A stretch of DNA of 64,000 nt from Candidatus Enterousia sp. (GTDB taxonomy: Bacteria; Pseudomonadota; Alphaproteobacteria; Rs-D84), in NCBI GenBank assembly GCA_045546075.1, contig JAZQCF010000017.1:10254-74253 (forward strand), read 5' to 3'. Below are positions 1 through 64,000 of the stretch, piece by piece. How positions within the stretch are numbered: the first letter of the stretch is position 1; the number at the start of each line of letters is the position of its first letter. The translations under genes and the position numbers were made by a program. The notes under the pieces were generated by a model. It was not told where the DNA came from and ran no database searches. It saw only the letters and a list, made by a program, of their open reading frames with translations.

Positions 1-116
1 GCGTCGTGAAAGAGGTTACATACACAGACCCAAATGGCGGAAAAATGGTTCCGGTGGCAAATGTCGCGGTTGAAGAATTTGTGGAAGATTGTGACGGCGG
101 AACCTGTGGAATGTAG
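1..116 (+). CDS. 3' end of an ORF cut by the window edge (hypothetical, Cys-containing C-terminus)
   Basis: Frame 3 is open from position 3 to TAG at 114-116 (...VEEFVEDCDGGTCGM*). The CxGGTC tail loosely resembles the C-terminus (CSGGTCQC) of the secreted paralog at 23878-24381. Absent from the ORF track because it has no start in the window. Confidence 0.3.
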   Translation, partial: VVKEVTYTDPNGGKMVPVANVAVEEFVEDCDGGTCGM

Positions 117-141
117 TTTGTTTTGGTGAACGCAAAAAGAC

Positions 142-169
142 TTGACAAAAGATTTTATTCGTGTATAGT
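142..169 (+). promoter_or_regulatory. sigma70-like promoter (TTGACA-N16-TATAGT)
   Basis: TTGACA at 142-147 and TATAGT at 164-169, about 40 nt upstream of the ATG at 209. Confidence 0.5.
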
Positions 170-208
170 CACGTTCACCAGAGAGATACTTTGAAAAAGG
201 TGTTGAAT

Positions 209-349
209 ATGGCAGATATAAAAGATGTAAATAAGGCAAACAAAAAAATGGCGTTTCGTATGGGTGGGGAAAATGTTGTAAACCTTATGGCAGAGTTACA
301 GAAACGCGGTGTAAAATTACAAGAACCCCAGGATACAGTATTGCGATAA
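209..349 (+). CDS. small hypothetical protein (46 aa)
   Basis: ORF 161-349 trimmed to the ATG at 209 (MADIKDV...), which lies downstream of the -10 box and after AAAGGTG. A hairpin plus T-run follows. Confidence 0.4.
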   Translation: MADIKDVNKANKKMAFRMGGENVVNLMAELQKRGVKLQEPQDTVLR

Positions 350-380
350 ATTTTGGGGATGTCGCGTGGCGTTTTTTTGG

Positions 381-411
381 CGGTGGTGCGTATGCGCCAC
401 CGTGCTTTTTT
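381..411 (+). terminator. Rho-independent terminator
   Basis: Imperfect hairpin CGGTGGTGCG/CGCCACCG followed by TGCTTTTTT. Confidence 0.5.
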
Positions 412-455
412 ACCGATAAATAAGAAATTATAGTGAACAGTAAAAATACCTGGAA

Positions 456-480
456 CAAAAAAACGGGGCGAACGCCCCGC
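456..480 (-). terminator. Rho-independent terminator downstream of eno and the small membrane gene
   Basis: Hairpin CGGGGCGAACGCCCCG (464-479). The A-run 457-463 on the + strand reads as a 7-nt T-run after the hairpin on the minus strand. Confidence 0.7.
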
Positions 481-506
481 GTATATTCACTAACCGTTTA
501 CACTAA

Positions 507-716
507 TTACTTTTTCACCGCCCAAATCAGGGCCAACAACCAACCGATGCCGGTCCAACCAAATACCCATGATGCAACGCGGATGCGCATCGCGTCCGCT
601 TTGCCTTTCTTGGTTTGCGCGGCCAGGTATGCCGGTGCCAATATAATCGCAACCAGCAACCCCGCCGCCACAACATATTTAATGATTAAAATCGTGTCAT
701 TGTCGATTTGCATCAC
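507..716 (-). CDS. small membrane protein, superinfection-immunity (Imm_superinfect)-like
   Basis: 69-aa ORF with two hydrophobic segments and the C-terminal motif FGWTGIGWLLALIWA, as I recall it from that family. Lies 3 nt downstream of eno on the same strand. Confidence 0.5.
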   Translation of the reverse strand: MMQIDNDTILIIKYVVAAGLLVAIILAPAYLAAQTKKGKADAMRIRVASWVFGWTGIGWLLALIWAVKK

Positions 717-719
717 AAA

Positions 720-1997
<1,278 letters not shown>

Positions 1998-2073
1998 TTA
2001 CTTATGTTCTTTTTTTTCTTGTTCGAATGTGTTATAATATAACAACGAAACGGAAGAAAAAGAATAAAAAAAT

Positions 2074-5000
2074 ATGATAAAAAAACTGGCCCCCATTATA
2101 TATTGCTTGACACCGTTGTGTGCACTGGCAGACGTGATTACCGAGACCGGGACCCCCGGTGTTCCCACACCGTTTTCCGGTAATTTAACCGTTACAACCG
2201 ATTCGTATCGATTCGTATATGGGTCGGGGATAAACGTAACGGGGGGAATAAATACCGCCGGTGGATTCTATATTGGGCAAGATGCGGGTGCAAATCCAAA
2301 CGTTGGTGCGATTTATGCCGAAACGACAATCAATCCAAATTATGTGGTGACGGCGGCCGATGCGATTACGATTGGCGGGCCGTTACAGGTTAAATCTGGG
2401 TATAACCTGACCATTGGGGGGGCGGGTTCTGCGGTGGATTTGACCGTGGGTAAGGTTGATATTTATGGCGACTTGACGGTTTCAAATGTGGGGGCGGTGT
2501 CGTTTGCTGAATTTACTTCAACGAATGCGGATGCGACAATAAATGGAACATCGTTAACAATAGGAAACGGTAAATTTCAGGCATTGGGGGCCGGGGATAC
2601 AACCGTGAATATTGGAACGGGTGCGTTTAATGTTGCAAACGGCGCGATTGAAAACAAATCGTCGGGCGATATGACAATTACCGCCGGTGCGATTACCGCG
2701 CAAACCATCACGAACGAGGCAAATGAACCCAACAGTCCGGTTGGTGATTTGACGATAAATGCGGCATCTTTGACATTGACCGGCGGGGATGCAACGACAA
2801 ATGCGTCTTTTGTGAACAAGGGTAATTTTACCGGTGTCATTACCGGCGCGACAAATTTGGCGCACGGGTTTGATTTGGGTTCCATGGGCGCAACAAACAA
2901 ATTTAATTTAACAACGGGAACTTTGGTGTTGGGTGACCGTATCGCAGAATTCTATACAAATAATTTGAATTCGTTTGTGTTAAACGTAACCGGTGGCGGA
3001 ATTGATGCCGGGGCAAATGCGATTCGTAATGGAACAACAAATGACAATGCCGGTATGACATTGACCGCCCAGACTGTTGCGGCGGCGGGTATTGAAAATT
3101 TGGCGACGTTGAATATCACATCAAACGGTGCCGTTAATATGACGGGTGATGTGGTGAATTCGGGTGCGTTGGATGTTTCGGGAACTGTGTTTACGTTGGC
3201 AAACATAAATAATTCTGGGGCGGCGACGCTTTCGGGGTCGGGCGCGTTTGGTGCCAATGCAATCAGTAATTTGGCGGGCGCAGAATCTTTGACCGTTTCG
3301 GGAACCGGGGTTACCGCATCGGGTTTGATTTCAAACAATGCCGGAACAATGACGGTCCAGGCGACAAATGGTAATGTTGGCGCATTGGGATTGGTGGCAA
3401 ATGCCGGAACAATGAATGTTTCCGGTGAAACATTGAATATTGGCACATCCGGTATCGATGTCGGCGCAAATGGTTCTTTGAATACAACGGGTGATATTAT
3501 TTCAGGGGGCGAGATATCAGTTGCAAATAACCTGACGGCGGGAAGTGGTGCGGCCGCGGCGGGTGATATGGCCGTGTCTGGCGGTGTTGTCGATATAACC
3601 GTGAACAATAATGAAAAATTGTCCGTTGGTGGCAATGTTACCGCAACCGGGGGTGGCGTTGGAATGAACATAGACGCGCACACAATGGAAATTAACGGCG
3701 GTGTTTCGGCGACCGATTCGGGTAAATTGGCCTTTGGTGTGTCGGGCGGTTCAAATTATGCACTTTCGGTTGAAAATAATTTGTCGGCAACAAATGGCGG
3801 TGAAGTTTATTTATATACCAACAACGCGAGAGTATCCCAGGCAATTACAGAAAATTCCGGTTTGATTTATACAACCGATACAAATATAACCGCGGGTTCG
3901 GTTGTGGTTCAGGGTGGACTGTATTTTGATGGCGCATCGCATACAAACGGTTTTGTCGTCGATTCAGGTAATGCGTTCACGCTGAATGCGGCCCAGTTTA
4001 CATTTAACGGTGGTGGAAATGTTGCAGTCGACAATACATTAAACGTATTGCGTTTTGGCGATGCCCAGAGTTTTGTAAATATGTCGGGGACGTTTACAAA
4101 TGCCGGAACCGTTAACGTTGGCGCAAATGACAGAAGGTTTGGTTCGGTTGGACTTGGAACATTGACCAACAATGGGACGTTTAATGTTTGGACGAATCTG
4201 GTTACCGGTGGAGATATCACGAACAATACAGATGGAATTTTGACCTTGAATTCCACGGGTAATGTAACATTGGCCAATTTGACAAATGATGGTTCGGCGG
4301 ATGTTTCGGGTGCGGCGGTCGCCCTGGGGACGGTTGTGGCGAATTCTGGGAATGCAACGGGCGGGGGACTGCGCGTGAACGGAACCTCTGTGATGGCGAA
4401 TTCGTTAAGCGTTCAATCGGTGGTGGGTGCATTGGATATAAATGCGCCAAGCATCAAGATTACTGGGGCGGTAGATACGAACGGCGGTGTGTTGCACCAA
4501 GGTGCCGGTTCAACCAGTGCGATAAATTTATTGGCGGCCGAATTCACGTTTAATTCTGGTGCGTGGAATATGGATTCTTTCGTTGCGGACGGCGGAATTG
4601 GAACATATAACGTGACGGGCGCAATGAATTTTGGAACAGGTGTTATTGTTGAAAATGGTGCGCGCGTGAACTTTAAGCGCGATAATATTGATGCGCCGTT
4701 ATTTTCCGTCGCGGGCAATTTGGTCCAGAATATGTCTGGCACGGACCAAGATGGCACAGTTAATATGATATCGAACAATTTCACATTACGCGCGAATAAT
4801 GTCAACGTTGGTGGTGATATAAATGTGAATAAATTTACAATCGCGAATTTGAACGCGCCAAACGGTATGAAAATTGACGTTACCGGAAATGTTTCGGGGG
4901 GGCTGGGGATTATGGGCCTGGAATATATGACGGTTGGTGAAAATTATACGTTTGATGGTAACAGCAAACTGTTGGCAATCGCAAATTCATCGTCCACGCA

Positions 5001-6642
5001 CGATTATTGGACCGATGTAGATTTTTCGGGCGCAGAACCGTTGATAAATCCGTTGACCGGTGGCGAGACCGCGTTGATAAGCGTTAATGGTAAAATAATA
5101 AATAACGCAGCCGGATTAGATATGGGCAACACGCCGACAGATTTGGCGAATTCTCAGTTTGGTATCGTATTGACCCAGGCGGTAACGGAATCCAGTGCGT
5201 TATGGTTGGCGCACGCGGAGGCGGGGATTGAAGGGTTGCGTTTCAATCAATTAAGTGTCGGTTTCTGTAATGCCGATGGAACGCATTGTGTAAATTACTT
5301 GGATGCATTTAATACTAATAATGGTGCGGGTGAAAACCTGCCGGTGTATTTGGTAACGGTTGATAACGATTTGTATGTCGTGTTTGATACGCGCTTTGGT
5401 GAACCGATTGGTTTGTTCAAATTACAGCCGGTTGTTGGCGCAACGCCGGGACACACGTTGGGTGAATGGCAATCGGCCGGCGCGTTGGACGATGTGATTG
5501 AGGCCGCATTGGCGAATCTGGGGTACACTTACGAAACGGCGGTTTTGCCGGTGGTGGCAACTTTGTTTAACGGAACGCCATTGGAACGCGTGGACAGCGA
5601 ACTGTATGCGCGTATGTTTGATTATTCCCAGACCGGAAATGGAAAGGTGATTCGCGCCTTCAGCCGTCTGTTCCAGTTGCGCGAAGCGAACCAGATTGCG
5701 GACAGTTTGGCCCTGAACACACATACAAATTTCCGTGATATGGCCGATAGATTTATTGACGAGGCAATTTGGAATCGTAATCGTCGTTTGAATAAACTTT
5801 GGATTGATGGTTCGTATGGTATGTTCACGAACGATTTTGATGATATTCGTGGTGATGGTGACCGTTTCAGCCTTAGTTTCGGTTATGATTGGCAGGCGAA
5901 CAATACCCTGATTTTGGGTTGGATGGTGCATGGGTCATATACGGATGCGAACGTTGTTGATGATATAGATTTGGGTTATGGTAATACGGGACGTATTGCG
6001 GGCCGTATGGAATCGAATATGACAAATTTGTCGGTTGGCGGTGGACTTTATTTCTTGAACACACTGTCGAACAAGATGCGCCTGTATGGGGACGCGATGA
6101 TTGATGTGAATATGATTGATGTCGAACGCAACCAGACATGGGTTGATACGATTAAGGGTGATGCAACATCGTTCGGTGCCGTTGCCGAATTGGGGTTGAT
6201 ACACGATTGGCTGAATCAGTATATTATTGGTAATCTGTATGTGCGTGGTGGATATAACTTTGGTTTTGATATGACCGAAAAGGTTGGGGATGCGGATTAT
6301 ATGAAATTGGAATTTGATGGGTACCCAATTTTGACACCGGGTTATTCGTTGATGGTACAAAAACGTGTATATCCGTCTGCGTGGTTTGAATTCCGCCCGT
6401 ATGCAACGGTTGGTATAGAATATGATTTGTTGGGTTCGCCGGATACGATGCAATATAAATTCGCAATGGCGAATAAATGGACCGATTATAATATAGATGT
6501 TGATGCACTGTGGGCAAATGCGGGTGCGGGTGTGGAATTCCTGTGGGTGAACGGGTTACACATTGGTGCGGGTTATCGGTACCAATATAATGCCGATGTC
6601 CAGATGCACAAAATCCACGCGTCTGTGAAATACCGGTTTTAA
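2074..6642 (+). CDS. autotransporter outer-membrane protein (large beta-helical passenger plus C-terminal beta-barrel)
   Basis: 1522-aa ORF. It has a signal peptide (MIKKLAPIIYCLTPLCALA), a long Gly/Asn/Thr/Ala-rich repetitive passenger, and a C-terminal barrel-like region ending in the aromatic ...SVKYRF. Confidence 0.85.
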   Translation: MIKKLAPIIYCLTPLCALADVITETGTPGVPTPFSGNLTVTTDSYRFVYGSGINVTGGINTAGGFYIGQDAGANPNVGAIYAETTINPNYVVTAADAITIGGPLQVKSGYNLTIGGAGSAVDLTVGKVDIYGDLTVSNVGAVSFAEFTSTNADATINGTSLTIGNGKFQALGAGDTTVNIGTGAFNVANGAIENKSSGDMTITAGAITAQTITNEANEPNSPVGDLTINAASLTLTGGDATTNASFVNKGNFTGVITGATNLAHGFDLGSMGATNKFNLTTGTLVLGDRIAEFYTNNLNSFVLNVTGGGIDAGANAIRNGTTNDNAGMTLTAQTVAAAGIENLATLNITSNGAVNMTGDVVNSGALDVSGTVFTLANINNSGAATLSGSGAFGANAISNLAGAESLTVSGTGVTASGLISNNAGTMTVQATNGNVGALGLVANAGTMNVSGETLNIGTSGIDVGANGSLNTTGDIISGGEISVANNLTAGSGAAAAGDMAVSGGVVDITVNNNEKLSVGGNVTATGGGVGMNIDAHTMEINGGVSATDSGKLAFGVSGGSNYALSVENNLSATNGGEVYLYTNNARVSQAITENSGLIYTTDTNITAGSVVVQGGLYFDGASHTNGFVVDSGNAFTLNAAQFTFNGGGNVAVDNTLNVLRFGDAQSFVNMSGTFTNAGTVNVGANDRRFGSVGLGTLTNNGTFNVWTNLVTGGDITNNTDGILTLNSTGNVTLANLTNDGSADVSGAAVALGTVVANSGNATGGGLRVNGTSVMANSLSVQSVVGALDINAPSIKITGAVDTNGGVLHQGAGSTSAINLLAAEFTFNSGAWNMDSFVADGGIGTYNVTGAMNFGTGVIVENGARVNFKRDNIDAPLFSVAGNLVQNMSGTDQDGTVNMISNNFTLRANNVNVGGDINVNKFTIANLNAPNGMKIDVTGNVSGGLGIMGLEYMTVGENYTFDGNSKLLAIANSSSTHDYWTDVDFSGAEPLINPLTGGETALISVNGKIINNAAGLDMGNTPTDLANSQFGIVLTQAVTESSALWLAHAEAGIEGLRFNQLSVGFCNADGTHCVNYLDAFNTNNGAGENLPVYLVTVDNDLYVVFDTRFGEPIGLFKLQPVVGATPGHTLGEWQSAGALDDVIEAALANLGYTYETAVLPVVATLFNGTPLERVDSELYARMFDYSQTGNGKVIRAFSRLFQLREANQIADSLALNTHTNFRDMADRFIDEAIWNRNRRLNKLWIDGSYGMFTNDFDDIRGDGDRFSLSFGYDWQANNTLILGWMVHGSYTDANVVDDIDLGYGNTGRIAGRMESNMTNLSVGGGLYFLNTLSNKMRLYGDAMIDVNMIDVERNQTWVDTIKGDATSFGAVAELGLIHDWLNQYIIGNLYVRGGYNFGFDMTEKVGDADYMKLEFDGYPILTPGYSLMVQKRVYPSAWFEFRPYATVGIEYDLLGSPDTMQYKFAMANKWTDYNIDVDALWANAGAGVEFLWVNGLHIGAGYRYQYNADVQMHKIHASVKYRF

Positions 6643-6663
6643 TTAGTGATTAGTGATGAGTAA
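6643..6663 (+). repeat. TTAGTGR heptamer array (3 units) directly after the autotransporter stop codon
   Basis: TAA(6640-6642)|TTAGTGA TTAGTGA TGAGTAA. Confidence 0.85.
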
Positions 6664-6664
6664 A

Positions 6665-6690
6665 AACCCGCGGGAAACCGCGGTTTTTTA
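6665..6690 (+). terminator. Rho-independent terminator
   Basis: Hairpin CCCGCGG-GAAA-CCGCGG (6667-6683) flanked by an A-run and TTTTTT; potentially bidirectional. Confidence 0.75.
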
Positions 6691-6703
6691 TATGTTTGTG
6701 GGG

Positions 6704-6838
6704 TGGTCAAAAACGAACGTTTTTGTCCAGTACTTTTTTGATATTTTTCAAATTATAAGAAATGGCGGAAATCCGCCATTTTTAATTGACAAATACTCAT
6801 TTTAGACTGGTCACAAAAAACGTTCCTTTTTTGTTACC
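6704..6838 (+). promoter_or_regulatory. conserved 5' module of the secreted-paralog family, copy 1: two palindromes bracketing about 76 bp
   Basis: The outer palindromes are TGGTCAAAAACG-AA-CGTTTTTGTCCAG (6704-6730) and CTGGTCACAAAAAACG-TT-CCTTTTTTGTTACC (6807-6838). The inner segment carries TTGACA (6786-6791, facing the gene) and a perfect TATAAT on the bottom strand (6752-6757, facing away). Near-identical copies lie at 20096-20236 and 24412-24526. Confidence 0.7.
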
Positions 6839-6844
6839 ATTATA

Positions 6845-7005
6845 GGTGTAAAACAACGCCGTCATCCCGTTGTAAAACGGGATCTGGTGGTTCACGACGA
6901 GACTGACGAGATCCCGCGTTATACCACCCACAAAATTTTTCAAATTTTGCGGGGCCTGGTGTCGCGGGATGACGGAAGAAAGGCGGGATGACGGTGGAAA
7001 AAAAC
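6845..7005. repeat. GC-rich mosaic palindromic repeat (REP/RPE-like) inserted in the 5' leader
   Basis: Contains CGTCATCCCG...CGGGATC, GATCCCGCG...CGCGGGATGACG and GGCGGGATGACGG, plus a CCCACAAAATTTTT-CAAATTTTGCGGGG hairpin (6925-6958). GGGATGACG motifs recur at 9186-9196 and 21030-21040. This block is absent from the equivalent leaders of the paralogs. Confidence 0.6.
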
Positions 7006-7021
7006 AAAAAAGAGGGAAAAT

Positions 7022-7110
7022 ATGAGCAAAACATTATTCATTGGTGCGGTCGCATCAATTATCGCAATCAATTCAGTTTTGGCGGATACAACCGTTACAT
7101 CAAAAACGTT
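7022..7110 (+). pseudogene. 5' fragment (signal peptide only) of a secreted-paralog family gene
   Basis: The first 29 codons (MSKTLFIGAVASIIAINSVLADTTVTSKT) are near-identical in DNA to the 5' end of 23878-24381. Homology stops at the palindrome 7100-7122, and the rest of the 72-aa ORF runs through a terminator into the convergent gene. Confidence 0.6.
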
Positions 7111-7132
7111 CGTTTTTGACCACCCCGTACAT

Positions 7133-7163
7133 ACAAAAAACGCCCGGAAATCGGGCGATTTTT
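7133..7163. terminator. bidirectional Rho-independent terminator
   Basis: AAAAAA-CGCCCGG-AAA-TCGGGCG-ATTTTT, between the gene fragment (+) and the convergent 7197-8855 gene (-). Confidence 0.7.
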
Positions 7164-7196
7164 GTTGGGCAACAGAACAGGGAATCCGTTTTGTTT

Positions 7197-8855
7197 TTAT
7201 TCCAATGTGCCCAGGTGATATGCGGCCCCGCCGGACATAATGTTCATTGAATTCGCGCCGCCATCGCCCAATTCCATTGGCGTATAGCATACCGTTCCAT
7301 TGTGTTTAATATGCAATGCCGGCGTGGTTGGACTGGTGTCAAACAGCGGAAATTCCAACCCAGTGGATGTTTTGATTTTTGTAATCCCCGCACCACAGTC
7401 TTGATAACAAACATCGTTATATATGTGTTCGGTTGGATTTGCCTGGCATACGGCCCGATTATCAACCAGGCTTTCCCCCCAACCGGTTTCGGCGGACATG
7501 CTTCCGCACGGACATTCAGTATATAAATTTGTTTCTTCAAACATAAAGTCAGTGCCATATTCGCCGGGCGATGTTATATTTTCAAAAATGTTTTTTGGTA
7601 CATACCCCGATAGGTTTGAACAACCATAAAACGTCTCCGCGAACATCGCAAATGCACCTTCACCCGATAAATTACCAAATAAATTTTCAGGTATTGAACC
7701 AGTTATACCGCTTAATGCGAAAGTGCCGTTAAACATGTTTTCTGCCGGTGCACCGGAAATCCCACTGAATAAGTTTCCTGGGATTGAGCCGTTCAGTCCA
7801 CTGCAGCCTGAAAAAGTTTCGCTAAACATGTTTTCTGCCGGTGCACCGGAAATCCCGCCGAATAAGTTTCCTGGGATTGAGCCGGTTATACCGGTTGCTG
7901 CGAAAGTGCTTCTAAACATGCCTTTTGCCGGTGCACCGTAAATCCCACTGAATAAGTTTTCCGAAATTGAACCGGTTATACCGGTGTAGGTGAATGTCCT
8001 TGCAAACATAGATTCTGCCGGTGCGCCGGAAATTCCACTGAACAACCCCTCTGGAATTGAACCGGTTAATCCGCTACAATAGTCAAATGTACTTGCAAAC
8101 ATAGATTTTGCCGGTGCGCCGGAAATTCCACTGAACAACCCCTCTGGAATTGAACCGCTTAAGTAACGGCATCCTGAGAATGTACTTGCAAACATAGATT
8201 CTGCCGGTGCACCAGAAATTCCGCTGAACAATCCATCCGGAATTGAACCGTATAGCAGACTATCAGCGAATGTACGGTAAAACATGTTACTAACGGGGGC
8301 ACCAACTATACCAGTAAAAAGTTCCTCAGGAATTGTGAAATCTATGTTCCAATCCCCACAACCCTCAAAAGTAGATATAAAACGTGGTTGTGAAGTCCCT
8401 ATTGTTGGAAATATCGCGCCCAGCGAACCGGATATTGCCTCAATAACATTTGGATTTTCATTAAATCGTATGGTCGAAACATTGGTTGTATTGTATCCCG
8501 TTGCCATTCCGCCAAAGCGAATTTGATCATATACATCATACTGGTATGTGCATGTATATGTTGCTTCAGTTGTATCGGTACGGGTGATGGTTTTTCCGGA
8601 TACGCCGGTGCCGGACAGTGTGCCGCCATCGCCACAATCAACATAAAAAGTTCCCTGGGCGGATATATTGAAATTGAAAACAAATGGGTCGTAATAAAGC
8701 ATAAACCGAATCGCGAACTTCGCCGTTTCGCATTGGGTGCCGTCGCCCAAAACGTCTATTTCGTTTTCGGCACATGCCGCGCGTGCAACCGTTGGCATCA
8801 TATACATTATGCCCATGATAATTGTGATGATGATTGTTTTTAATGGCTTTAACAT
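7197..8855 (-). CDS. secreted protein with about eight 30-aa tandem repeats (LRR-like) and a Cys-rich C-terminal domain
   Basis: Signal peptide MLKPLKTIIITIIMGIMYMMPTVARA; repeats of the form GSIPxxLFSGISGAPAxxMFxxTF(SGC). Start set at the ATG 9 nt after GGGGGG; the ATG at 8864 and the ORF-track start at 8915 are alternatives. The LRR assignment is only pattern-based. Confidence 0.7.
   Translation of the reverse strand: MLKPLKTIIITIIMGIMYMMPTVARAACAENEIDVLGDGTQCETAKFAIRFMLYYDPFVFNFNISAQGTFYVDCGDGGTLSGTGVSGKTITRTDTTEATYTCTYQYDVYDQIRFGGMATGYNTTNVSTIRFNENPNVIEAISGSLGAIFPTIGTSQPRFISTFEGCGDWNIDFTIPEELFTGIVGAPVSNMFYRTFADSLLYGSIPDGLFSGISGAPAESMFASTFSGCRYLSGSIPEGLFSGISGAPAKSMFASTFDYCSGLTGSIPEGLFSGISGAPAESMFARTFTYTGITGSISENLFSGIYGAPAKGMFRSTFAATGITGSIPGNLFGGISGAPAENMFSETFSGCSGLNGSIPGNLFSGISGAPAENMFNGTFALSGITGSIPENLFGNLSGEGAFAMFAETFYGCSNLSGYVPKNIFENITSPGEYGTDFMFEETNLYTECPCGSMSAETGWGESLVDNRAVCQANPTEHIYNDVCYQDCGAGITKIKTSTGLEFPLFDTSPTTPALHIKHNGTVCYTPMELGDGGANSMNIMSGGAAYHLGTLE
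7650..8335 (-). repeat. about 90-bp tandem coding repeats (some units near-identical)
   Basis: The AAACATG/AAACATA landmark recurs at 7731, 7824, 7914, 8004, 8097, 8190 and 8280. Units 8003-8065, 8095-8160 and 8185-8250 are almost identical, as are 7732-7795 and 7822-7885. Confidence 0.85.
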
Positions 8856-9134
8856 TTGGCGCATCCCCCCGTTTGGTTCACGGTTTATGTGCGCACAAAA
8901 AAAATTGGACGGCACATCAACCGGTCCAATGGCGTTTTCCCCAAATAAAAAGCCTTGGAATTAAATTCTTGTGTTTGCTTGGTTCAAAATCTGGTTAGAT
9001 TATATCAAAAATGTGAATTTATGGCAAGGGGAAAATCTTGCCACAGACATCCACACCCCGTCGGGTTACACCCGCCACCCCTCTCTAGAGGGGAACTTTT
9101 TGTCTCGCGCAGGCGCGCGAACATAAAATTAACT

Positions 9135-9213
9135 GTCTGCGACGCAAGTTTACGGCGTTGCCGTAAACTGGGTCCCGCGCTTCCGCGGGATGACGAAAGA
9201 TGAAGGTCTGCGA
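9135..9213. repeat. 63-bp GC-rich hairpin element flanked by 8-bp direct repeats (MITE/REP-like)
   Basis: GTCTGCGA at 9135-9142 and 9206-9213 flanks TTTACGGC-GTT-GCCGTAAA and CCCGCG-CTTC-CGCGGG hairpins followed by ATGACG. More GC hairpins lie just upstream, such as CCCCTC-TCTA-GAGGGG. Confidence 0.5.
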
Positions 9214-9230
9214 GTGTGGGGCAGACAAAA

Positions 9231-9259
9231 ACGGTTGCGATTTGCAACCGTTTTTTTTA
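9231..9259. terminator. Rho-independent terminator downstream of ssb (bidirectional shape)
   Basis: ACGGTTGC-GATT-TGCAACCGT flanked by AAAAA and TTTTTTTT. Confidence 0.75.
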
Positions 9260-9276
9260 TTTATCATCAATGTTTA

Positions 9277-9729
9277 TTAAAACGGAATATCGTCGCCGAT
9301 TTCAGAGATTGACATTTCTTCGGCCGGTGCCGGTGCCGCCGGGGCGGACGCACCCGCGGTCATTGCATCCATTGACTTTGCGCCCGACAAAATTACCATC
9401 GTGCCGGCGAATTGATTCAAGACAACCTCGGTCGTGTAGGTGTCGATTCCTTGCTGGTTCTGCCATTTGCGGGTACGAAGGGAACCTTCTAAATAAAGTT
9501 TGGTGCCCTTTTGTAACATACGTTCAGCAACCTCTACCAAATTTGGGTTAAATATGACAACGCGGTGCCATTCGGTTTGTTCCTTTTGTTCGCCGGTCGC
9601 GCGGTCGCGCCAACGATCCGATGTTGCCAATGAAAAACTGACCACCTTTTGCCCACTTTGCATTGTGCGGACCTGGGGTTCTTGGCCGATATTACCAACC
9701 AATATTACTTTGTTTATGCTGCCTGCCAT
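9277..9729 (-). CDS. ssb: single-stranded DNA-binding protein
   Basis: ORF 9277-9873 trimmed to [18 protein letters not shown].... It has an OB-fold core, an Ala/Pro linker and the acidic tip DDIPF. Confidence 0.93.
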
Positions 9730-9814
9730 TTTCGCTTCCTTTGGTTTATATATACTTTCATTGAAGCAATATTTACAATCAAAATCAAGAAAAATGTCCA
9801 GACCCGTAATAGAC

Positions 9815-9843
9815 TTGACTTTTTTGGGAAAAAGGACTATAAT
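9815..9843 (+). promoter_or_regulatory. sigma70-like promoter of rho (TTGACT-N17-TATAAT)
   Basis: TTGACT at 9815-9820 and TATAAT at 9838-9843, about 60 nt upstream of the rho ATG. Confidence 0.6.
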
Positions 9844-9902
9844 AATGGCATCAATCGGGCGCGTTCGCGTCACGAAATATCCCAGATATCAAAGGAATTA
9901 TT

Positions 9903-11171
<1,269 letters not shown>

Positions 11172-11174
11172 AGC

Positions 11175-11200
11175 AAACGCACCAAATGGTGCGTTTTTTG
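11175..11200 (+). terminator. Rho-independent terminator of rho
   Basis: ACGCACC-AAAT-GGTGCGT followed by TTTTTT. Confidence 0.75.
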
Positions 11201-11212
11201 TTGGGGGCAAAT

Positions 11213-11437
11213 ATGAAAAAATATCTAATCGCTGCCATCGTGATAATCGTCGCGGGGGCATATTTTTTTGGTGCGCGTATTGGCCGAATGCAATGTGAAA
11301 CCAACGCGCTGAATAAACATTTTGGCGAAACGATAAATATTACAAGTATAAAAGGGTCAACAGATGAAAAAGTTTTTAATACCGGTATGCGCGATGTTCG
11401 GCGCATCCTGCACACAAAATATACCATCGCAGAATAG
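11213..11437 (+). CDS. small N-terminally membrane-anchored protein (i-spanin-like topology)
   Basis: ORF 11186-11437 trimmed to MKKYLIAAIVIIVAGAYFFGA..., because the upstream part overlaps the rho terminator. It has a single TM and a polar C-terminus. Confidence 0.45.
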   Translation: MKKYLIAAIVIIVAGAYFFGARIGRMQCETNALNKHFGETINITSIKGSTDEKVFNTGMRDVRRILHTKYTIAE

Positions 11438-11564
11438 GGCGATGTGTGCGGTTTCTTGCGACATTATTCGCGGTCGTGCAAATGATTGGGTCGTAATAAG
11501 TGATGATTTGGCACGAAATATTTATCGGCATAATTTAATGTGCGAAGAAATGCGGGTGCAATAA
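11364..11564 (+). CDS. small putative lipoprotein (o-spanin-like) overlapping the previous ORF out of frame
   Basis: MKKFLIPVCAMFGAS|C is a lipobox-like signal, although position -3 is atypical. The ORF overlaps 11213-11437 by 74 nt in another frame. Its stop codon directly abuts the stop of the convergent gene. Confidence 0.4.
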   Translation: MKKFLIPVCAMFGASCTQNIPSQNRAMCAVSCDIIRGRANDWVVISDDLARNIYRHNLMCEEMRVQ

Positions 11565-12503
11565 TTATTCACTGTAATATTCAATCAATGCCTCGGCCGC
11601 GGTTTGTATGCGTATCATTGATTGTTCATATGCGGCACAATCGCGTGAGATTTGCGAACGGTACGCATCACGCAGGTTTGATGACATATACGCGCACGCA
11701 CGCAAGTGTTGGACACAATATTGGTGGCCAATCAAAAATGCGTTTTGACCGCGCATACGTTCTTCGGGTTCCGGCCAATCTATGTTCAATGCATTGTCCA
11801 GATTCACCCAAGAATTTTCGCCCGCGTATTGCCCGACCAATTCCATCCAGTATTCGTTCATTTCATCCGTGCTCCATTGGCCACCCCCCATCAGGTTTAT
11901 GATTTGGGTAATCATATCACTGATTACAGGTTGATACGTGGAATCTATTTGTGCCAATTTCGCACTGCAATAACAACGGTTATAGGCCGTGTCTGCGCGT
12001 TCACAATATGCGTTCATACACGTCGTATAATCGGCCAGGCATCGTGAAGAAGACACCGGTGCGTTCGCAGTTGTTGTTTCGGTGGTGGTGGAATTATCAC
12101 GTGCACCACGTGTTGCCGTGGCGCGTGGGGCAATTCCGCTGCGTGCGATTGTTGGCGTATTTGTCGCGGCGCGTGGAACAACACGACGTGTTTCGGTGTT
12201 TGATATGGTGGCGGCCCGCGCAGTGTTTGCGTTGGATGCGGTTCGTGATGTGCGTGGAACAACACGGCGTGGTTCGGCCATAGGTTTCGTTTTGACAATA
12301 ATATCAATAGGATTATTCGTCTGGGAAATTGTTGTGCCGGGATTCATTTCTGTGCGCATTTTATTGTTCAAATATGGATACATATATGAATAAGACTGCG
12401 GGTCAACATAACGCGACACCCGGCCAGGGCTGGGCACCGTGGGCGCGGCAAACGCCGGTGCGCAACATAAAACCGCACACAAAAATCTAAGAATCCTTTC
12501 CAT
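11565..12503 (-). CDS. secreted protein: Arg/Thr-rich low-complexity region plus a conserved Cys-motif domain (paralog of the 36508-39186 N-terminal part)
   Basis: ORF trimmed to MERILRFLCAVLCCAPAFA (signal peptide). A T/R/A-rich tract is followed by CLADYTTCMNAYC...RCYCS, which parallels CKSAYFQCMDQFC...RCSCS in the 892-aa protein. Confidence 0.7.
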   Translation of the reverse strand: MERILRFLCAVLCCAPAFAAPTVPSPGRVSRYVDPQSYSYMYPYLNNKMRTEMNPGTTISQTNNPIDIIVKTKPMAEPRRVVPRTSRTASNANTARAATISNTETRRVVPRAATNTPTIARSGIAPRATATRGARDNSTTTETTTANAPVSSSRCLADYTTCMNAYCERADTAYNRCYCSAKLAQIDSTYQPVISDMITQIINLMGGGQWSTDEMNEYWMELVGQYAGENSWVNLDNALNIDWPEPEERMRGQNAFLIGHQYCVQHLRACAYMSSNLRDAYRSQISRDCAAYEQSMIRIQTAAEALIEYYSE

Positions 12504-12607
12504 ACATTTTATTTTAATAAAAATTTGATTGATAAAGCAATAAAAAAGATAAACACGATTGACAAAATATGAAACGTGTTGTATTTTGTCAAGCATAGAG
12601 GCGATAA

Positions 12608-13447
12608 ATGAATAAAATATTGGCATTAGAATTCAAAATAACCGATTGGTGCAATTTGGCATGTACGCATTGCCCGGAAGATTCTTGTACGAAAAATCCG
12701 CCGGTGTTTATGCCTTTGGAAAAAATTGAAAAATATATGGATGAATTCCAAGATTTGCCATTTAATACATCGAAAAATGTGGCCGTTGGTGGGGGCGAAG
12801 GGATGGCACCGTATCTGTTTGGATACGAAGATTATATTCCGTGTGTGACAGGCGTGCTGCATAAATTTGACAAGAATGTGACACTTAAAACGAATGCGTT
12901 ATGGGGAAATACATATAAATATCGTAATCCAATATTAAAATCGTTGGCAAAGTGTGCGTATTTTGATAACAGTTTGATAACTTTACAAATGCCGGTTGAT
13001 GAATTTCATAATAATATTTCGGGCGTATCGAATATAATCGCCGATATAGTGTTTTCTAATTATTTGTTGGCGGCGTTGCGCGTGGAAATTACGGGGTTTA
13101 ACACGATTGGTTCGGTGGTTGCGCGGGCACGTCTGCAATCGGATTTGGGTGATAAAGAAATAAAAACAATAGATTCAAAAAATGATGATTTGATTGCCTA
13201 TAATGAAAGCGGTGCCGGAATTCATATCAGGACAGATTATATGTCGGGCGTGCCGCGTTTGGGACGCGCAATAAAAAATCATGTTTATACAAGTGATGAA
13301 ATCGGTGGCGGATTTGTGAATAAATTAAAGATAGATAGTGCAGATAACGCAATTTTGAATAATGTGGTGCGCGCGAAAATAGGTGACCGGTCATTGACGG
13401 ATGTTGTGCAGAGCCTTGGCGAAAAAATGTATGGTCGCCAGAAATAA
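12608..13447 (+). CDS. radical SAM-like enzyme
   Basis: 279-aa ORF with the CxxxCxxC cluster motif near the N-terminus (WCNLACTHC) and a GGGEG motif where the SAM-binding GGE motif sits. Its specific function is unknown. Confidence 0.6.
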   Translation: MNKILALEFKITDWCNLACTHCPEDSCTKNPPVFMPLEKIEKYMDEFQDLPFNTSKNVAVGGGEGMAPYLFGYEDYIPCVTGVLHKFDKNVTLKTNALWGNTYKYRNPILKSLAKCAYFDNSLITLQMPVDEFHNNISGVSNIIADIVFSNYLLAALRVEITGFNTIGSVVARARLQSDLGDKEIKTIDSKNDDLIAYNESGAGIHIRTDYMSGVPRLGRAIKNHVYTSDEIGGGFVNKLKIDSADNAILNNVVRAKIGDRSLTDVVQSLGEKMYGRQK

Positions 13448-13496
13448 GCAAATATAACTTGCGTTTATTTTTTTTGTGGTTATAATTTACGGCATT

Positions 13497-13573
13497 CGGG
13501 GCGTAGCTCAGTCTGGTAGAGTGCTTGCTTTGGGAGCAAGATGTCGTAGGTTCGAATCCTGTCGCCCCGACCA
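13497..13573 (+). tRNA. tRNA-Pro (anticodon UGG)
   Basis: Hand-folded cloverleaf: acceptor CGGGGCG/CGCCCCG, anticodon stem CTTGC/GCAAG with loop TTTGGGA, T-loop TTCGAAT, and an encoded CCA. Confidence 0.9.
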
Positions 13574-13585
13574 TTATTTAATAAA

Positions 13586-13612
13586 AATACCACCACAACG
13601 GTGGTATTTTTA
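13586..13612 (+). terminator. Rho-independent terminator after tRNA-Pro
   Basis: TACCACC-ACAAC-GGTGGTA followed by TTTTTATT. Confidence 0.7.
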
Positions 13613-13759
13613 TTAAATGATAATGTTATGTGTGGGCGACAGGATCGGTGCGAACACGAAGTGTGCAGCACCAATACGAGAATACACAATTAGAAAAATC
13701 TTAAAAAATCGACTTTGGAAGATTTTTTTGATTTTTGTCATTGTGTATCGAGGGGGAAA

Positions 13760-13774
13760 GTCGCCCCGACCATT
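13760..13774 (+). repeat. 15-nt direct repeat of the tRNA-Pro(UGG) 3' end
   Basis: GTCGCCCCGACCATT at 13760-13774 is identical to 13561-13575, the last 13 nt of the tRNA plus 2 nt. Confidence 0.8.
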
Positions 13775-13830
13775 TTCGTTTGACACGCAATCTGGATGGG
13801 CGCATACTAAATGTATCAAAGGAATACATA

Positions 13831-14700
13831 ATGAAAATAGATTATACACTGCATACACATACGGTCGGGTTTGATGGACGCAACACGGTCGAAGAAATGA
13901 TTTGCGCCGCCCGTGCGCGCGGGTTCAAAGTAATTGGGTTTTCAAATCACTTTATTGTACACCCCGATATATCTAAATCGCCGATGTATAAATATGCGCT
14001 GCGGGCCGGGTATGCGAATATGTACAGTAATGATGCAGAATATTCTATTCATCGGTTTGGTGAACACTTTGCCGCCGTGCGCGCGTTGCGTGAAAAATAC
14101 CCGAATATGAAAATACTCTGTGGGATGGAAATGGATTGGTTCCAGTATCCCGAATGGGGGCAGATAATGGGAAATGCGGTCGCGCGCCTGCGCCCGGACT
14201 ATGTTATTGGGGCAATGCACTTTATTGACCGCGGAATGGACGGTGTGTTAAATGTGCACGATATTAAAAATGCGTCCCCGGTTGAATCGCGGCGATTATT
14301 AAGGGAATATTATCAAAACCTGATAAAATTGGCGGAATATGATTGGCGACCGATGGGTTTTCGTTTTAATTGGATTGCGCATTTTGATTTGCCACGCAAG
14401 GTTGGTTTGGCATGGCCCGATATGGAAGATGCCGGATTAAAGGCGCTGGCATTAAATGGTATGCCGATTGAGATAAATACCGCACTGATGGGAAATAAAA
14501 ATTATGCGCAAGTTGGTGGGCGTGCAGAAAAAATTCGGCAAATTGTTAATGCCGGGGTTCCAGTATTGGTTGGTGATGATGCACACGATATTGAGCGTAT
14601 TGGAACCGGTTTTGGTGTCGTAGAAAAATTGGCGAATTCGCAGAATTTCTGTACCACTTTCAATAAATTAAAGCAAAAAATCGGTGTGCGTTCGTATTAA
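13831..14700 (+). CDS. PHP-domain phosphoesterase (HisJ-family histidinol-phosphatase-like)
   Basis: ORF 13735-14700 trimmed to MKIDYTLHTHTVGFDG... (PHP HxH motif) after AAAGGAA. The upstream extension overlaps the tRNA-derived repeat. Confidence 0.7.
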   Translation: MKIDYTLHTHTVGFDGRNTVEEMICAARARGFKVIGFSNHFIVHPDISKSPMYKYALRAGYANMYSNDAEYSIHRFGEHFAAVRALREKYPNMKILCGMEMDWFQYPEWGQIMGNAVARLRPDYVIGAMHFIDRGMDGVLNVHDIKNASPVESRRLLREYYQNLIKLAEYDWRPMGFRFNWIAHFDLPRKVGLAWPDMEDAGLKALALNGMPIEINTALMGNKNYAQVGGRAEKIRQIVNAGVPVLVGDDAHDIERIGTGFGVVEKLANSQNFCTTFNKLKQKIGVRSY

Positions 14701-14701
14701 T

Positions 14702-15382
14702 TTAATGCGCGATTAGATATTTTATTGCATAATTTGCCGCGAACAAACCAAATGCACCGGTAACGGTTACAATAGACCCAAATTCTTTGGATGTGCTGTG
14801 ATGTGGGGCGGGGGCTTCGGTTGAAAAAACCACCGGAAAATCACCAATGTGTTCATCGCGAACAATCTTGCGAATGCGTGCCGCAAGGGGGCAGGCGAAC
14901 GTGCGCGAAATTTTATCTATCTTGATTTTTGTTGGGTCGGTTTTGCGTGCCGCGCCCATTGACGATATAAATGGAATTTTGTTCTGTTTGCACCAACGAT
15001 AAATTGCGATTTTTGAATCAACCGTATCAATGGCATCAATCACAAAATCTGGATGGATTGAAAGGCAACCGTTACCGTCAAAAAACATATCAAAAACGGT
15101 CACTTTTATATTCGGGTTTATATCGGCAATTCGTTCACGGGCAATATCTATTTTCTTGCGTCCCAATGTAGAATTCAATGCGAATAATTGTCGGTTTATA
15201 TTTGATTCTGTGATGCTATCAAAATCCAATAGAATTATATTTCCAACGCCCGCACGCGCCAAAGATTCAATCGCAAATGAACCAACCGCGCCGCATCCAA
15301 AAATCATAACAGTTGCGTTTTGTAATTTTTCGATTTTTTCGTTTCCCAAAAGTAATCGTGTTCTATGCAATCGGTCGAACAT
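14702..15382 (-). CDS. tcdA: ThiF/HesA-family protein, TcdA (tRNA t6A37 cyclodehydratase)-like
   Basis: Rossmann motif IFGCGAVGSFAIESLARAGVGNIILLDFD followed by ESNINRQ. Confidence 0.65.
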   Translation of the reverse strand: MFDRLHRTRLLLGNEKIEKLQNATVMIFGCGAVGSFAIESLARAGVGNIILLDFDSITESNINRQLFALNSTLGRKKIDIARERIADINPNIKVTVFDMFFDGNGCLSIHPDFVIDAIDTVDSKIAIYRWCKQNKIPFISSMGAARKTDPTKIKIDKISRTFACPLAARIRKIVRDEHIGDFPVVFSTEAPAPHHSTSKEFGSIVTVTGAFGLFAANYAIKYLIAH

Positions 15383-16076
15383 AACTTAAAACCTCGTTAA
15401 TGTTTTTGTGTAATTGGTTTGACATTTCTTCGTGCGTGCATTCGCGCAGGGCGGCAATATTATGAATCGCGGAATCCAATATAGATATTTCATCGTGCGA
15501 ATCAAACGTGTCGCTTTCCACCAAAATTCGGTTTTGCGGTGTTGCGATTATGCGTGCAGCATCTTTATCGTTTTTGGTGGTGGAATACGAAAAATACATA
15601 TTGTATTTATCCACCAAGGTTTGAATTTGGGCCGGGTCGCCCGAAAATGCGTGTGCCACAATCGCGGGTGGCATCGCGCCCTTGTGCGTTTTGAAAATGT
15701 GTAATATTTTATCCCATGCGCCGACACAGTGCAAATGCACCGGGCGACGAAATTGTGCCGAAATGTTTAGTTGTGCGGTAAAAATTTCAATTTGGCGTGT
15801 CATATTGGGGTGGAATTTGTCTAATCCAACCTCGCCAACCATAATGGTGGGGTGGGCAGACAATATTTCACACATCGTCGTTTCCCATGTGTAAATTGCA
15901 TCATTGACGTACCACGGATGGATACCGATAGATGCAAAATTTTTATCGTCTTCGGTTTCATCAATCTTGACGGCGGTTTCCCAATCGCCCGGGCGTGTGG
16001 CATTATAAATGCGGCATGCGATTTCCGGTGCGTTTGATAATTCGGTCAAATGACAATGTGCATCTGTGTATATCAT
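15363..16076 (-). CDS. TatD-family metal-dependent hydrolase
   Basis: MIYTDAHCHL... N-terminal HxH motif and TatD-like length. Overlaps the tcdA-like start by 20 nt, so an operon is likely. Confidence 0.75.
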   Translation of the reverse strand: MIYTDAHCHLTELSNAPEIACRIYNATRPGDWETAVKIDETEDDKNFASIGIHPWYVNDAIYTWETTMCEILSAHPTIMVGEVGLDKFHPNMTRQIEIFTAQLNISAQFRRPVHLHCVGAWDKILHIFKTHKGAMPPAIVAHAFSGDPAQIQTLVDKYNMYFSYSTTKNDKDAARIIATPQNRILVESDTFDSHDEISILDSAIHNIAALRECTHEEMSNQLHKNINEVLSYVRPIA

Positions 16077-16205
16077 AAGATAACTATATGCGTAAAAATC
16101 TGTGTCCGCAAGTAAGATTTTTGTCCGTGCGCTTTATAAATCTTGTGTCAAAGCTAAAAATATGATATTATATTCAGCAAGGTACAAAATTTTTTGGGGG
16201 ATTTT

Positions 16206-16805
16206 ATGAAAAAGGCTAGAGATAAAAAACAGAATTTAACCCGGTTGGCGAATCAGGTTTATCGCAATACCGCACCATTGTTGTTGGGGGAATCATTATT
16301 ATTTGTCGCCGTGGCGATACTGTTACTTATACGCCCGGTCGAGATGTTGTCCGCGATAACATTTGTCGTTGGGTTGGGGTTGGTCCTGTTCGGGCTGTAT
16401 CGCGTTAGTATGGTTTTCGTATCAAACCAAGGTTTTACCGCCGGCACATTTGATGTGTTCTTTGGGTTGGTAACATTTGTGTTGGGTGTTGTGTTCTGTG
16501 TATATCCGCATGGGGCGACGGTTGGGATGATATATATATTTGTGGTGCTGTTTATGTTGAATGCGTTGCGGATGTTGTTCTTTTCGATAAATATGGCGCG
16601 TGTTGGTTTTCGTCATTCACGGGCGGACATTGTTGTTTCGATTGTGTTCTTGATTTTATCTGCGTTGTTACTGTTTATGCCGAATTTGGCGATTGGGGTG
16701 TTGGTATGGTTCTTGGCGGCATATATGTTATTGTATGCGGCGGCGGATGTGTATATGTTTATAAAGTTGTTGCGCCTGCGCCGGACGGTGCGCGCGATAA
16801 AATAG
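16206..16805 (+). CDS. polytopic membrane protein (HdeD/DUF308-like)
   Basis: ORF trimmed to the ATG at 16206 after GGGGG. It has six hydrophobic segments with a repeated pattern; the family call is tentative. Confidence 0.55.
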   Translation: MKKARDKKQNLTRLANQVYRNTAPLLLGESLLFVAVAILLLIRPVEMLSAITFVVGLGLVLFGLYRVSMVFVSNQGFTAGTFDVFFGLVTFVLGVVFCVYPHGATVGMIYIFVVLFMLNALRMLFFSINMARVGFRHSRADIVVSIVFLILSALLLFMPNLAIGVLVWFLAAYMLLYAAADVYMFIKLLRLRRTVRAIK

Positions 16806-16835
16806 ACCGCACATATAAAATTATTGAAAATCGAA

Positions 16836-16886
16836 AGTGTTTTGTGTATAATTCGCGTATGTTGATGACACAGAACACTTTTTTTC
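16836..16886 (+). terminator. long-stem terminator
   Basis: AGTGTTTTGTGT (16836-16847) pairs with ACACAGAACACT (16868-16879) with one mismatch, followed by TTTTTTT. Confidence 0.55.
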
Positions 16887-17007
16887 ATACATTTCATCAC
16901 GCCCATGCGGGTGTGTGCTAGCAATGTTATATAAATAAACAATACAAATTCGGTGGGCGACGTGCCCGGGTTCAACAGAAATAAACAAAAAATACGGGGA
17001 AAATAAA

Positions 17008-18294
17008 ATGGATTTGAAACCAACAAAACCTTTATCGGGATTTATAGAATTATTACCGGCCCAGCAACGATGCTTTGATGAATGTGCGCGTCGTATGCAG
17101 AATGTTTTGAAAAATGCGGGCTATTCGCGCCTTGATTTGCCGGCGATAGAACGGGCCGAGGTTTTAACCGACAAAGACAACTGGGACGAAATTGAAACCC
17201 AGATATTCTTGTTCCAAAAGGGCGACACGAAGATGGGCCTGCGGTATGATGGAACGGTGGGGTTGTCGCGATTCGTTGCGGGCCACATGAATGATTTGAA
17301 CTTTCCATTCTATACATATCAATTTGCGCGCAATTATCGTGGCGAACGGCCGCAAAAGGGGCGGTACCGTGAATTTTGGCAATTGGACATTGATATATTG
17401 GGCGTGCAATCATTATCGTTAAATTATGATGCAGAAATCGTGTCCACGCTTATGCGGGTATATGAATCTGTGGCGGATATTGTTGGTTCTGTTCGGGTCA
17501 AAATTGGTAATCGTCGTTTTTGGAACGCGATGTTTGCGTATTTGAACCTTGATGATGCCCAGGCGCGTGATGCATTTGTCTTGATTGATAAACGCGATAA
17601 AATTTCTGATTTTATGGATGGCCTGGTTGAAATTATGGGGCAAAGTGCCGCAAATGAAATAAATGCGGTGTTCGCCAAAGGTTATCGTTCATTTGCCGGC
17701 AAAACGGCGGATCTGGATGCGGCCATTGATGAAATGGACCGGTTTATGAAATTGTTGGACGCGATGGGCGTGAAAAATGCCGAAATAGATGTTTCTATTA
17801 TGCGCGGACATTCGTATTATACCGGAATCGTGTTTGAATTCTTTTCTATTGATTATCCGGACTTACCGGCGGTCGGTGGGGGTGGTCGCTATGAAAATTT
17901 GGTGTCAAAGTTTTCAAAAACAAAAATTGTTGGGGTTGGCGCATCAATAGGTGTGTCGCGATTATTGGTTGCGTTGATGGAATCGGGCCGAATTGATTTG
18001 TCGCAATTTGAATCAAATGTGGATGTGGCGGTGTTGGTTATGGGGGATGAAAATTTGCCGTACGCGATGTCCGTTTTGAATGATTTGCGGGGTGCGGGGG
18101 TGCCGTCTGTGGCGTTCCTTGATACGGACAAGAAGTTCAAAAATCAAATTGAATACGCGGATAAAATTCGCGCTAAATTCAGTATGATAATTGGAACCGA
18201 TGAAGTAAAAAATAAACAAATTGCGTTGAAAAATATGACCACCGGAGACCAGGTTTCTGTGACAATTCCCGACGCGATAAAAATGATAAAATAA
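17008..18294 (+). CDS. hisS: histidine--tRNA ligase
   Basis: Class II motifs: YRGERPQKGRYREFWQLDIDILG (motif 2 region) and GGGGRYENL (motif 3). 428 aa. Confidence 0.9.
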   Translation: MDLKPTKPLSGFIELLPAQQRCFDECARRMQNVLKNAGYSRLDLPAIERAEVLTDKDNWDEIETQIFLFQKGDTKMGLRYDGTVGLSRFVAGHMNDLNFPFYTYQFARNYRGERPQKGRYREFWQLDIDILGVQSLSLNYDAEIVSTLMRVYESVADIVGSVRVKIGNRRFWNAMFAYLNLDDAQARDAFVLIDKRDKISDFMDGLVEIMGQSAANEINAVFAKGYRSFAGKTADLDAAIDEMDRFMKLLDAMGVKNAEIDVSIMRGHSYYTGIVFEFFSIDYPDLPAVGGGGRYENLVSKFSKTKIVGVGASIGVSRLLVALMESGRIDLSQFESNVDVAVLVMGDENLPYAMSVLNDLRGAGVPSVAFLDTDKKFKNQIEYADKIRAKFSMIIGTDEVKNKQIALKNMTTGDQVSVTIPDAIKMIK

Positions 18295-18304
18295 TGGGCA
18301 AAAA

Positions 18305-19369
18305 ATGGTAATAGAAGATAAACTTTTGGACATTAAAAAACGCGCAAGTGATATCCAGGCGGCCATGAATTCGGGCGATGTGTCGGGCGATGAATTGACG
18401 AAATTATCGCGCGAATATGCACGGTTGAATGATATTTTGCCCCTTGTGGACGAATATTTTCAAACAAAGCAGGGCATAGACGATGCGACCGAGATGCTGC
18501 ACGATGAAGAATTGCGCGAAATCGCCAATGAACAATTGGAAGATTTGAAACATCGTATGCCTGATATAGAAAAACGGTTACAGATTGCCTTGCTGCCGCG
18601 GGACGATGCGGACGACCACAGTGCGATTATGGAAATTCGCGCCGGGGTGGGGGGCGAAGAATCCGCGCTGTTTGCGGGGGATTTGTTCAATCAATATAAA
18701 TCCTATGCGTTGCGGCACGGGTGGAAAATTGAAATTGTGGAAGAAAACGCAACATCGCTGCATGGGTATAAAGAAATTATTTTCAAAATCGATGGCGATG
18801 GGGTGTTCGCGCGCATGAAATTTGAATCGGGCATTCATCGGGTGCAACGCGTCCCGGAAACCGAGGCCGGCGGTCGTATTCACACCAGTGCGGTTTCCGT
18901 TGCCGTCATGCCCGAGGCGCAAGATATCGATGTCAAAATCGAAGAAAAAGATATTCGTATCGATGTTTTTCGGGCGTCCGGTGCGGGTGGTCAACACGTC
19001 AATAAAACCGATAGTGCGGTGCGCATTACCCACTTTCCAACGGGCATCGTTGTTACGTGTCAGAACGAACGCAGCCAGATTCAAAACAAGGCGACCGCCA
19101 TGGCGGTATTGCGTTCAAAACTGTATGAAAAAGAGCGTATGGAACAAGATGCCGCGCGCACCAGTTCGCGCCGCAGTATGGTTGGTTCGGGCGACCGCAG
19201 TGAAAAGATTCGCACATATAATTTCCCGGAACAGCGCGTGACCGATCATCGTATTAAATTGACGCTTTATAAACTGGATGATATTTTGGCGGGCGGCGAA
19301 GGATTGGATGAAATGATAGACGCATTGATTTCTGCGGACCAGTTGGAACGCCTGGCCGCGATGGAATAG
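18305..19369 (+). CDS. prfA: peptide chain release factor 1
   Basis: GGQ motif (SGAGGQHVNKTDSAVRITH) and a PxT-type anticodon mimic (RVPETE). 354 aa. Confidence 0.93.
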   Translation: MVIEDKLLDIKKRASDIQAAMNSGDVSGDELTKLSREYARLNDILPLVDEYFQTKQGIDDATEMLHDEELREIANEQLEDLKHRMPDIEKRLQIALLPRDDADDHSAIMEIRAGVGGEESALFAGDLFNQYKSYALRHGWKIEIVEENATSLHGYKEIIFKIDGDGVFARMKFESGIHRVQRVPETEAGGRIHTSAVSVAVMPEAQDIDVKIEEKDIRIDVFRASGAGGQHVNKTDSAVRITHFPTGIVVTCQNERSQIQNKATAMAVLRSKLYEKERMEQDAARTSSRRSMVGSGDRSEKIRTYNFPEQRVTDHRIKLTLYKLDDILAGGEGLDEMIDALISADQLERLAAME

Positions 19370-19426
19370 GGGACGGTTAGTGATTGTTCCGTCTAGGCTT
19401 ACGCTCCGTCGCGACAAGGGTTTAGT

Positions 19427-19452
19427 AAAAAACGCCCAATCGGGCGTTTTTT
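19427..19452. terminator. bidirectional Rho-independent terminator
   Basis: AAAAAA-CGCCC-AATC-GGGCG-TTTTTT between prfA (+) and the convergent 19451-19963 gene (-). Confidence 0.75.
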
Positions 19453-19963
19453 AATCCGGCAAATTCCACAGCAGGCAATTTTCGCTGGTTTCTGCCGCGC
19501 CATCCAGGTATCGAACACAGATTTTGTTTTTTTGCTTTGCGCTTATGCGGCTGTTCGAAAGTTTAAATGCCCGGTCAAGAACTTCAGCCGATACGATACT
19601 GTTTTTTATATCACTTTCGCCAAGTCCATGGAACAGTTCTGCATCATCGGCCATTTGTTGGACCATATACCCATCGGCCAATTTGGTCCCCCAAGCCTCA
19701 CTGGTGGGTCCAGTCCAACCATTGGTGCCGCCTTGGATAATATAACGTTTTGCAATAACGCCGTCTGTGTCTGTATCTGTAATGACGGCGGTAGGCATTG
19801 ACAGGTTAAATTGTCCGCCTGTGCCTCTTGGTGATATTTTGTCTTGTTTTGTTTCAACCCGGGTATCAACATAGTTTTGTGTGGTGATGGTCTGTGTATC
19901 TGCCAAAACTGAATTGATTGTGATTATTGATGCGATTGCACCAAGTAATAATTTTTTGCTCAT
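19451..19963 (-). CDS. small secreted protein, paralog family member (170 aa)
   Basis: ORF trimmed to MSKKLLLGAIASIITINSVLADT after AGAGGGAAAATATG. It shares the signal peptide, NYVDT and ENCLLWNL motifs with 23878-24381. Confidence 0.75.
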   Translation of the reverse strand: MSKKLLLGAIASIITINSVLADTQTITTQNYVDTRVETKQDKISPRGTGGQFNLSMPTAVITDTDTDGVIAKRYIIQGGTNGWTGPTSEAWGTKLADGYMVQQMADDAELFHGLGESDIKNSIVSAEVLDRAFKLSNSRISAKQKNKICVRYLDGAAETSENCLLWNLPD

Positions 19964-20095
19964 ATTTTCCCTCTTTCTGTTTCGTGTTTCGCTCGGCATA
20001 AAATATGCCTGCGCGCAAATTTGTGTTTTTGTTCGAACTTCGCTAACGCTCGTTCTTACATACAAATTTTGCTTGTTTGATTTTATGTCTATAAT

Positions 20096-20236
20096 GATAA
20101 CAAAAAAGGAACGTTTTTTGTGACCAGTCTAAAATGAATTTTTGTCAACTTGGGGGGTCGCAAGAATCCGCCATTTCTTATAATTTGAAAAACATCAAAA
20201 AAGCACTGGACAAAAACGTTCGTTTTTTGTGACCAG
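20096..20236 (-). promoter_or_regulatory. conserved 5' module of the secreted-paralog family, copy 2 (same orientation relative to its gene as copy 1)
   Basis: The outer palindromes lie at 20096-20127 and 20206-20236. The inner segment is near-identical to copy 1; TTGACA (20143-20148, minus strand) faces the gene and TATAAT (20179-20184, + strand) faces away. Confidence 0.7.
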
Positions 20237-20604
20237 TTTCGTGTGATTTCTGGTCAAAAAATGCCAAAATCTTGCACTTTTAGGCAAAAATATCAATTTT
20301 TGAAAAATTAAAAAATGTCAGTGAAAACATAGTGTTGGTTTGATTTGTTGAAGGTTTGCTTGATTTTCTGTGGGGTGGGGCGGCTTATTATGTTATTTGG
20401 GATGTTTTTGTGTAATTAGTGCTCGTTATAAATACAAAATGCGGCATTATGTATCTGGTAAGTGTTGGTGTTATTGGTGCGCGCCGCCATTTATACGGGT
20501 TTTGAATAATTTGTGTTAGTTTTTTGTTCTAGTAATTTGTTTTTACAGTATAAACGCATAATAAAAATTGGGTGGGCTTCGTATGGCGGGGCGGCGATAT
20601 ATAA

Positions 20605-20632
20605 AAGGCGCATAATGTATATTATGTATAGT
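20605..20632 (+). other. dif: XerC/XerD chromosome dimer resolution site (dif)
   Basis: The site reads AAGGCGCATAA-TGTATA-TTATGTATAGT; E. coli dif is GGTGCGCATAA-TGTATA-TTATGTTAAAT. Twenty consecutive nt (GCGCATAATGTATATTATGT) are identical, including the whole central hexamer. It lies in a 1.2-kb gene-free tract. Confidence 0.75.
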
Positions 20633-20667
20633 TATGTCGTGTGGGACACGACATAACTATACATAAT
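20621..20667. repeat. perfect 22-bp inverted repeat with a 3-nt loop, overlapping the dif XerD arm
   Basis: ATTATGTATAGTTATGTCGTGT-GGG-ACACGACATAACTATACATAAT. Confidence 0.9.
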
Positions 20668-20737
20668 ATGAACCCTAATAATCCATTAAGTATTGATATA
20701 ATCCTTATAATTTTGTGTGTTCTGGAAATTTGATTGC

Positions 20738-20765
20738 GTGGCGCATAATCCCATTTGTGCGTGGT
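20738..20765 (+). repeat. degenerate dif-like site (good XerC arm, poor XerD arm)
   Basis: GTGGCGCATAA-TCCCAT-TTGTGCGTGGT. Further XerC-arm-like motifs: TAAACGCATAA at 20551-20561, inverted TAATGCGCC at 20805-20813, and GGGTGCATAAG at 21056-21066. Confidence 0.45.
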
Positions 20766-21238
20766 CTGTTTTCTGTTGCCTTGTCGTTGTTTGTTGTGTG
20801 GCCCTAATGCGCCGCAGACATATAAATATATGCCAAATAAAATTTTGCTCGCTATTAGACGCGTGGACATCTAATAAATATGTGTTCGATGAAAATTTGT
20901 GCGTATTAGACTTTATTGGTCATCCCGTTGAAAAAGTTGGTGTGCGGCCAAAGAAATTTCGGTTTGTGCCTTGGTGGCAATTAAATGCCGTGGACTGGTG
21001 GTGTGCCTGCGGATATTTCGTTTTACAACGGGATGACGACTTTGATATGCGGAATGGGTGCATAAGTCCCGAAAATTTGTAAAAACCGCCCTATTCTGGC
21101 CCCGGAATTTTGAAAAAATGGCGGATTTCTGCGGCTTTGCGGCGGTTTTTGTGTCGAAAAAAGAAGATTTTTTGCCCCAACCCGTCCAAAAATGATATTT
21201 TTGCGCGAATTTTTGTTTGGTTTCAATTTATTTTGCGC

Positions 21239-21268
21239 TTGCGCCGAATTGCGCATGCGTGGTATAAT
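21239..21268 (+). promoter_or_regulatory. sigma70-like promoter with extended -10 (TTGCGC-N18-TGgTATAAT)
   Basis: TATAAT at 21263-21268 is preceded by TGG, and TTGCGC lies at 21239-21244. The promoter is 25 nt upstream of the proposed GTG start. Confidence 0.55.
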
Positions 21269-21292
21269 TTTTTCAAGAAAGGAAGTTTGTTG

Positions 21293-22366
21293 GTGGGATT
21301 GAATATTTCGTCTTTTGTGCGGGTCTTTGTGGTCGCCGTGTTCGGGGTGGTGTGTGCGTCGGGCGGTGCGTTTGCCGCGAATTGTAATCCCGGACAATAT
21401 TATGAATGCGGTGAAGACCCGTATGATAATTCGTGTACCGAATGTGAGTGTGTGTCTTGTCCGGCGGGACAAACCAGTGATGGTTCGGGCGAATTGTATT
21501 ATTGCCCAAATATATATCCTACATCGCCATATGGGGATAGTGGGTGCAGTGATATTTTGTGTTCCGCTGATTATGTCGATTGTCCGGCGGGTGTTGGTGC
21601 ACCGGGCCAAAGGTGTAAAGAATTGACCGATGCGTGCCCCAGTGGCAGTGGTTGCCATGAATATGAACTGTGCAATCTGGCCAATGGCGCACTTACGTAC
21701 GCGGTTACCGGTTCGTGTCATATTGAAGAAGTTTCTATGTGTCAACCCAATACTGTGTCGTGCAACACTTTTCCAATAATGACAACTTATGTGTATTATG
21801 CTGTAACGCAAAACGACCAGACGGGCAATGCCACATGGAATGGTTATAATTCTGCGTGGGATACGATAAATTGTAAATTAAACTCGATGAATAAAAGTGT
21901 TTCTACATTTACTGTGGGTGGTCAAACCGTACCTGTTCATTGTGATGATTTGAATGTCGTTGGTGTGGTTTCGGCCGCATATCAATTTTTCCCACGGACG
22001 GTTTTTGAACCAGTATATTATAATTTAACACGGTTCTATTGTGAAAAATGTCAGGCGGGTTATTTGCCGAACATCCAGTCTTCACCGAACGCGGGTGCGA
22101 ATCTGTTCCCCGAAGGGTATGATGGGGCATATGGTGTGTTGATGTGTGACGAACAGGTTCGTGCGCCGTATTATGCGCCGGGGTGCATGATACCGTACCC
22201 GTTGAATTCGTCATCTATGCCGGACGTATGTCGGGTGTCGTGTCCGGATCGAATGGAAACGATTGTTAATGGTGCGACCGATGACAGTTACTGTCTGCCC
22301 AAGGGTGCCCCGGTGTACGAAGATGATTCTGGTTCTTTCCGTTTGGGAACTGAAATGTGTAATTAA
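21293..22366 (+). CDS. secreted Cys-rich protein (GCC2/GCC3- or furin-repeat-like CxxCPxG modules)
   Basis: ORF 21110-22366 trimmed to the GTG at 21293, 7 nt after AAGGAAG and downstream of the promoter. It has a signal peptide (...VVAVFGVVCASGGAFA) and many Cys, for example CTECECVSCPAGQTSDG. Confidence 0.65.
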   Translation: MGLNISSFVRVFVVAVFGVVCASGGAFAANCNPGQYYECGEDPYDNSCTECECVSCPAGQTSDGSGELYYCPNIYPTSPYGDSGCSDILCSADYVDCPAGVGAPGQRCKELTDACPSGSGCHEYELCNLANGALTYAVTGSCHIEEVSMCQPNTVSCNTFPIMTTYVYYAVTQNDQTGNATWNGYNSAWDTINCKLNSMNKSVSTFTVGGQTVPVHCDDLNVVGVVSAAYQFFPRTVFEPVYYNLTRFYCEKCQAGYLPNIQSSPNAGANLFPEGYDGAYGVLMCDEQVRAPYYAPGCMIPYPLNSSSMPDVCRVSCPDRMETIVNGATDDSYCLPKGAPVYEDDSGSFRLGTEMCN

Positions 22367-22384
22367 GGTTTATATGAAAATATA

Positions 22385-22412
22385 AAAACCGCCCTATTTC
22401 GGGCGGTTTTGG
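22385..22412. terminator. bidirectional Rho-independent terminator
   Basis: AAAAA-CCGCCC-TATTTC-GGGCGG-TTTT between convergent genes. Confidence 0.75.
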
Positions 22413-22428
22413 TTTGGCGGTTAAAATT

Positions 22429-23739
22429 TTATTTCGCCGTTGCCGGTTGGAATAATTCCGCCGGTTTTACCGCCTTTTCTTTTTGCTTAACGTGGGTCAG
22501 CATCGCATCCAAAGATTTGCGTTCAAAAATCATTCCGCGCAACATTGTTAATGCATTTTGATTCTTGTTATAGAATTCAAAAATCTGTTTCGGGTCTGGA
22601 TAGCGTGCGGCCTCGGCCCAGATGGCGTTTTGCAAATCGTCGCGCGTGACCTCGACCTTGTTGGCACTGCCCCACTCGGCCAAAATCAGGCCCAATTTTA
22701 CGCGACGTTCGGCCTCTTTGCGTTCTTTTTTCTCGTCAAATTTGCAATCGCCGTCGCATTTGCCATCACAGTGTGCGTGATGATGTTCGTGTTCGTTTTT
22801 CGCCATTTGTAATTCTTGGGCAACGACGACTTCGGGCAAATCTAATTTAACCTTGTCCGCCAAGATGTCCAATAATTCATTGCGCATTTCTTGCTGGGAC
22901 GCGGCGGCGTATTGTTCGTTCAATATATTGCGGACGTGTTCGCGTAATTTTTCGACCGTGTCAAAACCAATCGATTTTGCAAATTCATCATTCAATTCCG
23001 GCAAGATATGTTTGCGAACCTCGTGCAGGGTGATGGCAAAACGTGCCGCCCGGCCCGCCAGGTTTTCCGCATGATAATCTTTGGGGAACTTTACATTGAC
23101 ATCAAATTCATCGCCCGATTTGTGGCCGATAATTTGGTCTTCGAATCCCGGAATAAATGAACCAGAACCCAAAACCAAGTGATGCATTTTTGCCGCGCCA
23201 CCTTCGAATGCGTCTTTGCCAATGTATCCGGTAAAGTCAATGACCGCGGTATCGCCGTTTTCGGCCTTGTATTTCGCCGGTTGTTTTTCGGCGGTTGAAC
23301 GCGCACGGCGCAGGTTTTCGATTGCGGTGTCAACCTCGGCCTCGTCCAATTTGGTTGTCTTTTTTGTGACGGTGAATTTTTCCAAATCTATTTCCGGCAG
23401 TGTTGGCAAAATATCAAATTCCAACGTATATTCTGCATTCGACCCAATTTCCCATTTCCCCAGGTCTGCACGTGGTGCACCCGCAAGGCGAATTTTCTTT
23501 TCGGTTGCGTATTTTTCCAAATCGGCGTTCATCAATTTGTCGATTGCATCCGCCATGGCGTTTGCATTATATTTCTGGCGCAGGACGGACAGTGGCACGT
23601 GGCCCGCACGGAACCCCGGCATTTTGGCATCCGCCCCGTACTTAGTCAGTATTTCATCGGCGGCGGCCTGGATTTCATCGGCGGTCAAAACACCGGTTAC
23701 AGAATAATGTAAATCTTTGATTTTTTCTTTTTTAATCAT
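22429..23739 (-). CDS. tig: trigger factor
   Basis: ORF trimmed to MIKKEKIKDLHYSV.... It contains a PPIase (FKBP-type) middle domain (GDTAVIDFTGYIGKDAFEGG) and has typical length, apart from a His/Cys-rich insert in the C-terminal domain. Confidence 0.9.
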   Translation of the reverse strand: MIKKEKIKDLHYSVTGVLTADEIQAAADEILTKYGADAKMPGFRAGHVPLSVLRQKYNANAMADAIDKLMNADLEKYATEKKIRLAGAPRADLGKWEIGSNAEYTLEFDILPTLPEIDLEKFTVTKKTTKLDEAEVDTAIENLRRARSTAEKQPAKYKAENGDTAVIDFTGYIGKDAFEGGAAKMHHLVLGSGSFIPGFEDQIIGHKSGDEFDVNVKFPKDYHAENLAGRAARFAITLHEVRKHILPELNDEFAKSIGFDTVEKLREHVRNILNEQYAAASQQEMRNELLDILADKVKLDLPEVVVAQELQMAKNEHEHHHAHCDGKCDGDCKFDEKKERKEAERRVKLGLILAEWGSANKVEVTRDDLQNAIWAEAARYPDPKQIFEFYNKNQNALTMLRGMIFERKSLDAMLTHVKQKEKAVKPAELFQPATAK

Positions 23740-23877
23740 AATTTTCCCTTTATATAGACAGATTTGCCGGGCAATTATACACATATTTTTTTGTAAATGC
23801 AAGTGTTAGTGGCGCAATTAAAAACCCCACCGTTTGCGTTTTATGATGGGGAATTTGGTAAGTCGTTGATTTGTTGT

Positions 23878-24381
23878 TTAATAATTATAGCATTGGCACG
23901 TGCCACCACTGCAATGTGGAGTTTTACACTCTGCGCCAACAATCCCGACACAATCCGCATTTGTTGTGCACTGTTTTGCCGTAACATTAACATCAATCAG
24001 GTTCCATAACAGACAGTTTTCGTCCGTGCCTTGGCCCGGTTCGGCATCCCATTCTACGCACTGCTTATGTGTAACCGTTTTTTCTTGGGATGGTATCGCA
24101 GAAAATGCGGCGCGTGCGGTAATCAGTTTATCGCCGTCATCGTCATAATCAAAATCAACGATGCCCGCATTATAAATCCCGCGTTCACCGATTTGTCCCG
24201 CGGTATCAGTATATGTGACAACGGTTTCGCCGGGTGTATCTTCGTTTGTGCCCGCAACCGGGATTGTTGCCTGGCGCGTGGTATCAACGTACGTTTTTGA
24301 TGTAACGGTTGTATCCGCGAATACTGAATTAATTGCGATTATTGATGCAACCGCACCAATGAATAATGTTTTTTTGCTCAT
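23878..24381 (-). CDS. small secreted protein, paralog family member (167 aa)
   Basis: MSKKTLFIGAVASIIAINSVFADTTVTSKTYVDT..., ENCLLWNL, and a Cys-rich C-terminus. The RBS is AAAGGGGAACATATG. Confidence 0.75.
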   Translation of the reverse strand: MSKKTLFIGAVASIIAINSVFADTTVTSKTYVDTTRQATIPVAGTNEDTPGETVVTYTDTAGQIGERGIYNAGIVDFDYDDDGDKLITARAAFSAIPSQEKTVTHKQCVEWDAEPGQGTDENCLLWNLIDVNVTAKQCTTNADCVGIVGAECKTPHCSGGTCQCYNY

Positions 24382-24411
24382 ATGTTCCCCTTTATTCCTA
24401 TGATTAAAAGT

Positions 24412-24526
24412 GTAACAAAAACGAACGTTTTTGTCCAGTGCTTTTTTGGAAAAAATTATTCAGTAAAATCAACAACAGTAAAGTCCGCAAAATGGGGGGA
24501 CAAAAACGTTCGTTTTTTTTGACCAC
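24412..24526 (-). promoter_or_regulatory. conserved 5' module of the secreted-paralog family, copy 3, with the inner segment inverted relative to copies 1 and 2
   Basis: The outer arms match those of copies 1 and 2 in gene orientation. The junction CGTTTTTGTCCAGTGCTTTTTT is gene-distal in copies 1 and 2 but gene-proximal here (24422-24448). Confidence 0.65.
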
Positions 24527-24571
24527 TGTGGGGCGCGTGAAACCGTGTTTTTTTGGGGATTGTTATATGTT

Positions 24572-24606
24572 TTATAAAAATAAACCCCGTATTTGATACG
24601 GGGTTT
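24572..24606 (-). terminator. Rho-independent terminator of rplM-rpsI
   Basis: AACCCCGTA-TTTGA-TACGGGGTT; on the minus strand it is followed by TATTTTTAT. Confidence 0.7.
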
Positions 24607-24631
24607 GATACTTTCCAAACAAACGTGATGT

Positions 24632-25168
24632 TTAACGTTTGCTGAACTGGGTTGAACGACGTGCCTTGCGGAAACCATAGTGTTTACGTTCGACAACACG
24701 GCTGTCGCGGGTCAAGAACCCGGCCGCCTTTAATGCCGCGCGCAGTTCCGGTTCGTTCTTTTCCAATGCCTTGGAAATACCGTGTTTTACGGCACCCGCC
24801 TGGCCCGACAGGCCGCCACCCATAACCATTACGAATGCGTCATAGGCACCTTCGCGTTTTGTTACCGCAAATGGTTGATTCAAAATCATCTGCAACACCG
24901 GACGGCGGAAATATTCAACCATCGGTTTGTTGTTGATAACAATGTTGCCCTTGCCCGGCATCAAATATACGCGCGCGACAGAATCTTTACGTTTGCCGGT
25001 TGCGTAAATCGCGTTGTTCAATTTTGGGACGCTAACGCTTGCGGTTGTCTTTTTTGTCGCCGCGGTTTTTGTCGCGGTCTTGGCCGTTGTGGTCTTTTTT
25101 GCTGTCGGGGCCGCTTTCTTAGCGGTTGCCGTCGCTTTCTTGACGGTTGTTTTTTTTGCTTCTGTCAT
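24632..25168 (-). CDS. rpsI: 30S ribosomal protein S9 with a Lys/Ala/Thr-rich N-terminal extension
   Basis: The C-terminal 130 aa are canonical S9 (...[19 protein letters not shown]..., ending [11 protein letters not shown]). The first 50 or so aa are AKKTT-type low complexity. Confidence 0.93.
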
Positions 25169-25641
25169 TATTCGCCCCTTTTGTTTTTACGATTGAGTTT
25201 CGCAAAATCAATCACAACCGGATTTTGCGCGGCGTGTTTGTGTTCTGCGCCTGCATACACGTGCAGTTTGGTCAGGCGTTTGTCCGCCAATGCCACCGCC
25301 GTGCGGCGACCCATCATACGCTTAACCGCGTTTTTAACCAACATTGTCGGTTTTTCCGCGCGCATTTGGCCCAATGTGCGTTCTTTGATTCCGCCCGGGT
25401 ATGTTGTGTGCCAATAGAATTTTGTCTTGTCGGCCTTGGTGCCGGACAGTGCCACTTTATCGGCATTGATAATAATCACATGGTCGCCGCAATCCATATT
25501 CGGTGTCCATGTGGCCTTGTTCTTGCCGCGCAGGATGTTCGCGGTATATGCCGCCAAACGCCCTAACGTGCAATCGGTCGCGTCAATCAAATACCATTTG
25601 GCATCCAATTCACACTTTTTTAACGATTTTGTCGTTGCCAT
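25168..25641 (-). CDS. rplM: 50S ribosomal protein L13
   Basis: 157-aa ORF: [33 protein letters not shown].... Sits in the classic rplM-rpsI arrangement. Confidence 0.95.
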
Positions 25642-25809
25642 TTTTGTTTTACCTTTGTTTGTTATTAAAAGTTCGCCCTATTATGTCGCAACCGCGCAGA
25701 AAAGTCAAGAAAAATCGATATGGTATTATGATACCGTAAAAAACAAAAAACTTGATAATGGCGGTTATCTTTGATAACCTTTGGTTTGTTCGTATTATGG
25801 AGTATCAAA

Positions 25810-28212
25810 ATGGCAACGGATGATATAAAAAAGATTATTGCGCGTGAAGAAAAATGGCAGCGGCGTTGGCGCGATGCGCGTGCGTTTGTGCCGAAAAACG
25901 ATGGGTCAAAACCGCGTTTCTATAATTTGGTAGAATTTCCGTTCTTGTCCGGTGCCGGATTGCATGCGGGTCATATGATGAACTATACCGGGATGGATGT
26001 TTTGGCGCGCTATCGCCGGCATCGTGGTTATGACGTGTTGTTTCCAATGGGTTTTGATGCGATGGGGATTGCAGGTGAACATTATGCCAAGAAAATCGGT
26101 CGGCACCCGGCGGATGTTGCGCGCGATTTGGTAAAATCTTATTCAACAATGATAGACCGTGTCGGTTGGTCGGTTGACCCGGAAACACGCGTTGCGACAT
26201 CTGATCCAGAATATATCAAATGGACCCAGTGGATGTTTATTCAGTTTTTCAAGGCGGGTTTGGCATATAAATCTGAATTGCCGATGAATTGGTGTCCAGA
26301 ATGCCGAACAACATATACCAACGAAGAATTGGAAGACAACAAATGTCCACGTTGCCACAGTATCATAGAAAAAAAGACTAAAATGCAATGGAATCTGCGC
26401 CTGTCGCGGTATGCGGATAAATTGCTGGATGGGTTAAAGGATGTGGATTTTGATGAACGGATTAAAAAAGATGAAATAAACCTGATTGGAAAATCGCACG
26501 GCGCGGATGTAGATTTTCGTGTCGGCGACGATATTATGACGGTCTATACCACGCGCGTGGATACCATATTTGGTGTGACGTTTTGTGTTATTGCGCCGGA
26601 ACATAAACTGTTACAGAAATGGTTGGATACGGGCCGCATAAAAAATGCGGATGCTGTGCGGGCATACATTAAACAATCGGCGGCAAAAACAGAAATAGAA
26701 CGCACGGACGCAACCAAGGAAAAAACAGGAATAAAACTGGATGGCGTAATGGCGATAAATCCGTTCAACGGACGTGAAATTCCAATCTTTACGTCTGATT
26801 ATGTGTTGGTGGATTATGCGTATGGGACAATTATGGCGGTGCCGGCACACGATTCGCGCGATTGGGATTTTGCGAAAAAATTCGGTCTTGAAATAATTCC
26901 GGTTTTGGCCGGTGGCGAACCAGACGCGGTCTGGGAAGGTGATGGGCCGCATATAAATTCGCAATTTTTGGATGGGATGGATAAAGAAACCGCGATTGCA
27001 ACCGCAATAAAATACGGAACCGAACACGGTTTCGCACGCGGAACAACAAAATATAAATTAAAGGATTGGGGTTTCTCGCGCCAGATGTATTGGGGCGAAC
27101 CAATTCCAATGGTTTACTGTGAAAAATGCGGGTGGCAACCAATTCCCGAAGACGAATTGCCGCTGATGCAACCATATATGGAAGACTATAGCCCAACCGA
27201 TATGGGCGAAAGTCCATTGGCGCGTGCGACCGATTGGGTTAAAACGACCTGCCCTTGCTGTGGCGCGCCGGCACAACGTGAAACCGATACTATGCCGGGA
27301 TGGGCGGGTTCTTCGTGGTATTATTTGCGCTATTTGGACCCGAAAAACGACAAAGAGTTTTGTAGCAAAGAACAGATGAAAAATTGGATGCCGGTGACGC
27401 ACTATAACGGCGGACACGAACACAATACGCGGCATTTGATTTATTCCCGGTTTTGGCATCACGCACTGTATGATTTGGGTTTGGTAAATACCCCGGAACC
27501 ATATACCAAGCGGACCGCCCAAGGGTTGCTTATGGGGAATGATGGATATAAAATGTCTAAATCACGCGGAAATGGTTTTATGGTTGCCGATTTAATGGAT
27601 GCGGTTGGTGCCGATGTGGGGCGTGTTGCAGTGTTGTCGTTGGGACCGTGGGAAAACAATGTTGTTTGGACCGATGGTGCGATGGCGGGGGTTCAGCGTT
27701 TCCTGAAACGCGTAGAAAATTTGTCTGATAATTTAACCGATGATGCATTAACACCCGAACAAGATATTTTGGTAAATCGTTTAATTGCCGATGTGACAGA
27801 ACGTTTGGATGGTATGAAATTTAATACGGCGATTTCCGCGATGATGGAATTTATAAATGAATTTCCGGGTGGAAAAATGCCGCGCCGTGCGTACGAGGTT
27901 TTGATTCAAATGCTGAACCCGTTTGCGCCGCATTTGACCGAAGAAATGTGGGAAAAGTTGGGGCATGCGGATATGTTGGTGTTTGAACCGTGGCCGACAT
28001 TCGATGCGTCTAAATTGGTTGAAACAACCGCAACATTTGCGGTGACGGTCAATGGTAAGCGCGTTGCCGAATTTGTCGCGGATTTGAACGCGAACAATGA
28101 AGAATTGATTGCGTTGGCCCGTGCGGCGGCGGGTGCCCGGATTGCCGGCACAGAAATCATTAAAACCATTGTCGTGCCAAAGAAATTGGTGAATTTTGTT
28201 GTAAAGAAATAG
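25810..28212 (+). CDS. leuS: leucine--tRNA ligase
   Basis: ORF trimmed to MATDDIKK after GGAG. Class I motifs are HAGH (HIGH-type) and KMSKS (YKMSKSRGN), with a CP1 editing domain. About 800 aa. Confidence 0.93.
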   Translation: MATDDIKKIIAREEKWQRRWRDARAFVPKNDGSKPRFYNLVEFPFLSGAGLHAGHMMNYTGMDVLARYRRHRGYDVLFPMGFDAMGIAGEHYAKKIGRHPADVARDLVKSYSTMIDRVGWSVDPETRVATSDPEYIKWTQWMFIQFFKAGLAYKSELPMNWCPECRTTYTNEELEDNKCPRCHSIIEKKTKMQWNLRLSRYADKLLDGLKDVDFDERIKKDEINLIGKSHGADVDFRVGDDIMTVYTTRVDTIFGVTFCVIAPEHKLLQKWLDTGRIKNADAVRAYIKQSAAKTEIERTDATKEKTGIKLDGVMAINPFNGREIPIFTSDYVLVDYAYGTIMAVPAHDSRDWDFAKKFGLEIIPVLAGGEPDAVWEGDGPHINSQFLDGMDKETAIATAIKYGTEHGFARGTTKYKLKDWGFSRQMYWGEPIPMVYCEKCGWQPIPEDELPLMQPYMEDYSPTDMGESPLARATDWVKTTCPCCGAPAQRETDTMPGWAGSSWYYLRYLDPKNDKEFCSKEQMKNWMPVTHYNGGHEHNTRHLIYSRFWHHALYDLGLVNTPEPYTKRTAQGLLMGNDGYKMSKSRGNGFMVADLMDAVGADVGRVAVLSLGPWENNVVWTDGAMAGVQRFLKRVENLSDNLTDDALTPEQDILVNRLIADVTERLDGMKFNTAISAMMEFINEFPGGKMPRRAYEVLIQMLNPFAPHLTEEMWEKLGHADMLVFEPWPTFDASKLVETTATFAVTVNGKRVAEFVADLNANNEELIALARAAAGARIAGTEIIKTIVVPKKLVNFVVKK

Positions 28213-28237
28213 TGGTTAGTGATTAGTGGTTAGTAAA
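28210..28237 (+). repeat. TAGTGRT heptamer array (4 units) starting with the leuS stop codon
   Basis: TAGTGGT TAGTGAT TAGTGGT TAGTAAA; the first TAG is the leuS stop. Confidence 0.85.
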
Positions 28238-28240
28238 CAA

Positions 28241-28300
28241 CCGCCCGGATGTCACCCGCAAAATTTTTTGATTTTGTGGGACCAGACTTTGGGCGTTTTT
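28241..28300 (+). terminator. compound hairpin element plus T-run (member of a repeated hairpin family)
   Basis: CCGCCCGGATGTCACCCGCAAAATTTTTTGATTTTGTGGGACCAGACTTTGGGCG followed by TTTTT. Close copy at 29479-29532; the inner hairpin is also at 6925-6958. Confidence 0.6.
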
Positions 28301-28318
28301 ATTTTTTTGACAGCATTG

Positions 28319-28347
28319 TTGACAATATATATTTTTTGTGCTATATC
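28319..28347 (+). promoter_or_regulatory. sigma70-like promoter (TTGACA-N17-TATATC)
   Basis: TTGACA at 28319-28324 and TATATC at 28342-28347, upstream of the 28381 ATG. Confidence 0.5.
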
Positions 28348-28380
28348 GTATATATGGTCATAAACAAAAAGGAAATAAAA

Positions 28381-28674
28381 ATGACAGATCAAGAAAAGTA
28401 TTTGGATAATATTGATGAATCGACGAGTACGATAAAGTTTCAAAATCGAGTAAGGATTTTAGGGCTTGTGGCTTTTGGGTATTTGGTTTTGATGGGGTTG
28501 GCGAATAACAATAAAACCTTGCACGAAATCAATAAAAATCTTGCCAAGATTCAAAAAGAACTGGAAAGTCGGGGTTCGTTATCAAATGATACTATCGCGT
28601 ATGAAAAGGCCGCGGCTTTATACGATATGGTGCCACGGGTAAAACCTGTATGCAAGCAAGTTAAAGAGAAATAA
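28381..28674 (+). CDS. small single-pass membrane protein carried on the leuS insert (97 aa)
   Basis: ORF 28249-28674 trimmed to MTDQEKYL... after AAGGAAATAAAA. It has one TM (ILGLVAFGYLVLMGLA) and a coiled-coil-like tail. No family recognised. Confidence 0.5.
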   Translation: MTDQEKYLDNIDESTSTIKFQNRVRILGLVAFGYLVLMGLANNNKTLHEINKNLAKIQKELESRGSLSNDTIAYEKAAALYDMVPRVKPVCKQVKEK

Positions 28675-28676
28675 TC

Positions 28677-28727
28677 AAAACCATTGTCGTGCCGAAAAAA
28701 TTGGTGAATTTTGTTGTAAAGAAATAA
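28677..28727 (+). repeat. duplicated copy of the leuS 3' end (right direct repeat)
   Basis: AAAACCATTGTCGTGCCgAAaAAATTGGTGAATTTTGTTGTAAAGAAATAa compared with 28162-28212. Confidence 0.85.
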
Positions 28728-28755
28728 AAAAAACCGCCCAAATGGGCGGTTTTTT
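28726..28755. terminator. bidirectional Rho-independent terminator
   Basis: AAAAAAAA-CCGCCC-AAAT-GGGCGG-TTTTTT. Confidence 0.8.
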
Positions 28756-28767
28756 AATGTCGTTGTC

Positions 28768-29382
28768 TTATCGGGACATTTGGTTTTGCAGTTTGCGTAT
28801 AATCGTCGCTATTTCCGGGGTGACACGAACACCGGCATCCCATACTTTTTCTGCATCATATTGAACGCGCCGTGCTTCTAAATCTTGCACTTTCTGGCCA
28901 AGTAATTTTCTAAAAGTGTTTCGCGCCGTGGTGGACAATAAATCAACCGTATTCCACAACGGGGTGTCCGGGATGATTTCAATGCCGTTTTCGCATTTTT
29001 TCGCGCCTTCTTTTTCCATTCTGTACATTTCTTGTGCCATTATTTTGGCCTGTTGTTCTGGTTTTGTATCGGTATTCCACAATGGGGTATGCGATGCCAG
29101 TGTCAAAGGTTTTTCACGATAAGACAGGCCATATTTTGTGACAACAAAATTACCAGTGCCCTTGATCGGTGACACAGACATCCAATCCCACGGATCCCAT
29201 TCAAGGTGTGTTTTTAATTCTTTTGAAACTTCTGGTTGCCAACGCCAATCCAAGTTTTCGATTTGTATGCGACCAATTGTTATCACGTTCCAATCGGTGG
29301 CTGCGCGAATAACGCGGTTTGGATAATTCAAGACCAGATTTTGCATTTCTTGTTTGATGTTATATTCATGTGTTTGTGCCAT
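28768..29382 (-). CDS. hypothetical protein (204 aa)
   Basis: ORF trimmed to MAQTHEYNIK... after AAGAGGAAAAAAAC, with its own promoter. It contains an internal duplicated TPLWNT motif. No family recognised. Confidence 0.6.
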   Translation of the reverse strand: MAQTHEYNIKQEMQNLVLNYPNRVIRAATDWNVITIGRIQIENLDWRWQPEVSKELKTHLEWDPWDWMSVSPIKGTGNFVVTKYGLSYREKPLTLASHTPLWNTDTKPEQQAKIMAQEMYRMEKEGAKKCENGIEIIPDTPLWNTVDLLSTTARNTFRKLLGQKVQDLEARRVQYDAEKVWDAGVRVTPEIATIIRKLQNQMSR

Positions 29383-29426
29383 GTTTTTTTCCTCTTGGTT
29401 GACAAAATATATTCTAACACAGGCAA

Positions 29427-29454
29427 AATATAGCAAGAATGTTTTTTTTGTCAA
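29427..29454 (-). promoter_or_regulatory. sigma70-like promoter (TTGACA-N16-TATATT)
   Basis: On the minus strand, TTGACA is at 29449-29454 and TATATT at 29427-29432. Confidence 0.55.
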
Positions 29455-29478
29455 GGATATTGTTGCGAAAATAAAAAA

Positions 29479-29540
29479 CGCCCGAATGTCACCCACAAAA
29501 TTTTTAATTTTGTGGGACCCGACTTGGGGCGGTTATTTTT
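29479..29540 (-). terminator. compound hairpin element (second copy) acting as terminator of 29539-30504
   Basis: CGCCCGAATGTCACCCACAAAATTTTTAATTTTGTGGGACCCGACTTGGGGCGG is flanked by an A-run and a T-run, starting right after the stop codon of the upstream minus-strand gene. Confidence 0.6.
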
Positions 29541-30504
29541 AGATTGCAAGTGCAGGATTTTTATAGCTAAACCAATTTGACACCATTTGTTGCCGCAGTA
29601 TTTCTAATTTTTCTATTTGTTCCGGAATTGATTTAGAATCTTCGCCTATTTTTACCGCGGCAATCGGGTCAAGGCATGCCTGGCGCAACCAGTTTAATTG
29701 TTCTTTTGGGGGTTCTTCTTGGTGGTGTCGTTGGAAATTTTCAGCCGCCCATTTTGCACGTAACGTTTTATTTATATTTATTTGATGCCTTATTGCACAC
29801 ATAATTTTGTGATTTGGGTGCGGAATATGGTCTAAAAAATGTTTTAATTCTGTTGGACCATATGTGGCAGAAATAGCGGTCAGTAATACTTGCTCGCTGG
29901 GATTTTTCATTTTTGGGGATTTTAAAATCTGGATACCGTGTTCCTTGGCTGCGGCCAATTTTACCCTTTCGCACAGTGGGTTTGGTAAATAATTAATCCC
30001 ATCCAGACCATATTTTGTGGTGTGGATGATTTGTTCTTTAATTGTTGGTTTTTTGCGTTTTTTGATAAGTTCGGGACTTTCGGTAGAACAGCGCAACGCC
30101 AATTCCCACTGTTTATTGGTTGGATGCGCAAGGCCTTTTATGGCCTGGCCTGCGGTTGTAAGTGCCGCGGTAATAACTTCATTGGAGGGGTTGTGTAAAA
30201 GCCCCAAATATGACCCATAGGTATCTTGGCGTAATGCGGCTATTTTAACAAAATCTGGGATTTCGTTTTCGGCAAGAATATCAAGAAAGTAAGGAAATAC
30301 GGATGAACCGATATATTTAATGCAAAATAACATAAATTCGGGGGTGCATTCTTCCTTGGAAACCAATCCGTTCCAAAGACGGTAATCATGCCATTCACTC
30401 AATCTGTTAAGGCATAGTAGCCGTCCGCCCATTTTGTACCGCCAATATGCCAAATCATACTTTGGCTCAATCGATTTGCGAATTTCGTGTACAATATAAT
30501 CCAT
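29539..30504 (-). CDS. hypothetical protein (321 aa), alpha-helical repeat-like
   Basis: Long ORF with no signal peptide and no motif I can name with confidence. Confidence 0.6.
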   Translation of the reverse strand: MDYIVHEIRKSIEPKYDLAYWRYKMGGRLLCLNRLSEWHDYRLWNGLVSKEECTPEFMLFCIKYIGSSVFPYFLDILAENEIPDFVKIAALRQDTYGSYLGLLHNPSNEVITAALTTAGQAIKGLAHPTNKQWELALRCSTESPELIKKRKKPTIKEQIIHTTKYGLDGINYLPNPLCERVKLAAAKEHGIQILKSPKMKNPSEQVLLTAISATYGPTELKHFLDHIPHPNHKIMCAIRHQININKTLRAKWAAENFQRHHQEEPPKEQLNWLRQACLDPIAAVKIGEDSKSIPEQIEKLEILRQQMVSNWFSYKNPALAI

Positions 30505-30522
30505 ATCTTGGTTGCCCCAGAA

Positions 30523-30969
30523 TTACGAAATTTTTTCGATTCTGCGGCGGCGTTTTTCGCAATCGTCAAATGGGCTTTCAAGGAAAGCCTGTGCGCACAG
30601 GAACGCCATTTCAATATCTATGTCGTCCGCGCCCAATGCCAAAACATTTATGTCATCATGGAAACGGTCATCGCGTGCCTGGTCCGGTCTATCGCAACGC
30701 GAAGCGCGAATATGACGATAGCGGTTTGCGGCAATTTGGACCCCGGCACCCGTGCCACACACCAATATTCCACGCGTTTCTGGTTCGTCCAACATTGCGT
30801 CCGCCAATGTTTTTGCAACATCCGGGAAATCAACCGGTGTGTTCAAATCATCGGTCCCAAGGTTCACAATATTATACCCCAATGCACTTAACATTTCGGT
30901 TAAATAGAGTTTTAACCCTACCCCACGATGGTCGGCGGCAATAAAAACTTTTTCGATTGATTTATTCAT
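30523..30969 (-). CDS. rpiB: ribose-5-phosphate isomerase B
   Basis: ORF trimmed to MNKSIEKVFIAADHRGVGLK.... RpiB/LacAB family pattern (GILVCGTGAGVQIAANR). Confidence 0.85.
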   Translation of the reverse strand: MNKSIEKVFIAADHRGVGLKLYLTEMLSALGYNIVNLGTDDLNTPVDFPDVAKTLADAMLDEPETRGILVCGTGAGVQIAANRYRHIRASRCDRPDQARDDRFHDDINVLALGADDIDIEMAFLCAQAFLESPFDDCEKRRRRIEKIS

Positions 30970-31315
30970 GTTTTTTGTCCTTGCGTTTTGCCAATTTACA
31001 TTCAAGACCCGTATTGGCGGTTATGTTCAATGTTCGATATGACAATACCCCGGTCATTTGCGCGTGTGAAAACACATTTGCGATTTCAACCGTTGCCGGG
31101 CCGTCCAATGTTCCGTGCAGAAATAAATTGTCGGCAATAATTTTACCCTGGACCGTGCCCCCGCGGCCAATAACAACCGTTTCGGCGACAATATCGCCAA
31201 CAATATGTCCATGAATTTGGACACTGTGGTCGGTTTTTATGTCGCCGGTCAATTTACACCCCGCCCCGATAATTGTTGGGGATGTTTTTTCGTCTGCGTT
31301 TGTAAATGCCAACAT
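30962..31315 (-). CDS. bactofilin-family cytoskeletal protein
   Basis: 117 aa; repetitive beta-helix pattern (IIGAGCKLTGDIKTDHSVQIHGHIVGDI...VVIGRGGTVQGKIIADNLFLHGTLDG) typical of DUF583/bactofilin. Confidence 0.8.
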   Translation of the reverse strand: MLAFTNADEKTSPTIIGAGCKLTGDIKTDHSVQIHGHIVGDIVAETVVIGRGGTVQGKIIADNLFLHGTLDGPATVEIANVFSHAQMTGVLSYRTLNITANTGLECKLAKRKDKKHE

Positions 31316-31328
31316 TTTCCTTTCCTTT

Positions 31329-32606
31329 TTATTCTTTTACGAATTTTTCCGGGTCAAATGGATTTCCCTTGTACCGAATTTCATAGTGCAGGTGCGGACC
31401 CGTCGAACGGCCCGATGAACCACCAAGGCCCACAATCGTTCCCGGTCGCACCCAATCGCCACGCGACACCGTTATTTTAGACAAATGCGCGTACAATGTT
31501 GTAAATCCCAACCCGTGGTCAATTTCAACCGTTGTGCCGTATCCCACGCGTTCGCCCGCAGAAATAACCCGGCCTGGTGCAACTGCCAACAATTCTGTGC
31601 CAATTTTGCCGGCAAAGTCTATACCGCGATGTTGTTTCGGCGCGCCCGTGAACGGGTCGTTGCGTTTACCATACTTAGATGTGATACGAACATTTTTTAT
31701 TGGTGCGCCCATTGGTAGAACACGTCTTAACTTATTAAGGCCGTTCCAAAGCGTGATATCGTCCGCCAATTTTTGATATTTTTCATCCAATTCTTTGTCG
31801 ATTTCCAGCGGATTAAAAGCCGCCCCAACCAGTTGGTTTGAATATTTATTTGCGTTTTTGACCAATTCGGATTCGCCCAATCCCAATGTTGCCAAGGTTC
31901 CGTTTATGCGTTTTAATTCTGCGCGCAATTCGGCGGTTTGTTCGCCCGCCAACTTTGACACCGCGTCAACGATTTTCGTGTCGGTATCTAATATCTTGGA
32001 CACGGTTTCCAGTATTTCAATGTCACGCTTTTTAATTTCGGCGTTTTCGGCACGCGTCAATTCGTATTCTATGGCCAAATCCGATATTTTTGTGTATTCC
32101 GGCGCATAGTCTTCGTCGGTAAACATCTCGGTTATGCGGGTTTTCAAGAAATCCAATTCGCCCCATGTTTTAAGGCGTTCATTTATCAAATCTTCTTTTT
32201 GGGTATCGGTTAATTTTTTATCTTTTAACAGTTTATCATCTATAACATTTATATTCTTGGTCAATTCGTTATATTTCCCAAGGTAATTGCGCAGGTCTAT
32301 CATATGTGTGGCGTATTTTTCGCGCATTTGTTCCAACTGTTGTGTGCGATTTTGTAACATTGGGCGGTGATATACAAACACATATGTTGACCAAGATGCC
32401 CATATAAACAGTCCAACCTTGGCACAGAATTTTGTGAAACGCCAAAAACTGCTCTGGTTAAAAGTGTAAACATTACCGCGCGGTGTGTCCATAACCGTGA
32501 ATTCGCGTGGCGGGAAAATTCGCACAATTACGCGCCATATCGCCCGAAACGGCGATGTGACAAATGCCCACAGTGATGTAAAATATCGTGTTATAAAATT
32601 TATCAT
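31329..32606 (-). CDS. M23-family peptidoglycan metalloendopeptidase with N-terminal TM and coiled coil
   Basis: C-terminal LytM domain: HRGIDFAG...GYGTTVEIDHG...LYAHLS...GRSTGPHLHYEI. Confidence 0.88.
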   Translation of the reverse strand: MINFITRYFTSLWAFVTSPFRAIWRVIVRIFPPREFTVMDTPRGNVYTFNQSSFWRFTKFCAKVGLFIWASWSTYVFVYHRPMLQNRTQQLEQMREKYATHMIDLRNYLGKYNELTKNINVIDDKLLKDKKLTDTQKEDLINERLKTWGELDFLKTRITEMFTDEDYAPEYTKISDLAIEYELTRAENAEIKKRDIEILETVSKILDTDTKIVDAVSKLAGEQTAELRAELKRINGTLATLGLGESELVKNANKYSNQLVGAAFNPLEIDKELDEKYQKLADDITLWNGLNKLRRVLPMGAPIKNVRITSKYGKRNDPFTGAPKQHRGIDFAGKIGTELLAVAPGRVISAGERVGYGTTVEIDHGLGFTTLYAHLSKITVSRGDWVRPGTIVGLGGSSGRSTGPHLHYEIRYKGNPFDPEKFVKE

Positions 32607-32648
32607 AACGCAAACAGCATAATAAAATAATATTGATTAGTCAAGAAA

Positions 32649-33353
32649 TCACAACTTACCATCCTGCCCTAATACGTCTTGGACAGATTTTCCATATCGC
32701 AGGACCATTTCATTATTTATATTGATACCATTAAACAGATTGGTGTGCGGCGCACGTCCAACGCGGGCCGATAATAATACCCGTTCCGCCACATTTTTAT
32801 TACTAAATAATGGAATAATGCGAAAATCGCCACAATGTCGCGCCATTTCACTTATAACCGTTGTGACACGTGCTGAATCAATAATTGTGGCGAACATTCC
32901 GCCCGGCTTGACCCGCGCAATGCATTTTTTTGCCCATTGTGTTAAATCGGCATTATGGTGCGCGTTATGCGTGGCCGGCGTGCCATTAAAGTAAGGCGGG
33001 TTGGTGATTACCAAATCAAATGTGCGCCCTGTGCGCCAAGACATAATATCGGTATTTATAAATTCACCCGTTTGATTATTTAATGCAAAATTTTCCTGTG
33101 CGGCATTTAACATATCGGGTGATATATCGATGGCGGTCATTTCTATGCCCGGGATACGCGCCATTAAACACAGTGCAACCGCGCCAGAACCCGTCCCCAC
33201 GTCTAAAACGCTTTTGGGCTTGTCATCAATAAATGCCGCCAACCATACCGCGTCGCATGTAGGATTATAGATTCCACGGTGCATTTTTACGGCACCACCC
33301 ATGATAGTAAAAATGTCTTGTTTTTCGGTCACGCCTGTATAATAATCCATCAA
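32649..33353 (-). CDS. SAM-dependent N6-adenine methyltransferase, TrmN6/YfiC-like
   Basis: SAM motif VLDVGTGSGAVAL and catalytic NPPY (VITNPPYF). Confidence 0.75.
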   Translation of the reverse strand: MMDYYTGVTEKQDIFTIMGGAVKMHRGIYNPTCDAVWLAAFIDDKPKSVLDVGTGSGAVALCLMARIPGIEMTAIDISPDMLNAAQENFALNNQTGEFINTDIMSWRTGRTFDLVITNPPYFNGTPATHNAHHNADLTQWAKKCIARVKPGGMFATIIDSARVTTVISEMARHCGDFRIIPLFSNKNVAERVLLSARVGRAPHTNLFNGININNEMVLRYGKSVQDVLGQDGKL

Positions 33354-33371
33354 AAGTAAAAGGCAAGTTAT

Positions 33372-34391
33372 ATGTTTGACGAAAGTTTAATCGTGGCAAG
33401 TGCCGTTAGTGCGTTTAATAATGCCGCCGTTGCGGGGCCTGCGTTTTTATGGAATGCGGTTTTGGCATCGCCATTGTTTGTTGCAATATATGTGTTTGGT
33501 CGCAGATTTTTGGATTCAACCGGTGTGCGCCCGTATGTGACGGGACCGCGCATAATGTTCTGGACGGTTGTCTTTACGGCCCTGTGGGTTGTGTTGATGG
33601 GTGGAAATTACGGTGTGTTGCGTGATAGCGTGTCTTTGTTGCCATTTGTTACGGCCGCGGTTTTATTTGTTGCATCCATTTTTGTTGGTATAAACACACG
33701 CGCGATTAAATTGCCAATATGGTACGGGCGGCGCGATGTGTCAAATCGCCGGCGGTGGTGGATAAATATTGTGATATTTGCGATTGCGATGGCCCCTGTC
33801 GGTTTAAGTGACACATTAAATTGGTGGGGACCGATATTACAGATTGGTGTTGTTCTGTTGGGCGGAATAATTGGTCGTCGTTCAGGACGGCAAATGCGTG
33901 CCACGGGTTGTACTGTCGCGGTTATTTTGATGACCACCATTGGTATTTTGATGCAGCCTGAATTATGGCGTTTTGGCCAGTTGGGAAATTTGACACCGGC
34001 ACACCTTATATGGGTGTTGGGGGTTGGCGTGTTGTCGGCGGCGGCGTTTGCGTTGGATGTGGTAAATCCACGTGGTCGTATTCATCAAAGTGCCTATGTT
34101 AAATTAAAGTGGCTGATGCGCTTTGCAACTGCGTTGTGTATGATTTTGTTCTTGCTGACCGAAGCGGTGCCGATTTTCATTGCGGCGGTTGTTATGGCAT
34201 TTATATTGTTTGCGATGTCCGTGTGGCACAGTGAATCATTACCGAACGGATTGGCGAATCGCGCATTGGCGTTGAATATTATCGCATTTGGGGTTTTAAC
34301 CGGGTTGGTTGCGGTAACTGCGATGGGTGTGCTGTGGTATGCGACGCTGCGTGATGATGCAACGCGTGGTGCGTATGGATTCTTGTTATAA
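33372..34391 (+). CDS. polytopic inner-membrane protein (hypothetical)
   Basis: 339-aa ORF with about nine hydrophobic segments; no family recognised. Confidence 0.65.
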   Translation: MFDESLIVASAVSAFNNAAVAGPAFLWNAVLASPLFVAIYVFGRRFLDSTGVRPYVTGPRIMFWTVVFTALWVVLMGGNYGVLRDSVSLLPFVTAAVLFVASIFVGINTRAIKLPIWYGRRDVSNRRRWWINIVIFAIAMAPVGLSDTLNWWGPILQIGVVLLGGIIGRRSGRQMRATGCTVAVILMTTIGILMQPELWRFGQLGNLTPAHLIWVLGVGVLSAAAFALDVVNPRGRIHQSAYVKLKWLMRFATALCMILFLLTEAVPIFIAAVVMAFILFAMSVWHSESLPNGLANRALALNIIAFGVLTGLVAVTAMGVLWYATLRDDATRGAYGFLL

Positions 34392-34478
34392 TTCGTTATA
34401 TTTATTGAATATAAATGTGCGTGTGCGTAATGTAGTATTTAGATTAAGAAAATAACCAGAAATTCAGGTGATTGGCTT

Positions 34479-35279
34479 ATGACAAATATACATCCAACCG
34501 CAATTATTCGCGAAGGCGCCGTTATTGGTGCAGACTGTAAAATTGGTCCATATTGTATCGTGGGCCCTAATGTTGTTTTGGGGGAACGTGTAGAATTGGT
34601 GTCGCACGTTGTTATTGATGGCAAAACATCCATTGGCGATGATTCTATTGTGTATCCATTTGCCGTTCTGGGCGTGATGAGCCAGGATTTGAAATGGCAA
34701 GACGAATCCACTATGACCGGACTGCGCATTGGAAAACGTTGTCGTATTCGTGAATATGTAACAATTCATTCGGGAACACCCGCATCGGATGGAACGGTGA
34801 TTGGTGACGATTGCCAGATTATGGTGAACGCCCACGTGGGGCACGATTGCAAGATTGGAAACAGCGTGGTTATGTCTAACCTGGTCCAGGTTGCCGGTCA
34901 TGTAGAGATTGAAGACTTTGCGATTTTGTCGGGTGATGTTATGGTTTTACAATTTGCACGTATTGGACGTAATGCGTTTGTTGGTGGAATGTCGGGTGTG
35001 GGTAATGACATTTTACCGTACGCGATATATGATGGTGCACGTGCAACATATCGAACGATAAATCGTGTTGGTTTGATGCGACACGGTTTCACCAACGAAG
35101 ATATGCACGCGATTCATTCGGTATATAATGCGGTGTTTCGTGAAACGGGCGGAACGGTGGCGGAACGCCTGGCCCGCATCCGGCGCGAGGTTAAAAATAA
35201 TAAATATGCAATGGATGCGATAGACTTTATTGAAAACCGTTCAAAGCGCGGCATTGGGACATCGGGTAATGCGGAATAA
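34479..35279 (+). CDS. lpxA: acyl-ACP--UDP-N-acetylglucosamine O-acyltransferase
   Basis: Hexapeptide-repeat left-handed beta-helix (IHPTAIIREGAVIGADCKIGPYCIVGPNVVLG...) plus the LpxA C-terminal helical domain. Followed by lpxB. Confidence 0.92.
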   Translation: MTNIHPTAIIREGAVIGADCKIGPYCIVGPNVVLGERVELVSHVVIDGKTSIGDDSIVYPFAVLGVMSQDLKWQDESTMTGLRIGKRCRIREYVTIHSGTPASDGTVIGDDCQIMVNAHVGHDCKIGNSVVMSNLVQVAGHVEIEDFAILSGDVMVLQFARIGRNAFVGGMSGVGNDILPYAIYDGARATYRTINRVGLMRHGFTNEDMHAIHSVYNAVFRETGGTVAERLARIRREVKNNKYAMDAIDFIENRSKRGIGTSGNAE

Positions 35280-36405
35280 AAAAATCAAGATTTTCATTAT
35301 TGCAGGCGAGGTTTCCGGTGATGCGCTTGCGTCGCGCGTGATGCAGCGGATGCCGAACGCGGAATTTGTTGGCATTGGCGGGGCCGCCATGACGAAATGC
35401 GGATTAAAGTCTTTATTTCCAATGGCCGATTTGTCGGTTATGGGCATTACCGAGGTTTTATCCCATGCCCGCACACTGTCGCGGCGCATACGTCAAACGG
35501 TTAATGCGATTATTGATGCGCGCCCCGATTTGGTTTTGACGGTTGATTCGCCGGGCTTTGCGCGTTCGGTAATCAAGAAACTGCGTGCGTCAAATACGGG
35601 CAAAAAAATGATTGCGGCGGGATTGCGCTTTCATCACATTGTTGCGCCCCAGGTTTGGGCGTGGCGACCGGGTCGTGCCAAGAAATATGCGCGCACGTTT
35701 GATAAACTGTATGCGTTTTTTGATTTCGAAGTGCCCTATTTCACCAAATATGGTTTGGACACCATTGCCGTTGGACACCCGATTGCCGAAAATATTATGG
35801 ATTTACCACCGGCCCCCAAGCCGAAGGACAAGATTATAACCCTGGTCCCCGGCAGTCGTATAAGCGAAGTTAAAAAATTACTGCCCGTGTTTCGGCGTTT
35901 TGTTGGAACAATAAATTCGTGTGGATATATGGGGTATAAATTTGCGATACCAACCGTTGAAACAACCGATGAATATATCCGCCGGGAAATCCAGGATTGG
36001 GCGGTAAAACCGGAACTGGTTGCCGCGGATGCGCGATATGAATTATATCAAAAAACCTATGTTGCCGTGGTGGCAAGTGGCACCGTGTCGGCGGAATTGG
36101 CGATGATGCATATTCCGGCGATTGTTGCGTATAAGATGAATCGAATTACAACACTGATTGGACATTTATTAATAAATGTTAAATGGGTATCGTTGGTAAA
36201 TATTTTATTAAATCGCACGGTTTATCCCGAATTTTTGGGTGCGGATGCGACCGCCGAAAATATTATAAATGAATTTGATTCAATAATTTTGCCGGCAAAT
36301 CGTAACAAGATGATTGCGGAATTGCACGCGGCGGACAATATGTGGGTTCGCCCGACCGGTGTGGCCAGTCAAATTATCGCAGATGATATATTAAAAAGTG
36401 TTTAG
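35269..36405 (+). CDS. lpxB: lipid-A-disaccharide synthase
   Basis: ORF trimmed to MRNKKIKIFIIAGEVSGDALAS..., the canonical LpxB N-terminus. Its ATG overlaps the lpxA stop region (ATGCGGAATAA). Confidence 0.9.
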   Translation: MRNKKIKIFIIAGEVSGDALASRVMQRMPNAEFVGIGGAAMTKCGLKSLFPMADLSVMGITEVLSHARTLSRRIRQTVNAIIDARPDLVLTVDSPGFARSVIKKLRASNTGKKMIAAGLRFHHIVAPQVWAWRPGRAKKYARTFDKLYAFFDFEVPYFTKYGLDTIAVGHPIAENIMDLPPAPKPKDKIITLVPGSRISEVKKLLPVFRRFVGTINSCGYMGYKFAIPTVETTDEYIRREIQDWAVKPELVAADARYELYQKTYVAVVASGTVSAELAMMHIPAIVAYKMNRITTLIGHLLINVKWVSLVNILLNRTVYPEFLGADATAENIINEFDSIILPANRNKMIAELHAADNMWVRPTGVASQIIADDILKSV

Positions 36406-36483
36406 TGGTTAGTCCGTCACGACCGCGGCGCGGCGTGCCGCGACGGGTGTTAGTGGTAGTGGTTAGTGTTTAGTGGCTAGTAA
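36403..36483 (+). repeat. TAGTGRT heptamer arrays (2 + 5 units) starting with the lpxB stop codon, interrupted by a GC-rich hairpin
   Basis: TAGTGGT TAGTCCG - CCGTCACGACCGCGGCGCGGCGTGCCGCGACGG - TTAGTGG TAGTGG TTAGTGT TTAGTGG CTAGTAA. Confidence 0.85.
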
Positions 36484-36509
36484 AACGCGGGGCAACACCC
36501 CGTGTTTTT
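36482..36509. terminator. bidirectional Rho-independent terminator
   Basis: AAAA-CGCGGGG-CAACA-CCCCGTG-TTTTT between lpxB (+) and the convergent 892-aa gene (-). Confidence 0.7.
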
Positions 36510-39186
36510 AATTTAATATTCCTGTGGGAAGTTCATTTGGAATAACAGAGCAATCAACTGTATAGGAATTGTGACTGTTTATGGGGCACACCTGGTTAGT
36601 ATTGGGTTCCAGGTCGGAAGTACACCAATGATTTATGCTGGGGGCTTGGTTTCCTAAAATCATATAGAATCCACTTGATAGTGTACAACTTGCATCATTG
36701 GCGGTCGGCGCAGCCCAACTTCCATTTAATGCTACGGGGAGAACCGCCATGCATTTTTTGATTTGCCCCTGTTTGCTACGCCGGCCACCATTTTCCCAGC
36801 ACAAACAAGCACCCCATGCGTTTGTGTCAGTATTTAAAATATAATCCTTTGGACAGACATCTTCGCCCCCATCAATTATGCCATACAACGCAAAAAATGG
36901 GTTTGATGGATTTGGTGCCAACGGATTAAGATGGCATATATTCCCATTTGCGTCATCACTTGAACCATACCGGGTGTGATCGATGAATTGTGCTTCGACA
37001 AATTTGCCCTGGACGTTGGTGCATTGGGTAATAAGGCCGTCGATAATCTGGTTATAAACCTCGGTCGCGACACCGGTTGGGCGCAGGCGGCGGTTTTTGA
37101 ATTTATAATTGGAATCGGCCCAATCAATTAAACCTTCGGCATCACGCATTGCCCAACCGTACGCGAACATATTATCACTGTCGCCGGGTGTGGGCGCGGA
37201 ATATGTATATCGCCCGCCGGTTGATGATGACACATCTTCACGTTTCGCAATAACCATATCCAATCCGCCAAAGATTTCTTCGATTTGCGGGGCGCAACTT
37301 TCTATATCGGCGACCTGTTGTGCGCAGATTGATTTATAACCCGATTTCCGTATGCCGTCTTCGTCGTATTCATACAGTGTGAACCAATCCAATGCCGTTT
37401 TGGCAATATCGGTTGCGTTCAGTGTGTCAACAACGTTCGGCGTGAACAGACCACTGTTCGGGGCATAGAAGTTTTCATAATTTGTGCCGCCAAACCCATC
37501 AAAGCATTTTTGCGCCACCGCGCGGCACGCCGCCAAAGTATCTGTGTTGGTTTGGTTTTCGATATATTGCGCGATTATGTCTTCACCAAACATACCGTTA
37601 CAGGAATCTATGTAATCGCTGCACATCTGTTTGGTAAGGACGATTTTATTTGGTAATAAAGATGTTTCGTTTGTGCCGTCAATCAATGCCGCCATTGCCG
37701 CGGTTATTGCCGTTTCACGGTCTGCATAGCACGAAGATATTAAATCAAAACATCCGTTTTGTATGGTTTTAACCTTGGACTGTTGTGCATAGTATATGTC
37801 TAACAATGCCTTGTCCAGGTATTCCGCCCAAACCGTATCGGCGATTTCGGTACATTTGTTCAATGCGTCCGCCGCAAATTTTTTAGTTTTATTTTCAAAG
37901 TTTTTAAGGAACTTTTGATTGCTTGGGTTTTGTGCCAATTTTTGGTCAACCGCATCTTTGCCGAAATCAAACTTTAACAATTTTCCCAATTCGTTAAAGT
38001 TCACCACGCCTGCGATTGGTGCGCCCGTTGTTACGTCAATAAATTCCCCATTATCCAGGCATTTATGATAATTTGCGCCACACACCTGTTCACTAAGGAT
38101 TGCGGATTCAACCTCGTTTATACAGGTGGTCATATCGGATGAATTATGTTTCTTACGATTTTCAATCCGCGCCAGATCTAACATCGCATCGCCTTCACGT
38201 ATCGCGGTTTTCAATTCGCGTTTCTTGCCATCCAATGCGGTTTGAACCGTGTTACAATCTTGTTCAATCGCCATCAGGTATGCCGTTACCGCGCGTTGTA
38301 ATGATGCGTCGTTACAGTCCGCCGCAACCGCCGACCGGCACGATGGATAAACCGCATTATATAAATCGACACCGTTGTTTGATGCGATAACCTGGGCTGT
38401 GTCGTTCAGGCCGAACATATTTGCCGTATCGAATGACAGGTTTATACTGTTCAAATCCGACCATTTCCCACCAACGGTTGTATCGTCCCCACGGATAGAA
38501 TTCATAATCGCGGTAAGTAATGCCTTGGACGCGGATACATCGCGGGTCAGTGCGGATTCGCCATCGGACGCGGTGTGGATGGCGGTTGCCTGGGCCGCGG
38601 TCATACCAACCATATCCAGGTTTTCCGTGAATTCGGCCAATTTCGCGTTTGTATCGTCCAGGCTTTTCCGCGCGGCCATAATGTCCCCTATTCTGGTGCT
38701 GCATGAACAGCGGCGATATTCATCGTTCTTTAATGCACAGAATTGATCCATACATTGAAAATATGCGCTTTTACATTGATTGTATGCCGCGCCGGTACGG
38801 GTTTCCGCCATATTGTTTGCGGTTGTGTTTGTTGCGGCACGCACCGACATTGTCCCGGGTGTGATGCGCGACGCGGTGGATGTCGTTCGCGCATTTGTGG
38901 TGCCGTTGTGCGGGCGAATAACCGACGTACGTGTGCGCGTAACAGAATCTGTGCGTGGGGCGGAAATTGATAATGTGCCGGCGCGCGAAGCAACCGTTTT
39001 TTGGGCGCGTGTTTGCGCGGGTGTGCGCGTTGCGTCCACCGCAGAACGTGCGGCGGTTGGTGTGCGCGATTGTGTTGCCGTGCCCCGTCCCGGTTGGGTT
39101 GATGACACACCGTCACGCACCGCAGATAATGCGGGCGTGCAGGCCCAAAAGCCCAGAAATGCGCCAAAAATTAGAATTTTCTTCAT
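36508..39186 (-). CDS. large secreted Cys-rich protein (892 aa); its N-terminal part is paralogous to 11565-12503
   Basis: ORF trimmed to MKKILIFGAFLGFWACTPALSA (signal peptide). An Arg/Thr/Ala-rich tract is followed by CKSAYFQCMDQFC...RCSCS and a long Cys-containing domain. Confidence 0.75.
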   Translation of the reverse strand: MKKILIFGAFLGFWACTPALSAVRDGVSSTQPGRGTATQSRTPTAARSAVDATRTPAQTRAQKTVASRAGTLSISAPRTDSVTRTRTSVIRPHNGTTNARTTSTASRITPGTMSVRAATNTTANNMAETRTGAAYNQCKSAYFQCMDQFCALKNDEYRRCSCSTRIGDIMAARKSLDDTNAKLAEFTENLDMVGMTAAQATAIHTASDGESALTRDVSASKALLTAIMNSIRGDDTTVGGKWSDLNSINLSFDTANMFGLNDTAQVIASNNGVDLYNAVYPSCRSAVAADCNDASLQRAVTAYLMAIEQDCNTVQTALDGKKRELKTAIREGDAMLDLARIENRKKHNSSDMTTCINEVESAILSEQVCGANYHKCLDNGEFIDVTTGAPIAGVVNFNELGKLLKFDFGKDAVDQKLAQNPSNQKFLKNFENKTKKFAADALNKCTEIADTVWAEYLDKALLDIYYAQQSKVKTIQNGCFDLISSCYADRETAITAAMAALIDGTNETSLLPNKIVLTKQMCSDYIDSCNGMFGEDIIAQYIENQTNTDTLAACRAVAQKCFDGFGGTNYENFYAPNSGLFTPNVVDTLNATDIAKTALDWFTLYEYDEDGIRKSGYKSICAQQVADIESCAPQIEEIFGGLDMVIAKREDVSSSTGGRYTYSAPTPGDSDNMFAYGWAMRDAEGLIDWADSNYKFKNRRLRPTGVATEVYNQIIDGLITQCTNVQGKFVEAQFIDHTRYGSSDDANGNICHLNPLAPNPSNPFFALYGIIDGGEDVCPKDYILNTDTNAWGACLCWENGGRRSKQGQIKKCMAVLPVALNGSWAAPTANDASCTLSSGFYMILGNQAPSINHWCTSDLEPNTNQVCPINSHNSYTVDCSVIPNELPTGILN

Positions 39187-39251
39187 CTCTAAGCAAATGT
39201 TAGCAAAAATCATAAATTTTGGGCAAGGAAAAAATAAAATTTTTATAATAA

Positions 39252-39395
39252 AAGCCCGCACTTTTTTGTGCGGGCTTAAAAAATAAAAAAGGTCTGTCCG
39301 CCTTCGCCGCTAATCACGAATTTGTTCTTATTTTCTTGAACAATGCTACGGCGCGACACTCAAATTTTTTAAGCCCGCACTTTTTTGTGCGGGCT
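39252..39395. repeat. two identical 25-nt hairpins (AAGCCCGCAC-TTTTTT-GTGCGGGCT) 94 bp apart
   Basis: The copies lie at 39252-39277 and 39371-39395. The first has a T-run after it on the minus strand, so it is the likely terminator of the minus-strand tRNA pair. Confidence 0.75.
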
Positions 39396-39407
39396 AACAA
39401 AATTTGG

Positions 39408-39483
39408 TGGTGGAGCTGATGGGACTCAAACCCACGACCTCTACGATGCGAACGTAGCGCTCTATCAACTGAGCTACAACCCC
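39408..39483 (-). tRNA. tRNA-Ala (anticodon CGC)
   Basis: Reverse complement GGGGTTGTAGCTCAGTTGATAGAGCGCTACGTTCGCATCGTAGAGGTCGTGGGTTTGAGTCCCATCAGCTCCACCA. It has the G3:U70 identity pair and anticodon loop TTCGCAT. D-loop A19 and T-loop U56 replace the usual G19:C56. Confidence 0.88.
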
Positions 39484-39519
39484 AAAACTGCTATTGCGGC
39501 TTTGCCTTGCAAAGACGGA

Positions 39520-39604
39520 TGGTGGGCATAAGAAGACTCGAACTTCCAAGGGTCGCCCCACTAGTACCTGAAACTAGCGCGTCTACCAATTCCGCCATAT
39601 GCCC
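39520..39604 (-). tRNA. tRNA-Leu (anticodon CAG)
   Basis: The reverse complement starts GGGCATATGGCGGAATTGGTAGAC.... It has anticodon loop TTCAGGT, a long variable arm, and an encoded CCA. Confidence 0.88.
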
Positions 39605-39662
39605 AACAAAAGTTCTTTATCTTTTTGAAAAACACTTGTTCTCAAAAAGATATTTCAGACGC

Positions 39663-39754
39663 GCGCGTCTACCAGTTGTTCGCTTTGCTCACCACTCGTA
39701 TGCGCTCGGCTGCGCTTTGCTTGCCTTGCTAACTCGTACGCCGCCATATGCCCA
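39663..39754 (-). pseudogene. tRNA-Leu(CAG) 5' fragment interrupted by a 61-bp repeat insertion
   Basis: GCGCGTCTACCAgTT (39663-39677) and CGCCGCCATATGCCCA (39739-39754) match the two halves of tRNA-Leu positions 39577-39605. Between them lies a 61-nt insert with internal CGCTTTGCT...CTCGTA repeats. No anticodon or T arm follows. Confidence 0.65.
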
Positions 39755-39881
39755 CAAGGCGTTGCAAATAATAAACCAAATTTAATCATTTTGCAAGCAG
39801 AAAATGTATAGTTTTTGTTGTGTTGCGTATTTTTTTCTTGCACGGCGCGGAACATATTGATATTATAGTCTGCGTTCACAC

Positions 39882-39968
39882 GGGGATATGGCGGAATGGT
39901 AGACGCTGAGGACTTAAAATCCTTTGGTCATTGCGACCGTGTGGGTTCAAGTCCCACTATCCCCACCA
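39882..39968 (+). tRNA. tRNA-Leu (anticodon UAA)
   Basis: GGGGATATGGCGGAATGGTAGAC...; anticodon loop CTTAAAA; long variable arm; T-loop TTCAAGT; encoded CCA. Confidence 0.88.
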
Positions 39969-40027
39969 CACTTCGCCAAGGCTTCGTGCGGCAGGCAACA
40001 CTTCGCCAAGGCTTCGTGCGGCAGGCC
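39969..40027 (+). repeat. two tandem 30-nt units (CACTTCGCCAAGGCTTCGTGCGGCAGGCAA) abutting the CCA end of tRNA-Leu(UAA)
   Basis: Unit 1 spans 39969-39998 and unit 2 spans 39999-40027. The same unit follows tRNA-Val and the tRNA-Pro 3' fragment at 49808. Confidence 0.85.
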
Positions 40028-40049
40028 GTTAGGGGCGAATAAAATTTTT

Positions 40050-40126
40050 GGATGTGTAGCTCAGTTGGTTAGAGCGCTTCGTTCACATCGAAGAGGTCGT
40101 TGGTTCGAGTCCAATCACATCCACCA
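40050..40126 (+). tRNA. tRNA-Val (anticodon CAC)
   Basis: GGATGTGTAGCTCAGTTGGTTAGAGCGCTTCGTTCACATCGAAGAGGTCGTTGGTTCGAGTCCAATCACATCCACCA. Confidence 0.9.
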
Positions 40127-40185
40127 CACTTCGCCAAGGCTTCGTGTGGCAGGCAACACTTCGCCAAGGCTTCGTGTGGCAAGCC
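40127..40185 (+). repeat. two tandem 30-nt units abutting the CCA end of tRNA-Val
   Basis: CACTTCGCCAAGGCTTCGTGTGGCAGGCAA followed by CACTTCGCCAAGGCTTCGTGTGGCAAGCC. Confidence 0.85.
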
Positions 40186-40262
40186 ATTGGGTGACATAAA
40201 GTCGGGTATGGCCCGGATTTTTTTTATTCTTTGTTTTACCAAAGTGTGATATAATTGGTTGG

Positions 40263-41354
40263 ATGAGAATGTGGGGTGGTATTTTTTATGTTTGGTGTTT
40301 GGTCGTGCCGTGCGTAGTGTTGGCGCGCCCTTTGCCGGGCGTGGTGGTGCCGTTTCCAAATACACCGACAATAAATTATGAAAACGGATATTTGAATGCG
40401 ACCACATTTCCAAAAACGATTGCGGATATAAGTTTTACAGATCGAATGGCACTGGCATCCAGTGGGTACGAGCCTTTTAAGGATTTGCGGGCGTATCGTG
40501 ATTTGGTTGTCGAAGGCGAAGAGCATTTTATTGAACGCCAAATGGCATTGATGGAAATCGAACGCGTGGAAGATTATGAAAATATGGAAATTGATGAATA
40601 CTGTGACAATTATCCTTTGGATACAGAAAATTGCGATGTTTCGCCAGATATGTTGGACGGGATAATCGCGTACGCAGACGATTTTTCATATGGAACCGAA
40701 TATTCGGGGGCGACAATCGGTGGGGGCGCGGTTGTTGCGAATAATAAAACGCGTGGTGGTTCGTGCTATCCCGCGGCGCGCAGCAAAGATTTCAAAAATC
40801 AAATTTTAACAACCGGTCAATATGAACGTGTGTCCCCGGCATTTGAAAAGGCGATGATAACCGTGTTTCGTAAAGAAGGTAAATGTGGATATATTCCCGG
40901 AGACCCGTGTGGTTATACGTGTTATGGTATTGGACAAAATTGTACAGGCAAAACGTTGGGAATAAATGTCCGCAACCTGACCCGGGCGGATGCAGAAAAG
41001 ATATATTATGAACATTTCTGGAAAAAATATAATGTTGGTATGTTGCCAGATGTTATTGCGGGTGATGTTTTTTTGGCAATGATGGCCAGTGGCCCCAAGA
41101 CCGCAATAAGCCAATTTAGAGGATTTTTAGGTTTGCCGAAAAATTATAATTTGGATGAAAATGTTGTGGCCGCGGTTCAAGATTATAATGGTGATATTCA
41201 CAACAGGTGGTTGGATGTGCGCAAAAAATTCCTGGTCCAGGTTGCCGCAAGAAAATACAATAATCGTGTGTTAAAAGGTTGGATGCGCTCAATTCGTTTG
41301 AAACGTGAAAATGGGTGTCACGTTATTCCGGCGACACCCATATACAGACAATAA
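40263..41354 (+). CDS. secreted GH108-like muramidase with a C-terminal peptidoglycan-binding (PG_binding_3-like) domain and a novel N-terminal module
   Basis: The GH108 pattern FEKAMITVFRKEGKCGYIPGDPCGYTCYGIG...LTRADAEKIYYEHFW is present. The N-terminal 80 aa contain FPKTIADISFTDRMALASSGYEPFKDLRAY, which is shared with 43672-45225. Confidence 0.65.
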   Translation: MRMWGGIFYVWCLVVPCVVLARPLPGVVVPFPNTPTINYENGYLNATTFPKTIADISFTDRMALASSGYEPFKDLRAYRDLVVEGEEHFIERQMALMEIERVEDYENMEIDEYCDNYPLDTENCDVSPDMLDGIIAYADDFSYGTEYSGATIGGGAVVANNKTRGGSCYPAARSKDFKNQILTTGQYERVSPAFEKAMITVFRKEGKCGYIPGDPCGYTCYGIGQNCTGKTLGINVRNLTRADAEKIYYEHFWKKYNVGMLPDVIAGDVFLAMMASGPKTAISQFRGFLGLPKNYNLDENVVAAVQDYNGDIHNRWLDVRKKFLVQVAARKYNNRVLKGWMRSIRLKRENGCHVIPATPIYRQ

Positions 41355-41370
41355 GATACTTAAATAATTT

Positions 41371-41688
41371 TTATCGTAATCCCAATGCGCGACAGCACGC
41401 AGATGCCGCGGTTTTCCAATCGGAATATTGCTTTTCTGGGTTACGCAGGTCGCGCCAACCCTGCCATCCGGAACAATTTTTCTTGGTGCCGGTCCCGGTG
41501 CATTTTACATATCGGCGCAATGAACAAGTTTGATTTGATAACTTTCCCAAATCGGTTGTGCATTTCACAACAACGTTTTGATTCTTTGCATCTTCTTTAC
41601 CCAATTCTTTGGAAGACATAACCTGGTATGCGGATGCGGATGCGATTGTTGCAATAACTAATACAAATGCGGTAAAAAATTTTTTCAT
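41371..41688 (-). CDS. small secreted Cys-containing protein (105 aa)
   Basis: Signal peptide MKKFFTAFVLVIATIASASA; six Cys in the mature part. Last gene of the 45730-to-41371 minus-strand cluster. Confidence 0.6.
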   Translation of the reverse strand: MKKFFTAFVLVIATIASASAYQVMSSKELGKEDAKNQNVVVKCTTDLGKLSNQTCSLRRYVKCTGTGTKKNCSGWQGWRDLRNPEKQYSDWKTAASACCRALGLR

Positions 41689-41764
41689 TTTAACCCCCTG
41701 TTCTATTCATTTACATTTTATAAAATTTTTAACAAATACTCAACAGGTTTTTTGTCGGTTGTAT

Positions 41765-43669
41765 TTACTGTGCAGTGGACCAGGGTTCATCGTTCATTAC
41801 CAACCAATACAGTTCTTGGAAATCTGTACCGGGATTGCGAATAATTGGGCGCACGACGTATATATCAACATCGCACGCGTGGCGGCCGGTTTCGTCCTGA
41901 ATCTCGGTCAGGTCTTGCCAGAATTTTTGCGCAAAATCCATCGCTTGCAGGTATGCGGTATCATCATCGGCGACATTCGTCGAATCACCCGCCCACATTA
42001 ACCACATCCCATAATTTACGACATTGTCTTGACCTTCGATAGAATCAGCGGAGAGCAACAACAACGGTTTCATATCGATTCCATTTGTGAATTCGTCTGT
42101 TTCGGTGTCCGCCCAATCATAGAAACCGCCGATAATACCAATAACAAAATTCAATGCTGCCAAATCTTCGCCGACACGTGCAACGCGTCCAATGTTTCGG
42201 CGGGTGGAATGGAATAACCAATCGCGCACGCGTCCAGATGTGGATGCCTGGCGTGCGATTTTTTCTGCGCGGTCCAATGTTTTTGCCCCGCTGTGTGCAG
42301 CCTTGGCCGATTTACCCAGGTTTTTTGCCCCCGTCCATATACGCGTGATAACGTTTCCACTGCGCGCGTTTTTAAGAGTTTTTAATTCCTTGCTGTATTT
42401 AATAACGTCTTTTAACGCGTCGTATTCTTTGACATATTCGGCAACATTTTTATCGGCGCGCGCCATTTCCGCCATAGTTTTTTCGATTTCACCAATATTT
42501 TTACGATTTTGCGCGATGAATTTTTCTATTTTTTCAATATCTTCGACCTTGTCAATTCCTTGACCGGCGCGTCCAACCCGCCACATATTTTGGGACTTTA
42601 ATTTGCGTGCGTTTTCCAGTTGTTTTGCAATTTTTTCATATTTGGCCGAACCCTTGGATGCCTTGGCCAGGGCCTGTTCCAGTTTTTCTATATTGCGGAT
42701 TGATTTTGCCAAATCGTTCATATTATCAATTTCTTTGGTGTATTTTGCGACCTGTAAAGAATGGCGCAGGTATTTTTGAACCGATTCGAATTTAACCAAT
42801 GCCTTTAATGAACTGCGCAGCCTGGATGCGGTGTGTGCCGCGCGTGCGCCCTTAGATACGCCGGATAATACCGCAAAACCGCCATACGACACGACGGTCA
42901 ATGCGATATCAACAACCACCTCGACTGCGGAAATCCATTTCAGGTTTCGGTCGCCGGCAATATAGTAATTATTTTTATCGCCGTCGTGTTTTGCCGTGTG
43001 GTCGTGAATAACATTGTGAACCATAGAATTATTTGTTTTTGCGCCGATGCCGGTTTTTGTGGCGCACCAACCATCCATATTGCGCGGATATAATTTGTCT
43101 ATATTTTGTTCAACCCATTTCATTGAAACCGTATTGTTTTTGTTCGGGCCGACAAATTCGCGCAACGCGCCCGATTGGGTTACCATAACACCATACCACG
43201 CCGGTTCGGTGTTCACCCACGTGGCGTTGGCATCGGTTGATGCAACAGATGGATTTGGGTTGTTTGTGGGCAATTCGGTTTTGGTTGCCAACATAAAGCG
43301 TTGGTCCAATACACGTGGTTGGGTTTCATAATTTATTTCTATCGTGCGGCCATTTGGGAAAGTGTATTTAATTGGCATAAACAGTGTGGCGGTATCATCC
43401 GCATCCGCAATTTCCGGACAGGACAACACGGCACCCAAAGCCTCGGGCGATTGGATGACATCATAAATCCAATCGCGCACGGTTTCACGGTCGTCGTTTT
43501 TATTAACCATAAAAGAATTTTCGCGCAGCGCATTTTCAAATTCCGCCGTGGCACATTCTGTATTTACCGGTCGCGCCGCATTCAGCAATTCCGCCGTTGT
43601 GTTTATATCCCCCGCCGCAAACGCAGTAATTGGAAAGAGAAGAAAAAGCAGAACGGGCTTTAAGAGCAT
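41765..43669 (-). CDS. large secreted/membrane protein with a central coiled-coil region (634 aa, hypothetical)
   Basis: Start moved to the ATG at 43669 (MLLKPVLLFLLFPITAFA), because the ORF-track start at 43684 is a TTG. A hydrophobic segment at ISAVEVVVDIALTVVSYGGFAVL is followed by a Lys/Glu-rich coiled coil. Confidence 0.7.
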   Translation of the reverse strand: MLLKPVLLFLLFPITAFAAGDINTTAELLNAARPVNTECATAEFENALRENSFMVNKNDDRETVRDWIYDVIQSPEALGAVLSCPEIADADDTATLFMPIKYTFPNGRTIEINYETQPRVLDQRFMLATKTELPTNNPNPSVASTDANATWVNTEPAWYGVMVTQSGALREFVGPNKNNTVSMKWVEQNIDKLYPRNMDGWCATKTGIGAKTNNSMVHNVIHDHTAKHDGDKNNYYIAGDRNLKWISAVEVVVDIALTVVSYGGFAVLSGVSKGARAAHTASRLRSSLKALVKFESVQKYLRHSLQVAKYTKEIDNMNDLAKSIRNIEKLEQALAKASKGSAKYEKIAKQLENARKLKSQNMWRVGRAGQGIDKVEDIEKIEKFIAQNRKNIGEIEKTMAEMARADKNVAEYVKEYDALKDVIKYSKELKTLKNARSGNVITRIWTGAKNLGKSAKAAHSGAKTLDRAEKIARQASTSGRVRDWLFHSTRRNIGRVARVGEDLAALNFVIGIIGGFYDWADTETDEFTNGIDMKPLLLLSADSIEGQDNVVNYGMWLMWAGDSTNVADDDTAYLQAMDFAQKFWQDLTEIQDETGRHACDVDIYVVRPIIRNPGTDFQELYWLVMNDEPWSTAQ

Positions 43670-43671
43670 AC

Positions 43672-45225
43672 CTAGTTGTTCCAAGATTTGTCATATAATA
43701 TGAATGGCGGTTCGGTTGGTAGCCACTTGTTATCTGCGGTCTTTTTCATAAAGAACACCATCCAATAGCCTTTTGAATAACAGTATTTTTTTCTGTCCGC
43801 CTCGGTTAAATTATTCAATGCATTTTTGACAAGTTCTATTTGGTTTGCTGTTAATTTTTTTATCGGTCGACCAGCAGAATATTCTGTTAAAAAGCCGCCG
43901 TATGGATACACTTTTCCCGTAATGGGTTCAATCGCGTCTGTTACAAGCCCATGACCATCTTGATATTCATTCTTGAAACATTTTTTTATAGAATTTGGTT
44001 GGCTTTTATAACAACCAAAGGCCTCGCTTGGTATAGATGCCATACCAATGGACGAAACATCCGGGATTGTGTTGCCACGACATTCAAAAATCGCATATTC
44101 TTCTGTGCCGGTACTGATATTTTCCCCATCATCATCCCAACGGCCGCTGTGCCCGCTGTCTCCACTGGATTGGCCGCCGCCAAAACTGTCGCCGGTGTTG
44201 CCGATGGTACCGTCGCCGTCACCATTATCAATAATGCCCGGTTTTACACATCTATATCCGTCCATTTCATATCCGGTATTGCAAGTGCACTTGCCGTAAA
44301 ATATTTTATCATCGCGGTCGTTTGGCGAAATTGTATATGATGTTTGACAATTTGTTAATGCGGCATCTGTGCACCATGCCGAACATGTCCCGTGATTGAT
44401 GGTCGGTGTGCATGACACGGTTGCGCCCCGCCCCGTCATATATGTTTGCGGGCATCCCTTGGCACCGGCACCGACATAACTTATGTTGTGGGTCAATACC
44501 GATTTCATACGTTCATAGTATTCGTTTTCGGTTTCAAATTTGGGTGTTTTATATGCGCTTAAATCTTTATACGGTTCGTAACCCGCCGATGCGTTTGCCA
44601 TACGGTCGGTAAAAGACAAATCGTCAATCGTTTTTGGAAACGCCGCCGGTGTGACCGCCGCCGTGGCCGTTGTTTGACGTTGCAATCGTTCCAATTCCGC
44701 CGCGCGTTCATCAAATTCGGTTGTGGGGATTGTAAACGGATTTTCAATTTGGATTGATGGCGCGGTTGTTTTGGTTTGTGTTGGAACAATATTCACAATG
44801 CCCGCGGACGAATTGCCGTATGTTTTTTTATAATTTTCAAAGATTGTATCAATGTATCCACCGCACGATGTCGCAAAATTATGTCCCGGTAATTGCGACA
44901 GTTGCACCATCACATTTGGGCGCACGTCTGCGATACGCAGGTTTGAACAATTCTGTCTGTCCGCGCAATATGTTGATACCAGGTTTTGAACGATTCGGTT
45001 ACAATCGCCCGTATTCAAATCCGGCCCGGTTGCGTAAATCGGTGTTGGAAAACGTTGGTTGTACGGACTGTTTGGTGTCCAAAACGGATTTGAAGAATAT
45101 TTATTCACAGATTGAATTTCGCCGTATTTTGACATAATGTTTGGCACGTTCTGGGCCGCAAAAGCGGTCGCGCACACGCAAAGTGCCACGAACGATACCG
45201 CGAAAAATCCGTGTGTTTTATTCAA
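43672..45225 (-). CDS. secreted Cys-rich protein with an EGF-like module (517 aa, hypothetical)
   Basis: The N-terminus is MNKTHGFFAVSFVALCVCATAFAA. It contains CTCNTGYEMDGYRCV (EGF-like) and a Gly/Asp/Ser-rich linker. It shares the FPKTIxDxSFTDRMAxASxGYEPxKDLxAY module with the GH108-like protein. Confidence 0.75.
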   Translation of the reverse strand: MNKTHGFFAVSFVALCVCATAFAAQNVPNIMSKYGEIQSVNKYSSNPFWTPNSPYNQRFPTPIYATGPDLNTGDCNRIVQNLVSTYCADRQNCSNLRIADVRPNVMVQLSQLPGHNFATSCGGYIDTIFENYKKTYGNSSAGIVNIVPTQTKTTAPSIQIENPFTIPTTEFDERAAELERLQRQTTATAAVTPAAFPKTIDDLSFTDRMANASAGYEPYKDLSAYKTPKFETENEYYERMKSVLTHNISYVGAGAKGCPQTYMTGRGATVSCTPTINHGTCSAWCTDAALTNCQTSYTISPNDRDDKIFYGKCTCNTGYEMDGYRCVKPGIIDNGDGDGTIGNTGDSFGGGQSSGDSGHSGRWDDDGENISTGTEEYAIFECRGNTIPDVSSIGMASIPSEAFGCYKSQPNSIKKCFKNEYQDGHGLVTDAIEPITGKVYPYGGFLTEYSAGRPIKKLTANQIELVKNALNNLTEADRKKYCYSKGYWMVFFMKKTADNKWLPTEPPFILYDKSWNN

Positions 45226-45250
45226 TTCCCCCTATCCTTTATACGCCATA

Positions 45251-45730
45251 TTATAACAAAAATGCGGTTATAATCAAAGACAAAATTCCACCAATTATGA
45301 AAAAGGGTGCAAAAGGAATAAATTTCTGTTTCTTGCGATAGGCCCAGGCCGCACCAAATATACACGCAAAAACCAGTGTGATTGCCAAACCTGTTGGGCC
45401 GCACCACAGGCCGCCCGCCGCAATCAACTTTATGTCGCCCATACCAATCGGCGTGTCGGCACCCGGGGTGCGTCGCGTGATAATGCGGTCAAATATTAAC
45501 CCGATTGTTGCCGCCATAATATATCCAAACGTCATACCGACAACGCCCGATGCAATATCATGTGGCCACGGGAAAAAAGTCACCAAAATTGCCCCAATAA
45601 TTATTAACGGAAATAAATATGCATCTGGTATTATTCGCCGCCGCATATCCGCCATCGCGATTTTATAGCACAATACCAAAGCCATTAAAATCAACAATGC
45701 GAACATCGCATAAAATATGTATAAAAACAT
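45251..45730 (-). CDS. A24-family prepilin peptidase (CpaA-like, 160 aa)
   Basis: ORF trimmed to MFLYIFYAMF... after AAGGGGGAAATA. Polytopic, with Asp motifs RRIIPDAY and GMGDIKLIAAGG. Confidence 0.75.
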   Translation of the reverse strand: MFLYIFYAMFALLILMALVLCYKIAMADMRRRIIPDAYLFPLIIIGAILVTFFPWPHDIASGVVGMTFGYIMAATIGLIFDRIITRRTPGADTPIGMGDIKLIAAGGLWCGPTGLAITLVFACIFGAAWAYRKKQKFIPFAPFFIIGGILSLIITAFLL

Positions 45731-45806
45731 TATTTCCCCCTTGCGTTTCGAATCGGTTTTATGATACACTTATCATATCATATAAAGCGATTAAGGTTTA
45801 GGAAAA

Positions 45807-46385
45807 ATGAGTAAATCTTGGGACAGTAATATTTTGAAGAAACTAAAGGGCCTTATGGGCAAGGGTTTGTCGACCGCGGAAATTGGGAAAAAATTGGGAA
45901 TTTCCAAGAATGCGGTCGTTGGAAAACTGCACCGTATGGGGTGGAATTCGGGCGCAAACGAATCGGCTGGTGCCGATACGAAAAAGGTTGCGACAAAAAA
46001 GACCGCTGCAAAAAAGGTTGTTGCGAACAAGGGCGCGCCGGTGAAAAAAACGTCTGGTGCCGCGGCCAAGGTTGCCCGTCCTGCACCCAAGCCCAAGGAT
46101 GTTAAAAAGACGGCACCGGCAAAAACACAAATCAAGGTTGCCGATGGTGGTGCAAAAAAAACGGCCGGTCGGCCCATGCTGTCGCGCGGAACAAACGTTC
46201 ATCAACGCATTGTTCAGCACGCATTGGAAATGGCGAATTTGAAACCGAATCAGTGTCGGTGGCCGATTGGTGACCCGGATTCTAATGATTTTCATTTCTG
46301 TGGGCAAACTGTGTTCGTGGGCAAACCATATTGTTATGAACACTGTAAACAGGCGTATCAGTTCACGCCGCCAAAGAAAAAATAA
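45807..46385 (+). CDS. gcrA: GcrA cell-cycle regulator
   Basis: The N-terminus W..N.L.KLK.L...GLSTAEIGKKLG.SKNAVVGKLHRMG and the C-terminus CRWPIGDP....FHFCG....GKPYC.EH are characteristic of GcrA. Confidence 0.88.
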   Translation: MSKSWDSNILKKLKGLMGKGLSTAEIGKKLGISKNAVVGKLHRMGWNSGANESAGADTKKVATKKTAAKKVVANKGAPVKKTSGAAAKVARPAPKPKDVKKTAPAKTQIKVADGGAKKTAGRPMLSRGTNVHQRIVQHALEMANLKPNQCRWPIGDPDSNDFHFCGQTVFVGKPYCYEHCKQAYQFTPPKKK

Positions 46386-46406
46386 CAGCCTGGGGGCCAA
46401 TAAAAA

Positions 46407-48536
46407 ATGCCGAGAGAGAAAAAAGATTTTGAAACATTGCATCCTGTGGATTACGATATCGCCGGAAATGCCTTTCGTGCGTGGAAAAATGACGCAGATG
46501 AATTAATATTCGTCTTGGATGAAACAATCGATGATTTTAAGCCGAATGTTCTGTTGGTGTTGGCGGGGCGCGATGATCGCAAATGGGACGATATTTTGGC
46601 AAATGATTATGGAATAAACCTGGAAGATGTCCGTCCCAAGGTTGATAATAAATATCAAAAATTGGATATTGAATACACTGGGCTGGATGTGTATGCCCAG
46701 TTGATTGATGATTATGAACGTGGCGCAGATTTGGATGCGATTATCGCCGATTTGATTGATTTTCGTGATACGGCGGCGCGACGGTCGGCGATGGCGCGCC
46801 TTGCGGTGGCAAATGATATTATTGCGGCGGCCGAAGATACAATTCTGCGGACGGAACGCACGAAAAATGGTCTGCGCGAACGGCGACAGAATTTGCGGGC
46901 ACGATTGGCCAAACAACGGGAATATATCGGTCGTGAACCAACGAAACAATCGGCGGCGCGTATCCTTAGGACCGAGGCGCAAATTGACACGATTGCCGAA
47001 AAGTTGGCACGTGCAGAAAAACGTATAGAAAATGCAAAACATCGTATAGAGATTGCAACCGAAGATGCAAATGCCGCACGTGATTTACTGGCGCGGCGAC
47101 GGACGGTCTTACCGGGACGTACAGATGCGGTAACAGAACAAGTTGAGCCAGTTGTTTTGCCGGCGCGTAAGAAATCGGCTGTTGCAAAAACCCGTGCGAT
47201 AGAAGATACAGAAATCGCTGATGCGGAACCGGCGATTTTAATTGATGCAAATAACAATAAATCGACCGAACCGGATGATAAAGATGATGAGCCTGTTTTC
47301 TTTCCGGTGCCGGATTACGAATATCAATCACAACCCAGGGATGAAGAAATGGCAGATCAGGAAGAAGTAAAACCTTTGTTGGACCAAGACCCCGAAATAC
47401 TGGACGAAGAAATCGCGTTCAAACCGGTGGAATTTGATGATATTAAACCGCGGGTGGATGATGTGCCGGTAAAACGCGAATATGCGGAACCTGAAAGTAT
47501 GTCCGGCGACAGAACGGGCGCGGTTGCGCGGCCATTGGCATTTTCGGGCGCGGATGTTGATACTGATGATGTATCGCCGGATGATACGAACGTTGAAGAT
47601 GCGGAAGCCGTTTCACCGGACGAGGCACCTGTGTTGGATACAATAAAAACCGTGGCGGAACCAAATGTGGCGGATACCGACACGACCGGGCATACAACCA
47701 ACACTCAATACGATAATGCGGAACCTGTGCGTCCGGCCGCGCCGACACGTGCAACACCGGTTACGCCCGGATATACACGCCCTATTTCGCCGATTACCGG
47801 TAATGCACCCGTACGTCCGGTTGGGGAAAATCGCGGCCGTTCGGGTTTTGCGTATTATTTATTACTGATATTATTGATTGCGCTGTCCGTGTTTACTTTG
47901 TGGCTGTACCAGAAAAAGAACGGCAACAGTGTTCCATTTTTGAATGCGCCAACCGATGGAATGATTGAACAGCCGGCAAAAGACCCAACAAATGATGTAC
48001 AGGTTGGATTTGATGAACCGCAACCCATTATAGAACCTGTGATGGTCGAACCAGAACCGATTGTTGAACCCGAACCGGATATCCCGGTTGTTATTGAAAA
48101 CGAACCGATTAAAATCGAATATCCAAACAATAATGTCTTGCGTGCGGCAGAACCCGATGTCCCCGTGGTCGAGGCCGAAGAAGATGTCTTGGCACGCAAA
48201 GACGCGTATGATGTTGCGCGCGAAGATAAACCGATATATGTTCCAATGCCGGAACCGCGTGTAACCAATGTGGTTGCACCGGATGTGATATTTGATGACG
48301 ATATTATATCTGTGCCGGCGGAACCTGCGAACTATGTAGATGAAGGTGTGTATGTTGACGACGAATCCGTTTATTATCCGGACCAATATTATGATGCAAA
48401 TGCAGAATATTATGATGAATATGTTGATAATGCGGGCGGTTTTGTTGAAGAGCCGCGTGAACCCAAAACCACACGTCATTTGGATGTATATGATGGTGGG
48501 CAATACAGTATTGGATATACCGAAACAACATATTAA
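46407..48536 (+). CDS. hypothetical bitopic protein (709 aa): coiled-coil N-terminus, single TM, acidic Pro/Glu/Val/Tyr-rich C-terminus
   Basis: Long ORF 21 nt after gcrA. TM segment FAYYLLLILLIALSVFTLWLY; no family recognised. Confidence 0.7.
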   Translation: MPREKKDFETLHPVDYDIAGNAFRAWKNDADELIFVLDETIDDFKPNVLLVLAGRDDRKWDDILANDYGINLEDVRPKVDNKYQKLDIEYTGLDVYAQLIDDYERGADLDAIIADLIDFRDTAARRSAMARLAVANDIIAAAEDTILRTERTKNGLRERRQNLRARLAKQREYIGREPTKQSAARILRTEAQIDTIAEKLARAEKRIENAKHRIEIATEDANAARDLLARRRTVLPGRTDAVTEQVEPVVLPARKKSAVAKTRAIEDTEIADAEPAILIDANNNKSTEPDDKDDEPVFFPVPDYEYQSQPRDEEMADQEEVKPLLDQDPEILDEEIAFKPVEFDDIKPRVDDVPVKREYAEPESMSGDRTGAVARPLAFSGADVDTDDVSPDDTNVEDAEAVSPDEAPVLDTIKTVAEPNVADTDTTGHTTNTQYDNAEPVRPAAPTRATPVTPGYTRPISPITGNAPVRPVGENRGRSGFAYYLLLILLIALSVFTLWLYQKKNGNSVPFLNAPTDGMIEQPAKDPTNDVQVGFDEPQPIIEPVMVEPEPIVEPEPDIPVVIENEPIKIEYPNNNVLRAAEPDVPVVEAEEDVLARKDAYDVAREDKPIYVPMPEPRVTNVVAPDVIFDDDIISVPAEPANYVDEGVYVDDESVYYPDQYYDANAEYYDEYVDNAGGFVEEPREPKTTRHLDVYDGGQYSIGYTETTY

Positions 48537-48551
48537 AAATTAAAACAAAAA

Positions 48552-48581
48552 ATATCACACCGTTTGGTGTGATATTTTTTT
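48552..48581. terminator. bidirectional Rho-independent terminator
   Basis: AAAAAA-TATCACACC-GTTT-GGTGTGATA-TTTTTTT between convergent genes. Confidence 0.8.
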
Positions 48582-48599
48582 CGCCTTTCATTAAAAAAC

Positions 48600-48977
48600 T
48601 TATTCTTTTTCAATGACAACCATTGCCGCCGAAAAATTGTCTTGGTCGGTAATCGACAGGTGGACACGCGCGGTTATGCCGGCCAATTCTTTTAATGCGG
48701 CCCGTGCACCACCGGCAATCATAATTTCGGGACGGCCCGCATCATCGTGGATGACAGAAATGTCAGAAAATGCGATGTCTTCGCCGAAACCGGTGCCCAG
48801 TGCTTTCAGGCATGCCTCGCGCGCGGCCCAGAAATTTGCCAGATGTTTTTCGGCATTTGCATTATCGCCGTCGGCATATTCCAGTTCTTTTTTTGTAAAG
48901 ATGCGTTGTTTCTTAAATGCGGACCAATCCAAAAAACGTCCAGATTCAACCAAATCTAAGCCAATTCCAACAATCAT
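48600..48977 (-). CDS. acpS: holo-[acyl-carrier-protein] synthase
   Basis: MIVGIGLDLVE..., FAAREACLKALGTG, and SITD near the C-terminus. 125 aa. Confidence 0.9.
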   Translation of the reverse strand: MIVGIGLDLVESGRFLDWSAFKKQRIFTKKELEYADGDNANAEKHLANFWAAREACLKALGTGFGEDIAFSDISVIHDDAGRPEIMIAGGARAALKELAGITARVHLSITDQDNFSAAMVVIEKE

Positions 48978-49097
48978 ATGATTCCTCCCTTTTGGATATA
49001 TGAAACACTGTTTGAACCGATACGGGAATATAGAAACTTTTTACCGATTCGTGCAAGCATAAAATATAGATAAATATAAATTTATTAAAAAATATTA

Positions 49098-49127
49098 TTG
49101 ACTTTTATAATCATTATAATTTATAAT
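49098..49127 (+). promoter_or_regulatory. sigma70-like promoter (TTGACT-N18-TATAAT)
   Basis: TTGACT at 49098-49103 and TATAAT at 49122-49127, about 25 nt upstream of the 49153 ATG. Confidence 0.55.
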
Positions 49128-49152
49128 AATTTTGTATCAAAAGGAGTCATAT

Positions 49153-49428
49153 ATGAAAAAATCACGTCTTTTATTGGTTGCTGGCGCGGTTGCAGTGTTT
49201 TTATCGGCGGGTTCTGCATTTGCGGCACCGGTGCATGGTGGACATCATTCTGTGCCCCATCACACGGTAACCTATGTCCAAAGTTCGGCGCATCATCATC
49301 CGCGACCGGGGCATCATCATGGCGGTGGGCATCATAATGTTGCGCATCACCACCATCATCATCACCATAACAATACCGCGGGCAATATTATTTTGGCCAC
49401 GGCATTATTGGTGTCTGCATTTATGTAA
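49153..49428 (+). CDS. secreted His-rich protein with a C-terminal hydrophobic tail (91 aa)
   Basis: ORF trimmed to MKKSRLLLVAGAVAVFLSAGSAFA after AAGGAG. The mature part is about 40% His, including HHHHHHHH, and ends with GNIILATALLVSAFM. Confidence 0.7.
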   Translation: MKKSRLLLVAGAVAVFLSAGSAFAAPVHGGHHSVPHHTVTYVQSSAHHHPRPGHHHGGGHHNVAHHHHHHHHNNTAGNIILATALLVSAFM

Positions 49429-49430
49429 GA

Positions 49431-49457
49431 GAGTGGTTAGTATTAGTGATTAGTTGG
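49431..49457 (+). repeat. TAGTGRT heptamer array (about 4 units) 2 nt after the stop codon
   Basis: GAGTGGT TAGTAT TAGTGAT TAGTTGG, followed by the hairpin GGGCGCATCC...GGATGCGCCC and a T-run. Confidence 0.8.
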
Positions 49458-49566
49458 TGCGGGCGCATCCGTCTTCGCTATCGCTTCGTCGCGATTGGAT
49501 GCGCCCGTGTTTTATAAAAAAACATTTGTGTTTTTTGTATTGTTGGGTTAGTATAATGTTCGTTGT

Positions 49567-49643
49567 CGGGGCGTAGCTCAGCCTGGTAGAGTACTTGCAT
49601 GGGGTGCAAGGGGTCGCAGGTTCGATTCCTGTCGCCCCGACCA
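49567..49643 (+). tRNA. tRNA-Pro (anticodon GGG)
   Basis: CGGGGCGTAGCTCAGCCTGGTAGAGTACTTGCATGGGGTGCAAGGGGTCGCAGGTTCGATTCCTGTCGCCCCGACCA; anticodon loop ATGGGGT. Confidence 0.9.
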
Positions 49644-49652
49644 TAAAATTCA

Positions 49653-49680
49653 AATCGGCCTTGCGCCGATTTTAATTTTA
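49653..49680 (+). terminator. Rho-independent terminator after tRNA-Pro(GGG)
   Basis: ATCGGC-CTTGC-GCCGAT followed by TTTAATTTT. Confidence 0.6.
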
Positions 49681-49788
49681 TCGTGGGTATAACGGTTCGA
49701 TACATCGCAACGCAGTTGCCAGGTTCGGAACAAGCACGCACCGCGTGCGCAGTGAAAGGGGCCCACGAACGCAGTGAGTGGGAATTAC

Positions 49789-49838
49789 ATTCCTGTCGCC
49801 CCGACCATACTTCGCCAAGGCTTCGTGTGGGGAAGCAA
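49789..49838 (+). repeat. 21-nt direct repeat of the tRNA-Pro(GGG) 3' end followed by one copy of the 30-nt tRNA-flank unit
   Basis: ATTCCTGTCGCCCCGACCATA at 49789-49809 is identical to 49625-49645. It is followed by (TA)CTTCGCCAAGGCTTCGTGTGGGGAAGCAA. Confidence 0.85.
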
Positions 49839-49904
49839 TAAAATTATCAATGTTCAGTTAAACTCCGGATGTTTCGCGTATTGTGGGAACGTGTCTAATG
49901 CTAT

Positions 49905-52361
49905 TTAATTATTTGTTGGGCTAATATCTTCAATGGTCACCACAACCTTGCGGCACAATTCGCAATCTTTCTTGGCACCACAAGTGTTTTCCGCACATTC
50001 GTTTGAACCTTTGCCGTCTGGGGGGCTGTATTTAATTTTTGATGCATATGCACCCAAACGATTTTTGTCTTCCAGATAAGTTTTTACAGATTCTGCGCGT
50101 CGCTTTGATAATGGGATGTTGATTTTATCGTTTCCTGTTCTGTCTGTGTGTCCCACTATATTTATTTGGATTTTTTGGTCAGCGGACATATTATCGAGAA
50201 TAGGTTTAAGTTCGTTGACAAATTTATCAATTTTTTGTGTTCCATCGGGTTTTATTTGATCACTGTTTCTGGCAAACGTTGTGTCGCCGTTCAGTGTAAG
50301 TTCTTTTGTTCTTGGGACCAAGTCTGTTAATTCTGGCATCTGCGCAAGACCATTATTTTCGCCAGTATAAAGCGTCGGTTTGGGTTCTGGATTATTGATA
50401 ACAACGGCTTTCGGTGTATATATAAATGCCGGCATTTTTTCATCTATATCTTCTATTGTTTCATCCAATGTTTGTTGTAATTTGGTCTTTCCGTTTATAA
50501 TGCGGTTGCCGATGATGCCGGTGGCGATACCGGCGGCGGCAACGATTGCCCCGGTCTTTAATCGTTTGGCGGTGGATTCTTTTTGTTCGGCCCAACGCGC
50601 GGCATCCGCGCCTTCGGTATCCGTCAATGCGCGATATAACGATATCTCGCCACCGGCACCACGTTCCGCCGTTGCGTATTGATACAATCCTGATTGTGCG
50701 CGGTCGTATAAAACCTCGCTCTCTATCCCACTGCGCAATCCCAATGCCGATTTAGTCGTTTTCAAATTGTCCGCCAATTGTTTATATTCGGTATAGTAAT
50801 CCAATAATTCATTTCCGCCGGGCAAGGTTACGTCTGTATTTCCAAGGTTGATAATTTTGCCGTCCCCGTATTCACATTGCATTGTTGTAATATATTGTTG
50901 CATATCGCGTTCGGCATTGCGGTCGGCCCGTTGTTCTGCGATTGCAGATGCGGCCTGCATCGCACCGATTCCGGTTGCCGCGGTTGATGCCCCGGTCAGT
51001 AATTTATTTGCAAGGCTGTTTTCCTTGTCCCGCGCCGCATCAAGTGCACTTTGCGCATCCTGTAATTTTTTAATCACATCGGCATCGGTGTTTGATTGCG
51101 GTGTGTTTTCGCTTTCGGCATAGACCCCCGCGGCATTGATGTCATTGTTTATACCGCTATCGGTTGCATCCGGTTCTTTTGCCACACAATATTCTGTTTG
51201 TTCGTCATCTCTATGTGGTGCGAATCCGTCCGGACAGGTGCAATTTTTCCCATCATCGTTTGTGCTTCCACCGGTTTCTGTGCATTGATTAGGTGTTTTT
51301 GGGGTGTCGGTATTGTTGTCAGGGTTGGCCGTTTGTAAAACTATTGTTTGATTATTGTTAGATAAGTAGTCCACCATAATAGTTTTTGTTTCATAGCCTT
51401 GCAACGAAAAACTTATTTGTGCGGTATTTGGAATATCGTTTAGTGTGTAATTACCGTTACCATCGGTGAATGCCCGTAGTTCAGTATTATCTGCAACATA
51501 AACATTAACATCTTTTAACGGATTTCTTGCTGTGTCTGTTACATTTCCAGAAATTGATATTGTATCGTTTATTGAAACGCAACCTTGTGATTTTCGTAAA
51601 GGGTTTTTATACTGATAATTCGATTTGCAGTTGCAAAAATATCCACTGCTGTCCAGAACCATATTTAAATTTTCTTTGCAACTACAGGTATTTTTGTCTG
51701 GGCCACTCCATTCGCCGCCACTTGGGGCACAACTGTTCACCTTGTCTATTGTGCCCAGGTCATACTTACCAAATCCGGTTATTATTGTTTTTCCATTGGC
51801 CGCGGTGACACCATTTTTCAGTGTGTTACATCCAGAATACAGTTTGCCAAAGTATTTTTGTTGTTTATTATTTTGACATAAACATTCGTTATCAGTCGAT
51901 TGGGTGCCATTTAACTTACTACAATCGCAAGAATTATTTGTCCATGTTCCACCACTGCCAACACACTTCTTTTGATTGTATGACCAACGTGTTGTTTCAT
52001 CATCTGTGTATTCCAACACAACGTCTTTGTTTGTAATACAAAAAGCGATGATATCATAATTATTATGATATGGACTAGATATTTTTGCTTTCACATATGC
52101 GTGGGCGACATAGGGACAAGTTTTATTCTTATATTCATCGTTTTCCCGGTCTTTGCATTGTTCTAACATTTCATATGGATATCGCAAGATGGTTGAATCA
52201 TCGATTCCCTTAATATCCGCACAACTCTTGATTGTAGTCACCTTATCCATTTCAGAAATTTTACAATCTGTATCACCTGTGTACGTGCAAGTAATTGCCA
52301 ATGCCCATAGGCTTGTGATTGTGCAAAAATACGATAAAATTGTGAATAAAAACTTTTTCAT
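49905..52361 (-). CDS. OmpA-family protein (818 aa) with Cys-rich EGF-like N-terminal modules and a CarboxypepD_reg-like domain
   Basis: C-terminal OmpA_C pattern (IVGHTDRTGNDKINIPLSKRRAESVKTYL); a mid-protein ISGNVTD...DVNVYV...TDGNGNYTL beta-sandwich; N-terminal CxC modules. Confidence 0.85.
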   Translation of the reverse strand: MKKFLFTILSYFCTITSLWALAITCTYTGDTDCKISEMDKVTTIKSCADIKGIDDSTILRYPYEMLEQCKDRENDEYKNKTCPYVAHAYVKAKISSPYHNNYDIIAFCITNKDVVLEYTDDETTRWSYNQKKCVGSGGTWTNNSCDCSKLNGTQSTDNECLCQNNKQQKYFGKLYSGCNTLKNGVTAANGKTIITGFGKYDLGTIDKVNSCAPSGGEWSGPDKNTCSCKENLNMVLDSSGYFCNCKSNYQYKNPLRKSQGCVSINDTISISGNVTDTARNPLKDVNVYVADNTELRAFTDGNGNYTLNDIPNTAQISFSLQGYETKTIMVDYLSNNNQTIVLQTANPDNNTDTPKTPNQCTETGGSTNDDGKNCTCPDGFAPHRDDEQTEYCVAKEPDATDSGINNDINAAGVYAESENTPQSNTDADVIKKLQDAQSALDAARDKENSLANKLLTGASTAATGIGAMQAASAIAEQRADRNAERDMQQYITTMQCEYGDGKIINLGNTDVTLPGGNELLDYYTEYKQLADNLKTTKSALGLRSGIESEVLYDRAQSGLYQYATAERGAGGEISLYRALTDTEGADAARWAEQKESTAKRLKTGAIVAAAGIATGIIGNRIINGKTKLQQTLDETIEDIDEKMPAFIYTPKAVVINNPEPKPTLYTGENNGLAQMPELTDLVPRTKELTLNGDTTFARNSDQIKPDGTQKIDKFVNELKPILDNMSADQKIQINIVGHTDRTGNDKINIPLSKRRAESVKTYLEDKNRLGAYASKIKYSPPDGKGSNECAENTCGAKKDCELCRKVVVTIEDISPTNN

Positions 52362-52420
52362 CCCCTCGCCCTGGAATCCCTGTTATGCCCTATTCTATCA
52401 AATTTTGAATTTTGGTGCAA

Positions 52421-52538
52421 GTGGATAGTTGCTAGTGGTTAGTGGGTAGTATTAGTGATTAGTAGATACTGGAACTGGTTCGTAATTATGAATTTATTCC
52501 AGAGCCTACTAACCACTATCCACTAACACTAACCACTA
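52421..52538 (-). repeat. about 118-bp palindromic 3' element: inverted TAGTGRT heptamer arrays around a conserved 36-nt core
   Basis: The left arm spans 52421-52465 (…TAGTGGT TAGTGGG TAGTAT TAGTGAT TAGTAG). The core CTGGAACTGGTTCGTAATTATGAATTTATTCCAG spans 52470-52503. The right arm spans 52506-52538 (CTACTA ACCACTA TCCACTA ACACTA ACCACTA). The element begins 2 nt after the argS stop, in the sense orientation for argS. Confidence 0.8.
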
Positions 52539-52540
52539 TT

Positions 52541-54253
52541 TTACATTTCTTTTGGAATTTTTAATCCCATTAAATCCACCGTCCGGGTTAAAACACGTGT
52601 GGCAATTTGGACCAGGTTTATACGCATTGCACGTATATCCGTCGGCACATCTTCGCGCAGAATTGGACAGTTATGATAGAATGTATTTATCAACTGGCAC
52701 AAATCATAGGCATAGTTCGCAACCAAATCTGTGGCGCGCGATTCAAATGCCGATTGCACCGTGCGGTCAAAGTCTAACAATTCCATAATTAAATTGCGTT
52801 CGTCGGGATTCATTTCAACCGCGTTTTGTGATTTACCAAACTCGCCCGCGCGCCGCAAAACAGAATTTAATCGAACCGCCGTGTACAAGACATATGGTCC
52901 GGTGCGCCCTTCGAACGAAGTGATTTGCGCCGGGTCAAAAATATAATCTGCACGGACATCGTGTAATAAATCATTAAACTTTACCGCCGCCAATGCAATC
53001 ATTTGGATTGTGTCTGTATCCAATTTTTTGCCGGTTTCCGCAATACGCGCCATAACCGCATCGTTTGCAGAATCCAATATGTCGTCCAATCCCGCCGCGT
53101 TACCATCGCGGGTCTTGAACGGTTTACCATCTTCCCCGTTGATTGTTCCGTAACCAATATGTTCAAATTTATCGTATGGATATATGCCGGACATATCGGC
53201 AACACGGAACAGTTGTTCAAAGTGCAGGCTCTGGCGCAGGTCTGTTATATAAATAATCCTGTCGGGGTTATCTGTTTGTTTGCGACAATAAACGGCCGCC
53301 AAATCCGTAGAATCGTATGTGTCGGCACCACGGGAATCACGCCACATATATGGTGGCATCGGTTTGTTGTCGTCTTCGCGTTTAACGTTTATGATTTCTG
53401 CGCCGTCATTTTTATAAATCATATTTTTTTCGCGCAATATTTTTTCAACAGGTTCCAAATACTGCGCGGCGTTTCTTTCGCCCAAATCATAATCAAACGG
53501 CAAAATATTCAAACGTTGCACGGTGTTGTTCATTGTGCGCAACGATATTGCCAAAAACTTTTCATACAGCGCAAAATACCCCGGATGCCCCGATTGGAAT
53601 TTTGCCTTGATTTCCTGGGCATGCAGTTGGAATTCAGGGTCTGTTTTGGCCAATGCCGATGCCGCCGGATAATATGTATTTAATTCGTTGGCATCAATTT
53701 CATAATCAACGGGCGCATCGGGGTTAAAATCGTCCCGGAAATATGGCAATTCTGGGTGAAGGCGTTCAATCCACGCAATTACCAATCCCATCGGTTTGCC
53801 CCAATCGCCAATATGATTCCAAGAAAAAGTCTTGTGGCCCACGGACCGCGCAACACGGTTAAATGTGTCGCCGACAATAGATGTCCGTAAATGCCCGATA
53901 TGTAAAGATTTGGCAACATTGTATGCACCATAGTCCATATCTATAACCAACGGATTTGTGGTTTGGGTTATTTCATCGGCACTTTGAACGGCGTGCCATA
54001 AAAAATCGTCTTTGATTTTCAAATTGATAAATCCTGGCCCCGCCACCGATGCGGATTCAACAAAATCTAATTCCGTGATTTTTGGTAAAATCTCGTTCGC
54101 CAATTCACGTGGATTTTTACCGGCACTGCGTGCCATAACCATTGCGGCGTTGGTTGAAAAATCGCCAAATTCACGGTTGCGCGGGGTTTCCAATTTTGCA
54201 TCAAAACCCAATTTTTCATTTAATTTTGCAGATACATATTTGTAAAGGTTCAT
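52541..54253 (-). CDS. argS: arginine--tRNA ligase
   Basis: 570 aa; HIGH-type motif (SLHIGHLR), an ArgRS N-terminal Add-1 domain and a DALR anticodon-binding C-terminus ending ...PKEM. Confidence 0.93.
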   Translation of the reverse strand: MNLYKYVSAKLNEKLGFDAKLETPRNREFGDFSTNAAMVMARSAGKNPRELANEILPKITELDFVESASVAGPGFINLKIKDDFLWHAVQSADEITQTTNPLVIDMDYGAYNVAKSLHIGHLRTSIVGDTFNRVARSVGHKTFSWNHIGDWGKPMGLVIAWIERLHPELPYFRDDFNPDAPVDYEIDANELNTYYPAASALAKTDPEFQLHAQEIKAKFQSGHPGYFALYEKFLAISLRTMNNTVQRLNILPFDYDLGERNAAQYLEPVEKILREKNMIYKNDGAEIINVKREDDNKPMPPYMWRDSRGADTYDSTDLAAVYCRKQTDNPDRIIYITDLRQSLHFEQLFRVADMSGIYPYDKFEHIGYGTINGEDGKPFKTRDGNAAGLDDILDSANDAVMARIAETGKKLDTDTIQMIALAAVKFNDLLHDVRADYIFDPAQITSFEGRTGPYVLYTAVRLNSVLRRAGEFGKSQNAVEMNPDERNLIMELLDFDRTVQSAFESRATDLVANYAYDLCQLINTFYHNCPILREDVPTDIRAMRINLVQIATRVLTRTVDLMGLKIPKEM

Positions 54254-54274
54254 CTTTTTACCCCGTATTGTTTG

Positions 54275-55555
54275 TTAAATTGGTAATACAACCCGAACAC
54301 GCAGACCGCCCAATTCGCTGTCTTCCAGAAAGATTTGTCCACCGTGATTTTCAATCGCCGTTTTCGCAATAGATAGCCCCAATCCCGTTCCACCGGTGTC
54401 TGCCGCGCGCGCATCGTCCAGGCGCACAAACGGCCGCATTGCATCCGCCTTTTGGTTGTCGGGAATGCCCGGCCCGTCATCTTCGATTATAATGGTTGTA
54501 TCGTTTGGACCATCGATTTCGGTTATTTTTATAATCTTGCTTGCGTAACGTGCCGCATTTTCAATTATGTTGCCAAACGCGCGCGCCAGTGCCATTGGGC
54601 GTGCGTAAAACTGAACCGGGGTATCCGGAAATTCGGTTAAAATGCGCTTGTCCGGGGCGGCATCGCGTGCGATTCGCAACAGCATCGGTGGCAATTCGGT
54701 GGATTGTTCAATTTCCGGCACTTCGCCCCGTGCAAATGCCAGATATCCATTTATCATCGTGCCCATACGGTCAATGTCGGCCAACAGCATATCTTTGTCC
54801 GCACTGTCTGTTTCAATGGCAAGTCGCATCCGCGCCAGTGGCGATTTCAAATCGTGACTGACCGCGTTCAGCATATCGGTCCGGGTGCGATTATATCGGT
54901 CTAATCGTTCCTTCATTGTTATCATCGCGGTTGCGGCCTCGCGTATTTCGCGGGAACCTGTCGGTTGAAAGCCCGGCGCATCCAAACCACGCCCGAAACG
55001 ATTTGCCGCATGCGCAATGCGACGGATACTGCGATTGTGCAATATAATAAAAGGAGAAACCAAGATTGATACAATCAAAATTGCCCCAATTAACCAGATT
55101 ATAAATACTTCGGTACTGGTGGAATAAATGCGATAAAGACTTGTCCCGAACGTGGCAATTTTGCCGTTGCGCGTGGGTATGTCAATATAGATAAGGCGCG
55201 AAGCCCTGTCGATATATATATCGGCGTGACGCTTTATGCGGTTGGACAATTCGTGCGCAAGTAATCCAGCCTCACGCGAGTGATTATCATTATGCTTTGG
55301 GCGATTCAATTTGTCGTGAATTGAAAAATTTATTCCAACATCGCCGGCCGTTTTTTGTGCCGCCACAATATCGCCTGAATCCATAAAATTCATCATCGTT
55401 GTAACCTCGCCGGCCAGGGTGCGCGCCAATGTCGCGTGCACGCGCGCCCAATGGTTGCCAAAAAATACGTTGGCAATAATAACCTGGGCCACAACCAACG
55501 GGACCAATATCAATAAAATTGTGCGTCCAAAAAAACTGCGTGGAATCAATCTCAT
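54275..55555 (-). CDS. sensor histidine kinase (EnvZ-type architecture)
   Basis: ORF trimmed to MRLIPRSFFGRTILLIL...; two TM segments; H-box SHDLKSPLARM; ATP-lid DDGPGIP and GTGLGLSIA. Starts 4 nt after the regulator stop. Confidence 0.88.
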   Translation of the reverse strand: MRLIPRSFFGRTILLILVPLVVAQVIIANVFFGNHWARVHATLARTLAGEVTTMMNFMDSGDIVAAQKTAGDVGINFSIHDKLNRPKHNDNHSREAGLLAHELSNRIKRHADIYIDRASRLIYIDIPTRNGKIATFGTSLYRIYSTSTEVFIIWLIGAILIVSILVSPFIILHNRSIRRIAHAANRFGRGLDAPGFQPTGSREIREAATAMITMKERLDRYNRTRTDMLNAVSHDLKSPLARMRLAIETDSADKDMLLADIDRMGTMINGYLAFARGEVPEIEQSTELPPMLLRIARDAAPDKRILTEFPDTPVQFYARPMALARAFGNIIENAARYASKIIKITEIDGPNDTTIIIEDDGPGIPDNQKADAMRPFVRLDDARAADTGGTGLGLSIAKTAIENHGGQIFLEDSELGGLRVRVVLPI

Positions 55556-55559
55556 ATGT

Positions 55560-56213
55560 TTATTCTGCCTTTGTTTCACAGTCCATTGTTGAACATACCA
55601 ATTTGTAACCACGGCTGCGTATGGTTACAATGTCCAGATTTGATAATACACCATTTAATTTATTCCGCAAGCGTTTTGCGACCATCGGTGGTGCCGCAAC
55701 AATATTTCCAATCGGGCACGTCAAATTCGCCAATAATTTTTTTTCTTCGCCGGACAGTGCCAAAATGCGCATATCTCCATCGGGCGACCGGACAAAAAAT
55801 TCGTCCCCATTTAGAACCAATCCATCCGGCATTTTTGGTGTTGTGGTGATGCCGTGTCGTGTGACGTTATTTATGCGCAGTATCAATTCACGTAACTGAA
55901 ACGGCTTTGCCATATAATCGTCCGCCCCACCGACCAGACCGTCAATGGCATTTTCCGCCCCACCCATCGCGGTCAGCATTATTGTTGGTGTGTTGTTACC
56001 GGTTGCACGCAATTCTTTTAGAAATGTTAATCCGTCTGTGCCGACCATCATACGGTCCAAAACAATCGCATCAACCGATATGCGTTGCAATATTTCGCGC
56101 GCAAATGCGGCCGATTCTGCGGTTAAAACGTTAAAGCCCGCCGTACGCAATCCGCGTGCAAGCGTTGCGCGTAACATATTATCATCGTCAACAACAAGAA
56201 TAGTCTTATTCAT
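55560..56213 (-). CDS. OmpR-family response regulator
   Basis: ORF trimmed to MNKTILVVDDDNMLR...; receiver domain plus a winged-helix C-terminus (...IVTIRSRGYKL). Confidence 0.9.
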   Translation of the reverse strand: MNKTILVVDDDNMLRATLARGLRTAGFNVLTAESAAFAREILQRISVDAIVLDRMMVGTDGLTFLKELRATGNNTPTIMLTAMGGAENAIDGLVGGADDYMAKPFQLRELILRINNVTRHGITTTPKMPDGLVLNGDEFFVRSPDGDMRILALSGEEKKLLANLTCPIGNIVAAPPMVAKRLRNKLNGVLSNLDIVTIRSRGYKLVCSTMDCETKAE

Positions 56214-56277
56214 ATGTGTCGGGCCCTTTGATATTATCTTAGGCATTTTTTGTGCCGATTTCAAGCCCGACCGCAAG

Positions 56278-57183
56278 TTATTTACGCAGTGGTTCAACCG
56301 CATACTCGCCAGGCTGAATTGTTTGAATCAAGTTTTCATTTTCATCAACCGCCGCACGGAATTGCATACCGCCCGTTGTAAATTCTGTTTTGAACAGTGC
56401 ATATCCCGTTCCACCACCGGTGGTTGGGCCCTGGGTCCCCAATGAATAGTATCCACCCAAAATACCATAATCTAAATCGATATAATCCAGATTCACCAAC
56501 AACGATACATTGCTGAAACCGTCACTGGTCATATTACACGTGAATTCCCGATTCGATAATGTTGCCGATGAATTGTTCGGTATAACGATATCCATAATTG
56601 TTGGTTCACAAACGCGATTTATACCGTTTACCAACAATTCATAGGTCATATTTACGGTTGCACGCGACAGGCCTGTTGAAACATTAACCTGGGATATTGT
56701 GGCCTTGGGTATCTTGATAAGGGCGTTTGCGATGCCCGAACGAACCGGGAAAGAAATACCCGATTGCAGGCAATCACGCGAAAACGGGTCTGCTTCGCAG
56801 ATGTAAAGCCGCGAATGGGCGTTCATCATAAATGTATTAACCAGGCTGTTAAATAAAAATGTGCGTGTAATTTTATCGTTCAGGCGTGTGCATCCAAAAT
56901 TACGACACACAACCATCGGGCGTTCTGCGAACATAACGCCCGGGTGCGCAAAAGATTCTGCCTCGCGCGCATCCAATATATTTTGGTCATAATTCAAACT
57001 GTCCGCGCGTTGCATAAATTCACTTTCGGGGACAAAGTTCGGGTCATCCGGGTATGCATAGTATGATTGAACCGGTGTTTCGGTATAGATTGTTTGAAAG
57101 TTTTCTTCAATATACTGGGTTGCACCAAATGCGCCCGATGTAACAACTATGCCCAAAACCGCCATTAAAACTGAATTTTTCAT
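56278..57183 (-). CDS. secreted hypothetical protein (301 aa)
   Basis: Signal peptide MKNSVLMAVLGIVVTSGAFGA. Lies upstream of, and on the same strand as, the two-component pair. No family recognised. Confidence 0.7.
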   Translation of the reverse strand: MKNSVLMAVLGIVVTSGAFGATQYIEENFQTIYTETPVQSYYAYPDDPNFVPESEFMQRADSLNYDQNILDAREAESFAHPGVMFAERPMVVCRNFGCTRLNDKITRTFLFNSLVNTFMMNAHSRLYICEADPFSRDCLQSGISFPVRSGIANALIKIPKATISQVNVSTGLSRATVNMTYELLVNGINRVCEPTIMDIVIPNNSSATLSNREFTCNMTSDGFSNVSLLVNLDYIDLDYGILGGYYSLGTQGPTTGGGTGYALFKTEFTTGGMQFRAAVDENENLIQTIQPGEYAVEPLRK

Positions 57184-57333
57184 TTTGTTTGCCCTTCCCT
57201 TGGTACATTCATAGCATTATTCTAAAACATTATGGCCGTTCGTGTCAAAGCAAAAATTTTTATTGAAAATTGGTTATTGTTTGTTCTATAAGACATATTA
57301 TAATAACAGAACAAAAATGGAAAGGTGTTATTT

Positions 57334-57993
57334 ATGGTTGACATTATTATATCGGGCGATGCGGGCAAATTACACGCAGTATATCATAAATCTGTGACGG
57401 CGGCTGCGCCTTTGGCGGTTGTGCTGTCGGGGAATCCGCGGCAAAAGCATCATATGAATGACCGGATATCATATGCGATGTTTCGGGCGTTTATGGACAT
57501 TGGTTTTTCGGTTGTGCGATTTAACTATCGTGGTGTTGGTGATTCCGAAGGTGCACTTGGAACCACGGCGGATAATATGTTGGATATCGCGACCGTTATT
57601 GATTGGATACAGAATCATAACGAAGACAGTGATAAGATATGGTTGGCGGGGCACCAGTTGGGGGCTTGGTACGTGTTACAAACATTGATGCGCCGGCCTG
57701 AGGTTTCGGGTTTTGCGTTGGTGTCGCCAGATGCATCTGTGTCTGATTTTGCATTTTTATCACCGCGACCAAATCGTGGATTATTACTGCAAGGTGCCGA
57801 AGAGACCGAAGATGCACGTGCATTTTCAACACATTTGACCCAGGTTTTGAAAAAACAGGCACAAATTGATTTGGAAACTATACGGATTAAAGGCGCAAAT
57901 GAAACATACGGTGCGCCGGCCGATTTGCGTCAATTATATAATGATCTTAAGGCATACGTTGGTCGTGAAAATGCCGATACTAAATTATTGTAA
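57334..57993 (+). CDS. alpha/beta-fold hydrolase
   Basis: ORF trimmed to the ATG at 57334 (MVDIIISGDAGKLHAVYH...). Nucleophile-elbow-like AGHQLG; length about 220 aa. Confidence 0.7.
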   Translation: MVDIIISGDAGKLHAVYHKSVTAAAPLAVVLSGNPRQKHHMNDRISYAMFRAFMDIGFSVVRFNYRGVGDSEGALGTTADNMLDIATVIDWIQNHNEDSDKIWLAGHQLGAWYVLQTLMRRPEVSGFALVSPDASVSDFAFLSPRPNRGLLLQGAEETEDARAFSTHLTQVLKKQAQIDLETIRIKGANETYGAPADLRQLYNDLKAYVGRENADTKLL

Positions 57994-58007
57994 TATATGG
58001 TTGAAAA

Positions 58008-58997
58008 ATGGAAAACAAAAACAGATTCTTGGATCCAAATATACCCGATGAAATGGCGGCAACTATACGCCCCAAGACCTTGGCGGATTTTATTGGGCAC
58101 GATTCGTTAAAGCAGAATTTGTCTGTGTTCATATCTGGCGCACGTGCGCGCGGGGAACCGATGGACCACGTGTTGCTCTATGGGCCACCGGGGTTGGGAA
58201 AAACAACGTTGGCGCATATCGTGGCGAACGAATTGGGGGCAAATTTTCGGGCAACATCTGCGCCAATGCTTACCAAACAGGGGGATTTGGCGGCAATATT
58301 GACGGCATTGGAACCGATGGATGTTCTGTTTATCGATGAAATTCATCGACTGCCCACCGCGATAGAAGAAGTTTTGTATTCTGCAATGGAAGATTTCAAA
58401 TTAGATATTATGTTGGGCGAAGGTCCGTCGGCAAAAAGTGTTCGAATCGATTTACCGCCATTTACATTGGTGGGTGCAACGACACGGACGGGTTTGTTGT
58501 CGAATCCTTTGCGGGACCGGTTTGGAATTGATTTGCGATTAAGTTTTTACCCGCCCGAAGATTTGGCCAAAATTATTCGGCGCAGTGCCGGAATTTTGGG
58601 AACTGAAATTGATGCGGCGGGCGCGTTGGTTTTGGCACAAAGTTCACGTGGGACACCGCGTATCGCGAACCGGTTGTTAAAGCGCGCACGTGATTTTGCC
58701 GCGGCAATGGGAACTGGGATAATCACGGCGGACGTGATAAAAACAACACTTAATCAACTGAATATTGATAAAAATGGTTTGGACCAAATTGACCGTGAAT
58801 ATTTAAGTGCGATTATAATGCATTATGCGGGCGGCCCGGTTGGAATTGATAATTTGGCGGCGGCCTTGGCCGAGCCTGCCGATACAATCGAAGATGTGAT
58901 TGAACCATATTTGATGCAGTTGGGATTAATTCAGCGAACGCCCCGTGGACGTATTGTAACCGATGCGGGCTATCGCCATATGGGATTGGAGAAATAA
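58008..58997 (+). CDS. ruvB: Holliday junction branch migration helicase RuvB
   Basis: Walker [12 protein letters not shown], Walker [10 protein letters not shown] and the RuvB winged-helix C-terminus. 329 aa. No ruvA is adjacent. Confidence 0.95.
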
Positions 58998-58999
58998 TA

Positions 59000-59380
59000 A
59001 TGAATATACATAAATTTAATTTTTCGGTTGCCTATGCCGACACCGATGCGGGTGGAATAATGTATCATGGGCGTTATATTGAAATTGCCGAACGTGCGCG
59101 TATGAATTGGTTGGGCAAAAATGCGCGGCCGAATCCGGCGGATTTTGGTTTGGTGATAAGAAATTTAACAATTCAATATAAAAGGCCACTGTTTTTGGCG
59201 GATGAATTTGTGGTGGAAACCGTTGTAACGGGCGTTGGCGCGGCATCTGTGTCGGTTGAACAAAAATTCGTGAAAAATGGTGAAATTTGTGCTATACTTA
59301 CCGGGACGGCGGCATATCTGGATGCAACAGGTCGACCGACACGGTTGCCGGATGTATTGGCGCGCGCATTGGGAAATTAA
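59000..59380 (+). CDS. ybgC: YbgC-type acyl-CoA thioesterase (4HBT fold)
   Basis: 126 aa; V.YADTDAGGIMYHGRYIEIAERAR pattern. Located immediately upstream of tolQ. Confidence 0.8.
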   Translation: MNIHKFNFSVAYADTDAGGIMYHGRYIEIAERARMNWLGKNARPNPADFGLVIRNLTIQYKRPLFLADEFVVETVVTGVGAASVSVEQKFVKNGEICAILTGTAAYLDATGRPTRLPDVLARALGN

Positions 59381-59398
59381 AGAAAAAAAGGAATAAAA

Positions 59399-59839
59399 AT
59401 GAATGCGTTTTCTTTGTGGAGATTATTTACAGGCGATATTGTAACGGCGCTGGCATCCATTGTTTTGGTGGTGTTCAGTATTATGTCGTGGGCGGTTATT
59501 GTGGAAAAAATCCGCCTGTTTCACGGTGTTAAACATAAAAAGATAACGGGCAATCCGGACGAAGCGATTCGTCCGTTTGATAAAAACCTGTGGTTTTTGG
59601 CCATGTGCGCATATGTATCACCCTTTATTGGATTGTTTGGAACGGTTTGGGGTGTTATGGATTCTTTTGCGTCCATTGGGGCGAATCAATCGGTCAGTAT
59701 TGGTGTTATTGCCCCCGGTTTGGCAATCGCACTGGGGACGACCGCGCTGGGGTTGATTGTTGCGATACCTGCGGCAATCGCGCACCAGGTTTTTTCCAAA
59801 CGCACCGATGATTTGTATGAAAAAATTGGGGGAAAATAA
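59399..59839 (+). CDS. tolQ: MotA/TolQ/ExbB-family proton channel (short TolQ, 146 aa)
   Basis: Three TM segments; conserved ...GLFGTVWGVM..F and ...ALGTTALGLIVAIPA. Located between ybgC and tolR. Confidence 0.8.
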   Translation: MNAFSLWRLFTGDIVTALASIVLVVFSIMSWAVIVEKIRLFHGVKHKKITGNPDEAIRPFDKNLWFLAMCAYVSPFIGLFGTVWGVMDSFASIGANQSVSIGVIAPGLAIALGTTALGLIVAIPAAIAHQVFSKRTDDLYEKIGGK

Positions 59840-59840
59840 A

Positions 59841-60242
59841 ATGGCACGGCGCAGACACAGAATTACGGATGCGACGCTGTCTTTAACGCCGATGATTGAC
59901 GTGATGACGGTGTTGTTGGCGGTGTTTATGGTGACAACCCCGATGATGACAAATGGCATAGATTTGGATTTGCCAAATGCCGGAACAACGGTTTTGACCG
60001 GGACAGACCACGCGATGCAAATCAGTGTGGATTCGGCGGGGCGGTATTATATTGGCACAAATCAGTTACCTTTGGAAGACGTGATTAAACGTGCGGTTGC
60101 AATGCGTGGGGAAAATTCAAACCTGGCGATTGTGATAAATGGTGACCGGCGTGCCGATTATGGTGCGGTTATGGCGGTTATGGGAAAATTAAAAACCGCA
60201 GGTTTTGAGCGTGTGGGGTTGCGGACAAAGTTGGATAAATAA
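59841..60242 (+). CDS. tolR: ExbD/TolR-family protein
   Basis: ORF trimmed to MARRRHRITDATLSLTPMIDVMTVLLAVFMV.... Confidence 0.85.
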   Translation: MARRRHRITDATLSLTPMIDVMTVLLAVFMVTTPMMTNGIDLDLPNAGTTVLTGTDHAMQISVDSAGRYYIGTNQLPLEDVIKRAVAMRGENSNLAIVINGDRRADYGAVMAVMGKLKTAGFERVGLRTKLDK

Positions 60243-60244
60243 AA

Positions 60245-61003
60245 ATGGGACGCTTTAACCATTTTATGACGGAAAATTTGGGGTTTTCGGTGTTGGGGCA
60301 CCTGGTGGTGTTGGGTGTCGTTGTGCTTATGGCGGATGTTATGATTGGTGGATATGAACGGTTTATTGCGCCCGACCGGATTCAAATAACGATGATAGAT
60401 TTAGACAATGTGCGTGTTATGGGTGATGAAACAATACTCTATAATACAAATGTTGATGATTCCAAGAAAGACACGGTGAAAGAACCAGAAAAGAAAGAAA
60501 CACCGGAACAAAATGCCGCACAAAATCAAACCGAAGAAATGAAATCTACAACCTTGGTTCCGGACGAAAAACAGCAAAAGGTAGAGCCGGATAAAAACAA
60601 AACGGATGAAAAAAATCCAGATGAAACATCGGCCCCAAAAACCAAGACGGTTGTGCGTGTAAATCGTAATGTTGTGTCGTTGGACCGGACGTTGACGGTG
60701 TCGGTTGTTGATGCGCTGCGTGTGGCGATGACACGGTGTTGGACAATTAATACGGCGTATCCTGGAATTGACGGAATTCGTGCGGTTGCGCATTTAACAA
60801 TGCGGCAAAATGGAACCGTGGCGGATGTTTGGTTCGAATCGGCGGCGCGCGCGGAAACGGATCCGGCGTTTGCGTATGTTTTGGAAACGATTCGTTCTGC
60901 AATCAATGTGTGCCAGCCTTTACGTATGTTGCCGGCAAATGAATATAATAAATGGCAAAAAATTCAATTAACGTTCTATCCCACCACCGGTGCAGTGATG
61001 TAG
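60245..61003 (+). CDS. TolA/TonB-family protein (TM anchor, charged linker, C-terminal domain)
   Basis: An N-terminal TM segment (FSVLGHLVVLGVVVLMADV) is followed by a Lys/Glu/Pro-rich linker. Its position after tolQR suggests TolA. Confidence 0.65.
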   Translation: MGRFNHFMTENLGFSVLGHLVVLGVVVLMADVMIGGYERFIAPDRIQITMIDLDNVRVMGDETILYNTNVDDSKKDTVKEPEKKETPEQNAAQNQTEEMKSTTLVPDEKQQKVEPDKNKTDEKNPDETSAPKTKTVVRVNRNVVSLDRTLTVSVVDALRVAMTRCWTINTAYPGIDGIRAVAHLTMRQNGTVADVWFESAARAETDPAFAYVLETIRSAINVCQPLRMLPANEYNKWQKIQLTFYPTTGAVM

Positions 61004-61119
61004 GGTATTAGTGATTAGTGGATAGTGTTAGTGGTTAGTAGAATCTGGCATAATTTCATAATAACGAACTTATTCCAGGAACCATTAATTAGCCACTGTC
61101 CACTTGCAATAATCACTAA
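61001..61119 (+). repeat. about 119-bp palindromic 3' element (second copy), starting with the stop codon of the TolA-like gene
   Basis: The left arm is TAGGGTAT TAGTGAT TAGTGGA TAGTGT TAGTGGT TAGTAG (61001-61041). The core CTGGCATAATTTCATAATAACGAACTTATTCCAG follows. The degenerate inverted arm spans 61082-61119. The core has the same orientation relative to the upstream gene as at argS. Confidence 0.8.
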
Positions 61120-61140
61120 AAACGCCCCCTTGCGGGGGCG
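61116..61140 (-). terminator. Rho-independent terminator of rnpB
   Basis: CGCCCCC-GCAA-GGGGGCG on the minus strand, followed by TTTTT. Confidence 0.8.
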
Positions 61141-61486
61141 AATTGCCGTACAGTTGGACGATAAGCCGGATTCTGTCCCGCCCAGGCCCCGTGTCGTTCC
61201 GGCGCGTTCGACACCAAACATTGGGTGGTGGACATAATTAATCTGCACATTGTGTTACCACCATGTGTCAAGCCCTCTACCCGCCTCCGATTCGGGACAA
61301 ATCATAGAGGCCTATTTGAAGTTGCTGCACACAGAGATTGCCCGTTTCACTCAGGTCGAACCTGCTTCGTCACTGTTGCTCTAATCGTCGGGTTGCCCCG
61401 CCCGGCCGTTAACCGGTGTGCTGTCCCGCGCAGTCCGGACTTTCCTCCGCCACAAATGTAACGGCTATGTCCTGTCCAACTGTTGC
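61141..61486 (-). ncRNA. rnpB: RNase P RNA (bacterial type A)
   Basis: The minus strand carries the universally conserved GGCGGAGGAAAGTCCGGAC (reverse complement of about 61431-61450) and ACAGAATCCGGCTTATCG (reverse complement of 61159-61176). P1 pairs ACAGTTGG at the 5' end with CCAACTGT at the 3' end. It has its own promoter and terminator. Ends are uncertain by about 5 nt. Confidence 0.9.
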
Positions 61487-61490
61487 GGGC

Positions 61491-61518
61491 ATTATAATTT
61501 ATTGGTTTTGAAAAGCAA
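61491..61518 (-). promoter_or_regulatory. sigma70-like promoter of rnpB (TTGCTT-N16-TATAAT)
   Basis: On the minus strand, TATAAT is at 61491-61496 and TTGCTT at 61513-61518, which places the transcription start about 7 nt downstream at the start of P1. Confidence 0.6.
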
Positions 61519-61562
61519 ATTTTTTGTTTTAATAAAATTTATAAAAAATATGTTTTTATTGG

Positions 61563-61592
61563 TTGACGCGTCCTGATGATTTTTTCTAAGAT
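61563..61592 (+). promoter_or_regulatory. sigma70-like promoter (TTGACG-N18-TAAGAT)
   Basis: Upstream of the 61625 ATG; RBS AGGAAGG at about 61609-61615. Confidence 0.45.
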
Positions 61593-61624
61593 ACTATTAC
61601 AAGCACAGGAAGGATTGGGAATTT

Positions 61625-64000
61625 ATGTCTGGTTTTTTGAGGAGACTTTCCGTAGTTTTATTGGTGATTGCGGCGTGTTTCGCGGGTGTGCGCATTTATG
61701 CCGCGGGCAGTTCATCCAGCAGTTATTATTACACCCTGAACGACGACGGGGCCAAGGTTGCCGCGGTTCCGCATTCGTGGGCCATTGGAACGGTGGCACA
61801 ATTATCATCTTTGCCGTATAAACCGGGATATGGTTTTGCCGGATATTATACGGGCAGTGGTTGTACCGGAAACCAGATTATTGATTATCAGGGTAATGTG
61901 TTAATTTCGCTGGATGCGTCAACGACATTGTATGCCTGTTGGCGGGCGTTAAACCCGATGTGGGATAATACACCGTTGGTTGTGTTGTCCGATAATGGTG
62001 GCAGTGGGGGTGCATTCGCATCATCTTGTGGGACAGATTTTTGGACAAATAGTTTGCATAATGAATATGTGTCATACGGCCATCGTGGTGATTGGGCATA
62101 TATAGATATGCCACGTGGTTATTATTGGTGGGCTTCGCCGTGTACTATGACGTATTCCACGGTCACAACAATGGCATCGTTACCGACACGTTCGGGGTAT
62201 ACTTTCAATGGGTATTATACCGGACAAAACGGGACCGGGACCCAGGTTGTTTATGCAAATGGTAATTTGGTTGATGCGGATACATTGCGCAATGTATTAA
62301 GCAGCAGTGTACCCACAACAATATATGCATATTGGACGGTGGATTATTCCGGGCACTATCGTATCACGCTAAATGATGCCGGCGGCAGTGGCAGTCAGGT
62401 ATCATCCATGGGGACGGACTACAATTTGTATGAAGCTTATGGTGAATGTTACGAATCGGGAACAGGTATAAATCTGTCTACTGGTGCGCCCTTGAATGCT
62501 GTGTGCATTGCCAATATATATGCCACACCAACAAAAACAGGATATAATTTTGGTGGGTATTATACCGGCCAAAATGGAAGTGGGGTTCCAATTATCAATT
62601 CATCGGGGACGATTGTTGGTTCGAATACACAATTTACCGCGCCGGCAACAATATACGCCAAATGGACACCAAAGGTTTTAACCGTCACATTGAATCATAA
62701 CAGTCCGTCAAATTCGCCCGCCCCGTCAACGGTGTATTTGAAATACGCAACCGGTTGGTATTCAAATGCGGCGGCGACATCATCTATAACGAGTATGACA
62801 CGGGTTCCAACCAAAACGAATTACACGTTTGCCGGTTATTGGACCACAAACGCATCCAGCGGGGGTGTTCGCATAATTGATGCGGACGGTAATTTTGAAA
62901 CCACAAGTGCCGCATTACAGGCCTTTTCGGCAAACGGGACGGCCTATGCACGTTGGGTGGCAAATTCGTCAAATCCAACGCCGGTATGGGTGACGGTCAC
63001 GATAAACGACCAATCGGCAACAACAAATTCGTCACCAACGGTTTTATATCGCAATACCAATACGGCCGTTTCGGGGTGTTCGGGTTACAAGGCGACGCAA
63101 TCGTGCAGTGCCACAACGGTGACCAGTATAACCCCGCCAACCAAAACAAACTATACATACGGCGGACATTATACCAGTACGGGTGGTTCGGGGTCCCAGT
63201 GGACAAACGCCAATGGAACCATTTTATATAATGTGACGGCGGATACGACAGTTTACGCAAAATGGACGGCCGATACCGGAACCGTAAGAACCATAACGTT
63301 GAATAAAAACGGTGGTAGTGCTGATTTAGTGATATACGAGAAATATAATGTTGGTTGGTTCCGTGATTCCAACGGTTCGTACCAAATTACGTCGTCTATA
63401 TTTAATCCGACATCGTCTGGTGGTGCGGGTTTAACAAAACCGACATATAGTGGATATGGTTTTGCCGGTTATTTTACGGCGACCAGTGGCGGCAACCAAA
63501 TAATTGATGGCGACGGAAATATTGTTGGCCAACCAGAATATAATGCCAATACCACCTTGTATGCCCAGTGGTACAAGAATACTAAAGTTATCCTAGATCC
63601 AAATGGTGGGACCCAGTGTTCTGTGCGAACCGTGACGGCAACATATGGTGCGTCTATGCCAGAGTTGACATGTGCACCAACATACGACGGGTATATATTT
63701 GTCGGATATTTTGATGACCCGTCTGGTGGAAACCAATACTATACCGACGAATTGCAATCGGCACGTAATTGGGACAAAACTGGATCAAGCGCAACACTTT
63801 ATGCACATTGGGAGGCCGTTCCGACATACAATATCGTATATTATTGTGATAAAGAAGATGTTGAAAATGGAACACCGAATTATACGGACACGGGTATATA
63901 CACCGGCCAAGATTATATGTTCAAGACTCGTGCGGCGGTTGGTTGTTCACCAAAACCCGGTGCAAAGTTTATGGGGTGGGCCGATGATGGTATGGGAACA
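61625..64000 (+). CDS. large secreted InlB B-repeat (Listeria-Bacteroides repeat, Flg_new) protein, 3'-truncated by the window edge
   Basis: Absent from the ORF track because no stop is reached; I translated it by hand from the ATG at 61625 (MSGFLRRLSVVLLVIAACFAGVRIYAAG...). At least eight repeats of the form P.K.GY.F.GYYT...G.G......G........T.YA.W occur. The frame (start mod 3 = 2) has no listed competing ORF. Confidence 0.75.
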   Translation, partial: MSGFLRRLSVVLLVIAACFAGVRIYAAGSSSSSYYYTLNDDGAKVAAVPHSWAIGTVAQLSSLPYKPGYGFAGYYTGSGCTGNQIIDYQGNVLISLDASTTLYACWRALNPMWDNTPLVVLSDNGGSGGAFASSCGTDFWTNSLHNEYVSYGHRGDWAYIDMPRGYYWWASPCTMTYSTVTTMASLPTRSGYTFNGYYTGQNGTGTQVVYANGNLVDADTLRNVLSSSVPTTIYAYWTVDYSGHYRITLNDAGGSGSQVSSMGTDYNLYEAYGECYESGTGINLSTGAPLNAVCIANIYATPTKTGYNFGGYYTGQNGSGVPIINSSGTIVGSNTQFTAPATIYAKWTPKVLTVTLNHNSPSNSPAPSTVYLKYATGWYSNAAATSSITSMTRVPTKTNYTFAGYWTTNASSGGVRIIDADGNFETTSAALQAFSANGTAYARWVANSSNPTPVWVTVTINDQSATTNSSPTVLYRNTNTAVSGCSGYKATQSCSATTVTSITPPTKTNYTYGGHYTSTGGSGSQWTNANGTILYNVTADTTVYAKWTADTGTVRTITLNKNGGSADLVIYEKYNVGWFRDSNGSYQITSSIFNPTSSGGAGLTKPTYSGYGFAGYFTATSGGNQIIDGDGNIVGQPEYNANTTLYAQWYKNTKVILDPNGGTQCSVRTVTATYGASMPELTCAPTYDGYIFVGYFDDPSGGNQYYTDELQSARNWDKTGSSATLYAHWEAVPTYNIVYYCDKEDVENGTPNYTDTGIYTGQDYMFKTRAAVGCSPKPGAKFMGWADDGMGT

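Follow-up and report, generated by a model that had tools for sequence, protein, structure and literature searches.

The tandem TAGTGRT heptamers in the DNA analyzed here, a stretch of 64,000 nucleotides that we call the window, are a new sequence variety of the heptamer repeats already described in bacteria, and not a demonstrated device for stopping translation in all frames. Their anatomy is clear, with a stop codon followed by the array and then by a terminator, and they add both a new unit and a new host group, the uncultured gut or rumen Alphaproteobacteria. The placement rule, previously published for three species, extends for TAGTGRT to many phyla and to phage contigs. The arrays are probably lineage-specific heptanucleotide simple-sequence repeats of the class that includes GGGAATC, GGGGAYT, and TAACTGA, and as part of the same explanation we regard the all-frame stops as a by-product of the unit, since an all-frame stop function is not needed to explain the placement.

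Arrays between stop codons and terminators

Counting TAGT at 6–8 nt spacing on both strands identifies eight TAGT-anchored heptamer chains in the window, seven on the + strand (at 6644, 28210, 36403, 36451, 49438, 52426, and 61009) and one on the - strand (52505-52538), compared with a chance expectation from 200 first-order Markov shuffles of about 0.55 chains of two or more units and none of three or more. The exact two-unit pattern has three matches in the window and none in the shuffles, and TRF recovers the same arrays. The arrays reported in an initial annotation of this DNA therefore exist, although the one at 6643 has only two exact units rather than the three to six claimed, and the + strand run at 52421-52466, while present, is the complementary arm of a hairpin and not an independent sense array.

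All of the arrays lie outside the chosen open reading frames. In the window, the start of each sense array is within -3 to +9 nt of a stop codon, and downstream there is either a terminator hairpin or a hairpin that the array forms with its own complement (Table 1). At leuS and lpxB the stop codon is the first TAG of the array itself (28210-12 and 36403-05), and at ORF 2074-6642 the array directly adjoins the stop, such that the stop contact proposed for these three genes is borne out. The argS array is also, as proposed, in the sense orientation of that - strand gene, with TAA and AA preceding it, and the single unit noted after prfA is present together with a further unit downstream. In the His-rich ORF 49132-49428 the TAA is followed by GAGAGTGG TTAGTA TTAGTGA, and at ORF252 the array begins 5 nt beyond the TAG stop (61001-03). 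ORF252 is located after ExbB/ExbD. The labels "autotransporter" and "TolA-like" in the initial annotation find no Pfam or NCBIfam match. TAG is the stop codon in four of the seven array genes and in 5 of 40 other genes.

The arrays are not themselves Rho-independent terminators, as they are unpaired and the true terminators are downstream of them; this holds for every solo array, including that of leuS, which is unpaired in the centroid fold and has a strong terminator beyond it. Rfam gives no match in the window at the gathering threshold, and scans by E-value around the argS and leuS arrays return chance snoRNA matches only. Searching the literature for all rotations of the motif likewise yielded only primer-like chance matches. 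Exact-sequence queries with the prfA and argS proteins gave no match, and the organism was placed by way of argS homologues.

Table 1. Arrays, palindromic elements, and neighboring terminators in the window.
Feature	Position	Strand	Detail
Array directly after TAA (6640-6642) of ORF 2074-6642	6643..6663	+	TTAGTGA TTAGTGA TGAGTAA
Intrinsic terminator hairpin right after the 6643 array	6668..6689	+	CCGCGGGAAACCGCGG and T run
prfA 3' UTR	19377..19430	+	single unit TTAGTGAT (19377-84); terminal unit TTTAGTAAAA at 19421
prfA 3' UTR insert between units	19388-19419	+	32 nt, GC-rich
prfA terminator	19431-19455	+	
leuS array	28210..28237	+	TAGTGGT TAGTGAT TAGTGGT TAGTAAA
Compound terminator downstream of leuS array	28243..28307	+	hairpin and U tract, by fold prediction
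lpxB array, first part	36403..36416	+	TAGTGGT TAGT
GC-rich hairpin interrupting lpxB array	36414..36446	+	CCGTCACGACCGCGGCGCGGCGTGCCGCGACGG
lpxB array, second part	36449..36486	+	five TAGT units, ending in CTAGTAAAA
Terminator after second part of lpxB array	36484-36506	+	
Array after TAA of His-rich ORF 49132-49428	49431..49457	+	GAGTGGT TAGTAT TAGTGAT TAGTTGG
Terminator after His-rich ORF array	49461-49506	+	
Palindromic element after argS stop	52412..52540	-	sense arm 52505-52540; apical stem-loop about 52462-52504; complementary arm 52412-52466
Homologous palindromic element after ORF252 stop	61007..61120	+	sense arm 61007-61042; apex 61043-61085; degenerate complementary arm 61086-61120
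GC-rich terminator hairpin between ORF252 element and RNase P RNA 3' end	61123..61140		scan lists - strand
RNase P RNA	61146-61483	-	

Patchy occurrence and length variation among relatives

The arrays are also found outside the window; confinement to it would have counted against the initial annotation. Scattered related lineages carry them at the same gene ends. Arrays in the clade occupy eight distinct gene ends at -10 to +16 nt from the stop, and the same gene ends carry them across 75–86% protein identity; at ORF252 the same array sequence is still present in an 86% relative. Copy number is variable even at short distances, and the window differs from two relatives at 99% identity (L124 and L125) by one or two units and a 7-nt indel, and by having TAA versus an array-supplied TAG as the stop. 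Presence is also patchy. In the leuS tree arrays are found in four separated lineages, in whose sisters the stop abuts the terminator, with single-unit remnants in some, and most orthologous leuS genes lack an array and have the stop directly against the terminator.

The unit itself is changeable. One relative (L211) has a hexamer version, (TAGTGT)7, at the same gene end, and because its period is six only one frame is closed. Stop-free units (TCAGTGG and TTGGTGG) occur in relatives, there are also TAATAGA arrays with two stops per unit, and the loci with TAGTGRT arrays contain 127 distinct other period-7 units, with period 7 dominant. The window arrays thus have the properties of a heptanucleotide repeat class, with head-to-tail copies beyond chance, a non-coding location, and sites that are kept while the copy number varies.

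Polarity across phyla and viral contigs

Exact arrays of three TAGTGRT units are spread over more than 15 phyla and 106 stretches of viral contigs, and have a common polarity in which a sense array adjoins a stop codon and an antisense array is just upstream of a start codon. At the loci from many phyla a stop is abutted by 20/31 sense arrays but only 2/28 antisense arrays (Fisher p=7e-6), and in the viral contigs by 19/28 and 5/40 respectively (p=5e-6). The link to gene 3' ends in sense orientation that had been drawn from the window is therefore real and extends well past it. Where there is an inverted partner it is downstream, forming convergent pairs, with ratios of 23:1 and 24:0 in the two sets. 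At the loci other than the window no array falls inside an ORF of 100 aa or more on the same strand, and a few overlap an opposite-strand ORF. The center between inverted arrays is not conserved in other phyla, nor is a strong local hairpin seen after the arrays there, the downstream 70 nt folding more weakly than controls.

Replication-strand bias does not account for the orientation, which at 92 single-strand loci of other genomes divides 51:41 with respect to GC skew (p=0.35). In the window the + strand has a GC skew of +0.08 and six of the seven sense arrays follow + strand genes, for which a rough within-window test gives p=0.15.

Probable slippage and a possible role in RNA

We infer that the TAGTGRT runs arise by slipped-strand mispairing, through which arrays would grow and shrink by 7-nt and sometimes 6-nt steps, and would be repeatedly gained and lost at the same gene ends. 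They occupy the short untranslated stretch that separates the stop codon from the Rho-independent terminator, and because of this position would be transcribed with the upstream gene as a 3' UTR spacer of 15–40 nt that is rich in G and U, free of C, and largely unpaired, with whatever effect this may have on the mRNA end. As the unit carries TAG, and also TGA when R is A, an array cannot extend into an open reading frame, and often supplies the stop codon itself. By analogy, other heptamers, for which this placement, the convergence of inverted pairs, and variable length at conserved sites have been published (PMC4692102), also favor the assignment to this repeat class.

There are nonetheless observations that pure slippage does not explain, including the sense orientation at stops and the strong excess of downstream inverted partners. 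Persistence of the ORF252 array in an 86% relative is long for a neutral repeat, and in viral contigs TAGTGRT arrays are 2–7 times commoner than six composition-matched units. Among 60 composition-matched arrangements, moreover, only TAGTGRT and one other reach the highest density of stops on both strands, and this together with the enrichment raises the possibility of a sequence-specific advantage.

Several of these observations would suit a functional RNA platform, in which an RNA-binding protein or a nuclease would bind multivalently to single-stranded (UAGUGRU)n in the 3' UTR and so set mRNA decay, 3'-end processing, or ribosome release. Candidates, in part from MacGregor's discussion, would be cleavage of the RNase E type at every GR/UUA junction, a protein of the cold-shock or RRM type, or base pairing between GUGRU and the GAUCAC segment of the 16S 3' tail. 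Strand-specific placement is consistent with a role at the RNA level, as are the unpaired state of the arrays beside a hairpin, the tolerance expected for R (A or G) opposite U, the retention of arrays at the same gene ends over considerable protein divergence, and the enrichment over matched controls. However, the many unrelated heptamer units in the array-bearing genomes argue against one specific partner, most close relatives lack arrays altogether, and unit number and sequence vary freely, such that we regard this role as rather unlikely.

Palindromic elements after argS and ORF252

At argS and ORF252 the sense array and its complement are the arms of a 115–130 nt palindrome with a conserved apex. 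The argS element has a predicted folding energy of -54.4 kcal/mol (z = -9.9), and its long hairpin is followed by CAAAATTC rather than by a U tract. The element ends, TAGTGGTTAGTG and CACTAACCACTA, are perfect inverted repeats of 9–12 bp, and both these terminal repeats and the overall size, 109–129 nt by this measure, are MITE-like. The apex is conserved at argS in relatives at 85–100% identity, at ORF252, and at a third locus (ORF183 of L161), with no further copies found by nhmmer in about 2 Mb of loci. The ORF252 site is without the element in two relatives at 90–91% (L121 and L208), where it reads GGGTA|AAAAACG, compared with GGGTA[T TAGTGA...ATCAC TA]AAAACG at the filled site in the window, and a third relative (L209) has a solo array there.

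From these sequence features the element is REPIN/MITE-like and is found at three gene ends, and the suggestion in the initial annotation that the repeats might be the termini of a small mobile element is in keeping with the two long forms. Like a REPIN or a MITE, the element would have spread by copying to three or more gene ends, and the folding model suggests that it may give the transcripts a long 3' or intercistronic hairpin. An identity as a REP/REPIN with a RAYT is not supported, the arms being heptamer arrays with no GTAG-headed REP unit. The hairpin is kept in six copies with one compensatory change, but RNA-strand-specific selection on it is not indicated, as covariation amounts to that single pair and the sense and antisense folding energies differ in no consistent direction.

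A broader proposal derives every array from a MITE mobilized by a transposase, either as one of its ends or as a remnant. Heptamer runs would be its inverted terminal repeats, its insertion target would be the TA within a TAA stop or an A-tract beside terminators, and solo arrays would be left by internal deletion. The three dispersed copies with a common apex and perfect terminal repeats point this way, as do the filled and empty ORF252 sites with TA on both sides, the convergence of inverted pairs, and the solo arrays, which end TAG|TAAAA ahead of a hairpin and so look like insertions into TAAAA. The apparent TA "duplication" is open to more than one reading, though, because the unit itself starts with TA, and no transposase, RAYT, or Y1 transposase is present among the 30 window ORFs scanned. 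Moreover, every solo array corresponds to the sense arm, a bias not expected of random internal deletion, unit-number polymorphism is typical of slippage, and neither the absence of more apex copies in the loci searched nor the unconserved center of inverted arrays in other phyla is readily accommodated. We therefore consider a MITE origin of all arrays to be quite unlikely, and retain slippage repeats as the general explanation.

Stop codons in all frames

The initial annotation read the arrays as placing stops in all six frames, and this is true of four of the ten array segments but not of the remainder; all three sense frames are closed in six of the ten. A selected all-frame stop or insulator would exist in order to release read-through or frameshifted ribosomes on either strand, and so keep translation from running on into the terminator or the following gene. 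The contact of sense arrays with stops accords with this, and in array genes the other two frames are closed at a median of 23.5 nt compared with 85 nt. The stop density of the unit is maximal for its composition, and the TAACTGA and TAATAGA arrays likewise have two stops per unit.

Nonetheless, we find no comparative support for all-frame stopping as the purpose of the arrays and think it very unlikely, given the hexamer version at the same gene end in L211, the stop-free units in relatives, and the lack of arrays in most orthologues. In addition, stop-rich control heptamers (27 and 30 stretches) are no commoner than stop-free ones (14–40), and in a genome of 45% G+C chance alone closes the other frames within tens of nucleotides. 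The stop-free GGGAATC repeats also have the same stop-proximal placement, being on the coding strand 0–50 nt from stops (PMC4692102), and reading the unit reveals no stop codon on either strand.

There is a slim chance that the outward polarity common to G/T-rich heptamer arrays of diverse sequence across more than 15 bacterial phyla and phage contigs, with sense arrays adjacent to stops, complements at starts, and convergent pairs, reflects one conserved process rather than tolerated junk. Post-termination or initiating ribosomes could interact with the arrays through GUGRU/GAUCAC complementarity to the 16S 3' tail, or a dedicated activity could add or copy heptamers, and TAGTGRT, from its enrichment, would then be among the preferred substrates. 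Phase variation is unlikely, as the arrays follow the stops of the housekeeping genes leuS, argS, lpxB, and prfA.

Comparison with known systems

Bacterial heptamer repeats have been known since 1990, and a 7-nt period is reportedly the commonest class of long simple sequence repeats in prokaryotes, as Mrazek and colleagues are said to have described in 2007. Synthetic three-frame stop cassettes are used in cloning vectors, and TAGTGRT arrays resemble these in having stops in all frames within about 20 nt, although we know of no defined natural family of such cassettes. Correia elements (Neisseria MITEs) and REP/REPIN doublets are intergenic palindromes with dispersed copies. The two long forms, but not the solo arrays, are similar to these in being 100–150 nt intergenic palindromes in several dispersed copies with TA at both ends, and are beside gene ends and therefore probably co-transcribed. 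They differ in that tandem heptamers take the place of a unique terminal repeat in their arms, in their low copy number, and in having no RAYT or transposase among the ORFs scanned and no GTAG-headed REP motif.

The cyanobacterial STRR heptamers and other long simple sequence repeats share the 7-nt period and intergenic location but have different units, and the placement from stop to terminator is documented here in detail; slippage has been proposed as their origin (PMC4679880). TAACTGA direct repeats, described by MacGregor (2015) in marine Beggiatoaceae and some Cyanobacteria and Bacteroidetes, have two stops per unit and 2–6 copies per set, are intergenic, sometimes overlap the upstream stop, and have a scattered phylogenetic distribution suggesting horizontal spread (PMC4679880). 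TAGTGRT is likewise a stop-carrying intergenic heptamer with few copies per set and a scattered distribution. However, the sequence is different and the window arrays are after stops and before terminators, whereas TAACTGA sets are mainly in forward orientation a few nucleotides upstream of start codons (PMC4679880).

The closest parallels are the heptamers GGGAATC of Xanthomonas and GGGGA(C/T)T of Nostoc, which Rehm et al. (2015) found in tandem and almost all intergenic, and for which polarity, convergent inverted pairs, and variable length at fixed sites are already published (PMC4692102). TAGTGRT shares the tandem and intergenic arrangement, the convergent inverted pairs, and the variable length with the site kept, but lacks G runs, carries stop codons, is hosted by an uncultured gut or rumen alphaproteobacterium, and has two copies that share a conserved apical stem-loop between loci. 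G-quadruplex formation is not possible for TAGTGAT units, as can be read from the sequence. Neither PMC4692102, in which the role of GGGAATC and GGGGAYT is left unresolved, nor PMC4679880 reports an established function for heptamer repeats. If the polarity rule has a mechanistic cause, then TAGTGRT arrays, as short defined inserts between a stop codon and a terminator, offer simple objects with which to test it.

Arrays and palindromes in the window

[quoted passage not shown] The exact two-unit pattern has three matches against none in shuffles, and TRF finds arrays at the same sites; the existence of the arrays is confirmed. The window has a G+C content of 45%; its ArgS protein is 75-85% identical to those of MAGs labelled Alphaproteobacteria, the best matches being metagenome proteins (up to 99% identity), and GcrA is encoded in the neighbourhood too.

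Every sense array in the window starts between -3 and +9 nt relative to the stop codon, and at leuS and lpxB the stop codon is the first TAG of the array; TAG is the stop in 4/7 array genes versus 5/40 other genes (p=0.018). Solo arrays, consisting of a sense run only, follow the ORF at 2074-6642, prfA (as single units), leuS, lpxB and the His-rich ORF. Within 0-6 nt downstream of each array lie an A-tract and a strong hairpin terminator with its U tract. The usual last unit, TAGTAAA(A), merges into that A-tract, and the array itself is unpaired in centroid folds.

Features of the window and of compared loci (L-handles, relatives or viral contigs)
Feature	Position	Strand
prfA	18305-19369	
leuS	25771-28212	
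lpxB	35230-36405	
His-rich small ORF	49132-49428	
OmpA-domain ORF	49905-52361	-
argS	52541-54253	-
ORF252, downstream of ExbB/ExbD	60245-61003	
RNase P RNA	61146-61483	-
Rho	9903-11171	
ORF with tandem repeats	7197-8915	-
Tandem repeats	7678-8250	
GC-rich module, two copies	19388-19419; 49472-49503	
GC hairpin in lpxB array	36414-36446	
Direct duplication	39968-40026	
L127 leuS 3' flank	2600-2700	
L160 leuS array	12404-12450	
(TAATAGA)5-7 arrays	L131 22035-22076; L135 22093-22128; L141 22088-22139	
L284 cassettes	2960-3180; 3900-4160	

The window has two copies of a ~32-nt GC-rich module (TCCGTCT..GCT..CGCT.CGTCGCGA): the first interrupts the units 3' of prfA, and the second is the terminator loop at the His-rich ORF. 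The lpxB array is interrupted by a related GC hairpin. Relatives have similar modules in the 3' regions of argS (L121), ORF252 (L211) and leuS (L149/L161), and this may be another family of small nested repeats. Elsewhere in the window, Rho is also encoded, a perfect 30-nt direct duplication (ACACTTCGCCAAGGCTTCGTGCGGCAGGCA twice) lies between tRNA-Leu(taa) and tRNA-Val(cac), and 90-93 nt tandem repeats (3.5-4.3 copies, 75-82% matches) lie inside a minus-strand ORF with no Pfam hit; a 572-aa ORF of the relative L124 has a YadA anchor. The lack of a listed long ORF at 61.6-64 kb is due solely to a giant Flg_new-repeat gene that extends past the window end; in relatives this gene encodes 2,800-7,300 aa.

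Long forms follow argS and ORF252, each a single hairpin of 114-129 nt whose arms are a sense array and a complementary array and whose apex is a conserved stem-loop (CTGGAAT..TTCATAATTACGAAC..TTCCAG). The plus-strand run at 52421-52466, which the initial annotation listed as an array, is actually the complementary arm of the argS hairpin. The argS region folds at -54.4 kcal/mol (z = -9.9) and the ORF252 region at -58.7 (z = -6.4). The latter value takes in the downstream terminator; for the ORF252 element by itself it is -39.9. Identity between the two copies is 78%. A third copy, in the relative L161, supplies the stop codon of a 183-aa ORF with its first TAG. At the argS site the apex-bearing hairpin is found in 99%, 91% and 85% relatives, with a plain terminator in its place in a 94% relative and a GC-rich hairpin substituted for the centre in a 90% relative. 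At ORF252 the window shares the element with 99% relatives; 90-91% relatives lack it, the empty site reading GGGTA|AAAAACG, and in an 86% relative a solo array with units ordered as in the window precedes a terminator.

Relatives and wider distribution

The loci compared were those around argS homologues and 80 around leuS homologues (about 1 Mb). In most relatives the leuS stop, TAA, abuts an A-tract and hairpin. Among the leuS loci compared, stop-terminator arrays are confined to the window, L128/L129, L160/L161 and L201 (degenerate), four lineages split by array-less sisters in a neighbour-joining tree, and several array-less relatives retain single-unit remnants. L127, with leuS 98% identical, has no array and an unrelated 3' flank, TGA and then a different terminator, and exchange is therefore faster in the segment between stop and terminator than in the gene. 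Strains at 99% vary by a 7-nt indel, 1-nt changes and two units, and at the His-rich ORF end by TAA versus an array-supplied TAG. Across the clade, sense arrays adjoin stops at eight distinct gene ends. In L160 the leuS array leads directly into an SD-like GAGG and the next gene's ATG (TTAGTGAGGTAGTTATG), and an array can therefore be the entire intercistronic spacer. Some relatives without TAGTGRT arrays carry (TAATAGA)5-7 arrays, whose unit contains TAA and TAG, beside a terminator ~9.7 kb downstream of leuS.

Searching one genome per species gives at least 120 stretches of TAGTGRT x3 where about two are expected by chance, and IMG/VR gives 106. The matches listed include Cyanobacteria, Bacteroidota, Chloroflexota, Planctomycetota, Verrucomicrobiota/Lentisphaerae, Acidobacteriota, Bacillota and Actinomycetota, as well as several proteobacterial classes and other groups. 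The proposed bias in position and orientation toward gene 3' ends is real and general: scored with conservative gene calls, a stop is adjoined by 20/31 sense arrays (start -17 to +11 nt) versus 2/28 antisense arrays (within 12 nt) at genome loci (Fisher p = 7e-6), and by 19/28 versus 5/40 in viral contigs (Fisher p = 5e-6). Antisense arrays are often found 0-35 nt before a start codon, and an inverted partner lies downstream rather than upstream in 23 versus 1 cases (genome loci) and 24 versus 0 (viral contigs). Array orientation showed no link with GC skew. Loci carrying TAGTGRT arrays contain 127 distinct period-7 units, and carriers are therefore generally heptamer-rich. The phage contig L284 (IMG/VR), with 11 pattern matches in 5.7 kb, has two intergenic cassettes ordered as stop, (TAGTGGT)n, conserved hairpin, (TAAYCAC)n, Shine-Dalgarno sequence and ATG.

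Discussion

The best-supported account is of a slippage-prone heptamer repeat occupying the gap between stop codon and terminator. Its transcription would yield an unpaired, G/U-rich 3' spacer, the array often supplying the stop codon. On this account an apex-bearing palindrome has also been copied from one gene end to another, where it would give a long 3' or intercistronic hairpin. Slippage alone is insufficient to explain the strand rule, for which there are several possible causes: exclusion after stops of C-rich untranslated RNA, which might load Rho; exclusion before starts of GUG-rich or SD-like arrays; or a genuine RNA-level function. The long form could possibly have arisen as a transposase-driven MITE, although there is no transposase among the window ORFs scanned, no copy beyond those at argS, ORF252 and L161 in the loci searched, and the target duplication is ambiguous.

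A role as an all-frame translation stop, as initially proposed, is unsupported. The arithmetic is right in principle, but all six frames are closed in only 4/10 segments and the three sense frames in 6/10. The other two frames do close sooner in array genes (median 23.5 nt versus 85 nt, p=0.015), which is a trivial result of the unit sequence. Several observations speak against selection for this property: at the His-rich ORF of L211/L212, (TAGTGT)7 has period 6 and closes one frame only, stop-free units are present in relatives, most orthologues have no array, and GGGAATC repeats, without a stop codon on either strand, are placed as TAGTGRT is. We also counted x3 arrays of units of matching base composition in viral contigs, and abundance is not predicted by stop content.

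Abundance of composition-matched units in viral contigs; AGGTRTT/AGRTGTT and TTGGRAT/ARTTTGG have hits in common because the units coincide at one R value
Unit	Stop codons	Stretches
TAGTGRT	both strands (maximal)	106
TTGAGRT	sense strand only	48
ATTGGRT	none	40
AGRTGTT	both strands	30
AGGTRTT	both strands	27
TTGGRAT	none	17
ARTTTGG	none	14

TAGTGRT is nonetheless one of 2/60 composition-matched arrangements with maximal stop density and the commonest of the seven units, which keeps the all-frame-stop idea alive at a low probability.

Comparable repeats have been described. The intergenic heptamers GGGAATC of Xanthomonas and GGGGAYT of Nostoc (Rehm et al. 2015, PMC4692102) have a G-rich coding strand at 0-50 nt from, or overlapping, the stop and a G-rich non-coding strand just upstream of starts; they form convergent inverted pairs (about 70 per Xanthomonas genome), occupy conserved sites with varying length, and have no established function according to those authors, and a Nostoc preprint likewise leaves the heptamer role open. 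TAACTGA repeats lie mostly just upstream of start codons, and in forward orientation carry stops in all frames, so that they can overlap only ORF ends (MacGregor 2015, PMC4679880). Our literature search found no mention of TAGTGRT in any rotation, and the arrays described here are a new addition to this known, unexplained class of heptamer repeats.

Follow-up and report, generated by a model that had tools for sequence, protein, structure and literature searches.

How did a single small gene come to lie between two copies of the end of an essential gene, and by what means does it come and go? The question is raised by a locus in the gut bacterium Candidatus Enterousia sp., represented here by a metagenome-assembled genome of 0.97 Mb in 25 contigs. 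The window, meaning the whole stretch of 64,000 nucleotides that was analysed, lies on a contig of 94 kb (C17). It holds the 3' end of the leucine--tRNA ligase gene leuS twice, around an insert of 464 bp that carries a promoter and one small membrane-protein gene, here called small97. A preliminary description had taken this arrangement as a sign of site-specific integration, by an element that would be either a remnant or a satellite mobilised in trans. The gene and the two repeat copies are placed as follows.

25810-28212, forward strand: leuS (leucine--tRNA ligase), intact, from the open reading frame list and a TIGR00396 profile match
28152-28212, forward strand: repeat copy 1 (R1), the working leuS 3' end (EIIKTIVVPKKLVNFVVKK, stop TAG)
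28667-28727, forward strand: repeat copy 2 (R2, or leuS'), an untranslated leuS 3' remnant, stop TAA

The identity of leuS is supported by 773 bits to TIGR00396, against a cut-off of 548. The likely start is the ATG at 25810, which gives a protein of 800 aa; the longest open reading frame begins with a TTG at 25771. An exact look-up of the LeuRS sequence of the window returned no record, and its C-terminus agrees with that of 50 relatives from the genus in a sequence comparison. Re-reading the sequence bears out the direct repeats given in the preliminary description, 51 nt with three mismatches at 28162-28212 and 28677-28727 and both encoding the same LeuRS C-terminus. The mismatches are CCA/CCG, AAG/AAA and TAG/TAA, and each copy translates to KTIVVPKKLVNFVVKK followed by a stop. 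A repeat search lengthens the pair to 60 nt at 93% identity (28152-28211 and 28667-28726), with an exact stretch of 29 nt; the wider translation reads (E)IIKTIVVPKKLVNFVVKK and then a stop in both copies. Similarity of R2 in the leuS frame extends 5' to about 28665 (A?A GAA ATH ATH AAA ACC). On carrier contigs that have no heptamer array between stop and terminator, the repeat does not end at the stop but takes in the left terminator arm as well (77 nt, 88%), and the duplicated unit is therefore the leuS 3' end together with its stop and terminator.

Between and beyond the repeats the following parts are found.

28210-28237, forward strand: array of TAGTGGT/TAGTGAT heptamers, the first unit of which provides the leuS stop codon
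28242-28306, forward strand: compound hairpin terminator (H1) with T-run, an outer GC stem and a nested AT-rich stem, from folding
28319-28347, forward strand: small97 promoter as read from the sequence, TTGACA at 28319-28324, a spacer of 17 nt and a TG-extended TATATC at 28342-28347
28381-28674, forward strand: small97, an orphan open reading frame of 97 aa with AGGA 7 nt before the ATG
28666-28682, forward strand: junction GAGAAATAATCAAAACC, where the end of small97 (E K stop) coincides with leuS codons E-I-I-K-T in another frame
28728-28755, no strand assigned: simple bidirectional terminator (T1), -18.8 kcal/mol, z -4.7
28768-29382, reverse strand: ds204, a convergent orphan gene of 204 aa from the ATG at 29382, outside the cassette
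29473-29540, forward strand: second copy of the compound hairpin (H2), between ds204 and ds321

The heptamer array, compound hairpin, TTGACA-N17-TATATC promoter and 97-aa frame were thus correctly recognised at the outset. The heptamers belong to a genome-wide family. At leuS they are absent in L042-L044 and L046-L049 and present as a variant in L045, and the array is a secondary, fast-changing addition. The H1 hairpin (28242-28295, with the T-run on its 3' side) folds with -31.5 kcal/mol and z -2.9. Compared with the simple leuS terminator it is an allelic variant whose loop contains a nested palindrome, and the same compound hairpin lies directly 3' of leuS in the empty-site genomes G067 and L099. 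The proposal that the simple terminator behind the second copy is the ancestral form held up, as T1-type hairpins stand directly 3' of leuS in the empty-site relatives G179 and L104-L107 and in many further relatives; T1 can accordingly be read as the ancestral-type leuS terminator. It now serves both small97 and the convergent ds204.

Upstream of the -35 element of the small97 promoter there is a second TTGACA at 28307-28312, and a promoter scan gives just this one, because its rule demands a T at the last -10 position. Every carrier has kept the TTGACA, as has the distant L096. ds204 is present in empty-site conspecifics and missing in L040, L041 and G067. Its upstream region (H2, promoter and leader) aligns with that of small97 with a score of 101, against a shuffled mean of 26. 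We claim no common descent for the two regions, because the score comes mostly from the palindromic hairpin and from generic promoter and ribosome-binding signals. A search for other copies of the 464-bp segment, suggested in the preliminary description, found none in the genome; of its parts, just the hairpin (29473-29540) and the heptamers turn up again.

Eleven assemblies, which differ in sample and in assembler, share the architecture of leuS, insert and leuS': the window, GCA_045591135.1, GCA_045602825.1, five from ENA, two from JGI and one from Logan. The left junction is identical in all of them, and six different R2 sequences occur. The comparison of empty and filled sites that had been proposed gave empty sites at two levels. 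The leuS end is single-copy in 50 leuS ends from other species of the genus. Furthermore, ten same-species contigs, with LeuRS 98% identical, have the order leuS-TAG-H-ds204 with the cassette missing, and flanks of same-species empty contigs are 98.6% and 97.8% identical to the window. Empty forms with like flanks are found in the close relatives L099-L103, which are conspecific, and in G179 and G092. The insert is a discrete unit that is gained or lost, and it is present or absent within one species. Movement between species follows from the comparison of the window with L040, where the cassette is 95-99% identical and the flanks 81-85%, while the nearest genomes on both sides have empty sites (G067 for L040, at 88.7%; G179 for the window, at 86.6% among the genus species genomes compared).

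The conspecific L099 differs from the window at 1-5 positions in each 250 nt between 25123 and 26372. In the 250-nt bins that run from 27623 up to the leuS stop the counts rise through 16 and 24 to 46, the last bin including a 21-nt gap at the heptamers. Divergence climbs from about 27600-27800, some 400 nt ahead of the end of leuS and within the gene. This profile indicates that the unit of the window came as part of a foreign tract starting about 400 nt inside leuS. A diverged tract with such a start fits homologous recombination, not a crossover at a fixed att core. Part of the case for entry by recombination is nevertheless weak: most within-group comparisons, empty-site genomes included, show 92-97% identity over the final ~300 nt of leuS, and left tract boundaries are for this reason hard to place except against a conspecific.

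The second repeat copy keeps a record of its own. Changes in R2 are silent in the leuS frame in 13 of 14 cases (P about 1e-7), with pS 0.37 and pN 0.006; for small97, pS is 0-0.08. All R2 variants but one are found in working leuS alleles. Compared with R1 of the same genome, R2 reaches a pS of 0.82. In L042 the two copies differ at 10 silent sites and a different terminator stands 3' of R2. The four-gamete test fails for 12 of 66 site pairs, spread across the whole of R2, and this scatter points to crossovers spread through the repeat. Since R2 varies almost only at silent sites, its sequences come repeatedly from working leuS alleles. R2 would then be a pseudogene remnant that mimics purifying selection through repeated replacement by working alleles, a caution for gene calling based on dN/dS.

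We regard it as probable that the cassette moves by ordinary RecA-type homologous recombination and not by a dedicated integrase. The region has the form R1-X-R2, where R is the last ~60-66 nt of leuS with the stop and the terminator. X is about 360 nt and consists of small97, which encodes a predicted single-pass membrane protein, with its sigma-70-type promoter and ribosome-binding site. R1 completes the working leuS. R2 is dead as a gene but supplies the stop codon and the terminator of small97, whose stop falls within leuS-derived sequence. In imported DNA, the conserved leuS 3' region would serve as the left arm, and R2, or its first 14-17 nt, as the right arm, pairing with the leuS end of the recipient. 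Each entry would leave that leuS end behind as a new R2, and this would account for the restriction of R2 variation to silent sites. A crossover between the two repeats would remove the cassette cleanly and restore ordinary leuS with its terminator. This uncultured organism encodes RecA, ComEC and DprA in its 0.97-Mb genome, along with MutS and MutL. A right arm of 14-66 nt with 78-95% identity is short and, in a genome that also encodes MutS and MutL, should recombine inefficiently.

Of the integration idea of the preliminary description, a discrete unit gained and lost, empty sites, a restored leuS and movement between species are upheld. The site-specific mechanism is not supported, in view of the diverged tract, the scattered crossovers and the lack of a recombinase gene in the cassette, on C17 or on any carrier contig.

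The first R-X-R arrangement was most likely made by an illegitimate or short-homology join at AGAAAT/AAATAATCAAAACC. The 14-mer AAATAATCAAAACC (28669-28682) was common to the junction of the window, the end of the small97 homologue of L096 and the leuS of G179 in a three-way comparison. It also occurs in working leuS alleles and has a single occurrence in the genome. At the right junction AGAAAT plus this 14-mer is shared with L096 and with G179 leuS, and the left side is leuS homology. L096, a distant species, has a small97 homologue with the gene intact and without the full R2. This form may be ancestral, joined at the 14-nt microhomology, or may be derived from R-X-R through a 54-nt deletion between AAAACC repeats. 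The route of the first join could have been homology-facilitated illegitimate recombination (HFIR) or the single-crossover entry of a circle.

A bolder version of the recombination account, which we consider unlikely, is a recombinase-free mobile cassette flanked by its own target. RecA, acting on the two leuS ends, would release a 515-bp circle, made of X and one hybrid repeat, and circles or linear copies would re-enter any Enterousia leuS end. If this were true, the leuS remnant would be a portable attachment arm, and repeated gain and loss would keep it like the working gene end. Recombination through leuS would in general mean that the cassette takes along part of an essential, conserved gene as landing homology, and that a very small genome with few mobile-element enzymes can still swap single genes across species.

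Several known systems resemble parts of this scheme. Minimal mobile elements of Neisseria are reportedly cassettes that lie between conserved flanking genes and are exchanged there through transformation and homologous recombination. They share with the leuS cassette a small size, the lack of mobility genes, one site between conserved genes and the existence of alternative or empty forms. The leuS cassette, however, carries its right-hand homology along in the form of a duplicate of part of the left-hand gene, and entry would therefore be independent of downstream content. Campbell-type single-crossover integration, as with suicide plasmids, likewise gives an R-X-R product that is reversible through recombination of the repeats, but no circle or replicon is known for the leuS cassette, and a substrate of 515 bp would be unusually small. 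Integron cassettes are also single-gene units of a few hundred bp; they have attC sites, need IntI and usually lack promoters. The leuS unit, by contrast, has its own promoter; beyond the terminator hairpins the insert showed no attC-like inverted repeat, and no integron integrase or other integrase was present on the contig. HFIR, documented in transformable bacteria according to PMC6382021 (citing de Vries and Wackernagel 2002; Meier and Wackernagel 2003), is similar as described there in that real homology anchors one side, here leuS, and a short identity joins the other, with RecA-dependent import of foreign DNA and no mobile-element enzyme. It differs in that the joins documented so far cover 3-10 bp, against 14-17 nt or the full 60-nt remnant for the leuS cassette. 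The leuS join moreover lies upstream of the anchor end, with host sequence duplicated and not deleted, and the event seems repeatable in new hosts.

The duplication could instead be a single old scar, left by one ancient illegitimate recombination and inherited vertically with frequent loss, R2 being gene-converted from its own R1 and nothing moving horizontally. The distant homologue of small97 lies at the same leuS-rpiB position and is about as diverged (75% nucleotide identity) as leuS itself (74%). The junction is the same everywhere, and some R1 and R2 sites match within a genome. We nevertheless hold vertical descent to be improbable. The cassette is more similar than the flanks between the window and L040, each of which is nearest to an empty-site genome, the cassette is polymorphic within one species, and R2 often differs from its own R1. 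Furthermore, small97 and the cassette are absent from 256 species genomes of the genus.

Slightly less probable again is a satellite of 515 bp that lacks an integrase, uses the leuS 3' end as its att site and is moved as a circle by a tyrosine or serine recombinase that another locus or a helper phage supplies. Direct repeats that hold the 3' end of the target gene do flank the insert, leuS stays intact, empty sites exist and the left junction is constant. The R1 stop is TAG in all 11 cassette-bearing contigs and in only 3 of 50 empty-site leuS genes, as if imported with the element. The genome has six recombinase genes, three tyrosine and three serine (contigs C1, C8, C10, C4 and C21). There is also a precedent in E. 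coli, where e14 (and phage 21) is inserted in icd with an icdC pseudogene, according to PMC13626634, which cites Hill et al. 1989. As at leuS, the target of the insertion is the 3' end of a housekeeping gene. The element brings a replacement end, the original end persists downstream as a remnant with mostly silent differences, and loss fuses both ends into a working hybrid gene. Unlike the leuS insert, which measures 0.46 kb and has a single small gene and no recombinase, e14 is a prophage of 15 kb that has a site-specific integrase of its own and is excised on SOS induction. The imported tract at leuS also starts well within the gene, whereas with a crossover at a fixed core foreign DNA would begin inside the repeat, and the crossovers are spread over the repeat, with variable sites and four-gamete failures throughout R2. 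Small97 relatives were found neither in viral contigs nor in GTDB genome contigs. Self-BLAST of the genome gave 46 nearby direct-repeat pairs, 18 of which were compared with open reading frames of at least 100 aa, and the leuS pair is the only one of these 18 on the 3' end and stop of a long gene. A general mechanism that duplicates gene 3' ends was rejected on the same count.

Selection on R2 itself, either as translated sequence (a small97 frameshift or a mini-ORF) or as an RNA 3' element, is very unlikely. Its variation is nearly all silent and a stop is always retained (TAA, TAG or TGA). Against this, R2 has an in-frame TAA just upstream and no start codon, ribosome-binding site or -1 slippery site, and a frameshift fusion of small97 to the leuS remnant was rejected on these grounds. 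The distant homologue without an R2 copy keeps an intact gene, an Rfam search gave nothing above the gathering threshold, and the between-species level of silent divergence is accounted for by exchange with working alleles. An assembly artefact, in the form of a collapsed or chimeric join of two strains at a shared leuS end, can be set aside despite the metagenomic origin, the 25 contigs and the exact 29-nt stretch, as it is refuted by the same order in 11 independent assemblies with six R2 sequences.

Recombination through leuS remains our preferred account, and what it carries is small97, the only conserved open reading frame in the insert. The frame is open in 8 haplotypes. In three of these all six frames were examined and small97 was the only one open; an antisense or alternative frame as the source of its odd codon-position pattern was rejected, since in these three all other frames contain stops. 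Searches of Pfam, PHROGs, PADLOC and NCBIfam gave just chance-level matches. HMMER against 1.84 billion representatives found nothing beyond the own cluster and P0011, for which no further relatives were found, and a metagenome scan gave one contig among the matches listed, already known. The protein has one predicted membrane helix at about residues 26-41, and an AF2 model (pLDDT 61) places helices at 3-63 and 70-83. The N-terminal tail and the membrane helix change fast through amino-acid replacements, whereas the C-terminal half is helical and invariant, making small97 a candidate strain-level fitness gene. The spacer between leuS and rpiB varies in content beyond this cassette: small97, ds204, ds321/ds339 and two genes of 264 and 47 aa occur there in varying combinations, and the spacer is a natural hotspot for the presence and absence of orphan genes in Candidatus Enterousia.

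The duplication of the leuS 3' end around a 464-bp insert, as set out in the preliminary description, is borne out by the sequence of the locus, including the 51-nt direct repeats with 3 mismatches, the hairpin, the promoter, the ORF and the simple terminator. The repeats were read from the sequence at 28162-28212 and 28677-28727; a repeat search widens the pair to 60 nt at 93% identity (28152-28211 and 28667-28726), and likeness to the leuS frame in the second copy extends back to approximately 28665. The first copy is the 3' end of an intact leuS (assigned by TIGR00396, 773 bits) with the stop TAG. The second copy, referred to as the remnant, encodes the same 19 residues and stops with TAA; it has an in-frame TAA immediately upstream and no start codon. 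The remaining features of the locus are as follows.

28210-28237, heptamer array TAGTGGT/TAGTGAT, first in order between the repeat copies
28242-28306, compound hairpin with T-run (-31.5 kcal/mol, z -2.9 in the fold)
28319-28347, promoter TTGACA-17 nt-TGnTATATC, read from the sequence (a promoter scan gives a neighbouring TTGACA)
between promoter and ORF, AGGA ribosome-binding site
28381-28674, ORF of 97 aa (small97), last feature before the remnant
28728-28755, simple bidirectional terminator, directly after the remnant

Related contigs that lack the heptamers have a 77-nt repeat that extends beyond the stop and enters the left arm of the terminator. The duplicated unit R therefore comprises the leuS end, its stop and the terminator, and the locus is R1-X-R2, where X is the promoter, ribosome-binding site and small97. 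The contigs with empty sites, described below, show the simple terminator and the compound hairpin to be alternative forms of one terminator, with a shared outer stem and, in the compound form, a palindrome nested in the loop. This palindrome reads CCCRCAAAAT...ATTTTGTGGG (window 28242-28295, compared with the simple terminator at 28728-28755), and in close relatives the two forms are alleles at one position (L099:4904-4970 compared). The window genome is a 0.97-Mb metagenome-assembled genome of 25 contigs, and both its size and the ruminant-gut sources agree with the published description (PMC12306168).

Relatives of the 97-aa protein in public metagenomes are 77–100% identical to it. Ten further contigs from 10 other assemblies (2 NCBI MAGs, 5 ENA, 2 JGI and 1 Logan) were read. 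All of them have the order leuS-TAG-(heptamers)-hairpin-promoter-gene-leuS remnant-terminator and an identical left remnant junction, and the carriers contain six different remnant sequences. This shared layout rules out an assembly artefact.

All 50 working leuS ends read in the genus are single-copy; 45 of them stop with TAA, and most then run directly into a simple GC hairpin resembling that of copy 2. A search of 256 species genomes elsewhere in the genus found small97 encoded in none. The LeuRS proteins nearest to that of the window are 98%, 96% and 94% identical, on 10, 1 and 17 contigs respectively, and in every place listed the convergent orphan gene ds204 follows leuS immediately and the cassette is absent. 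Contig L099 is conspecific with the window (flanks 98.6% and 97.8% identical, leuS mostly 96–100%) and has the cassette-free order leuS-TAG-compound hairpin-ds204. The cassette is thus polymorphic within one species.

The cassettes of the window and of carrier contig L040 are 95–99% identical, whereas the leuS bodies are 55–87% identical per 100 nt and the flanks 81–85% overall. The flanks of L040 are nearest to species genome G067 (88.7%), which is insert-free with the order leuS-TAA-hairpin-rpiB. Among the genus species genomes compared, those of the window are nearest to G179 (86.6%), which has an empty site and the same downstream gene as the window. As the nearest relatives of both have empty sites, the two carriers are not mutual closest kin, and their cassettes are nearly identical nonetheless. 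Downstream of the cassette the window has the orphan genes ds204 and ds321; L040 and L041 have ds339 there, and L042-L047 a P-type ATPase gene. An ATPase 97% identical to that of L042-L047 is found on another contig of the window genome (G000:C8:40671-41077), which places a rearrangement breakpoint at the terminator.

The preliminary description read the locus as site-specific integration in which the insert has no integrase. In outcome it is indeed like e14 in icd of E. coli, where a replacement 3' end and the icdC remnant flank the insert (PMC13626634). Unlike e14-type elements, however, the leuS cassette has neither an element-borne integrase nor a fixed crossover. Its only gene product is small97. 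Six recombinase genes are present in the window genome, three of the tyrosine and three of the serine type; the 94-kb contig of the window carries none of them, and no recombinase was found on any carrier contig. Of 46 nearby direct-repeat pairs in the genome, 18 were checked against long ORFs and the leuS pair alone lies on a gene 3' end, which argues for one lineage of one cassette and not for a general insertion machine.

The position of the crossover also bears on this. Between the window and L099 there are 1–5 mismatches per 250 nt over 25123-26372, rising over 27373-28122 to 10, 16 and 24 per 250 nt and staying high until the stop; divergence is 3.6% in ds204, the next gene, and 2.2% in the far flank. 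The rise indicates that a foreign tract, cassette included, begins in the window about 400 nt before the leuS stop. A crossover inside gene-body homology is the outcome given by homologous recombination. Had an integrase acted at the repeat core, the part of leuS before the repeat would still resemble the conspecific, and the pattern differs from this. The last ~300–400 nt of leuS (27800-28150) are 92–97% identical in most species-group comparisons, in carriers and non-carriers, where the leuS bodies are 55–90% identical, and over this stretch the window differs from its conspecific by ~10%. The high identity of the last ~300 nt points to frequent recombination there, which blurs boundaries in comparisons between species. 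This part of leuS looks like a recombination hot region beside a variable spacer.

RecA, ComEC and DprA are encoded in the window genome, so that the bacterium may be naturally competent; MutS and MutL are encoded as well. Judged from sequence, the mechanism fits recombination-driven cassette exchange, as known from homology-facilitated illegitimate recombination (HFIR) and Campbell-type duplication. The Neisseria minimal mobile elements, to which the leuS cassette may be likened, are exchanged as cassettes by recombination. What sets the leuS locus apart is its right-hand homology, which duplicates the end of the gene on the left and makes entry independent of the downstream gene content.

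The six haplotypes of the remnant carry at least 14 changes, namely 12 at third positions, one stop-to-stop and one Val to Leu; silent changes make up 13 of the 14, where 22% would be expected (P about 1e-7). Apart from the Leu, each variant is also found in the genus among working leuS alleles. Between remnants the mean pairwise pS is 0.37 and pN 0.006, and on the same contigs the adjacent small97 has a pS of 0–0.08. The remnant often differs from the working copy of its own genome (pS 0.82 in L042), so conversion within the chromosome is insufficient for the pattern. Furthermore, four-gamete failures at 12 of 66 site pairs indicate crossovers inside the 60 nt. The remnant itself is unlikely to be under selection, since it has no route to translation and the distant homologue manages without it. 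Read most simply, the pattern would come from repeated replacement of the remnant, in whole or in part, by the leuS end of each genome that the cassette enters.

That homologue, P0011, is the single further cluster recovered by a profile search of 1.84 billion proteins for relatives of small97. In a distant species (leuS 74% and small gene 75% identical) it lies at the corresponding position, in the order leuS-TAG-heptamers-47-aa ORF-terminator-promoter-small gene-TAA-TCAAAACC-GCCC hairpin followed by convergent rpiB; a full leuS remnant is absent at this locus. The 14-mer AAATAATCAAAACC across the stop of the P0011 gene recurs unchanged at the window junction and in the leuS codons E-I-I-K-T of G179 and of other working alleles, and it occurs once in the window genome. 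Either this match would be the microhomology that joined the small-gene module to a leuS end by HFIR, which is known to use 3–10 bp (PMC6382021), or the distant form would once have had an older remnant, of which a deletion between two AAAACC repeats (28677-28682 and 28730-28735) removed 54 nt. Under either origin, the 14–17 nt leuS-like end of the small gene would regenerate the full duplication upon recombining with a leuS end.

All eight haplotypes, and P0011 as well, keep the small97 ORF open, the sole indel being an in-frame one of 9 nt (DTI), and it is the only open frame in the three haplotypes with six frames examined. In the protein an acidic N-terminal tail is followed by one hydrophobic helix (about residues 26–41) and a helical C-terminal half; the AF2 model has helices 3–63 and 70–83 at a low pLDDT of 61. 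It matched no family, phage or defence system. The 38 variable sites fall 13, 20 and 5 at codon positions 1, 2 and 3. The N-terminal half (28381-28520) holds 33 of these, 29 at positions 1 and 2, and most pairs have a pN/pS of 1–4; the C-terminal half shows almost no variation, silent sites included. The tail and helix may thus be under diversifying selection or under relaxed constraint, although the numbers are small.

The leuS-rpiB spacer (window 28213-30522; L079-L082, L096 and L099 compared) is a presence/absence hotspot. It holds only the hairpin in G067, ds204 in G179 and L099, ds339 in G092, ds204 together with another gene, for a 264-aa membrane protein of two helices and with a promoter of its own, in G199, the 47-aa ORF and the small97 homologue in the distant species (L096), and small97, ds204 and ds321 in the window. 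The orphan gene ds321 (29539-30504, reverse strand) is absent in same-species contigs and has a weak match to the uncharacterised phage protein family phrog_17056 (E 5.6e-8). Elsewhere, window 23816-24622 is missing in L099 despite 98–99% identical flanks; this strain-level indel adjoins rpsI and contains a secreted-protein gene (23878-24381) with its upstream region. The upstream region of ds204 (29383-29545, reverse strand) aligns with that of small97 (28236-28395, forward strand) with a score of 101 against 26 for shuffled sequence. The aligned parts are the hairpin, TTGACA promoter, leader and ribosome-binding site, and the alignment hints at a common module layout for orphan genes at the spacer.

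What the first reader, a model, noticed from the sequence alone, without database searches (positions are those of the whole stretch)
41371..45730. Operon led by an A24 prepilin peptidase but containing no pilin, ATPase, secretin or platform genes, only three novel secreted proteins
Four genes lie on the minus strand with 2-75 nt spacers: a CpaA-like peptidase (45251-45730), a 517-aa Cys-rich EGF-like protein, a 634-aa coiled-coil protein and a 105-aa Cys-containing protein. The cluster sits between gcrA and a tRNA cluster with repeat scars, and faces a GH108-like muramidase.

The 517-aa protein starts MNKTHG|FFAVSFVALCV.... This is a short basic leader ending in Gly followed by Phe and a hydrophobic stretch, which resembles a class III (prepilin-type) signal apart from lacking Glu at +5. 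It also reads as an ordinary Sec signal with an AFA|A cleavage site.

A prepilin-peptidase-dependent secretion or surface-display module for large non-pilin substrates would be unusual.
Basis: partly seen in the sequence, partly recalled or inferred. Interest (0 to 1): 0.65.

Follow-up and report, generated by a model that had tools for sequence, protein, structure and literature searches.

The report
Prepilin peptidase operon with swappable secreted proteins
A gut bacterium with a tiny genome keeps a pilin-cutting enzyme in one operon with three unknown exported proteins; these are ordinary Sec exports rather than pilin-like targets, one has a tail that differs between strains, and the enzyme's real target is still unknown.

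Summary
The minus strand carries a 159-aa A24 (TadV/CpaA-type) peptidase, then proteins of 517, 634 and 105 aa, between gcrA and a tRNA cluster and facing a GH108 muramidase.

- **Organism.** Candidatus Enterousia (order Rs-D84), uncultured gut Alphaproteobacteria with genomes under 1 Mb.
- **Conservation.** The order gcrA<>A-B-C-D holds in all 77 species-level loci that reach upstream, and in 30 of 31 metagenome loci with 6 kb or more of upstream flank. The median A-B spacer is 25 nt. Both catalytic Asp motifs are kept in 77 of 77.
- **Class III reading of B fails.** Gly6 is not conserved. B, C and D all have variable Sec signals that end small-x-small just before conserved mature ends.
- **No pilus parts nearby.** I found no pilin-like ORF and no PilB/TadA-type Walker A signature in the window or 1.5 Mb of related loci, and no pilus or secretin Pfam domain in the window.
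- **New findings.** B has a conserved ~300-aa N-module plus a swappable cargo, replaced as a cassette between 98-99% identical strains. In other species the cargo is a separate gene, Flg_new repeats or GH108. The facing muramidase carries a 49-aa piece of the same N-module.
- **B, C and D** match no known family or fold.

Best reading: a lineage-specific envelope or surface module co-transcribed with a peptidase whose substrate lies elsewhere. I could not check the rest of the genome.

The parts
45251..45730 (-). A: 159-aa A24 aspartic peptidase of the short TadV/CpaA type, with no methyltransferase domain. It is the first gene of the operon.
   Evidence: Pfam PF01478 at 48.3 bits against GA 26.5. 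The motifs aD(M/F/W/L)xxRIIPD and G(M/L/F/I)GD(I/V/L)K are present in 77 of 77 orthologues. About five hydrophobic segments. Shine-Dalgarno sequence plus ATG.
45731..45806 (.). 76-nt divergent intergenic region shared by gcrA and the peptidase. It contains one GANTC site (GATTC).
   Evidence: Sequence read. The gcrA-A distance is 60-94 nt in 75 loci.
44236..45225 (-). B, conserved part (aa 1-330). Sec signal (aa 1-24), a conserved N-module (about aa 30-245) that includes a four-Cys helical domain (aa 70-137), then a Cys-rich beta domain (aa 245-330).
   Evidence: Alignments. AF2 pLDDT is 84-90 for aa 70-137 and above 90 for aa 245-330. The family has 355 clusters at 50% identity with lengths of 196-738 aa.
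44494..44640 (-). 49-aa segment of the B N-module (aa 196-244, FPKTIDDLSFTDRMANASAGYEPYKDLSAYK...) that is shared with the GH108 protein. I read it as a candidate docking motif.
   Evidence: BLASTP of B aa 196-244 against E aa 49-97: 57% identity, E 1.6e-13. F196, P197, T199 and D202 are invariant.
43663..44235 (-). B, variable C-terminal cassette (aa 331-517). It is replaced by unrelated sequence in near-identical strains.
   Evidence: L088 and L089/L090 are 98-99% identical in DNA to the window on both sides, but carry unrelated segments of 831 nt and 707 nt here. P0003 and P0004 are 99% identical to B over aa 1-329/330 only.
41765..43669 (-). C: 634-aa protein with a Sec signal, an acidic N-domain with three invariant Cys (aa 20-245), a hydrophobic segment at 251-269, a basic Cys-free coiled-coil region (aa 270-500), a weaker hydrophobic segment at about 503-519, and an acidic C-domain (aa 520-634).
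   Evidence: Hydropathy and charge analysis. AF2 gives helices at 271-496 and pLDDT of 70-90 in the two end domains. No PDB sequence match or Foldseek match at E <= 1e-3. 201 homologues, all from Alphaproteobacteria MAGs where a name is given.
41371..41688 (-). D: 105-aa precursor giving an 85-aa mature six-Cys protein. It is the best conserved product of the cluster.
   Evidence: D is 59-91% identical where C is 38-80%. The mature end YQV..SSKELGK.DAKNQNVVVKCTTD is invariant and follows small-x-small in 85 of 85.
40263..41354 (+). E: secreted GH108 muramidase, convergent with D. It carries the B-type 49-aa motif at aa 49-97 (nt 40407-40553). In effect it is a B-family member whose cargo is a muramidase.
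   Evidence: PF05838 at E 3e-12. phrog_315 endolysin at E 2.6e-18. Motif match. In L107 the gene at the same position has the full N-module fused to GH108. In 13 GTDB loci a GH108 gene sits on the operon strand between C and D.

Best explanation
This is a lineage-specific cell-envelope operon of Candidatus Enterousia / order Rs-D84.

Shown:
- A catalytically intact TadV/CpaA-type A24 peptidase is packed directly upstream of three exported proteins. The spacing makes co-transcription almost certain.
- B, C and D enter the periplasm through Sec and are cut by signal peptidase I. They are not prepilin-like substrates.
- B is modular. A conserved ~300-aa N-module carries an exchangeable C-terminal cargo that differs between strains.
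- The cargo can be a separate gene, Flg_new repeats, a C-like domain or a GH108 muramidase.

Inferred:
- C is an inner-membrane scaffold with both end domains outside the cytoplasm and a basic coiled coil inside.
- D is a small disulfide-bonded periplasmic partner.
- The B N-module, including the 49-aa motif also present on the neighbouring muramidase, docks variable cargo onto this C/D scaffold. That would present adhesin-like or wall-cutting domains at the surface for contact with a partner cell.
- The peptidase serves a substrate that is not in the operon. The likeliest candidate is a small pilin-like protein encoded elsewhere and expressed together with the module.
For: Operon reality and conservation.
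- gcrA(-) A B C D(+) occurs in that order in every one of 77 GTDB species loci that reach far enough upstream. C identity falls to 38%.
- The same order is found in 30 of 31 metagenome loci with 6 kb or more of upstream flank.
- The A-B spacer has a median of 25 nt and lies within 4-48 nt in 74 of 77 loci.
- No terminator-like site lies between the genes.

Active enzyme: both Asp motifs are present in 77 of 77.

Sec/SPase I rather than class III.

Modularity of B.
- Domain boundaries are shown.
- A cassette is replaced between 98-99% identical strains.
- Stand-alone cargo genes fall into three families that are homologous to the C-terminal halves of long B proteins elsewhere.
- Flg_new, GH108 and PG_binding_3 cargo occur in family members.
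- A full N-module is fused to GH108 in L107.
- The 49-aa motif is shared with E.

C topology: the charge split is 52 K+R against 25 D+E with no Cys in aa 270-500, while the acidic Cys-bearing ends lie outside it. Helices are shown.

Biological setting: Rs-D84 genomes are under 1 Mb, lack flagella and standard transporters, and are thought to depend on partner cells (PMC12306168).
Against: - No experiment or structural match ties B, C or D to any function. Foldseek and HMM searches gave nothing at E <= 1e-3.
- Docking of the N-module onto C/D is pure inference. No complex was modelled.
- The whole neighbourhood (X709, gcrA, LpxB and others) is syntenic across the order, so adjacency alone is weak evidence that A works with B, C and D.
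- The unit can be broken. D stands alone in L145/L147 and L146. C is absent from the operon in L107/L108.
- The second hydrophobic segment of C is weak (below 1.4 on Kyte-Doolittle), and AF2 gives low confidence for both segments.
- No substrate for the peptidase has been identified anywhere.
Confidence: 0.45

Rival explanations
1. Synteny only. A is simply the genome's single TadV/CpaA. It serves a Tad/Flp pilus or a type II-like system encoded elsewhere. Its place in front of B-C-D is a frozen accident of gene order in a reduced genome, and B, C and D do something unrelated in the envelope.
For: - X709 and gcrA, a cell-cycle regulator with no expected link, are just as invariably adjacent. 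This shows that order is frozen here.
- D can be found away from A-B-C.
- B, C and D have no feature that an A24 peptidase is known to need.
- From my own knowledge, other small alphaproteobacterial genomes such as Liberibacter keep Tad loci.
Against: - The A-B spacer is 4-48 nt in 74 of 77 species, while both outer flanks have rearranged: ACPS is inverted, and F917 and LpxB have moved.
- In Tad loci the peptidase normally sits with flp and the machinery genes. None is within 64 kb here or within +/-10 kb in about 110 relatives.
- A survey of Rs-D84 genomes reported type IV pili only for another lineage (PMC12306168).
Confidence: 0.3
2. The A24 peptidase matures B (and perhaps C and D) through a class III-like signal, giving prepilin-peptidase-dependent secretion or display of large non-pilin proteins.
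For: - In this strain B begins MNKTHG|FFAVSFVAL.
- A is co-transcribed with B.
- From my own knowledge, archaeal PibD processes large sugar-binding proteins, so a precedent exists outside bacteria.
Against: - Gly at -1 is not conserved: MNKSYRFF, MIKYNHIF, MKKTNCLF and MRSATVIF occur in relatives. Only 33 of 210 family members have any K/R..G + hydrophobic start.
- There is no Glu at +5.
- Sequence conservation starts after an A-x-A site, which means the hydrophobic stretch is removed rather than retained.
- C and D show the same pattern in 80-85 orthologues.
Confidence: 0.05
3. Non-canonical intramembrane role. A, a GxGD aspartic protease, cuts within or next to the Gly-rich hydrophobic segments of C or of the cargo proteins. 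Examples are C aa 251-269 ..VVSYGGFAVLSG.. and the G/A-rich C-terminal segments of cargo family 1. It would release or mature them much as rhombosortase or signal-peptide peptidase do in other systems.
For: - Tight operon linkage with an intact enzyme but no canonical substrate nearby.
- G263 is invariant in the hydrophobic segment of C.
- Cargo family 1 ends in a long Gly/Ala-rich hydrophobic stretch followed by a conserved tail ..QQVMVMDGPYLIK.
Against: - To my knowledge no A24 peptidase is known to act this way.
- The first hydrophobic segment of C would have the opposite orientation (N-out) to prepilins.
- No conserved basic-Gly junction precedes the second segment, since G500 is not conserved.
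- The X709 transmembrane junction also lacks a conserved Gly.
Confidence: 0.08
4. Polymorphic toxin or antagonism locus. The B N-module is a trafficking domain and the variable C-termini, including GH108, are toxins delivered to competitors.
For: - A conserved N-terminus with a C-terminal cassette swapped at strain level.
- Muramidase cargo in some family members.
Against: - No small immunity-like gene follows the variable end. C overlaps or abuts B directly, with a spacer of 64 nt or less in about half of the loci.
- Most cargo has no toxin domain, and the recognisable cargo is adhesin-type Flg_new repeats.
- No known delivery machine lies nearby.
Confidence: 0.07

Closest known systems
TadV / CpaA prepilin peptidases of Tad (type IVc, Flp) pilus loci
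   Same: A is a short A24 peptidase (159 aa) with no N-terminal methyltransferase domain. It has both catalytic Asp motifs (D-x5-IPD and GxGD) and about five hydrophobic segments, and it comes from an alphaproteobacterium.
   Different: No flp pilin, TadA/CpaF ATPase, TadB/C platform, RcpA/CpaC secretin or TadE/F pseudopilin lies in the operon, in the 64-kb window, or within +/-10 kb in about 110 related loci. The enzyme is instead followed by three orphan Sec-exported proteins.
Archaeal PibD/FlaK-type peptidases that process non-pilin class III precursors such as Sulfolobus sugar-binding proteins (from my own knowledge)
   Different: Those substrates keep a conserved class III signal (basic leader, small residue at -1, retained hydrophobic N-terminus). 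B, C and D do not.
Proteins with a conserved N-terminus and exchangeable C-terminal cassettes, such as polymorphic toxins (CDI/Rhs/MafB) and variable adhesins or receptor-binding proteins (from my own knowledge)
   Same: B has a conserved ~300-330-aa N-terminal part and an unrelated C-terminal domain in strains that are 98-99% identical in the flanking DNA. Cargo can be fused or encoded separately.
   Different: There is no immunity gene, no recognised toxin domain apart from occasional GH108, and no known secretion machine. The N-module matches no known trafficking domain.
Specialised peptidoglycan hydrolases attached to envelope-spanning machines, such as the GH108 muramidase SagA of Brucella and VirB1, FlgJ and EtgA (from my own knowledge)
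   Same: A GH108 muramidase is encoded beside or inside the cluster and shares a sequence module with B. This suggests recruitment to the same assembly.
   Different: The machine it would serve is unknown, and the gene is absent from some loci such as L006 and L007.

Membership tests
Peptidase family A24 (type IV prepilin peptidase), TadV/CpaA subtype: protein A | Matches the Peptidase_A24 profile above the curated threshold | tested here: met
   PF01478, E 1.5e-12, 48.3 bits against a cut-off of 26.5. All 120 listed homologues carry PF01478.
Peptidase family A24 (type IV prepilin peptidase), TadV/CpaA subtype: protein A | Two catalytic aspartates, the second in a GxGD motif | tested here: met
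   xD(M/F/W/L)xxRIIPD and G(M/L/F/I)GD(I/V/L)K occur in 77 of 77 orthologues. Assigning these as the catalytic residues rests on my knowledge of TcpJ, TadV and FlaK.
Peptidase family A24 (type IV prepilin peptidase), TadV/CpaA subtype: protein A | Short form without the N-terminal methyltransferase / DiS_P_DiS domain | tested here: met
   The protein is 159 aa and Pfam finds only the A24 domain.
Peptidase family A24 (type IV prepilin peptidase), TadV/CpaA subtype: protein A | Cleaves a class III (prepilin) leader of an identified substrate | not testable with these tools
   No candidate substrate was found in the window or in 1.5 Mb of related loci. The rest of the genome could not be read.
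Tad/Flp (type IVc) pilus locus | Flp-type pilin gene (G|xxxxEY + hydrophobic) next to the peptidase | tested here: not met
   Motif scans gave no real hit in the window. In 87 loci they gave only antisense artefacts, while the control sequences were detected.
Tad/Flp (type IVc) pilus locus | TadA/CpaF secretion ATPase, TadB/C platform and RcpA/CpaC secretin in the locus | tested here: not met
   No such Pfam domain was found in the window proteins scanned. No G.(T/S)GSGK(S/T) Walker A signature occurs in any ORF of the window or of 87 loci. C and B have no structural match to these parts.
Tad/Flp (type IVc) pilus locus | Such genes present elsewhere in the same genome | not testable with these tools
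   Only +/-10 kb around matches can be fetched. A published survey reports type IV pili for another lineage and not for Rs-D84, but it does not address Tad explicitly (PMC12306168).
Class III (prepilin-type) signal peptide substrates: B, C, D | Conserved small residue (Gly) at -1 after a short basic leader, with the hydrophobic stretch retained in the mature protein and usually Glu at +5 | tested here: not met
   B: Gly6 is not conserved, 33 of 210 family members fit, and there is no Glu at +5. C and D: there is no Gly junction and the h-region is variable.
Sec / signal peptidase I substrates: B, C, D | n-h-c signal with small residues at -3 and -1, poorly conserved, followed by the conserved mature sequence | tested here: met
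   B..A-x-A|AQNAP. C..AFA|AG. D: A-(N/H/S)-A|YQV, with small-x-small in 85 of 85. No SignalP-type predictor was available, so the call is comparative.
Polymorphic toxin systems | Conserved N-terminal part with variable C-terminal domain | tested here: met
Polymorphic toxin systems | Cognate immunity gene immediately downstream of the variable end, and recognisable toxin domains | tested here: not met
   C abuts B directly, or a cargo gene homologous to B C-termini intervenes. Pfam finds only Flg_new, GH108, PG_binding_3 and CPL1-like in 128 members.
GH108 N-acetylmuramidase: protein E | Matches the Glyco_hydro_108 profile above threshold | tested here: met
   PF05838, E 3.1e-12, 47.3 bits against a cut-off of 21.2. 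phrog_315 endolysin, E 2.6e-18.

The most novel reading that the evidence does not exclude
Enterousia / Rs-D84 genomes have no type IV filament machinery at all, and the A24 peptidase works with the B-C-D module on a non-pilin target. For example, it might cut a Gly-rich membrane segment of C or of a cargo protein to release or activate surface-displayed, strain-variable cargo. This would be a pilus-independent function for a bacterial prepilin-peptidase homologue, inside a new partner-contact apparatus of an uncultured, partner-dependent gut lineage.
Probability: 0.13. Interest if true: 0.8.

Novelty: new variant of a known kind. Interest (0 to 1): 0.45.

Why it matters
- **A selected but unexplained enzyme.** Rs-D84 / Enterousia bacteria are common in rumen and hindgut. 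Their genomes are under 1 Mb and they are thought to live off partner cells, yet nothing is known about how they make contact. A gene set that survives genome reduction in every sampled species is a good candidate for that interface. Here it includes an intact peptidase, a tiny ultra-conserved Cys protein, a membrane coiled-coil protein and a protein whose outer part is swapped between strains.
- **A possible new role for A24 peptidases.** If the genome proves to lack pilus machinery, the peptidase would be the first bacterial A24 enzyme with a non-pilin job.
- **The ordinary outcome.** If a Tad locus exists elsewhere, the peptidase is ordinary. What then remains is a new family of modular secreted proteins with a shared docking module.

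Tried and rejected
**Searches for known relatives of B, C and D (nothing found).**
- An exact-sequence look-up of B found nothing on record. The 97% identical P0001 was used instead.
- Pfam, NCBIfam, PHROGs and PADLOC returned only coiled-coil noise for C.
- PDB sequence searches with profiles of B and C, and with A alone, returned nothing or designed coiled coils.
- AF2 models of C (pLDDT 66) and B (pLDDT 70) were searched with Foldseek against PDB and BFVD. There was no match at E <= 1e-3.
- The weak hits were saposin-like for B aa 70-137 and B-repeat-like for B aa 245-330. I treat these as leads only.
- Pfam on ten cargo genes gave nothing above threshold. One SseC-like hit (E 8.6e-4, 19 bits against GA 30) was dismissed.

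**Searches for a peptidase substrate or an outgroup.**
- X709, the gcrA-linked membrane protein, reads RGRSG|FAYYLLL in this strain. I considered it as a hidden internal class III-like substrate and rejected it, because the Gly is not conserved in 75 orthologues.
- I looked for a conserved basic-Gly junction before the second hydrophobic segment of C. G500 is not conserved.
- The homologue search with A listed only orthologues from the same lineage, so I got no outgroup context.

**Other ideas rejected.**
- A prophage origin for the cluster, suggested by the GH108 gene and the tRNAs, was rejected. The cluster is fixed in all species and only E has a phage-family match.

**Literature.**
- Searches for pili or Tad in Rs-D84 and for orphan prepilin peptidases gave only PMC12306168. 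No supplements are held for that paper.

- I could not read whole Enterousia genomes. Contigs of 0.85-1.0 Mb exist but only +/-10 kb around a match can be fetched.

Full report
**1. What is in the sequence**

The minus strand between 41371 and 45730 carries four close-packed ORFs.

| Gene | Coordinates | Size | Note |
|---|---|---|---|
| A | 45251-45730 | 159 aa | ATG behind a GGGGGA ribosome-binding site |
| B | 43672-45225 | 517 aa | TTG start |
| C | 41765-43669 | 634 aa | |
| D | 41371-41688 | 105 aa | |

- Spacers are 25, 2 and 76 nt.
- A matches Peptidase_A24 (PF01478) at E 1.5e-12, 48.3 bits against a cut-off of 26.5.
- gcrA lies divergently 76 nt upstream of A.
- A GH108 muramidase (E, 40263-41354, +) converges on D.
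- Four tRNA genes follow at 39408-40126, with repeats behind two of them.
- B, C and D match nothing in Pfam, NCBIfam, PHROGs or PADLOC beyond coiled-coil noise in C.

The label 'EGF-like' for B is not.

**2. Whose genome this is**

- Homologues of B, C and A come only from uncultured Alphaproteobacteria MAGs of rumen and gut.
- A scan of one genome per GTDB species with a C alignment found 122 relatives. Many of the 80 kept are named Candidatus Enterousia. NCBI places the genus in Alphaproteobacteria incertae sedis.
- A 2025 survey assigns Enterousia to order Rs-D84. It describes genomes of 0.75-1.0 Mb without flagella, respiratory chains or standard transporters, and a probably partner-dependent lifestyle.
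- That survey reports type IV pilus genes only for a different, verrucomicrobial lineage (PMC12306168).

**3. Is the operon conserved?**

- In every one of 77 GTDB loci that reach upstream of C, the order is gcrA(-), A, B, C, D (all +). C identity falls to 38%.
- Among JGI/ENA metagenome loci fetched with a D alignment, 30 of 31 with 6 kb or more of upstream flank show the same order.
- The A-B spacer has a median of 25 nt and lies within 4-48 nt in 74 of 77 loci. The gcrA-A gap is 60-94 nt. The C-D spacer has a median of 73 nt.
- No terminator-like hairpin separates the genes. There is one promoter-like site in the 3' end of A.
- Both catalytic motifs of A (xD-x5-IPD and GxGD-hydrophobic-K) are present in 77 of 77 orthologues. 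The enzyme is therefore under selection in a genome that has shed most functions.

Two cautions apply.
- The wider neighbourhood is also syntenic (ArgS, OmpA-like, ACPS, a 709-aa membrane protein, gcrA ... a 917-aa Cys-rich protein, LpxB, LpxA). The outer flanks have rearranged in some species while X709-gcrA-A-B-C-D stays together.
- The unit is not unbreakable. D stands alone in L145/L147 and L146. In L107/L108 the operon is A, short B, cargo, D, with no C.

**4. The class III signal idea**

- Close relatives start MNKSYRFF, MIKYNHIF, MIKRNRFF, MKKTNCLF, MKYPGNLF or MRSATVIF.
- Only 33 of 210 family N-termini have any basic...Gly + uncharged-stretch arrangement in the first 12 residues.
- Conservation begins after an A-x-A site, with AQNAP..SKYGEIQSVNKYSSNPFW. 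This is what one expects when the hydrophobic stretch is a removed Sec signal.
- C (..LFPLTAFA|AG in close relatives, quite different h-regions in distant ones) and D behave the same way in 80-85 orthologues.
- D has small-x-small directly before an invariant YQV in 85 of 85.
- No Glu at +5 occurs in any of the three.

I conclude that all three are Sec / signal peptidase I substrates. No SignalP-type tool was available, so this is comparative evidence.

**5. Is there a pilus or a substrate nearby?**

- A scan for [G/A/S]-x4-[E/D] followed by an uncharged stretch behind a short basic leader detects Flp and PilA controls.
- It finds nothing in the 64-kb window, and only antisense artefacts in 1.5 Mb of related loci.
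- No ORF in the window or the 87 loci has the G.(T/S)GSGK(S/T) Walker A typical of PilB, TadA or GspE.
- Pfam on the other window ORFs shows housekeeping genes (trigger factor, SSB, M23 peptidase, ExbD, ArgS and others) and many lineage-specific secreted ORFans. It shows no T4P, Tad or T2SS part.
- The gcrA-linked 709-aa membrane protein reads RGRSG|FAYYLLL before its transmembrane helix in this strain, but that Gly is not conserved.

The rest of the genome could not be read with these tools.

**6. What B, C and D look like**

B (AF2 mean pLDDT 70):
- An extremely conserved but unstructured stretch at aa 30-66.
- A helical four-Cys domain at aa 70-137 (pLDDT 84-90), with only a weak saposin-like hit.
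- A conserved region at aa 170-245 of low confidence.
- A Cys-rich beta domain at aa 245-330 (pLDDT above 90), weakly like Listeria-Bacteroides B-repeats.
- A Gly/Asp/Ser linker and a C-terminal domain at aa 375-517.
- No Foldseek hit reaches E 1e-3 in PDB or BFVD.

C (AF2 mean pLDDT 66):
- A cleavable signal, then an acidic N-domain with three invariant Cys.
- A hydrophobic segment at aa 251-269.
- A 230-aa basic, Cys-free helical region (52 K+R against 25 D+E).
- A weaker hydrophobic segment at about aa 503-519.
- An acidic C-domain with an invariant Cys.
- This pattern fits an N-out / loop-in / C-out membrane protein, but both hydrophobic segments are modelled with low confidence.
- Foldseek finds only helical-bundle noise.

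D:
- An 85-aa mature protein with six Cys.
- By far the best conserved product, at 59-91% identity where C is 38-80%.

**7. New finding: B is modular and its cargo is exchangeable**

- P0003 and P0004 are 99% identical to B over aa 1-329/330 and unrelated after that.
- At the DNA level, three contigs from other samples (L088, L089, L090) are 98-99% identical to the window from gcrA to position 44236/44210, and again from 43662/43647 onwards. In between they carry unrelated segments of 831 nt or 707 nt. This is a cassette replacement confined to the 3' end of B.
- In about half of the species, B is a short gene holding only the N-module (290-320 aa) and is followed by a separate secreted 'cargo' gene before C.
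- These cargo genes fall into three main families (18, 15 and 8 loci). They are homologous to the C-terminal halves of long B proteins in other species, so fusion and fission have occurred.
- An exhaustive HMMER search with an N-module profile finds 355 clusters (at 50% identity) among 1.84 billion proteins. Lengths run from 196 to 738 aa, and the module is at the N-terminus in the best 150.
- Pfam recognises cargo only occasionally, out of 128 members scanned in total:

| Cargo domain | Members |
|---|---|
| Flg_new repeats | 13 |
| GH108 | 4 |
| PG_binding_3 | 1 |
| CPL1-like | 4 |

**8. The muramidase belongs to the same family**

- E shares 57% identity over 49 aa (E aa 49-97 against B aa 196-244, E 1.6e-13) with the B N-module.
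- In L107 the gene at the same convergent position is a full N-module fused to GH108.
- In 13 GTDB loci a GH108 gene sits on the operon strand between C and D.
- The gene is missing from some loci such as L006 and L007.

The muramidase that the operon 'faces' is therefore another cargo on the same module.

**9. Interpretation**

Shown:
- A real, conserved, co-transcribed unit with an intact A24 peptidase.
- Three Sec-exported orphan proteins.
- A modular B family with strain-level cargo swapping.
- A sequence link to a muramidase.
- No pilus parts within reach.

Inferred:
- C and D form a membrane/periplasm scaffold.
- The B N-module docks variable cargo (adhesin-like repeats, wall-cutting enzyme) to that scaffold for contact with partner cells.
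- The peptidase acts on a substrate encoded elsewhere.

The main rival is that A sits here only by frozen synteny and serves a Tad system elsewhere. Its weight depends entirely on the untested rest of the genome. A non-canonical intramembrane role for A, and a polymorphic-toxin reading, remain possible but have little support.

**10. Comparison with known systems and verdict**

- A passes every sequence test for a TadV/CpaA-type A24 peptidase. The locus fails every test for a Tad, T4P or T2SS locus.
- B resembles polymorphic C-terminal cassette proteins in architecture only. It has no immunity gene and no toxin domains.
- B, C and D have no detectable relatives outside this lineage and no structural match.
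- The finding is more than ordinary. It is an intact prepilin peptidase that heads an orphan, cargo-swapping envelope operon in a genome-reduced, partner-dependent lineage.

Interest 0.45.

Noticed in passing
window 39941-40033 and 40099-40191: The 3' ends of tRNA-Leu(taa) and tRNA-Val(cac) are each followed by two tandem copies of a ~30-nt unit (CACTTCGCCAAGGCTTCGTG(C/T)GGCAGGCAA). The two 93-nt stretches are 86% identical. Their function is unknown; they could be terminators or REP-like elements.
   Followed up: no
window 39252-39284 and 39371-39403: Two copies (94% identical) of a perfect hairpin AAGCCCGCAC-TTTTTT-GTGCGGGCTT flank the region between the 917-aa gene and tRNA-Ala. They are probably bidirectional terminators.
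   Followed up: no
window 46407-48536 (+): A 709-aa protein starts 21 nt after gcrA and is syntenic with it in all loci. It has an N-terminal coiled coil, a Pro/acidic-rich middle, one very conserved transmembrane helix (YYxLLIxLIxLSxFTLWLYQKK) and a C-terminal part outside. It belongs to no known family.
   Followed up: partly
window 36508-39261 (-), 49905-52361 (-), 2074-6642 (+), 61625-64000 (+): The window is rich in very large, Cys-rich, signal-bearing proteins specific to this lineage. They are a 917-aa protein, an 818-aa protein with CarboxypepD_reg and OmpA domains, a 1522-aa protein, and a protein of more than 790 aa with a Flg_new repeat that runs off the window end. How they cross the outer membrane is unknown.
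   Followed up: partly
window 49132-49428 (+): A 98-aa protein with a signal peptide, a His-rich core (HHHHHHHH, HHGGGHH) and a hydrophobic C-terminus. A gene of 89-106 aa is called at the same syntenic position in relatives.
   Followed up: no
window 61146-61483 (-): RNase P RNA, bacterial class A, 197.7 bits.
   Followed up: no
window 19451-20065 (-) and 23878-24381 (-): Two paralogous small secreted proteins (34% identity, E 2e-12) with no Pfam family.
   Followed up: no
window 45731-45806: The 76-nt gcrA / peptidase divergent promoter region contains a GANTC site (GATTC), the CcrM methylation motif that GcrA-dependent promoters use in Caulobacter (my own knowledge). The sequence was read.
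   Followed up: no
L145 (9968-10312), L147, L146 (4861-5193): D homologues at 71% identity stand alone with no A, B or C within the flank. One case is a 51-52% GC genome next to TrpRS and a DUF1211-like gene. Another follows a 1543-aa Cys-rich protein.
   Followed up: partly
L087 8741-10291; P0414, P0116, P0118, P0120: A second, C-like gene lies upstream of C in L087. Some B-family proteins carry a C-like domain as cargo after the N-module. The C-terminal domain of C (..CDVDIYVVRPIIRNPG..) therefore recurs as a module.
   Followed up: partly
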